Of a DNA stretch of 26,257 nt, positions 1 through 26,257 are shown one piece after another. The DNA comes from Candidatus Asgardarchaeum abyssi (GTDB taxonomy: Archaea > Asgardarchaeota > Asgardarchaeia > Asgardarchaeales > Asgardarchaeaceae): positions 1 to 26,257 of the forward strand of contig JBECUL010000030.1 of NCBI GenBank assembly GCA_040225955.1, given 5' to 3'. Each line of letters begins with the position of its first letter. Position 1 is the first letter of the stretch. The notes below the pieces were generated by a model. The model was not told the origin of the DNA. It saw only the letters and a list, made by a program, of their open reading frames with translations, and searched no databases. Position numbers and translations under genes: made by a program.

Positions 1-73
1 AAGGAGTGCGGCGGAAAAAATAATTTTTTCGCAACCAATACGGATTTTTCACCTAATTAATGCGGAAGTACTG
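1..73. mobile_element. Possible terminal end of an IS element (CAGTAC-type end, ISH3/IS701-like) interrupting the PAP2 gene
   Basis: On the - strand the PAP2 frame changes abruptly from a hydrophobic TM helix (GGIVLGLI) to QYFRIN*, exactly where the sequence CAGTACTTCCGCATTAA begins (position 73 leftwards). The other end would lie outside the window. Confidence 0.35.
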
Positions 74-505
74 AATAAGGCCAAGCACTATTCCACCTAC
101 TACGTCATACCAATAGTGTACTCTTAAATATATTCTGGAATATGATACAAGAGCTATTATGATCACCGAGCTAAATGCTAATAGTTTATTTCTGAATCTT
201 AAAGTTAAATATCCCCATAATGTTGTGCTTCCCTGGGAATGGCCGCTTGGAAAACCGTATCCTTCTACACTAATCTTTCTTTCCTCTACTGGTGGTCTTG
301 GTAATTTAAAAATATCTTTAATTATGCAATTAAGCCAAAGCGATGTTAAAAGCAAAGCCATTAACCTTTTTCCTGTTTTTTTATCTATAGCCCAGTATAT
401 AACTGATATTGCAACTATGTAAAACCATTCCTCACCGAGCTGCGTGACCGCTATAAAAAATAGATCTAAAGTACTCAAGGTGAGACCTCCATATAAACTA
501 TGCAA
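53..505 (-). CDS. PAP2-family membrane phosphatase, possibly C-terminally truncated
   Basis: All three PAP2 motifs are present: KxxxxxxRP (KDIFKLPRP), PSGH, and SRxxxxxHxxxD (SRIYLRVHYWYD). Several TM helices; GGGAGG SD upstream of a TTG start. Confidence 0.88.
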   Translation of the reverse strand: MHSLYGGLTLSTLDLFFIAVTQLGEEWFYIVAISVIYWAIDKKTGKRLMALLLTSLWLNCIIKDIFKLPRPPVEERKISVEGYGFPSGHSQGSTTLWGYLTLRFRNKLLAFSSVIIIALVSYSRIYLRVHYWYDVVGGIVLGLIQYFRIN

Positions 506-615
506 AAAATAAATCCTCCCTTAAAATATTTAAAATTTTTAGGAATATTTGAGAAAAAGGTGTAAGTAATCTTTTAAATTTAAACTCTCATTTTCAAGTA
601 GTGAGTTGATGAAGA

Positions 616-2016
616 ATGAGCGTTTATGATAAGCTTAAGCCTTTATTCTCTCCGAAAACAATAGCTGTTATAGGTGCTAGTGAAAAAGAAGGGTCTCTAG
701 GAAGAGCTATAATGAACAATTTGTTATCTATAAAGTTTCCAGGAAAGATATATCCCATAAATATAAAAGGAGATACATGCTTTGGCTTAAAGATGTATAG
801 ATCGGTCTTAGACGTTGATGGTAAGATAGATTTGGCTATTATAATAATTCCAGCTCGGGCTGTACCTACAGTTCTAGAGGAATGCGTTAAAAAAGGTGTT
901 AAATCCGCTATTATAATTAGTGCTGGTTTTAGTGAGGCTGGAGAAGAGGGAAAAAAGCTTGAAGAGAAAGTACTGTCAATTGCAAGAGAGGGTAACATTA
1001 GAGTTTTAGGTCCTAATTGTTTAGGAATTTATAACCCAAGAAGCAAAATAGACTTAATTTTCAACCCTCCAGATAGACAACAAAAGCCAGGTCCTGGAAA
1101 AATAGCATTCCTTTCGCAGTCAGGTGCTTTTGGTGCCGCAATTCTGGACTTTATGGCCGAAGAAAATATAGGAATAAGTTCTTTTGTTAGCTATGGTAAT
1201 GCTATGGACATCACCGAAAGTACACTGTTAGAATACTTTGCTGAGGATCCAGAAACTTCAGTAATAACAATGTACATAGAAGGAGTAAAAGACGGACGTG
1301 CTTTTGTGGAAGTTGCAAAAAGAGTTGTGCCAAAAAAACCTATAATTGTCCTGAAGGCAGGAAGAACAGAAGCTGGCGCGAGAGCTGCTAAGTCTCATAC
1401 AGGTAGTCTCGCCGGCGCGGATGCTGTTTATGATGCTGCATTCAGACAATTAGGTATCATACGTGCAATTAGTATGGATGACTTATTCATAAAGGCAAAA
1501 GCATTATCTCTCCAACCACCAGCCAAGGGGGATCGAATAGCCATTGTAACAAATGGAGGTGGTGTTGGGGTAATGGCCTCCGATGCTATCGAGTTAGAAG
1601 GAATGAAAGTTGCAGAATTATCCTCAGAAACCATTAAGAAACTTAAGGAAGTATTACCGCCTCACGCATCTCCTTATAATCCTATTGATATTCTAGGTGA
1701 CGCTGACTATATACGCTACTCTAATGCAACTAAACTTGCTCTTTCTGATCCAAATGTAGATGGTGTGATTGTCCTTATTATTCCACAGTCTCCAGCTTTA
1801 GAACACCAAAAGCTTGTTGAAAGTTTAGTTGATATTATAAAATCGCAAGAAAAACCAGTAACTATAGCTATTCCTGGAGGTGACATTTCGAAAAGGGTAT
1901 CAGAGGAATTTGAAAAACATGAAATTCCAACGTATAAGACTCCTGAGGATGCAGTAATGGCTATGAAAGCTTTAGTATTATATGGTTACGCTCTAAAAAA
2001 ATACGGCTTGCTTTAA
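616..2016 (+). CDS. acdA: Acetate--CoA ligase (ADP-forming acetyl-CoA synthetase) alpha subunit
   Basis: CoA-binding N-terminus (PKTIAVIGAS), GPNCLG, SQSGA, the phospho-His motif SHTGSLAG, TNGGG and NPIDILGD. The 466-aa length matches a stand-alone alpha subunit. Confidence 0.93.
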   Translation: MSVYDKLKPLFSPKTIAVIGASEKEGSLGRAIMNNLLSIKFPGKIYPINIKGDTCFGLKMYRSVLDVDGKIDLAIIIIPARAVPTVLEECVKKGVKSAIIISAGFSEAGEEGKKLEEKVLSIAREGNIRVLGPNCLGIYNPRSKIDLIFNPPDRQQKPGPGKIAFLSQSGAFGAAILDFMAEENIGISSFVSYGNAMDITESTLLEYFAEDPETSVITMYIEGVKDGRAFVEVAKRVVPKKPIIVLKAGRTEAGARAAKSHTGSLAGADAVYDAAFRQLGIIRAISMDDLFIKAKALSLQPPAKGDRIAIVTNGGGVGVMASDAIELEGMKVAELSSETIKKLKEVLPPHASPYNPIDILGDADYIRYSNATKLALSDPNVDGVIVLIIPQSPALEHQKLVESLVDIIKSQEKPVTIAIPGGDISKRVSEEFEKHEIPTYKTPEDAVMAMKALVLYGYALKKYGLL

Positions 2017-2023
2017 TAAATAA

Positions 2024-2707
2024 TCATTTGTGGTTAGTGCTTTTCAGTAATTCTTTTGCACAAATAAGATCATTTTTATCATTTATGTTAAGAAATGAAT
2101 TAATGAATCCGCTCAACTCATTTTCAATACTGATATAGCTTATTTCAAGCTTGCTAATTATCTTATGAAGTGAAAAAACATTTTTTTGGATTTCGCTTGT
2201 TGCAATACTAAGAAAACTTTGAGTTCTATAGAGTGCGGTTAATGGTTCAATATAGCCATTATTCCACTTGGGAACGACACCATCTGAATTTGTCTCACAT
2301 ATTTTTTTAACCAAATATTCAACCAATTCACAATTAATAAGAGGTTGATCTGCCCCGCAAACAAAGAAAAACTCACTATCACTCAATATATCACTTGCAC
2401 TAATAATTCCTACAAGCGCACTTTGCACTTTAAGTGAATCAAAAATAAATTTTATGTGCCTCCTAATTCTTTCAGGCAGTATCTTATTAATTAAGTCCTT
2501 TTGCCATTTAAATTTGAGTGAGATTATTATATTGGAGACATCAAGGTAGTCTCGACATCGAAAAAGTGAATCTAAAACCCATAAAATTAGTGGTTTATTA
2601 CCCAACTTAATTAGCGGTTTATACATTCCAAATCTTCTACCTATTCCCCCAGCAAGTATTAATATTGAAACAGATTCAGCGTTTTTCATACTTTTTACTT
2701 TTAGCAA
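2024..2707 (-). CDS. mobA: Molybdenum cofactor guanylyltransferase (MobA-like NTP transferase); likely start ATG at 2689
   Basis: LAGGxGRRFG..K N-terminal motif, ADQP, EPLTALY and C-terminal FLNIN. Confidence 0.82.
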   Translation of the reverse strand: MLKVKSMKNAESVSILILAGGIGRRFGMYKPLIKLGNKPLILWVLDSLFRCRDYLDVSNIIISLKFKWQKDLINKILPERIRRHIKFIFDSLKVQSALVGIISASDILSDSEFFFVCGADQPLINCELVEYLVKKICETNSDGVVPKWNNGYIEPLTALYRTQSFLSIATSEIQKNVFSLHKIISKLEISYISIENELSGFINSFLNINDKNDLICAKELLKSTNHK

Positions 2708-2767
2708 ATTTTATTTATATTTTGTTCAGTTTAAGTTAAAGAGGACATTAAACGCCGAGGGATCGTA

Positions 2768-4084
2768 ATGAAAATAACTGTTAACGAGAAGCATACAATG
2801 ATAGTAGAAGGAGAAGCAACAATTAAAATAGTTGATGGTGAAGTAGAAATATTTGGTTCTCGCTTTTCTAAAGGCGAAGTAATATATGTCCCATATGCAA
2901 AAGCTTTACCATTATATGTATTGAAAAAATTAAGCGCTGAGGCACTATTTTCTGAAGGTGGTAAAATAAGAGAAGTTGATGAAAATACAATCCCTAATGA
3001 TTGGGACTCGGTTTTTGAGGAAATAAATTTACTTATCAAAAATTCTAAAAATATACCTGTAGTTTTATTTATCGGCGATGTTGATACAGGAAAAACAACT
3101 CTAATTACCTACGTGATGAATAAACTATCACAAAGTGGCTATAATATCGCAGTAATAGATGCTGATACTGGACAAAGTGATGTAGGGCCTCCTACTACTA
3201 TTGGATTAGGTCTTCTAAGGAAAGGCAAGGTTGTATATTCACTTAAAGATGTCGAGTTCATAGACGCCTTCTTCTTAGGATTAACGTCACCCGCAGGTTT
3301 GCTTCATCGTTCAATTACTGGAGTTCAACTTATGGTTGAAAAGGCAAAGAAATTAGATACGAACGCTATTCTAATTGATACTACTGGTTGGGTCTATGAT
3401 CATAATGCTAGAGATTTAAAACTGCTAAAAGTTTTATCCGTTAAGCCTGACTTAATTGTACTCATTGAGAAAGAAAATGAACTTGAATATTATTACAAGA
3501 TGTTTCATAAGTTCTTTAAGATTTTACGAGTTACCGCTTCAAGATATGTACGGGCTAGAGACAGAGAAGAGCGAAGAATGTTAAGGCAAAAAATGTATGC
3601 ATATTTCTTACTTAATGCTAAAGAAATAGAGATAGACTTGGAACAAACATCTGCCCTCTATTCATTTCTATGGACAGGGTCTGAGGTAAATAATGAAGAT
3701 GCTATTAACCTTATTTCATCAACTCTTAGTATTGAGGTTAATAAAATTCTATATGTAGAGGAAACTACAGACTGTATAATCGTAATTACCGAAAGAGGGA
3801 CTTTCATACCGATTGATAAAGTTGATAAGCTAAAAGATGTTTTTGCAAAGAGAGAAGTGAAAGTTATATCAAGAGATGTTTTCGATAACCTTCTTGTAGC
3901 TTTTTTGGACAGTAACTTTTCCTTCCTTGGGATAGGTACGATTTTAGATGTTGATTTTAAAAAGAGAAAACTAAAAGTATATTCAAATGTGAATCCAAAT
4001 AATGTCAGTGCTTTAATGTTTGGTTACATTCGAATTTCACCTGAAGGTGAAGAATTAGGTTGGACTGGACATTGGCCATTTTAA
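2768..4084 (+). CDS. Clp1/Grc3/Nol9-family polynucleotide 5'-hydroxyl kinase
   Basis: Walker A GDVDTGKTT, DADTGQSDVGPP, IDTTGW, Arg-rich lid RDREERRMLR, and an N-terminal beta domain typical of Clp1. Confidence 0.9.
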   Translation: MKITVNEKHTMIVEGEATIKIVDGEVEIFGSRFSKGEVIYVPYAKALPLYVLKKLSAEALFSEGGKIREVDENTIPNDWDSVFEEINLLIKNSKNIPVVLFIGDVDTGKTTLITYVMNKLSQSGYNIAVIDADTGQSDVGPPTTIGLGLLRKGKVVYSLKDVEFIDAFFLGLTSPAGLLHRSITGVQLMVEKAKKLDTNAILIDTTGWVYDHNARDLKLLKVLSVKPDLIVLIEKENELEYYYKMFHKFFKILRVTASRYVRARDREERRMLRQKMYAYFLLNAKEIEIDLEQTSALYSFLWTGSEVNNEDAINLISSTLSIEVNKILYVEETTDCIIVITERGTFIPIDKVDKLKDVFAKREVKVISRDVFDNLLVAFLDSNFSFLGIGTILDVDFKKRKLKVYSNVNPNNVSALMFGYIRISPEGEELGWTGHWPF

Positions 4085-4100
4085 TAATTTATTTTCGGTA

Positions 4101-4242
4101 TGCTTTGTTGACCAAAACAATGTTATATTGAAGTTATGAAATCGGAATTTAGAGCAAGTTATTATGATATCGCATATAACACATTTATCAGCGATATTAT
4201 TATAACATTACGCAACCATTCATTGAATTGTTCAACAAAGCA
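4101..4242. mobile_element. 142-bp MITE with imperfect 22-bp terminal inverted repeats and an 8-bp target-site duplication
   Basis: Left end TGCTTTGTTGACCAAAACAATG (4101-4122) versus reverse complement of right end TGCTTTGTTGAACAATTCAATG (4221-4242): 19/22 match, first 11 perfect. Flanked by the perfect direct repeat TTTCGGTA at 4093-4100 and 4243-4250. No transposase ORF. Confidence 0.88.
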
Positions 4243-4270
4243 TTTCGGTAATAAGATTTTTATTATAGTT

Positions 4271-4287
4271 ATAAAGTATATAAAAAG
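4271..4287 (+). promoter_or_regulatory. Putative BRE/TATA promoter of ecfT
   Basis: ATAAAG-TATATAAAAAG about 40-60 bp upstream of the start codon. Confidence 0.4.
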
Positions 4288-4324
4288 CATATATAGTCTG
4301 TATAATTAATTCAATCAATCAAAT

Positions 4325-5398
4325 GTGGTGGATGCAGTGTATATGCAAACATTTGATTACCTTATAATACTCATTAAATCGCTTAAATATTTTCTAAATG
4401 ATCTAATGATGATACCAGTAGGTGATTATACACTTGGCGAGTGGCTCTATGCAATCTTCTTGTTTGTTATCGTCATTCCACTAGTACCGGGTATTATAGC
4501 ATATCTTATTTTCAAAACGATAGGTATAAGTGGATTTAGAAGACTTTTCTCGTTTAGTAAAGTTGATAGTCCAATGCATAGATTAAATCCTATAACTAAA
4601 ATATTATATGTCCTTATGATAGGAGTCTCTGTTGCAATTCTTGAAGAAAATATCTTTATAGGTGATATTGAAATAAGAATGGAATATATTATGCTCGCAC
4701 TTTTCTTCTCAACTTTCATTGGCTGGAAATATGCAAATCCATCCTCTCAAAAACTTAGAGCTATGACAATAATAATATTGACGCAATGGTTAGTCATTGC
4801 ATGGGGTCAATCTTTCCTCAATCCTGGATTTTCTACTAATCCACGATATCCTGCAGTGTTTATTTTTCCAAGACCACTATGGCTCTTAGGAATACAGCGA
4901 ATAACTGTAGACGGATTCAGATATGGATTTGTACAAGGTATTAGGGTTGCTGCTGCATTAAGCGCAGCTTTATTATTAATAACCACAACACATCCGTCAT
5001 ACATTATTTATGCGTTAAGGAAATTTAAAATTCCTCTTGAAATAAATTTCATGGTAAGTATAACCTTTAAGAGTATTCCAACTATCCTTGAAAAGAGTTT
5101 CTTAGTATTAAGTGCTGAGAGAGCAAGAGGCTTAAACATTAGACCAGAAAGAACTTATAACATCCCTAAAGCTATAAAATCTGCTCAAAGACAATTGAAA
5201 AATATAGTTTATGCGATATTTCCAATAATCATAGAGTCCGTACGAGCTGCTAGGCAGATGGCTGTTGCCGCAAATGTTCGAGCTTTCAGAGCGGAGAAAA
5301 CAAGAACATATTATAAGGAAATTCCAATGAGCACAAAAGATAAAATTCTTAGCTTAATTTTTGTGGCTATAATGGTTATACTTTTTATCCTAACATAA
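4325..5398 (+). CDS. ecfT: ECF transporter transmembrane component T (CbiQ/EcfT family) with an N-terminal TM extension; likely start ATG at 4343
   Basis: DSPMHRLNPITK, TTTHPS..YALRKFKIP, and coupling motifs ERARG and NVRAF (variant of xRG). Confidence 0.88.
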   Translation: MVDAVYMQTFDYLIILIKSLKYFLNDLMMIPVGDYTLGEWLYAIFLFVIVIPLVPGIIAYLIFKTIGISGFRRLFSFSKVDSPMHRLNPITKILYVLMIGVSVAILEENIFIGDIEIRMEYIMLALFFSTFIGWKYANPSSQKLRAMTIIILTQWLVIAWGQSFLNPGFSTNPRYPAVFIFPRPLWLLGIQRITVDGFRYGFVQGIRVAAALSAALLLITTTHPSYIIYALRKFKIPLEINFMVSITFKSIPTILEKSFLVLSAERARGLNIRPERTYNIPKAIKSAQRQLKNIVYAIFPIIIESVRAARQMAVAANVRAFRAEKTRTYYKEIPMSTKDKILSLIFVAIMVILFILT

Positions 5399-5428
5399 CC
5401 TCCTGGAGTAATTCCATTCCTTTAATTA

Positions 5429-5755
5429 TTATTTTTCTAAATTTCTAATTTCAAAAATAATAGTTTTTGTTTTTGCTTCTACGGCTTTTCTTTCTCCTCT
5501 ATTTACTTTTATTATATCTCCTGATTTGTATTCAATTGCATTCTCTGAGTCGCTATATATAAGGCCACTTCCTTGTTTTATTAAGAAAATTGTTTCAAAT
5601 TTGTCAGTTTCTGGAAATTGATATTTTTCGCCTTTATCAATAATTATGTAAAATATTGCTAAATTTCTATCTATCATCGCGATGTGCCGATTTGTTTCTC
5701 TTTCGCTCATGAGAGCTCTAATGTTTTTAAATTCTACTCTTCTCAAAATCTTCAC
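5429..5755 (-). CDS. Cupin-fold protein lacking the canonical metal-binding histidines
   Basis: Cupin pattern KGEK..P...ETIFLIKQGSG...KSGDIIKVNRGE.KAVEA; no His in either motif. Confidence 0.7.
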   Translation of the reverse strand: MKILRRVEFKNIRALMSERETNRHIAMIDRNLAIFYIIIDKGEKYQFPETDKFETIFLIKQGSGLIYSDSENAIEYKSGDIIKVNRGERKAVEAKTKTIIFEIRNLEK

Positions 5756-5850
5756 CTAGTTAGTATTTTTTTAAATGAAAACCAATAGCCATCAACTCTT
5801 CCAAAAATAAACTTTTGAATGATAATGTAAATATATAAAAATATAATTTG

Positions 5851-6456
5851 TTAAGATTCGCGAAAGCGCGGGAATAAATCGACTAATCTAAAATTACAGT
5901 TCCAGCAATATTCTGAGTTACTATATATTACCGCATTACAATTAGGGCATCTAATCGGAAGCTTTAATGGATATTTGTATTCCTCCTCTACTTTTATGCC
6001 CCCTTCTTCTAGTCTTGTGAAGAAAGGCTTTGGTTTTCTCATTTCTCTAATTCCAGAGAAAATTGCTGCACTGCCCAAAAGTGTAATAAATGTATAGATA
6101 GATGGAAGTGTAAAAATAGCAGGTATTGTTTCTAAAGAAAATACATAATAAAAGACCAAGAGGAAGTAACCAATTATTGATGATGTCAACCCATAGATTA
6201 ATTTCCTAGTAACTTCTCCTATAAAAAGTCCTGCTAAAATCCAAGAAATAATTACTGCGATAAGTGAGTTTGTTTGCATAGCTTTAACATCTATAAGGAA
6301 AACGTAATTCAATAAAGTATCTAAAGGTATGGGATTATTATGATATAGCCCTATTTCTTTTTGAAAAGCTACTGCAAGAATCGTAAGTAAGATTGGTGGG
6401 GTAACTGCAGCTGTCATGGATCCGACAAATATTTTAAATGATGACATGTCAATCAC
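5851..6456 (-). CDS. Membrane protein (about 4 TM) with a C-terminal zinc ribbon; likely start ATG at 6447
   Basis: Four hydrophobic segments followed by CPNC-x10-CWNC; GGTGA SD before the ATG at 6447. Confidence 0.75.
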   Translation of the reverse strand: MIDMSSFKIFVGSMTAAVTPPILLTILAVAFQKEIGLYHNNPIPLDTLLNYVFLIDVKAMQTNSLIAVIISWILAGLFIGEVTRKLIYGLTSSIIGYFLLVFYYVFSLETIPAIFTLPSIYTFITLLGSAAIFSGIREMRKPKPFFTRLEEGGIKVEEEYKYPLKLPIRCPNCNAVIYSNSEYCWNCNFRLVDLFPRFRES

Positions 6457-6529
6457 CTGTTTATTATATTAAGTTCGCATAGACTTAGAAAGGACATATA
6501 AATATAAAGAAAAAGCAGAGTTTATGGAT

Positions 6530-8275
6530 TTAAAACTTTTCTTTGAATTTAAATGGAATTATTAAAATAGCAACTCCGAGTATTACGACAATCGCTAGTG
6601 CAGCTATTATTTGAGGCCATGGTAGCTCAGTTTCAGTAACTGGAATCACCACAACTTTTTTGCTTGTTGAGGCTATAAAGTTGCCATTGTCCATCAAAAT
6701 AGCAACAATATAATATGTTCCATCTTTTTCAAATTTATATGTTAATGAAGCAATTCCAATATTATTCTTTATCAACTCCTCAGCGTGCGTAATATAAGTG
6801 GTATTAATTAGTGTGCCATTTTGGTCAATAATACCAACTACTATTGTTAGATTTAAGTTGTCCGTGGAATTAACAAGAAATGTTACGTTTATTGAAACCA
6901 ATTCGTTTTCTTCTGGAAGTAGATTACTGACGCTAAGGGTTATATCACCAAATGGTTCTGTAAATGCATATAGCACATCACCATCTACAGTTGATGGTAT
7001 GTGTACACCAAGATAGGCTAGTACTGTTGGCATTATATCTATAATTTCTGCATTTGATAAATCAAATGTGCTTTTAACATTCCAGCCAGCGATGTATAGT
7101 GGTATTGTTTGCTCATCGGTTCCTCCGTGACTTCCTTCAGATTCCGTATATGCTGTATATCCATCCTTAAGAACAACATACAGGTCTCCTGCAAATGTTG
7201 TATTAAGGTGAATATCGCTTAGGGTTCCATTCACAGATGTTGTAGCCCATCTGCTATATATTTCTTTAACTATTCCAGAATCCCATGCATCTTCCACAGC
7301 TTTTTCTAAGTCACTTGGATCCTTTAAATATATGAACATTGCACGTCCACCTACTTCAATTGCATAATGATCCACGGTTATAGCACTCCATCTAATTTTT
7401 ATAGTCATAGCTGTTTTTGCTGGATCAGTATCTGAAAATCCATGATCTGAAGTTACAATAAATAACGTGTGTGACCATAGATTTTTTTCTTTTATCGCTG
7501 AAACTAAACGTCCAATTTGCGCGTCAGCATTCTGAACTATCTGATTGTATTCCGTTGAATTAGGACCATAAGCATGACCAGCCCAATCTGTTGCAGGGAG
7601 ATTTATAACCATTAATACACGTTCTCCAAGTTTTAATTTACTTTCCACTCTATCAAGGCATGAAAGACTTTGATTTATTATCCACTCATCTTGCATTAGT
7701 CGTAAATCTAATGGAAATTGTGGATCATAAGGATCATAAGTATTATACTCCGTATAATTAGTAGGTAAAGTATAGAATGCTCCAACAGGTCCCATAACTG
7801 AAAGTTTCTCCTTTCCAACTATAAGTATAGTATCTATGCCATCTTGAGTTGCGATTGAGATAAGAGATGGAACTTGCCTAACTTCGGAGAGGTGATCAGG
7901 TACATAAATTACCTCTGGTGTGTCTGATGTTGAGAGATGCCATTCACTTGAATTTATAACAAGCGTATTAGCAATCCCATTTGTTTCTGGATAAGCTCCT
8001 GTTGCTAAGGCTGCATGCGCAACAGTAGTTACAGAAGGCAGTACGGTTTTTGCATTAAGAGTATATATTCCTTCACTAGATAGGGATGATAGGGTTGACA
8101 GATTAAGAGTTGGAATTATAGTGGGTTCTAGTCCATCGATAATCACCACAACAGCAAACCTCCCATAGAATTGAGTATCATTACTATATGCTATGGTATT
8201 GAAGTTCTCTGATGCGGTGATAGGTAGCATTATCAGAGCCGTAATCCATAAGATTAATATAATTCGCGCTTCCAT
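6530..8275 (-). CDS. Secreted, C-terminally anchored alkaline-phosphatase-superfamily hydrolase (nucleotide pyrophosphatase/phosphodiesterase-like)
   Basis: Signal peptide; IIDG; PSVTTVAH (Thr nucleophile); DWAGH; TSDHG; GSHGG; a C-terminal beta-rich domain, then a TM helix with a basic tail. Acidic, with many N-x-S/T sequons. Confidence 0.9.
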   Translation of the reverse strand: MEARIILILWITALIMLPITASENFNTIAYSNDTQFYGRFAVVVIIDGLEPTIIPTLNLSTLSSLSSEGIYTLNAKTVLPSVTTVAHAALATGAYPETNGIANTLVINSSEWHLSTSDTPEVIYVPDHLSEVRQVPSLISIATQDGIDTILIVGKEKLSVMGPVGAFYTLPTNYTEYNTYDPYDPQFPLDLRLMQDEWIINQSLSCLDRVESKLKLGERVLMVINLPATDWAGHAYGPNSTEYNQIVQNADAQIGRLVSAIKEKNLWSHTLFIVTSDHGFSDTDPAKTAMTIKIRWSAITVDHYAIEVGGRAMFIYLKDPSDLEKAVEDAWDSGIVKEIYSRWATTSVNGTLSDIHLNTTFAGDLYVVLKDGYTAYTESEGSHGGTDEQTIPLYIAGWNVKSTFDLSNAEIIDIMPTVLAYLGVHIPSTVDGDVLYAFTEPFGDITLSVSNLLPEENELVSINVTFLVNSTDNLNLTIVVGIIDQNGTLINTTYITHAEELIKNNIGIASLTYKFEKDGTYYIVAILMDNGNFIASTSKKVVVIPVTETELPWPQIIAALAIVVILGVAILIIPFKFKEKF

Positions 8276-8491
8276 TGAGATACCCCTAGCATAATTATTT
8301 AAATATAGAAAATCTTGAAATATGAAGTGAACGGGTTTATTGTACTATTTATTATAAGAACTTTATAATATTTTGTATAGATTTATGTGAAAATTGATAA
8401 GTAACTAATAAAAAAGATATAAATACGCTCGAATATCAGAATCTATAATATTTATAAAAAGAAGAAGGAAGTACTGAACGAGTTGATGTAA

Positions 8492-10243
8492 ATGAGTTCA
8501 GAGAATTATGCTATAGAAATAAATAATTTGTCATTCAAGTATCCTCGTGGCGATGAATATGTTCTTAAGAATATAAACTTAAAGGTTAAAGAAGGCGAGT
8601 TTTTGCTCCTTATGGGGCCTTCAGGATGTGGAAAGACAACATTAGTGAACACAATTAATGGCATAATACCTCATGTAATTGAAGGTGTTCGAGAAGGTAG
8701 TGTACTTGTTTTTGGAAAAGATGTAAAAGAAACTCCTATTAAAAATATAAGTGAGACTGTTGGTACTGTGTTTCAGAATCCAGAAACACAATTTTTCACA
8801 ATGACCGTAGAAGAAGAACTAGCGTTTGGTCCAGAAAATCTTAATGTTCCACCAGAAGAGATTAAAGATCGCATCAGAGAAGCAATAGAATACGTTGGAA
8901 TTGAAGATTTACTGGATAAAGATATAATGAGCTTAAGTGGTGGCCAAAAGCAAAGGGTTGCTATTGCATCCATTCTTACGATGAAACCAAAAATTCTAAT
9001 ACTTGATGAGCCCACATCAGACCTAGATCCCGAGGGTGCTGCAGAGGTTCTTGCAACGGTTAAACGACTTAATGAGCGGTTGAATTCTACTATACTACTA
9101 ATTGAACATAGATTAGAGGAAGTTTCTAAACACGTTGATAGAGTAATAGTTATGAACGAAGGGAAAATAATAGCTCAAGGTACACCAAGAAAAGTGTTTA
9201 ATGATACAGAAATGTTAGAAAGTATAGGAATCCGTCCTCCTCAGTCAACACAAGTTGTTGTTGAGCTAAAAAAGAGAGGTTTTAGCATTCCCAACATCGC
9301 ACTAACTGTCGAAGAAGTAGTAATGGCGCTTCGCAATTTAATAAATAATAACTTAAAAACATCACCACTAAAGAAAATTGAGATAAAAGATAGAACTCAA
9401 TACAAAATAAAAGAAGAAAATGTACCGCAAATCGAAATAAAGAATCTATGGCACTTGTATCCAGATGGCACATTAGCTTTGCGGGGAATTAATTTAACGA
9501 TACATAAGGGTGAATTTATTGGTATTATTGGGCAAAATGGTGCTGGCAAATCAACGTTGGTATCTCATTTAATTGGATTACTCCATCCATCTCAAGGATA
9601 TGTTAAGCTATATGGAAGGGATGTAACAAAACTTCCTGTTTCTGAGATTGCAAGGTATATAGGCTTTATCTTTCAAGATCCTGATCTTATGCTGTTTCAA
9701 TCGACGGTCTGGGATGAAATTGCATTTGGTCCAAGGAATATGGGGTTGGACGAAGAAGAAGTCAGGAAGCGTGTAGAAGAATCAATTGATATGATGAGAC
9801 TAAAGGGATATGAAAAGAGGCATCCTCATGCTTTAAGTAGAGGTCAGAGACATAGGGTCGCAATAGCGAGTGTTTTATCTATGAGACCAGAGATTTTAAT
9901 AGCGGATGAACCAACTACAGGCCAAGACTACGGTGCTACTAAGAAATACTTAGAGCTTCTTAAACGATTAAATGAGGAAGGTAAAACTATTATTGTAATA
10001 AGTCATGATATGAAAACAATTGCAAAATATGTTGATAGAGTAATCGTTTTGAAAAAAGGAAGAATTTTACTAGATGGGCCAACTAGAAAAATATTTGAAA
10101 AGGTCGACCTTTTGGCATCCACTAATATAGATCCTCCGCAAGTCACTCAAATTTCTTTGAATCTAAAAGAGTTTGGAATACCTGTAGCTTTAACTGTTGA
10201 AGAGCTAGTCGATACAATTACAGAGCTTCTGAGAAGGGAATAA
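8492..10243 (+). CDS. ecfA: ECF transporter ATPase with two fused ABC domains (EcfA-A', YkoD-like)
   Basis: Domain 1: GPSGCGKT, FQNPETQ, LSGGQKQR, LDEPT, EH. Domain 2: GQNGAGKS, FQDPD, LSRGQRHR, ADEPT, SHD. Each has an ECF-type C-terminal PP motif. Confidence 0.92.
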   Translation: MSSENYAIEINNLSFKYPRGDEYVLKNINLKVKEGEFLLLMGPSGCGKTTLVNTINGIIPHVIEGVREGSVLVFGKDVKETPIKNISETVGTVFQNPETQFFTMTVEEELAFGPENLNVPPEEIKDRIREAIEYVGIEDLLDKDIMSLSGGQKQRVAIASILTMKPKILILDEPTSDLDPEGAAEVLATVKRLNERLNSTILLIEHRLEEVSKHVDRVIVMNEGKIIAQGTPRKVFNDTEMLESIGIRPPQSTQVVVELKKRGFSIPNIALTVEEVVMALRNLINNNLKTSPLKKIEIKDRTQYKIKEENVPQIEIKNLWHLYPDGTLALRGINLTIHKGEFIGIIGQNGAGKSTLVSHLIGLLHPSQGYVKLYGRDVTKLPVSEIARYIGFIFQDPDLMLFQSTVWDEIAFGPRNMGLDEEEVRKRVEESIDMMRLKGYEKRHPHALSRGQRHRVAIASVLSMRPEILIADEPTTGQDYGATKKYLELLKRLNEEGKTIIVISHDMKTIAKYVDRVIVLKKGRILLDGPTRKIFEKVDLLASTNIDPPQVTQISLNLKEFGIPVALTVEELVDTITELLRRE

Positions 10244-10292
10244 ATAAAAGGATATAAAGTAGATCTTCTTTTTTATTACTTTGAAACACAAT

Positions 10293-11546
10293 CTACTCTT
10301 CAGCAGTAGTTTCTTTTTTCTCAGAGTACCCTATTTTTTCAGCAATTCCTAGATCAAATGCATAGTCTATCCTAATTAGTACCATGAAAATGAAAGCTCC
10401 TATGCCGAATTCGAATAAGCTTGCAAGGAAATAACGTATTGCCGCTACACCCGCAGGTGGAATATCAAATTCTAAGTTTTCTGAAGCAAGCCCAGCTTCA
10501 GCACGTCCCCATCCTGGTACACCAATCCCTACCACTATTGTACCGAGTAGCGGATATTGGATTAATGCGACAATAACGTAGAAGATAGCTACTATTAGTG
10601 CATATTTCATGGCTCTGCTAGTATTTCCTCTGAATACATACATTCCTATTACTCCAGCTGCAAGTCCAAATATATCTAAGATTGGAATGAATAGTTCTAA
10701 CTTTGTTGGCGCTTTAATGAAACCTCCTTTAAGCCAACCAACTATGTTAAAGAACAATTTTTCATTATCGCCAAGAGAAACAAAAGCCTCACTTGTCCCT
10801 TGTTTATCACTAAACATCTTACTGCTTCCACATACAATAATCCTTGTATTTTCTAATTCTATAGCAACAAGCCATGGGATATATCCAACTTTATGTATAT
10901 TATCATTTGTGTCTTTAGCGTACGAGTCCTCATCGCTGGTTGCTACTATAATTGATGAATCATATACAATAAGACTAGGCGAGTTGATATAAACTGTTTC
11001 AATACCAGCGCTAATTATATGAGGCTGGAAATAATCTTTTGTAACAAGAACATTCCATGGACTTCCGTCGTTTGATGTGTCATCATATATTTCATCGCCA
11101 TTGTCATTAGTTCCATAAAATTCTACCTTATCAGCAACACCTATCGTTTGTAGGATAGTATTGAGATTATCTGGCTGCCCATAATGACGATCACCATACT
11201 GAACATCACCCATAATTAATAATTTACCACCATTGGAGACATATTCGGAAAGAGCATTTAATTCGTCCTCTGAGAAAGGACTTATTGGATTTGGTATGAC
11301 GAATATATCATAATCTTTAAGAATATCATAGGTTACATTTGCATCATTTGGGTCAACCATAATTCCTTGAGACTCTAAGTCGCTCTCCAGTTTTGTATAT
11401 TTTTCGAGACTGTAATATTGCCCATGGGAATTATCCCATAGAATTTTTATTTCCTCTTCTTGGGCGCTTATAGTTGCAATGAGTGTGGATTGAATGAGTA
11501 GGGCCGTGAAAAATAGAAGTATGATAATGGTTACTTTACGCATCAA
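10293..11546 (-). CDS. Secreted GIFT (GldG/IFT52-like, DUF4350, class I glutamine-amidotransferase-like fold) domain protein with about 3 C-terminal TM helices
   Basis: Signal peptide; ILWDNSHGQ; DIFVIPNPISPFSEDELNALSEYVSNGGKLLIMGD; RIIVCGSSKMFSD; DNEKLFFNIVGWL; followed by a TM bundle. Confidence 0.78.
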   Translation of the reverse strand: MMRKVTIIILLFFTALLIQSTLIATISAQEEEIKILWDNSHGQYYSLEKYTKLESDLESQGIMVDPNDANVTYDILKDYDIFVIPNPISPFSEDELNALSEYVSNGGKLLIMGDVQYGDRHYGQPDNLNTILQTIGVADKVEFYGTNDNGDEIYDDTSNDGSPWNVLVTKDYFQPHIISAGIETVYINSPSLIVYDSSIIVATSDEDSYAKDTNDNIHKVGYIPWLVAIELENTRIIVCGSSKMFSDKQGTSEAFVSLGDNEKLFFNIVGWLKGGFIKAPTKLELFIPILDIFGLAAGVIGMYVFRGNTSRAMKYALIVAIFYVIVALIQYPLLGTIVVGIGVPGWGRAEAGLASENLEFDIPPAGVAAIRYFLASLFEFGIGAFIFMVLIRIDYAFDLGIAEKIGYSEKKETTAEE

Positions 11547-11732
11547 TAATCCTCCTTAATCTTTACTGCAATGTTAATTATATTTGGAGTGTAGGGTCTT
11601 ATTATTTTTTTTATCGTGAAAATTAAATATAACATTCTATTTCTATAAAACTTTAATTCCTAATTTATATATTAAAAGACAAAATATAAATCCAATAAGA
11701 TAATCAACATAATAATAACTCTGTTTATAAGG

Positions 11733-13004
11733 GTGGCAGTAATGAATAAAACTCAGAAAAAACTTTTAGCATTTGTATTAATTTTAGCATTCCTCATGGG
11801 ACTAACTAATGCACTTACAGAAGTTTTAGTTTACGGAGCTGGTCAGGTAAGCGTTGAAATAAAAGCACCATCGAATGTTGGTAGTGGTGGTAGACCATAT
11901 GAAGATGGTGTAATGGTCGCTGGACGAAGATACGGATATGAGGTGACTATCTTTCTATCAAATGTCGGTGATGAAGCGTTAACTGATATAACTGTGTATG
12001 GAGATGCTGTTGGGACTCCAGAACCTGGTTCTGAATATACATTAAGCCCTAGATCTTCAGACACCCCTAAGATAATCTTCCCGAATGGTTCTGTGATCAA
12101 TGTAGAGTGGGATCTTAACAATGGACGGGCAATATTTGAAGTAGAAAAGATAGAACCAGGAGAAACTTATCAACTAAGATATTATGTTAATGTTCCAGAA
12201 AGTGTAGACAGAGATTATGAAGTAACCTTAAAGATAATTGTAATCATAGGTGAAACTCAACAAACCTTTGAAAAGAAAGTAGTGATAACACCACCTCCAA
12301 TGTGGCGAGAGTATCTTGTCATTGGATTAACATTAGTAGCATTTGTTGGATTAATATTAATGGGTAAATTTGGCTTCTTTAATCTATACTCCAACGTGGA
12401 CTTGGTTACAATCAGTATGTTAGCTGCAGCGCAGGTTGTATGGGTACAAATAATTGGTAGACAATTCGTATTTCCAGTACTAGATAGAATTCCAATGACG
12501 TATAACTTCGCGGTAGGAGACTTTCCATATATACTATTATTAATCACCTCAGCAATGCTTGTCAGAAAACCTGGTACTGTGAGCCTTACATTATTCGTAT
12601 ATAACATTGTTTCTGAAATTGGATGGTACGGCCTTAATCCACTATGGTGGCCATATCCATTTGCTCAAGGATTAGCTGCAGATTTGTACATGCTACTAAG
12701 AGGAAGAGCTATTTTCACAGAAAGAGTTGCATTCTTTAAGCTAAAGATAACTCCTGAAGAATTAGAGAAGCTTCCTACGATACACTATCTTGATCTTGTA
12801 GATGGTTTCATTATAGGATTCCTTAGAGGTCTATTTATGCAATTGTCATTATACTTAGTGTTCTATCCAAATCTGTTTCACCTATACTATGCATGGGGAT
12901 ATGCTTTCTACTGGGTTACGATACCATGGGCATTTGGAAACGGAATAGAAGGAGCTATATCGGTTAAAATAGCAGCAAAAATAGAAGAAGCTCTGCAATA
13001 CTAA
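11733..13004 (+). CDS. ECF S-component (YkoE-like) fused to an N-terminal extracellular Ig-like domain
   Basis: The C-terminal half has DLVTISMLAAA, MLVRKPG and FAQGLAADL patterns and about 6 TM helices, as in YkoE-type S components. The N-terminus has a signal/TM segment and a beta-rich domain (YEVTIFLSNVGD...IEPGETYQLRYYVNVP). Confidence 0.72.
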   Translation: MAVMNKTQKKLLAFVLILAFLMGLTNALTEVLVYGAGQVSVEIKAPSNVGSGGRPYEDGVMVAGRRYGYEVTIFLSNVGDEALTDITVYGDAVGTPEPGSEYTLSPRSSDTPKIIFPNGSVINVEWDLNNGRAIFEVEKIEPGETYQLRYYVNVPESVDRDYEVTLKIIVIIGETQQTFEKKVVITPPPMWREYLVIGLTLVAFVGLILMGKFGFFNLYSNVDLVTISMLAAAQVVWVQIIGRQFVFPVLDRIPMTYNFAVGDFPYILLLITSAMLVRKPGTVSLTLFVYNIVSEIGWYGLNPLWWPYPFAQGLAADLYMLLRGRAIFTERVAFFKLKITPEELEKLPTIHYLDLVDGFIIGFLRGLFMQLSLYLVFYPNLFHLYYAWGYAFYWVTIPWAFGNGIEGAISVKIAAKIEEALQY

Positions 13005-13121
13005 AACAATAATGCTCATTTTTTATTTTCTATTGCACTATTTTTTAATTATTAGTATCGCTATTCTTAATGTTAATCAGAGACTATTAATATTGTTAAT
13101 AAAAAGAAATCTTCCCTATTG

Positions 13122-14381
13122 TTAATTATTTCTTTTTATATAATCGGTTACAGTGGTCTGATACTTCAACATATCTATAAGATAAGAACTCTTAATCCAC
13201 AAATTTATTGGTGTTCTTAATCTTGATTGGACATCCTCTATTGCTTCACTAAGTGAAGGAAATTTCTTAGGTGGTCTTTTTAAGGCTGTTCTTACGTTTT
13301 CTCTTATTTGCCAGTTTCCCACTGGAGCAAAATATTCTGGACGAATTTCCCTTACAACTATAACTGCAGCTTGTCTTCTAATTCTATTTAAGTACTCAAA
13401 TACACCCAATCTGATGGCATAATATCCTCCATCTTCATCACTTACACGTCCATCTGCTAGTTCATAAACATAATAAATCTCTGGCTTTTCTGTTGGAACC
13501 CATATTGTTTGAGGCATCCAAATCTCAATCATTTCTAGAGCTAGTGAATGTGGATACATAATTATTTCATAGTGGTTGCCAAGATATTCATTATGAAAAA
13601 CAAGAATATCGCTCACTAAATCATAAGTTATGATAGTTTTTCTCATTTTTTCTGATAACATTTTATCAACAGCTGTTATTGACCAGCGAGTTGGAACCAA
13701 TTTTCTTCTATTTCTATATCCAAATACGCCTACACTTAGCATTCTTATTAAGGAATATATACTGATATTTGAGGAGTATAATTCCCATATTGCATCAACA
13801 GTTTTTATATCTTTATCTTCAATAATCTGATCTACTTTCCTTGGAATTACAGGATTCGATGCTAAGTCTAATTTATTTACTTGTCCTTCTACTCCAATAG
13901 GTGTAACAATACCATCAAAAGTTAAACGGTAAAGAGGAGGTTTTCGTAACTTAACTTCAACATCTGTTGGTTTTATAGACATCGATAGCTCCTGCAATTT
14001 TTCAAGTAATTTTTCTTGAAAGCGAGATGGTGTTTTTATATGCATATTAGCTTTAGAATAAAGAAGAGAGGCTCTGAATTTAATTATATCGAGAAGAGAA
14101 GTTCGTTTTTTAATCCAATCTTTAGGAGAATCGAAAAGCCTTGCAGGCTCTCCAGTTTCTGGAGGCACCAAACCACCTATATTTATTCTTGGGTATCCCC
14201 ACTCTCCAACAAAAACACCAGGAGGTGATGATCCAAAAAATTCAGTTTTTCTCCCAATCTTCTGAGAAACTTCCCTTAGAGATCGAATTCTAAGCAGAAT
14301 AGGACATACGGGCCTTCCACAAAGATGTCTAGATCCCTTACATAAAGTACAAATATTCTTACCTACGCTTTTTAAGATCAT
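13122..14381 (-). CDS. nreA: Nre-family archaeal DNA repair protein (DUF650/DUF651)
   Basis: N-terminal CTLCKG..LCGRPVCPIL, GSSPPGVFVGEWGYP, LVPTRWSITAVD, GGYYA, PVGNWQIRENVR, and a C-terminal PIP-like QTTVTDYI. Confidence 0.92.
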   Translation of the reverse strand: MILKSVGKNICTLCKGSRHLCGRPVCPILLRIRSLREVSQKIGRKTEFFGSSPPGVFVGEWGYPRINIGGLVPPETGEPARLFDSPKDWIKKRTSLLDIIKFRASLLYSKANMHIKTPSRFQEKLLEKLQELSMSIKPTDVEVKLRKPPLYRLTFDGIVTPIGVEGQVNKLDLASNPVIPRKVDQIIEDKDIKTVDAIWELYSSNISIYSLIRMLSVGVFGYRNRRKLVPTRWSITAVDKMLSEKMRKTIITYDLVSDILVFHNEYLGNHYEIIMYPHSLALEMIEIWMPQTIWVPTEKPEIYYVYELADGRVSDEDGGYYAIRLGVFEYLNRIRRQAAVIVVREIRPEYFAPVGNWQIRENVRTALKRPPKKFPSLSEAIEDVQSRLRTPINLWIKSSYLIDMLKYQTTVTDYIKRNN

Positions 14382-14446
14382 CCCTAATACAGTATGCTCT
14401 TTTGCATTTTAATATTTTAGCATATAAAAATAAATTGTGTTTTTAT

Positions 14447-15874
14447 TTATGTTTGTTCTTTTTCTCTAATTTCTTTAATTCTTCTTTTTACTCTCTTATG
14501 CTCCATAATTGCAATTAGCAACATTATCACACCAACAGTATATCCGAGATAGTTTAATGTGAAGTATAAGACATATTGGAAAATCAGATAGTTCCCCACT
14601 TCGTGAAGTTTTTCAACTCGCAGTGACTTAAGATCTAAAGATGAATTTCTTATCTGATTTACTATTGTCTCATTAAATGCATCATAGATTGCAACTCCTT
14701 GCATATGGTCGTATTCCTCTTCAGGAATTCCTAGCGTGAATAGAATAGTTGCTGCAATGTCTACAATTCTTGCTGCTTTGACATGATGCCCCTTATTTAA
14801 AACTGGGCTCCATAGGAATAGAGGAATATCTATTACAAGTGATGGGAGAATATGATGGTGCCTTCGCTCAAACATTCCATGGTCCGCAATTACAATTATT
14901 AATGAGTCGTTAAGAATACCCATCTCATCTAATTTTTCAAAAAGTCTACTTACTTGTAAGTCATTAAGTTTCATAGCTTCTCTGTATTGGGGACTGTCGT
15001 GCCCAAATTGATGACCAACCTCATCAGTATCTGGAAGATGAACGTACATAATATTTGGCACGTCATCATCTAAATGGGCCAAAGCTTTATCCATGGCATC
15101 CTTTGACCCAGTATATGTAGTTACTCTTTCTATATAGCCTTGTGGGGCATCATCGCCTAACATTGACATAAAATTTCCACCAACTATAAATGACTTATAA
15201 TCATACTTTGCAGCTATTTCAAAGACGTCTGGGACATCTAAGTCTATCACGTAGTTCTCGAAAACTCCATGAACTTCGGGATACACACCTGTAAACATTG
15301 ACGTATGAGCGGGATATGTTACTGGAGGATCTACTGTGACAGCATGATCTACAATAACGCCTTCGGATGATATGTTTTTTATAAACGTTACTGTGTCCCA
15401 AAATACATCTGCTCTTGCACCATCAAATGTTAATACGAAAATATGATGAACTAACGGTTCTGCTACCTCTTTTTCTGATTTAATATTAGTTTTAGTTGCT
15501 GATCCACCTGCATAGGGTTGAGTAAAGAGAAAAGCTATTAATATAAATATTACAATTCCCGTTTTGATTACCCTTCCCTTTTTCATTTTGTTAAGTATCG
15601 TTTTTTCTTTACTTTTAATAAAAACTATGAATCCAAAGGCGAAGATTATTATTCCTGGCACTATAAATATAGTCCATTCCCTTAGTAGATATGTAAGATT
15701 GCTGTAACTTACATGAATCGCCACTACACTATCTTCTAGTGCATTTATATCATCTGTACTGAGCAACATAAAAGGATAAATTACTGCAATTATCCATATA
15801 ACAATAATCAATAAAAGAACTATTTTTGTAATCTTACTTTTTAGTAGCTTGCTTATGATACTCAAGAGTAGCAC
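14447..15874 (-). CDS. Multi-pass membrane alkaline-phosphatase-superfamily hydrolase (NPP/phosphodiesterase-like)
   Basis: Three N-terminal TMs; TFDG; PPVTYPAH...TGVYPEVHGVFEN; DTDEVGH; ADHG; HHH; C-terminal TM with a basic tail. Confidence 0.88.
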   Translation of the reverse strand: MLLLSIISKLLKSKITKIVLLLIIVIWIIAVIYPFMLLSTDDINALEDSVVAIHVSYSNLTYLLREWTIFIVPGIIIFAFGFIVFIKSKEKTILNKMKKGRVIKTGIVIFILIAFLFTQPYAGGSATKTNIKSEKEVAEPLVHHIFVLTFDGARADVFWDTVTFIKNISSEGVIVDHAVTVDPPVTYPAHTSMFTGVYPEVHGVFENYVIDLDVPDVFEIAAKYDYKSFIVGGNFMSMLGDDAPQGYIERVTTYTGSKDAMDKALAHLDDDVPNIMYVHLPDTDEVGHQFGHDSPQYREAMKLNDLQVSRLFEKLDEMGILNDSLIIVIADHGMFERRHHHILPSLVIDIPLFLWSPVLNKGHHVKAARIVDIAATILFTLGIPEEEYDHMQGVAIYDAFNETIVNQIRNSSLDLKSLRVEKLHEVGNYLIFQYVLYFTLNYLGYTVGVIMLLIAIMEHKRVKRRIKEIREKEQT

Positions 15875-16016
15875 CTCTACTGACTTATATTGTAGTGAAT
15901 AACAAGTCTTAAAGGCTTAGTAACATCATTAAGAAGACTATACCTTTATCCATAATGATTTTACCATATAAATAAACTTAACGTTATATACAAACAAATT
16001 AAAAATGTAACCTTTT

Positions 16017-16544
16017 TCATAGTTTTTCAGCGCTTCTTAGTGCTTCCTTTATTCTAAGTTGGATGACTGGGTTTTCTTCAATTTTTTGTCTTTCCTTAAG
16101 TGTTTGTATAAACTTTTCTTTCAACTCTGGTCTTACTTTCAATACGTTTTGGATGAATGTAATGGCGTCATGCCTATGCTGCACATTCTTTGAATTTATA
16201 TAATCAAACATTTTATCTGCAAGTTTTGATACAGCCTCTGGTGTATATTTTGATAACTTTAATAAAACTATCAAGGCAGAGTTTCTAACTACTGTTATTT
16301 TATCATTCTCAAATAGTTCAAAAAGCTTATCTGCAATCCCTGAAAGTTTTTCTGGTTTTCGTAGACTTATCAAATCCAAAACTTTGGTGGCTGACCATCG
16401 ATACCTGAAATCCTTTTCATCTAATAATTTAATTATATCATTTAAAAGCTCATCGTTCTCTATAGCTTCACTTGAAAGTTTCCGATATATAGGTGTAACG
16501 TCTTCCATCGAAAGAAGTTCTTTTTTTATAGATTCATCTAACAC
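16017..16544 (-). CDS. HEAT/ARM-repeat protein (start refined to GTG at 16544)
   Basis: Helical repeats LLDEKDFRYRWSATKVL, FENDKITVVRNSALIVL, INSKNVQHRHDAI and EENPVIQLRIKEAL. GGTGA SD 5 nt before the GTG. Confidence 0.75.
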   Translation of the reverse strand: MLDESIKKELLSMEDVTPIYRKLSSEAIENDELLNDIIKLLDEKDFRYRWSATKVLDLISLRKPEKLSGIADKLFELFENDKITVVRNSALIVLLKLSKYTPEAVSKLADKMFDYINSKNVQHRHDAITFIQNVLKVRPELKEKFIQTLKERQKIEENPVIQLRIKEALRSAEKL

Positions 16545-16644
16545 TATGATCACCATAAAGTGGATTATTATTACCAACTTAAAAATGAGGTGTGTTAATA
16601 CTTTTAATAAGATTTTCCATAACTTTCAGAATATGAAAAAGATA

Positions 16645-17328
16645 TTATTTGACTCTCTCTATGCTGAAATCTATCTTATCTTTCTCTTCTATAATTATAT
16701 TAGCATAAAATCCTCGGGATGCTGGCCCCGGATTTATTATGAGGGTTCTTCCTATATAGTCGTATCCTTGCGCCTCGTGAATGTGTCCATGAGTCGACAA
16801 AAGCGGCTGATACTCCTCAATTATTCTCTTAACAGATTTACTACCAACATGTTGATGCATAAAAGTAATATCTAATTTAGTACCGTAGGGTGGTACATGC
16901 GTTACTAAAATAAGCTTCTTGTCACGATAATCACTAGCATCTATACTACTTTTTAAACGATCATATATTTCATTCTCATTAAATTCAATCAATGTATTAA
17001 ATGGTGTTATATTTGATCCTCCAAAACCTACTATAACAAAATTATTCATCTCTACGTTTTTCTCATGAATATTTCTACATGTTCGAATGATATCCACATT
17101 TAAAAGTTCCCTTGGATCACAATTACCAGGAATGAAAAAGGTTGGTATATCTTCGAATGAGAGATACTTTAGTATTGCTGAAACTTGATTAATGCTTCCA
17201 AAATGTACAATATCTCCAATTATTATTACAACATCAGGTTTAGTTTTCAAAATATTTCTTCTCTGCTTTACAACTGCTGTAAAATATCCATGAATATCCG
17301 TTATAGCATAGATCCGCACCGCTCTCAC
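16645..17328 (-). CDS. Calcineurin-like metallophosphoesterase (Icc-related)
   Basis: TDIHG, GDI, PGNCD, THVPP, HGHIHE and NPG motifs. Confidence 0.92.
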   Translation of the reverse strand: MRAVRIYAITDIHGYFTAVVKQRRNILKTKPDVVIIIGDIVHFGSINQVSAILKYLSFEDIPTFFIPGNCDPRELLNVDIIRTCRNIHEKNVEMNNFVIVGFGGSNITPFNTLIEFNENEIYDRLKSSIDASDYRDKKLILVTHVPPYGTKLDITFMHQHVGSKSVKRIIEEYQPLLSTHGHIHEAQGYDYIGRTLIINPGPASRGFYANIIIEEKDKIDFSIERVK

Positions 17329-17443
17329 CTAATTAATTCTGTAGAAATAAAGTATATGCTATGTATGTTATGAAGTATTTATGTATTTATCTTATTTATT
17401 ATATTGTAAAACTTTATTAGAACCTTATTACAAATTATTTTTC

Positions 17444-17758
17444 ATGTCTGAGGAAAAAAGACGTATAAGCTGGCATGATGTGGAAGTCCATGTTCTTAGA
17501 CGAGCAGGTAGATGGATTACTGGTGTCTTAGTGCAAGAAAGTGATGATGGTAAACGTAGAGCAAAGTTATTCAAAGCTATTATAAAAGATGATGGGAGTA
17601 AGACAATAACATGGAAGGGACAAACCTTTAAAGTTTCTATGATACAAAGAATAAATATCCCATCTTATGATTACTGGGAAAAGCTGGTTAAACGTACTAC
17701 AATTATATTAAAGAAAGTTTTTGGAGTGAAGCGTGGCACATTAGAGGAATTTACTTAA
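17444..17758 (+). CDS. Small basic hypothetical protein, possibly a PC4-like nucleic-acid-binding fold (start refined to ATG at 17444)
   Basis: Lys/Arg-rich beta-strand series followed by a C-terminal helix (YWEKLVKR). The upstream part of the ORF-track call looks like AT-rich intergenic sequence. Confidence 0.65.
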   Translation: MSEEKRRISWHDVEVHVLRRAGRWITGVLVQESDDGKRRAKLFKAIIKDDGSKTITWKGQTFKVSMIQRINIPSYDYWEKLVKRTTIILKKVFGVKRGTLEEFT

Positions 17759-17825
17759 TTTAAATTCAAATTACTAATTAGTTCATGTATAAGTAAATAT
17801 TTTCAGATTCTTTTTTTGGTGGAGC

Positions 17826-17866
17826 AAAAGCGGTTATATAGTATGAATTCTAAAAATATTTTTTAG
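17826..17866 (+). promoter_or_regulatory. Putative fprA promoter (BRE/TATA) with a downstream palindrome
   Basis: AAAAGCGG-TTATATAG followed by CTAAAAA-TAT-TTTTTAG (17850-17866). Confidence 0.4.
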
Positions 17867-17928
17867 GGAGAATGAGTAAATTAGACGTTAAGGTCCTACA
17901 AAAATTAGTTGAAGTTAGGTGATTTTAT

Positions 17929-19149
17929 GTGAGTGAATCGAAAGTAATTAAGATAACTGAGAATGTATATTGGGTCGGGGTGAATGATGATCAAAAACAA
18001 CTCTTTGAATCCTTATGGTCACTACCATTTGGCATCAGCTATAATTCGTACCTCATTATTGGGGAAGAGAAGACAGCTTTGGTGGATCTTGTAGAAAAAT
18101 CATTTACAGAGAAGTTGATTGAGAAGATAAATAGCATTTTTAATATTAAAAAGTTAGATTATATAATCCTAAATCACCTAGAACCAGATCATACTGGTGC
18201 TCTTAAGGATGTTACAGCTCTTGCTAAGGATGCGAAAATAGTACTCAGTAAGATAGGCATACCAATACTCAAAGGATTTTATAATGATATAAAGAATGAG
18301 ATTATACCTATTAAGGATGGTGACTCGCTTTCACTTGGTAAGAAAACTATCAATTTTATTCAAGCTCGATTTTTACATTGGCCAGAAACAATATTTTCTT
18401 ATTTAGAGGAGGATGGTATTCTTTTTAGTTGCGATGCGTTTGGCTCCTATGGTATTTTAGATAATGGAATTTTTGATGATGAGCTTGATTTATCGTTCTA
18501 TGAAAAAGAAGCAAAAAGATATTTTGCAAATATAGTCAGCAAATATGCAAAATTTGTAATAAAAGCGATAGATAAGTTAAATCAAAAAGGTATAAAACCA
18601 AAGATAATAGCACCAAGCCATGGGCCAATATATAGAAGTAATCCAGAATTCATAATAAGTAAATATTATAAATGGTCCCTACCAGAATACGAACGAAAAG
18701 TTGTTATAGTATATGGTTCTATGTATGGAAATACGAGGCAAATTGCTATCAAACTTAAGGAGCTTCTAGAAAATGAGGGGATCTCAACAGTGCTTTTTGA
18801 TAGTTCCTATGATGATGTAAGCTTTATGCTGCGAGAAGTTCTTGACTCTCCAGCAATAGTGTTTGGGGTTCCTACATATGACGTAAAAATGTTTCCCAAG
18901 ATAAAATATATAACTGACTTAATTGTTAGCTATAAAGATATAAAGGGTAGAATAGCCGCAATTTTTGGATCGTACGGATGGGGCGGTGGAGCAATTAAAG
19001 AGCTCAGAGCAGAATTGGAAAAGAATAACTTTAGAATAATAGAGCCAATAATTCAAATTAAGGGGGCTCCACGACAAGAACATTTCAAAGAAGCGGAAAT
19101 ACTAGCAAAAAATCTTATTCAAGAAATAGATGCGTTCATAAAAGAATAA
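17929..19149 (+). CDS. fprA: Flavodiiron protein (A-type flavoprotein; O2/NO reductase)
   Basis: Metallo-beta-lactamase diiron ligands HLEPDH, HWPE, CDAFG and SHG; flavodoxin motifs YGSMYGNT and FGSYGWGG; AGGTGA SD before a GTG start. Confidence 0.94.
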   Translation: MSESKVIKITENVYWVGVNDDQKQLFESLWSLPFGISYNSYLIIGEEKTALVDLVEKSFTEKLIEKINSIFNIKKLDYIILNHLEPDHTGALKDVTALAKDAKIVLSKIGIPILKGFYNDIKNEIIPIKDGDSLSLGKKTINFIQARFLHWPETIFSYLEEDGILFSCDAFGSYGILDNGIFDDELDLSFYEKEAKRYFANIVSKYAKFVIKAIDKLNQKGIKPKIIAPSHGPIYRSNPEFIISKYYKWSLPEYERKVVIVYGSMYGNTRQIAIKLKELLENEGISTVLFDSSYDDVSFMLREVLDSPAIVFGVPTYDVKMFPKIKYITDLIVSYKDIKGRIAAIFGSYGWGGGAIKELRAELEKNNFRIIEPIIQIKGAPRQEHFKEAEILAKNLIQEIDAFIKE

Positions 19150-19211
19150 TATCCCTTTTGCAGTTAATATAGATATAATAAAACTGAATTTAAGATCGGG
19201 TTTGTGATAAC

Positions 19212-20468
19212 ATGAGTCCGTTTCTCAGCTTTTCATATTTTTCATTGCCAAGAACTAATAATTTTAAGAAAGTAGATTTAAACGAAATAGGTACAAAATT
19301 TGAAAGAAAGAAACAAGAAATATATTTATCCGTAAATTTCCCATTTTGTGTTGACATTTGCGATTATTGTGAGAAAAAAGCTTATCCATTTAAACCAAGG
19401 AACGTATATCGGTATCTTACACGCCTAAGTAAGCAAATAAATTCATTTACTGAAGTCTCAAACAGCTTTAAAGTAAAAGACATAATTATAACTGGTGGAT
19501 CTCCCTCAGTGCTTGATGAGAAAGATATCTATGTGATAATAGAAGCAATCAACTCGGTTTTTGATGTAAAAGGGCAAGTCTTTCTTGATGCTAATGTTTC
19601 CGATTTGTTTAATTATGAAAAAGTCGAGGCTCTTTATTCCGCGGGAGTAGATTACATAAATATAAAAACGCCAACAATGAGTAAAAGAGAGCTTGAGACA
19701 TTAGGCCGTTACGATTACTATCCCGAAGACCTAACAAGAGCTATTAATAATCTAAAGGATGCAGGATTCAATGAGATAATTCTAAGTACTATGTTTATGT
19801 TTCCAGGAAATTCTGTGGAATCATTCGAAAAAACATTAAATGAGCTACTCTCTCTAAGTCCTACATTTCTTCATATAAGACCTTTCATGTTAAACCCAAA
19901 ATCTAAACTAGCTTATAAAATTTCAATAAATAAAGCTCCTAACATACCTAAGCATAGACTTTTTAGAAAGTTCTTAAAAAAATTCTACGAAGTAATTAAA
20001 AATTTTGAATATACAATCACAACACCGTGGACTGTGCATAAAAAGAAGAAAGTTAAATTTACTTTTAATCCACTTCCAATTACAAGAAACATTGATTTTC
20101 TTTCACTAGGTTCTGATTCTATCTTTAGACTCGGGAATTTATTAATGAAAGCACCAAGCCTCACCGAATTTATGGCAGAGGGTAAGACTTTTTTCTATAT
20201 GTACGAGATGCCAAAGCACGAAGAATTGATATTATATATACTATTACAACTTTTCAACGGGCTTCAAATAAATCGTAGACTATTTCGCCTAAAGTTTGCA
20301 GATTATGACGCCTTTGATACTGTTACTGAATGCTTTGAAAAGTTTAAGAGAAGAGGATACTTTATTGAAAAGAAAGAGTTTCTTCAGTTGAGTGATAGGG
20401 GAATTATTCTAATTGGTTTACTGACGTATAGATATATGAAACAACTACAAAAACTTATTTTAGCTTAG
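19212..20468 (+). CDS. Divergent HemN-like (coproporphyrinogen III oxidase family) radical SAM protein
   Basis: YLSVNFPFCVDICDYC (CxxxCxxC), TGGSPS, and a HemN C-terminal domain (LQLSDRG). Confidence 0.8.
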   Translation: MSPFLSFSYFSLPRTNNFKKVDLNEIGTKFERKKQEIYLSVNFPFCVDICDYCEKKAYPFKPRNVYRYLTRLSKQINSFTEVSNSFKVKDIIITGGSPSVLDEKDIYVIIEAINSVFDVKGQVFLDANVSDLFNYEKVEALYSAGVDYINIKTPTMSKRELETLGRYDYYPEDLTRAINNLKDAGFNEIILSTMFMFPGNSVESFEKTLNELLSLSPTFLHIRPFMLNPKSKLAYKISINKAPNIPKHRLFRKFLKKFYEVIKNFEYTITTPWTVHKKKKVKFTFNPLPITRNIDFLSLGSDSIFRLGNLLMKAPSLTEFMAEGKTFFYMYEMPKHEELILYILLQLFNGLQINRRLFRLKFADYDAFDTVTECFEKFKRRGYFIEKKEFLQLSDRGIILIGLLTYRYMKQLQKLILA

Positions 20469-20503
20469 TTGCATTACTATTAAAAATAATAATTAATCCA
20501 CGA

Positions 20504-21847
20504 GTGGATAATATGGGCACAGCTCTTATTTTTAGCTATTCTAAAGTAAATCGAATAAGTTATAATGTCCTTCTAGGGGCTCTGGAAAAGTGGAATATTA
20601 TTGATAGTGAGTTAGATATAAAAATAGTTAGCCCTAAAGAAATAACGAATACTATTTTATCTCTTAAAAAGAAAGGTTATGAAAAAATAATTCTCGCGTT
20701 TTCTTTCATGACTACTCAAGTCTTTGAGATAATACATCTAATATCCTCTGCTAGAATGGTAGATCCTTCCATTATTCTAATTGCTGGAGGCCCTCATCCG
20801 TCAGGAGATCCAATAGGTACCCTTCTTTTAGGATTTGATTTTGTTATTATTGGAGAGGGGGAGATAACATTTCCAAGGATAATTGAAAAGATAAAAAATG
20901 ATGAAGATCCAACTAAAGAAAGAGGACTTTTCTTTTATAATGGAAATAAATTTAAATTCACTGGAAAACAAAAAGAAATAGATCTAAATGAGTATCCTCC
21001 GTTTTCTTTGAAGTTCAAAAAGTTTAATCCCATAGAGATTACCAGAGGGTGCCCTTTCGCTTGCTTTTACTGCCAGACATCATATATGTTCTCTAAAAAG
21101 GTTAGACATAGGTCAATAGAAAACATTTTGAGATATATATCTATCATGAACAATTTAGGGCTTCGCGACGTTCGATTTATATCACCGAATGCATTTTCCT
21201 ATGGATCTATTAATGGAAGAAAACCAAATATTAGAGCTATTGAAGAACTGTTAGAAGGTATCAGAGGTATAATAGGTCCAAAAGGACGTATTTTTTTCGG
21301 CACATTTCCCTCAGAAGTTAGACCCGAGTTTGTTTCCGAAGACATTTTAGAAGTTATAAAAAAATATGTTAATAATGTCAATTTAATAATTGGTGCTCAA
21401 AGTGGTAGTCAAAGGGTGTTAGATATAATAAATCGAGGACATACTATTGAAGATATATATAAAGCAGTATCATTATCAACTAAATATAATTTCACTCCTA
21501 ATGTTGACTTTATTTTTGGCTTGCCAGGTGAAACAGAAGCCGATATAAATAACACTCTGAAGGTTATGAAGGATCTTATAAAAATGGGTGCGAGAATACA
21601 TGCACACACGTTTTTGCCACTTGTTGGAACACCTTTTTCTAAAAAGCCACCAGGATATATCAATAAAAAGATAAAACGTATATTAGGAAAACTTGCCCTC
21701 GAAGGAAAATTATATGGTGAATGGGCTAGTCAAGAATTAGAAGCACTCAAAATACATTCTTATTATGCTTTAAGAAATAGACTCTTACAAGAATTTCAAA
21801 AATATAAACGTCTTCTAAAAAATCCAATTTTTTCATTTTTTGCATAA
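20504..21847 (+). CDS. B12-binding-domain radical SAM protein (MJ1487/TIGR04013-like)
   Basis: AFSFMT, IAGGPHPSG, IGEGE; EITRGCPFACFYCQT; RFISPNAF; FPSEVRPE; GAQSGS; VDFIFGLPGE; HTFLPLVGTP. Confidence 0.87.
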   Translation: MDNMGTALIFSYSKVNRISYNVLLGALEKWNIIDSELDIKIVSPKEITNTILSLKKKGYEKIILAFSFMTTQVFEIIHLISSARMVDPSIILIAGGPHPSGDPIGTLLLGFDFVIIGEGEITFPRIIEKIKNDEDPTKERGLFFYNGNKFKFTGKQKEIDLNEYPPFSLKFKKFNPIEITRGCPFACFYCQTSYMFSKKVRHRSIENILRYISIMNNLGLRDVRFISPNAFSYGSINGRKPNIRAIEELLEGIRGIIGPKGRIFFGTFPSEVRPEFVSEDILEVIKKYVNNVNLIIGAQSGSQRVLDIINRGHTIEDIYKAVSLSTKYNFTPNVDFIFGLPGETEADINNTLKVMKDLIKMGARIHAHTFLPLVGTPFSKKPPGYINKKIKRILGKLALEGKLYGEWASQELEALKIHSYYALRNRLLQEFQKYKRLLKNPIFSFFA

Positions 21848-22001
21848 CTGCTCTTTTCAAGAAAATAAAACATTATTATTATAGCATCATTATTTTTTAA
21901 TAAATCATTAACTTTTGTTGGATAAAATTAATTAGGGATTGCATTAGATTACCATCTAAAACAATAATATTAGCAATCTATATTTAATGAGGTGTGTTCT
22001 A

Positions 22002-22559
22002 ATGATAGAAGTTAGATGGCATGGTCGGGGTGGTCAAGGCGTAGTTACTTCTAGTGAGCTCCTCGCACGTGCGGCTTTGATTGAAAAAAAATATGTTCAG
22101 CATTTTCCTGAGTTTGGACCTGAAAGACGTGGTGCGCCTGTTCGGGCCTATACACGAATTTCTAATGAGCCTATTGAAATTCATACAGGAGTCTATGAGC
22201 CAAATATAGTAGTTGTTATAGATCCTTCATTGGCTTTGGAACCTACTTTGTATCTTGAAGGTGTGAAAAAGGGTGCTAAAGTTATAATCAATGCCAAAGA
22301 AATTAAAGAGGAGATAGCTTCTAAAATTAAATCGATAGGTGCTGAGTTGTATTATGTCGATGCATTCCAGATAGCTCTAGATGTTTTTGGTAAACCCTTC
22401 TACAATACCCCTATGTTTGGTGCTTTAGTAAAAGCTACAGGAATCGTAGATCTCAATGCTGCAATTGAGGCACTGAAGCAAAGATTTAGTGGAGATATTG
22501 CTGAGAAGAATATACAAGCTGTAAAAAGAGCTTTTGAGGAGGTAAAAAAATATGAGTAA
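22002..22559 (+). CDS. porG: Pyruvate/2-oxoacid:ferredoxin oxidoreductase gamma subunit (start refined to ATG at 22002)
   Basis: MIEVRWHGRGGQG, FGPERRGAP, NTPMFGAL; GAGGTG SD. Confidence 0.94.
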   Translation: MIEVRWHGRGGQGVVTSSELLARAALIEKKYVQHFPEFGPERRGAPVRAYTRISNEPIEIHTGVYEPNIVVVIDPSLALEPTLYLEGVKKGAKVIINAKEIKEEIASKIKSIGAELYYVDAFQIALDVFGKPFYNTPMFGALVKATGIVDLNAAIEALKQRFSGDIAEKNIQAVKRAFEEVKKYE

Positions 22560-22842
22560 GAAATTAAAAAATTGGAAGGAAATTCCTATCGCAGGTTTAA
22601 TAACAGAACCAGCATCCTCATGGAACTATAAAACTGGCAATTGGCGTGCTTTAAAGCCTATACTTGATCAATCAAAATGTATAAAGTGTCTTTTATGTTG
22701 GGTATATTGTCCAGAGCCAGCGGTTCGTCGTCATGAAGATAATTCCGTTGAAATAGATTATGACTTCTGTAAAGGTTGTGGTATTTGCGCATCTGAATGT
22801 CCTGTAAAAGCAATAACTATGGTACCTGAGGGTGGTGAGTGA
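22552..22842 (+). CDS. porD: Pyruvate/2-oxoacid:ferredoxin oxidoreductase delta subunit (2x[4Fe-4S])
   Basis: KTGNWR, CIKCLLCWVYCP and CKGCGICASECP; overlaps the porG stop codon. Confidence 0.95.
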   Translation: MSKKLKNWKEIPIAGLITEPASSWNYKTGNWRALKPILDQSKCIKCLLCWVYCPEPAVRRHEDNSVEIDYDFCKGCGICASECPVKAITMVPEGGE

Positions 22843-24029
22843 AAGTGGTTAAAATGAAGAGAATAGGTTTAACTGGAGATTCTGCCGTTGCATTTGCTGC
22901 TAAACAGGCAAATGTGGATGTTATTTCAGCTTATCCTATTACACCACAAACTATTATTGTTGAAGTATTAAGTGAGTTTGTTCATAATGGCGAATTAGAT
23001 GCTGCGTTTATACCCGTTGAATCTGAACATTCAGCATTATCTGCAGCCGTGGGTGCATCCCTAGCTGGAGCACGTGTGTTCACAGCTACTGCTAGCCAAG
23101 GATTAGCTCTTATGTATGAGATATTATATATTGCTGCATCTTTAAGAGCACCCATTGTAATGGCATTAGGCAATAGAGCATTTTCTGCACCTATAAATAT
23201 ACACTGTAGTCACGATGATGCCTATGCAGCTCGAGATACTGGTTGGATACAACTTTTCTCTGAAAATCCCCAAGAAGCTTATGATCTGACACTACAAGCA
23301 TTTAAAATTGCTGAAGATAAGCGTGTCTTGCTACCTACTATCGTAAACCTTGATGGGTTCATAGTCACTCACTGTTTTGAGGGTCTTGATGTTTTTGAGG
23401 ACGATGAAGTTCCCAATTTTCTACCACCAAGAGAACCTGTATATCAGATAGATCCTGACAATCCAATAACATATGGTCCATTGGCATTCTTTGACTATTA
23501 TATGGAAATTAAGAGACAGCAAGCTGAAGCAATAAAAAACTCGTATCCAGTTATAAAAGAAGTTCTAAATGAGTTTAGCAAATTTAGTGGTCGAACATAT
23601 ACGCCAATAAAGACTTATGGTATGGAAGATGCTGAGGTGGCTATAGTTGTATTAGGTTCAACAGCTGGTACAGCACGTTATGTTGCTAAAGAGTTAAGGA
23701 AAGAAGGGAAAAAAGTGGGCGTAGTTAGTCTAGTTGTCTATAGACCACTTCCTGTTGATGAACTTGTAGACATCTTAAAATCTGTAAAAGTTGCAGCTGT
23801 ACTTGACAGATCATATAGTTTTGGAAGTCCTGGAGGGCAGTTATACATGGATATATCAGCAGCATTGTATAATGAATCTGAACGTCCGTTGCTATTTAAT
23901 GTAATTTATGGCCTTGGCGGTCGTGACATGACAGTTAATAATCTTAAATCTATATTTGAGAAAGCATTAGAATATGCAGAGAAAGGCAAGATAGAGAAGA
24001 AAGAACTCTGGGTGGGTGTTAGAGAATAG
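22839..24029 (+). CDS. porA: Pyruvate/2-oxoacid:ferredoxin oxidoreductase alpha subunit (start may be ATG at 22854)
   Basis: AYPITPQT, VESEHSA, TATASQGL, NRAFSAPINIH, YGLGGRD. Confidence 0.95.
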   Translation: MKVVKMKRIGLTGDSAVAFAAKQANVDVISAYPITPQTIIVEVLSEFVHNGELDAAFIPVESEHSALSAAVGASLAGARVFTATASQGLALMYEILYIAASLRAPIVMALGNRAFSAPINIHCSHDDAYAARDTGWIQLFSENPQEAYDLTLQAFKIAEDKRVLLPTIVNLDGFIVTHCFEGLDVFEDDEVPNFLPPREPVYQIDPDNPITYGPLAFFDYYMEIKRQQAEAIKNSYPVIKEVLNEFSKFSGRTYTPIKTYGMEDAEVAIVVLGSTAGTARYVAKELRKEGKKVGVVSLVVYRPLPVDELVDILKSVKVAAVLDRSYSFGSPGGQLYMDISAALYNESERPLLFNVIYGLGGRDMTVNNLKSIFEKALEYAEKGKIEKKELWVGVRE

Positions 24030-24034
24030 GAGGT

Positions 24035-24997
24035 ATGTACAAAATGAGTGAAATTAAATTATTAAAAACGATAAAAGAACTTCCTCCTGATGACAAATAC
24101 GAATTTGCTCCAGGTCATCGACTGTGTGCTGGGTGTGCAATTCCTATTCTTGTAAAGATAACTCTAAAAGTAATTCCAGATCCTAAAGTTATAGTGAATG
24201 CTACCGGATGTTTAGAGGTTGCTACTACTATATATCCCTATACAAGTTGGAATGTCCCATGGGTTCATAATGCATTTGAGAATGCAGCAGCTACAGCTTC
24301 TGGAATAGAAGCTGCTTTTAAAATATTTGAAAAGAAATATGGTAAAAAGAAACCGCACATAATTGTTTTTGCAGGTGATGGTGGAACTTTTGACATAGGA
24401 ATACAAGCCCTAAGCGGAGCTTTAGAAAGAGGTCATGATTTCGTCTATATTTGCTATGATAACAACGCATATATGAATACTGGAATACAGAGGTCCAGCG
24501 CAACTCCACGTGGAGCTAGAACAACAACATCTCCCGCGGGAGAGGTAATTCCTGGAAAACCAGAAAGAAGTAAAGACTTAATTGCAATAGCTGTAGCTCA
24601 TGGGATTGAATATGCTGCAACTGCTAATCCAGCATATCCCATTGATTTGGCAAATAAATTGATTAAGGCCGACGCAGTTGAGGGCCCAGCTGTAATACAC
24701 TACTTCTCACCATGTCCAACTGGATGGTATTTTGATCCATCTCTATCTATAAAAATTGCAAAACTAGCTGTTGAAACTGGCGTATGGCCCTTATACGAGG
24801 TTGAGAATGGAAAATATAAAATAAACAGTCCAAGTTTGAAATATCTAAAAAGTCCTAAGCCACTAGAAGAGTATCTTAAGTTGCAAGGGAGATTCAAACA
24901 TCTTCTTAAACCTGAAAACAAATGGATGCTAGATTTATATAAGCAAGATATCGAATATCAGTGGACTTTATTGAAAAGACTTACAGGGATAGGATAA
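24035..24997 (+). CDS. porB: Pyruvate/2-oxoacid:ferredoxin oxidoreductase beta subunit (TPP-binding)
   Basis: GHRLCAGC, ATGCLEV, GDG...YDNNAYMNTGIQRS TPP motif, SPCPTGW. Confidence 0.95.
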   Translation: MYKMSEIKLLKTIKELPPDDKYEFAPGHRLCAGCAIPILVKITLKVIPDPKVIVNATGCLEVATTIYPYTSWNVPWVHNAFENAAATASGIEAAFKIFEKKYGKKKPHIIVFAGDGGTFDIGIQALSGALERGHDFVYICYDNNAYMNTGIQRSSATPRGARTTTSPAGEVIPGKPERSKDLIAIAVAHGIEYAATANPAYPIDLANKLIKADAVEGPAVIHYFSPCPTGWYFDPSLSIKIAKLAVETGVWPLYEVENGKYKINSPSLKYLKSPKPLEEYLKLQGRFKHLLKPENKWMLDLYKQDIEYQWTLLKRLTGIG

Positions 24998-25017
24998 CAT
25001 TTCTCTTTTATTTTTTT
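24998..25017 (+). terminator. Oligo-T archaeal terminator of the por operon
   Basis: CATTTCTCTTTTATTTTTTT directly after the porB stop codon. Confidence 0.5.
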
Positions 25018-26257
25018 CTATGAAAAACTTGCGGCTCCCACTATATCTCCTACTCCGCCACTTTTAAATATTTCTAACATCCGCCTTAGCTCGTTTATCT
25101 CGACTTTTATCACCTCCTCATATCTCCTCGCATACGCCTCTATCCGTTTCAGCTTCCTCGTAATTAATTGACTCTTACTGGCATCTCTATACTTCTCCCC
25201 CTTCATCACCAGCGCATGCATCACTACCAAAAGCTTCCTTGCCAACGCCACCAACGCTACCTTGTGCCCTCTTCTCTTCATAATATTGTAATAGAACAAG
25301 TATAAGCTCTTCGAAGCCTTCGTCCTCACTATCGATCCGGCAACCTCTGTCAACACATGCCTCAAATATGGACTACCCCGTTTCGTTATCCCACGACCCC
25401 ACTGCTTACCATTCGACTCATTTATGCGTGGAACAAGTCCAGAATAGCTCGCTATCTGCTTCCCATCAATGAATCTCTCAAAATCCAATCTCCGCAATGA
25501 CAGTCGCTGCCGTTATCATATTAACTCCAGGTATCGATATAAGTATCTCCACCTGCTTCTTAATCCTCTCGTCACTATCTACAACTCTCGCTATCATCAT
25601 CTCTATACGACTTATCGCCTCGTTAATCCTCTCTATCTCCGTCAATAGAACCAAAATTAAATCTTTATCCAAGCTCTCAAGGTACGCTCCACTAAGCACC
25701 TCCATAAGCACTTCCCTCTTTTTTGCAGGTGCAACTCTTATAGCATCATCTGCATCACCTGCGATAAGCGCTTTCAGCACTCTCATTCTGGAAACCCCAA
25801 AGATGTCCGAGAAAACACGCTTCAAATCAAGGCGTGCCGCAGATAAAAACGATTGTACCCTGTTCTTGTGACTCGTATTCTCGTCTACTAATTTTCTTTG
25901 AATTCTAATTAAATTCCTTAACTTTCGAATGCTTTCATCTGGTACATAGGATTCCTCAACAAGTCCCTTCGCGTACATCAATGCAATCCATGTTGCGTCG
26001 TGTTTATCGCTCTTCTTCCTCTTTCTCGGAACCTGAGATGGGCTAACTGCGTGAACCGAAAAACCGTGTTTTTTGAGGCAGTCGTAGATGGCGTACCAGA
26101 AGTTGTTAGATGTTTCTATAACAACTTCGCTACACATGTTCTCTGAAAGTCACTCCGCAAGCTCATTATACCCGTAGCGATCGTTGCTAAACGTTCTTAC
26201 ACTGATTATTGATTCATTAACAAAATTTAAAATAACTGAAGTGAATCTTTTTTATGA
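25018..26257 (-). pseudogene. IS110-family transposase pseudogene, 5' end beyond the window edge
   Basis: DEDD pieces (HK.. at the edge, IETS, KSDKHDA), IPGV..ITAATVIAEIG, SYSGLVP..NESNG, KRGSPYLR and KVALVALARKL. Lesions: frameshift near 25485, in-frame TGA at 26150-26152, and a probable frameshift in the T6 run at 26248-26253. Visibly more GC-rich than the flanking host genes. Confidence 0.92.

Follow-up and report, generated by a model that had tools for sequence, protein, structure and literature searches.

A conserved ECF transporter, ectoenzyme and GIFT-domain gene set in Asgard archaea: a candidate nutrient-salvage machine

The group I ECF metal transporters CbiMNQO and NikMNQO are dedicated modules in which small membrane proteins with extracellular parts (CbiN, NikN/NikKL) are needed for loading of the S component, and NikM has an extra N-terminal transmembrane (TM) helix. 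Dephosphorylation at the surface before uptake is also known: Haemophilus influenzae handles NAD in this way, using NadN, e(P4) and PnuC, and in animals alkaline phosphatase acts before thiamine and PLP uptake. The Bacillus subtilis thiamine/HMP transporter YkoEDC, also of group I, consists of a fused A-A' ATPase with a dedicated T and a dedicated S component, YkoE, which binds thiamine (PMC5037267).

The stretch of DNA analysed here (the window, 26,257 nucleotides) encodes an ECF module of the same composition as YkoEDC, and its S protein, S423, has a core fold closest to YkoE. Unlike YkoE, S423 adds an extracellular Ig-like domain and two TM helices, and the set comes without YkoF and without a TPP riboswitch; its further conserved members are GIFT proteins, a pair of NPP-type ectoenzymes and a 4-TM protein with a zinc ribbon. 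With the metal transporters it shares the plan of a dedicated module with accessory membrane proteins, and with NikM the extra N-terminal helix of the S component. However, the accessory proteins (4-TM zinc ribbon, GIFT) are unrelated to theirs, S423 is of YkoE type rather than CbiM/NikM type, and enzymes belong to the set. The logic resembles that of the surface-dephosphorylation systems, with a pyrophosphatase or diesterase and a monoesterase outside (for the window enzymes, predicted activities) turning a phosphorylated cofactor into a transportable form. The enzyme families, transporter class (ECF as opposed to PnuC or carriers) and organisms differ, and the window enzymes have a genetic link to the transporter, with GIFT proteins as companions. 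In the literature searched, we found no description of a system combining ECF, ectoenzyme and GIFT components, and the conserved set points to an undescribed nutrient-salvage machine that would cut outside, then import.

Locus layout and ECF components

All genes named in the initial annotation were recovered in place (Table 1). As it had noted, they occupy both strands and therefore do not form one operon, and ecfAA' and NPP1, like S423 and GIFT417, are divergent pairs with joint intergenic regions. No conserved motif was found in the region between NPP1 and ecfAA', nor a regulatory motif common to the set. The split ECF layout, taken at first for a feature of the system, is a local rearrangement, as the co-directional ecfAA'-ZnR-ecfT(-S-GIFT) array of most relatives shows. 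The proposed cell-surface module stands as a gene set, supported by neighbourhood and profile, but the cupin-like gene and nreA, which are not conserved with the rest in related loci, fall outside it.

Table 1. Features of the locus, in window coordinates.
Feature	Positions	Strand	Description
ecfT	4325-5398	+	EcfT, T component, 357 aa; PF02361 CbiQ 5e-16
cupin-like 108-aa ORF	5429-5755	-	faint cupin signal, E ~0.07-0.13
ZnR201	5851-6456	-	~4 TM helices and C-terminal zinc ribbon; DZR/Zn_Ribbon matches
NPP1	6530-8275	-	PF01663 Phosphodiest 1e-38, DUF7490, C-terminal TM helix
NPP1 <> ecfAA' divergent intergenic region	8276-8491	none	216 bp, common to both genes
ecfAA'	8492-10243	+	fused EcfA-A' ATPase, 583 aa; TIGR04520/TIGR04521
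GIFT417	10293-11546	-	ABC_transp_aux 48.9 bits, IFT52_GIFT 35 bits; both above cut-offs
GIFT417 <> S423 divergent intergenic region	11547-11732	none	186 bp, common to both genes
S423	11733-13004	+	S-like protein, 423 aa; no Pfam match
nreA	13122-14381	-	
NPP2	14447-15874	-	PF01663 Phosphodiest 2e-32

EcfA-A' contains two ABC_tran stretches and matches TIGR04520 (543.7 bits) and TIGR04521 (542 bits); its orthologues in related loci are 54-61% identical. EcfT carries an N-terminal extension of about 80 residues, including an extra hydrophobic segment, and orthologues with 45-50% identity lie within the cluster in 13 loci. The zinc ribbon of ZnR201 (CxxC...CWxC) is predicted to be cytoplasmic. 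Its gene lies between ecfAA' and ecfT in 10 related loci whose contigs cover both flanks; in one further locus, where the contig breaks off, it directly follows ecfAA'. In a survey of 400 genomes of the phylum, strong ZnR orthologues are confined to those bearing S423 (12 of 15). ZnR201 is a candidate additional component of the ECF module.

S423 starts with a TM helix, followed by an extracellular Ig/pilin-like sandwich (residues ~36-188), a second TM helix (~190-212) and the YkoE-fold core (~215-423). Among 48,161 chains, the best structural match of the core in the AF2 model (pLDDT 88.5) is YkoE 5edl_A, with 168 residues aligned, an rmsd of 3.3 and a Z of 14.1, which for a helical bundle is barely over the tool's stated caution level. 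S423 itself has no match to PF09819, the Pfam model of YkoE, or to any other Pfam model; distant relatives pass the PF09819 cut-off, and NCBI gives one of these the name 'ECF transporter S component'. A widened S423 profile again finds 5edl_A as the top PDB sequence match, its alignment revealing an RKPG motif common to both proteins. The assignment to the YkoE type made at the outset is thus well supported, both by the fold and by sequence links of a transitive kind. Conservation of the core is very strong and includes many invariant polar and aromatic residues. In a low-confidence alignment, the YkoE thiamine ligand Q95 is paired with Q312, while W49 and Y46 face I267 and F264; the thiamine ligands are not clearly kept. 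S423, with its ectodomain and the two TM helices added to the core, may be unable to topple as canonical S components do.

Ectoenzymes and GIFT-domain proteins

NPP1 consists of a signal or anchor sequence, a PafA/NPP-like ectodomain of the alkaline-phosphatase (AP) superfamily, the Ig-like DUF7490 and, at the C terminus, a TM anchor. Its closest solved relative is PafA (5tj3), and Asp47, Thr83, Asp230, Asp277, His278 and His383 are invariant across 12 orthologues. In NPP2, three TM helices at the N terminus and one at the C terminus flank an extracellular NPP-type domain; Xanthomonas NPP (2gsn/7mw8) and ENPP4 are its closest solved relatives, and Asp151, Thr186, Asp284, His288, Asp331, His332 and His339 are invariant. 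Both families thus keep their catalytic Thr, Asp and His residues. Judging by these resemblances, NPP2 is probably a phosphodiesterase or pyrophosphatase and NPP1 probably a phosphomonoesterase.

GIFT417 has a signal peptide, an extracellular GIFT domain and a C-terminal block of about three TM helices. The solved structures closest to its AF2 model are OST48 and the N-terminal domain of IFT52 (5fms), the latter at a TM-score of 0.79-0.82 when normalised to the target. GIFT417 and the multi-GIFT proteins, the latter with Ig-like surface domains, contain true GIFT domains by Pfam and fold, like GldG, IFT52 and OST48/WBP1. As in OST48, they are membrane-bound, with a non-cytoplasmic GIFT domain and C-terminal TM helices; unlike OST48/WBP1, they have no link to STT3, and GIFT417 reaches 20.7 bits with OST48_N, under the 36-bit cut-off. 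Orthologues of GIFT417 in the clusters are 41-46% identical, and a GIFT gene directly adjoins the S gene in 11 of the 16 S-centred loci. To our knowledge, no GIFT domain has an established biochemical function in any system, so the role of these proteins here is a guess.

The same components could belong to a machine for envelope or surface modification, in which AP-superfamily phosphotransferases of LtaS/EptA kind, or enzymes recycling lipid-linked pyrophosphate on the outer face, work with OST48-like GIFT proteins acting on glycans, and the ECF module, instead of serving nutrition, delivers or recovers a precursor. The three TM helices preceding the external domain of NPP2, an architecture that we take to resemble LtaS/EptA, the solved structures nearest to GIFT417 and the Ig-like domains of the multi-GIFT proteins would fit this. 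We consider it unlikely: both enzymes score highest with Phosphodiest/NPP and PafA rather than Sulfatase/LtaS-type families, STT3/AglB is on another contig, glycosyltransferase or lipid-carrier genes do not recur in the 29 related loci, and S components are known solely as importers of small molecules.

As in GldA-GldF-GldG, where the GIFT protein GldG accompanies an ABC-2 transporter, the window GIFT genes are attached to a system with an ABC-type ATPase, but their partner is an ECF module and not an ABC-2 exporter; one GIFT paralogue of the same genome does adjoin an ABC-2 transporter. This paralogue, the classical association of GIFT domains with ABC systems (GldG and the Pfam family ABC_transp_aux) and the possible hindrance to toppling in S423 would suit a scheme without import, in which the ECF-type ATPase drives conformational work in an extracellular GIFT/Ig apparatus, as proposed for mechanotransmission by GldAFG-type systems, and the S-like protein is a membrane coupler. 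This seems very improbable, as the conserved core of S423 and its invariant residues are what a small-molecule pocket leads one to expect, its nearest structure is a ligand-binding S component, and no ECF module is known to work so. Salvage by import remains our preferred reading.

Conservation of the gene set

Only six ORF families recur in the 29 related loci: GIFT (18 loci), S (17), ecfAA' (14), ecfT (13), NPP (13) and ZnR (12). The commonest order is NPP2, NPP1 <> ecfAA'-ZnR-ecfT-S-GIFT, and the genes stay together in at least eight different orders; in one locus seven set genes are co-directional. The divergent NPP1 <> ecfAA' pair is found in seven other loci, and NPP1 and NPP2 adjoin in nine. 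In three genomes with the S gene on another contig, the ECF triad is still beside NPP1-NPP2, joined in two of them by GIFT genes; in a fourth, whose contig also carries the S gene at a distance of about 22 kb, the triad has the same neighbours. Orthologues of S423 (E<=1e-10, not counting a single weak match) and NPP1 (E<=1e-25) occur in an identical set of 15 of the 400 genomes of the phylum. Being kept across rearranged loci and co-varying across genomes, the set is clustered far beyond chance.

Proximity kept among relatives can in part reflect shared ancestry. The genes might then have independent functions, with NPPs that scavenge phosphate, generic GIFT surface proteins and an ECF transporter for an unrelated vitamin. 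All positive genomes of the phylum come from a small number of related families, and relatives do not count as independent, S-GIFT and ECF-NPP are sometimes on separate contigs, and the GIFT paralogue beside the ABC-2 transporter fits as well. We nevertheless judge this explanation improbable: the genes remain together despite many orders and orientations, no other gene family recurs with them, and the S423 and NPP1 profiles agree inside families too (one of 22 genomes in one, the same six of seven in another). In addition, a MAG whose phylum label differs (Thermoproteota; Kor1) has a reduced module of NPP2, ecfAA', ecfT, an S gene with ectodomain and GIFT. That the AP, GIFT and zinc-ribbon genes co-localise and co-occur with the ECF set in other genomes, as the initial annotation led one to expect, makes a functional module well supported.

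Proposed function and substrate

On balance, we lean towards surface dephosphorylation of a phosphate-bearing nutrient followed by ECF import. The importer would be a dedicated, group-I-like ECF transporter of an Asgard lineage related to Njordarchaeales, built from fused EcfA-A', N-terminally extended EcfT, the small 4-TM zinc-ribbon protein and a divergent S component of the YkoE superfamily with its Ig-like ectodomain; its partners would be the two membrane-anchored ectoenzymes and the GIFT-domain surface proteins. A phosphorylated nutrient, not importable as such, would be bound or concentrated at the surface and cleaved there by NPP2, NPP1 or both, the catalytic and GIFT domains being predicted to lie outside. 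The S component would then capture the fully or partly dephosphorylated moiety, which would be imported at the expense of ATP. We infer physical association among the proteins, reaction order, transport direction and substrate from this arrangement; the hydrolases would feed the transporter, and the GIFT and zinc-ribbon proteins may be physical subunits of it.

A thiamine-type pyrimidine compound is the leading guess for the substrate, a weak and tentative one; nucleosides or a different cofactor moiety are alternatives. With nine EcfT genes in the genome, vitamins could be taken up by other modules, which counts against the main reading. No TPP riboswitch was found. The genome, 93% complete, yielded no ThiC, ThiD, ThiT or thiamine pyrophosphokinase (TPK); without a pyrophosphokinase, the organism would have no obvious gain from dephosphorylating TPP completely at its surface. 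ThiL is present. Pyruvate:ferredoxin oxidoreductase, a subunit of which is also encoded within the window, needs TPP. The thiamine proteins not found, the presence of ThiL, this TPP-dependent oxidoreductase and the ligand of YkoE together favour a thiamine-type substrate circumstantially.

Gene content and layout of the cluster and its relatives

The source genome is a 2.6-Mb metagenome-assembled genome, 93% complete, and the sole member of its own family in a 400-genome sample of the phylum; NCBI labels of other genomes in the phylum include Njordarchaeota, Heimdallarchaeota and Promethearchaeota. The initial annotation had proposed a cell-surface scavenging module in which a split ECF transporter is interleaved with NPP-like hydrolases and a GIFT protein, and had also listed a zinc-ribbon protein and a cupin among the intervening genes. 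ORF listing and profile scans recovered all of the named genes, and the two divergent pairs, NPP1/ecfAA' (the fused ecfA-A' gene) and GIFT417/S423, are present, with spacers of 216 and 186 bp, respectively. The S, T and A genes span less than 9 kb, each with its own promoter, and this arrangement is a derived layout.

Features of the window
Feature	Position	Strand	Remarks
ACD-like gene	616-2016		
Inverted-repeat element	4093-4250		immediately upstream of ecfT
ecfT	4325-5398	+	CbiQ/EcfT family
108-aa ORF	5429-5755	-	faint cupin signal only
ZnR201, 201 aa	5851-6456	-	about 4 TM helices and C-terminal zinc ribbon
NPP1	6530-8275	-	PF01663
Fused ecfA-A'	8492-10243	+	TIGR04520/TIGR04521
GIFT417	10293-11546	-	ABC_transp_aux, IFT52_GIFT
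S423, 423-aa membrane protein	11733-13004	+	without Pfam match
nreA	13122-14381	-	
NPP2	14447-15874	-	PF01663
Calcineurin-like metallophosphoesterase	16645-17328		about 0.8 kb from NPP2

Related neighbourhoods were drawn from species-representative genomes: 16 loci centred on homologues of S423, and further loci centred on orthologues of the zinc-ribbon protein (ZnR) or NPP1 where the S gene lies elsewhere, giving 29 in total. All-against-all clustering of their ORFs yielded six recurrent families only, GIFT (18 loci), S (17), ecfAA' (14), ecfT (13), NPP (13) and ZnR (12). Neither the cupin-like ORF nor nreA has a counterpart in the related loci examined, and both were therefore rejected as members of the conserved set. 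The most frequent order is NPP2 and NPP1, divergent from ecfAA', followed by ZnR, ecfT, S and one to three GIFT genes (L022, L023, L033). At least eight further orders occur (L021/L026/L039; L038, with seven genes in one direction; L040/L042; L018/L024/L030; L044; and the window). The S gene directly adjoins a GIFT gene in 11 of the 16 S-centred loci, and NPP1 and NPP2 flank the ECF triad in nine of the 11 triad loci beyond the window, both exceptions being short contigs.

Among the 400 genomes, S423 has matches at E ≤ 1e-10 in 16, strong in 15 and weak and partial in one (G146). NPP1 orthologues (E ≤ 1e-25) are found in the same 15 genomes, and strong ZnR orthologues (E < 1e-50) in 12 of them; the ZnR of G009 is weaker (5e-21), and in G104 a ZnR-like gene sits within the cluster. 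The match between S423 and NPP1 holds inside families, both occurring in the same six of seven genomes of family f31 and in one of 22 of family f21. In that one f21 genome, one contig (L044) carries GIFT, ZnR-like, GIFT, NPP1-like, ecfAA' and ecfT genes, and S and GIFT genes lie on another (L046). A reduced version is found in the Kor1 MAG, labelled Thermoproteota (JAVCBU010000003.1; L057, 5653-12941), where NPP2, on the opposite strand, is followed by ecfAA', ecfT, S and GIFT, encoding an NPP2-like protein of 419 aa, a more distant S-like protein of 389 aa (36% identity) and a GIFT protein of 586 aa; this locus lacks NPP1, and the Kor1 genome has no ZnR orthologue. An unannotated 890-aa ORF comes after its GIFT gene.

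The alkaline-phosphatase-superfamily, GIFT and zinc-ribbon genes thus do co-occur and co-localise with the ECF set in relatives, contrary to the lack of co-occurrence and co-localisation that the initial annotation had named as telling against its module. The kinship of the genomes limits any statistics, but without selection it would be difficult to account for clustering that survives so many rearrangements.

The inverted-repeat element upstream of ecfT has the ends TGCTTTGTTGA...TCAACAAAGCA and is flanked by the direct repeat TTTCGGTA, an 8-bp duplication; it may mark one breakpoint of the cluster rearrangement. No Rfam family, and so no TPP riboswitch, was detected in the window. The k-mers common to the intergenic regions of the window are only AT-rich, TATA-like strings, and a scan for bacterial promoters, ill-suited to archaea, gave shuffle-level results. 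In one Heimdallarchaeota-labelled genome (L030, 9280-10044), a 37%-identical homologue of the calcineurin-like metallophosphoesterase is encoded downstream of ecfT, at a distance of about 2.4 kb; the remaining loci show none. In L027, a znuABC-type metal transporter and an iron-dependent repressor precede the S423 orthologue.

The predicted ECF core and its S component

EcfT matches PF02361 at 59.4 bits (cut-off 25), and the 583-aa EcfAA' matches TIGR04520 (543.7 bits) and TIGR04521 (542 bits), each above its cut-off, and contains two ABC_tran stretches. The S, T and A genes lie together, as in group I systems, in the window and in its relatives, including co-directional arrays of ecfAA', ZnR, ecfT and S (L022, L023, L033) and of ecfAA', ecfT and S (L057). 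The module shows the defining features of an ECF transporter that were tested, ATP-dependent import itself being predicted, and a predicted ECF importer with an S component of the YkoE superfamily is the firm core of our reading.

In an AlphaFold2 model of S423, built with 29 homologues (pLDDT 88.5), an N-terminal TM helix precedes a beta-sandwich (residues 36-188, approximately), which is followed by a second TM helix and a helical bundle. In a Foldseek-independent search, residues 218-423 matched 5edl_A at the top of 48,161 chains (Z 14.1, rmsd 3.3, 168 aa); 5EDL is Bacillus subtilis YkoE with bound thiamine (PMC5037267). A second S component, 4hzu_S, matched at Z 9.8, and in the same search the beta-sandwich resembled pilin/adhesin-type Ig-like domains. 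By these comparisons the model has the six-helix fold of an ECF S component; Foldseek with the whole model returned Ig-like matches only, the S fold emerging only in the independent search. Judged by simple hydropathy and charge distribution, the Ig-like domain would be extracellular and the S core would begin on the cytoplasmic side, the orientation known from canonical S components.

At the sequence level, S423 has no match in Pfam or NCBIfam, and none to PF09819, the YkoE family, even at E ≤ 10; the best PF09819 score in a scan of the whole genome, 13.6 bits, lies at a site other than S423, and an initial profile search of the PDB with the S423 alignment gave nothing useful. The S423 profile found only 56 relatives among 1.84 billion representatives. 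Several distant ones match PF09819, three of them above the cut-off of 25.2 bits (P0055, 31.1; P0062, 29.1; P0065, 28.1), and one bears the NCBI name 'ECF transporter S component'. With a widened profile, the top PDB sequence match was 5edl_A, at an E of 0.71 that alone is non-significant; the two share an RKPG motif, and within the S423 family K279, P280 and G281 of this motif do not vary. YkoE binds thiamine through Tyr46, Trp49, Glu77, Gln95 and Asp131 (PMC5037267). In the same weak alignment (E 0.71), Gln95, which contacts the pyrimidine ring, corresponds to Q312 of S423, Glu77 to S294 (with E295 adjacent), Trp49 to I267 and Tyr46 to F264, and Asp131 is unaligned. YkoE proteins have about 200 aa and lie almost entirely in the membrane; S423, at 423 aa, carries two additional TM helices and an ectodomain of some 150 aa.

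The proposal of a YkoE-type S component therefore holds as regards the fold, the RKPG motif and the relatives that pass PF09819, but S423 itself does not match that model. Because the Pfam model and the size and architecture do not fit and the ligand residues are equivocal, we regard S423 as a divergent YkoE-superfamily member and not as a YkoE orthologue. Conservation is far stronger in its S core than in the ectodomain, and dozens of polar and aromatic residues of the core are invariant, a pattern that fits one defined small ligand throughout the family.

A word-indexed homologue search with ZnR201 returned only two proteins; the orthologue counts of ZnR derive from a profile search over genomes. 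ZnR is encoded between ecfAA' and ecfT, and a second fused-ATPase module of the genome has a ZnR paralogue behind it. In the simplest reading, the protein would be an additional membrane subunit whose zinc ribbon faces the cytoplasm. CbiMN and NikMN(KL) show that group I systems can depend on accessory membrane proteins; those of the window module are unrelated to them. The second dedicated module of the genome (L034, G000:C32:15000-25043, 3438-7555) encodes a 265-aa multi-TM protein without Pfam match, a candidate S component, followed by a fused EcfAA' (589 aa), EcfT (283 aa) and the ZnR paralogue (221 aa); a xylose-isomerase-like TIM-barrel gene comes next. Genome-wide there are nine EcfT (CbiQ) genes, each on a different contig, and three of them are accompanied by fused A-A' ATPases, unusually many dedicated ECF modules for 2.6 Mb.

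We rejected the generalisation that all ZnR-like proteins are ECF accessories. Nine other Asgard genomes (L047-L055) have weak paralogues of about 200 aa with TM helices and a zinc ribbon, and in nine of ten sampled genomes such a paralogue directly adjoins an ADP-forming acetyl-CoA-synthetase-like (ACD-like) gene, a conserved pair with no ECF genes nearby. An ACD-like gene is also present in the window.

The phosphoesterases and the candidate substrates

NPP1 and NPP2 match PF01663 at 133.8 and 113.4 bits, and across 12 orthologues of each enzyme the metal-binding Asp and His residues and the nucleophilic Thr are invariant. NPP1 is closest to the phosphomonoesterase PafA (5tj3) and to NPPs, and NPP2 to the Xanthomonas NPP (2gsn) and ENPP4; judged by this relatedness, the two look complementary, one of diesterase/pyrophosphatase type and the other of the PafA monoesterase type. 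Hydrophobic segments and flanking charges suggest that both catalytic domains are extracellular. The pair shares a conserved divergent promoter region with the ATPase gene. A comparison of eight NPP1/ecfAA' spacers found no conserved motif.

Our functional readings draw on sequence, predicted folds and gene context. In the simplest one, NPP1 and NPP2 would convert an extracellular phosphorylated compound into a form bound by the S component, which would capture this product for import by the ECF module. Dephosphorylation outside the cell followed by import is a known theme, for example in NadN/e(P4)/PnuC; external dephosphorylation is not known to be hard-wired to an ECF transporter in any case.

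A thiamine-type compound is one candidate substrate, suggested by the kinship of S423 to YkoE and by the alignment, albeit weak, of Gln95 with Q312, while the aromatic ligands of YkoE are not retained in that alignment. Searches of the 93%-complete genome detected no ThiC, ThiD, ThiT or thiamine pyrophosphokinase, and ThiL is clearly present (C33:19589-20572, 210 bits), as is, in the window, a subunit of pyruvate:ferredoxin oxidoreductase, an enzyme that requires TPP. Matches to Thi4 are Rossmann-motif fragments only, and ThiE gives a weak partial match. As no pyrophosphokinase was found, TMP rather than thiamine would be the useful imported form, and TMP import agrees with a pyrophosphatase and disagrees with a monoesterase. 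The nine EcfT genes also speak against singling out thiamine. The other candidates are nucleosides or bases derived from nucleotides, or another cofactor moiety; here the S423 orthologue adjoining purB and purA (adenylosuccinate lyase and synthetase) in one genome family (L025, L027, L028, L029) is only a weak hint.

GIFT proteins and the architecture of the transporter

GIFT417 scores 48.9 bits with ABC_transp_aux (cut-off 34.7) and 35 bits with IFT52_GIFT (cut-off 27.2). Its model (pLDDT 74) most resembles the N-terminal domain of IFT52 (Foldseek, 5fms, E 6e-12, TM-score normalised to target 0.79-0.82), followed by OST48/WBP1 and by the site-1 protease GATase-like domain. GIFT proteins of the set contain one to three GIFT domains and Ig domains of the CARDB, DUF11 and Big_7 types. 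GIFT417 is unlike the OST48/WBP1 subunit of oligosaccharyltransferase in that its OST48_N score, 20.7 bits, is under the cut-off of 36 and STT3 is unlinked, lying on contig C40, apart from both OST48_N-like genes of the genome. We know of no GIFT domain with an established biochemical activity, and for this reason the role of the GIFT proteins, which may capture substrate or act as a scaffold, is the weakest link of the mechanism.

Divergent WBP1/OST48 homologues have been reported for Heimdallarchaeia, including Njordarchaeales (Eme et al., PMC10307638). The gene context described here bears on how such Asgard homologues (PMC10307638) are interpreted, and if they are the GIFT proteins of this work, it suggests transporter accessories over oligosaccharyltransferase subunits. 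For the first time beyond gliding bacteria, GIFT domains here have a clear genomic setting. Our literature searches on GIFT with ECF and on Njordarchaeales with ECF found no description of such a system.

ECF transporters are viewed as minimal machines consisting of S, T, A and A'; their S component lies nearly completely within the membrane and topples during transport. The large S ectodomain, the new zinc-ribbon partner, the genetically fixed ectoenzymes and the GIFT proteins depart from this view. We tentatively raise, as a possibility of rather low probability, a new architectural class in which an ectodomain-bearing S component works with a fixed extracellular apparatus, two phosphoesterases processing the substrate and GIFT proteins for capture or as a scaffold. 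If true, the GIFT proteins resembling OST48 and IFT52 in Asgard archaea of the Njordarchaeales type, possibly identical to the 'divergent WBP1 homologues', would be transporter accessories; a prokaryotic GIFT domain would then have a functional context for the first time, and descent of the eukaryotic GIFT proteins from such surface proteins would be suggested. The conserved set itself poses the questions of how tethered S components work and of how archaea of hot sediments salvage phosphorylated nutrients.

ABC-2 genes are absent from all S- or ECF-linked loci examined, so the GldG-type layout is not seen there, and assigning the S-linked multi-GIFT genes to a neighbouring ABC-2 system was rejected. 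The only OST48_N-like sequence in the genome besides GIFT417 is a 1134-aa protein (L035, G000:C11:27000-43000, 6283-12651) with three GIFT stretches, an OST48_N match of 67 bits and CARDB/NPCBM_assoc domains. Its gene is divergent from an ABC-2 transporter, consisting of a DrrA-like ATPase and two ABC-2 permeases, an arrangement like that of GldAFG in an Asgard genome; GldG-type linkage to ABC-2 genes was seen in this genome only for this paralogue.
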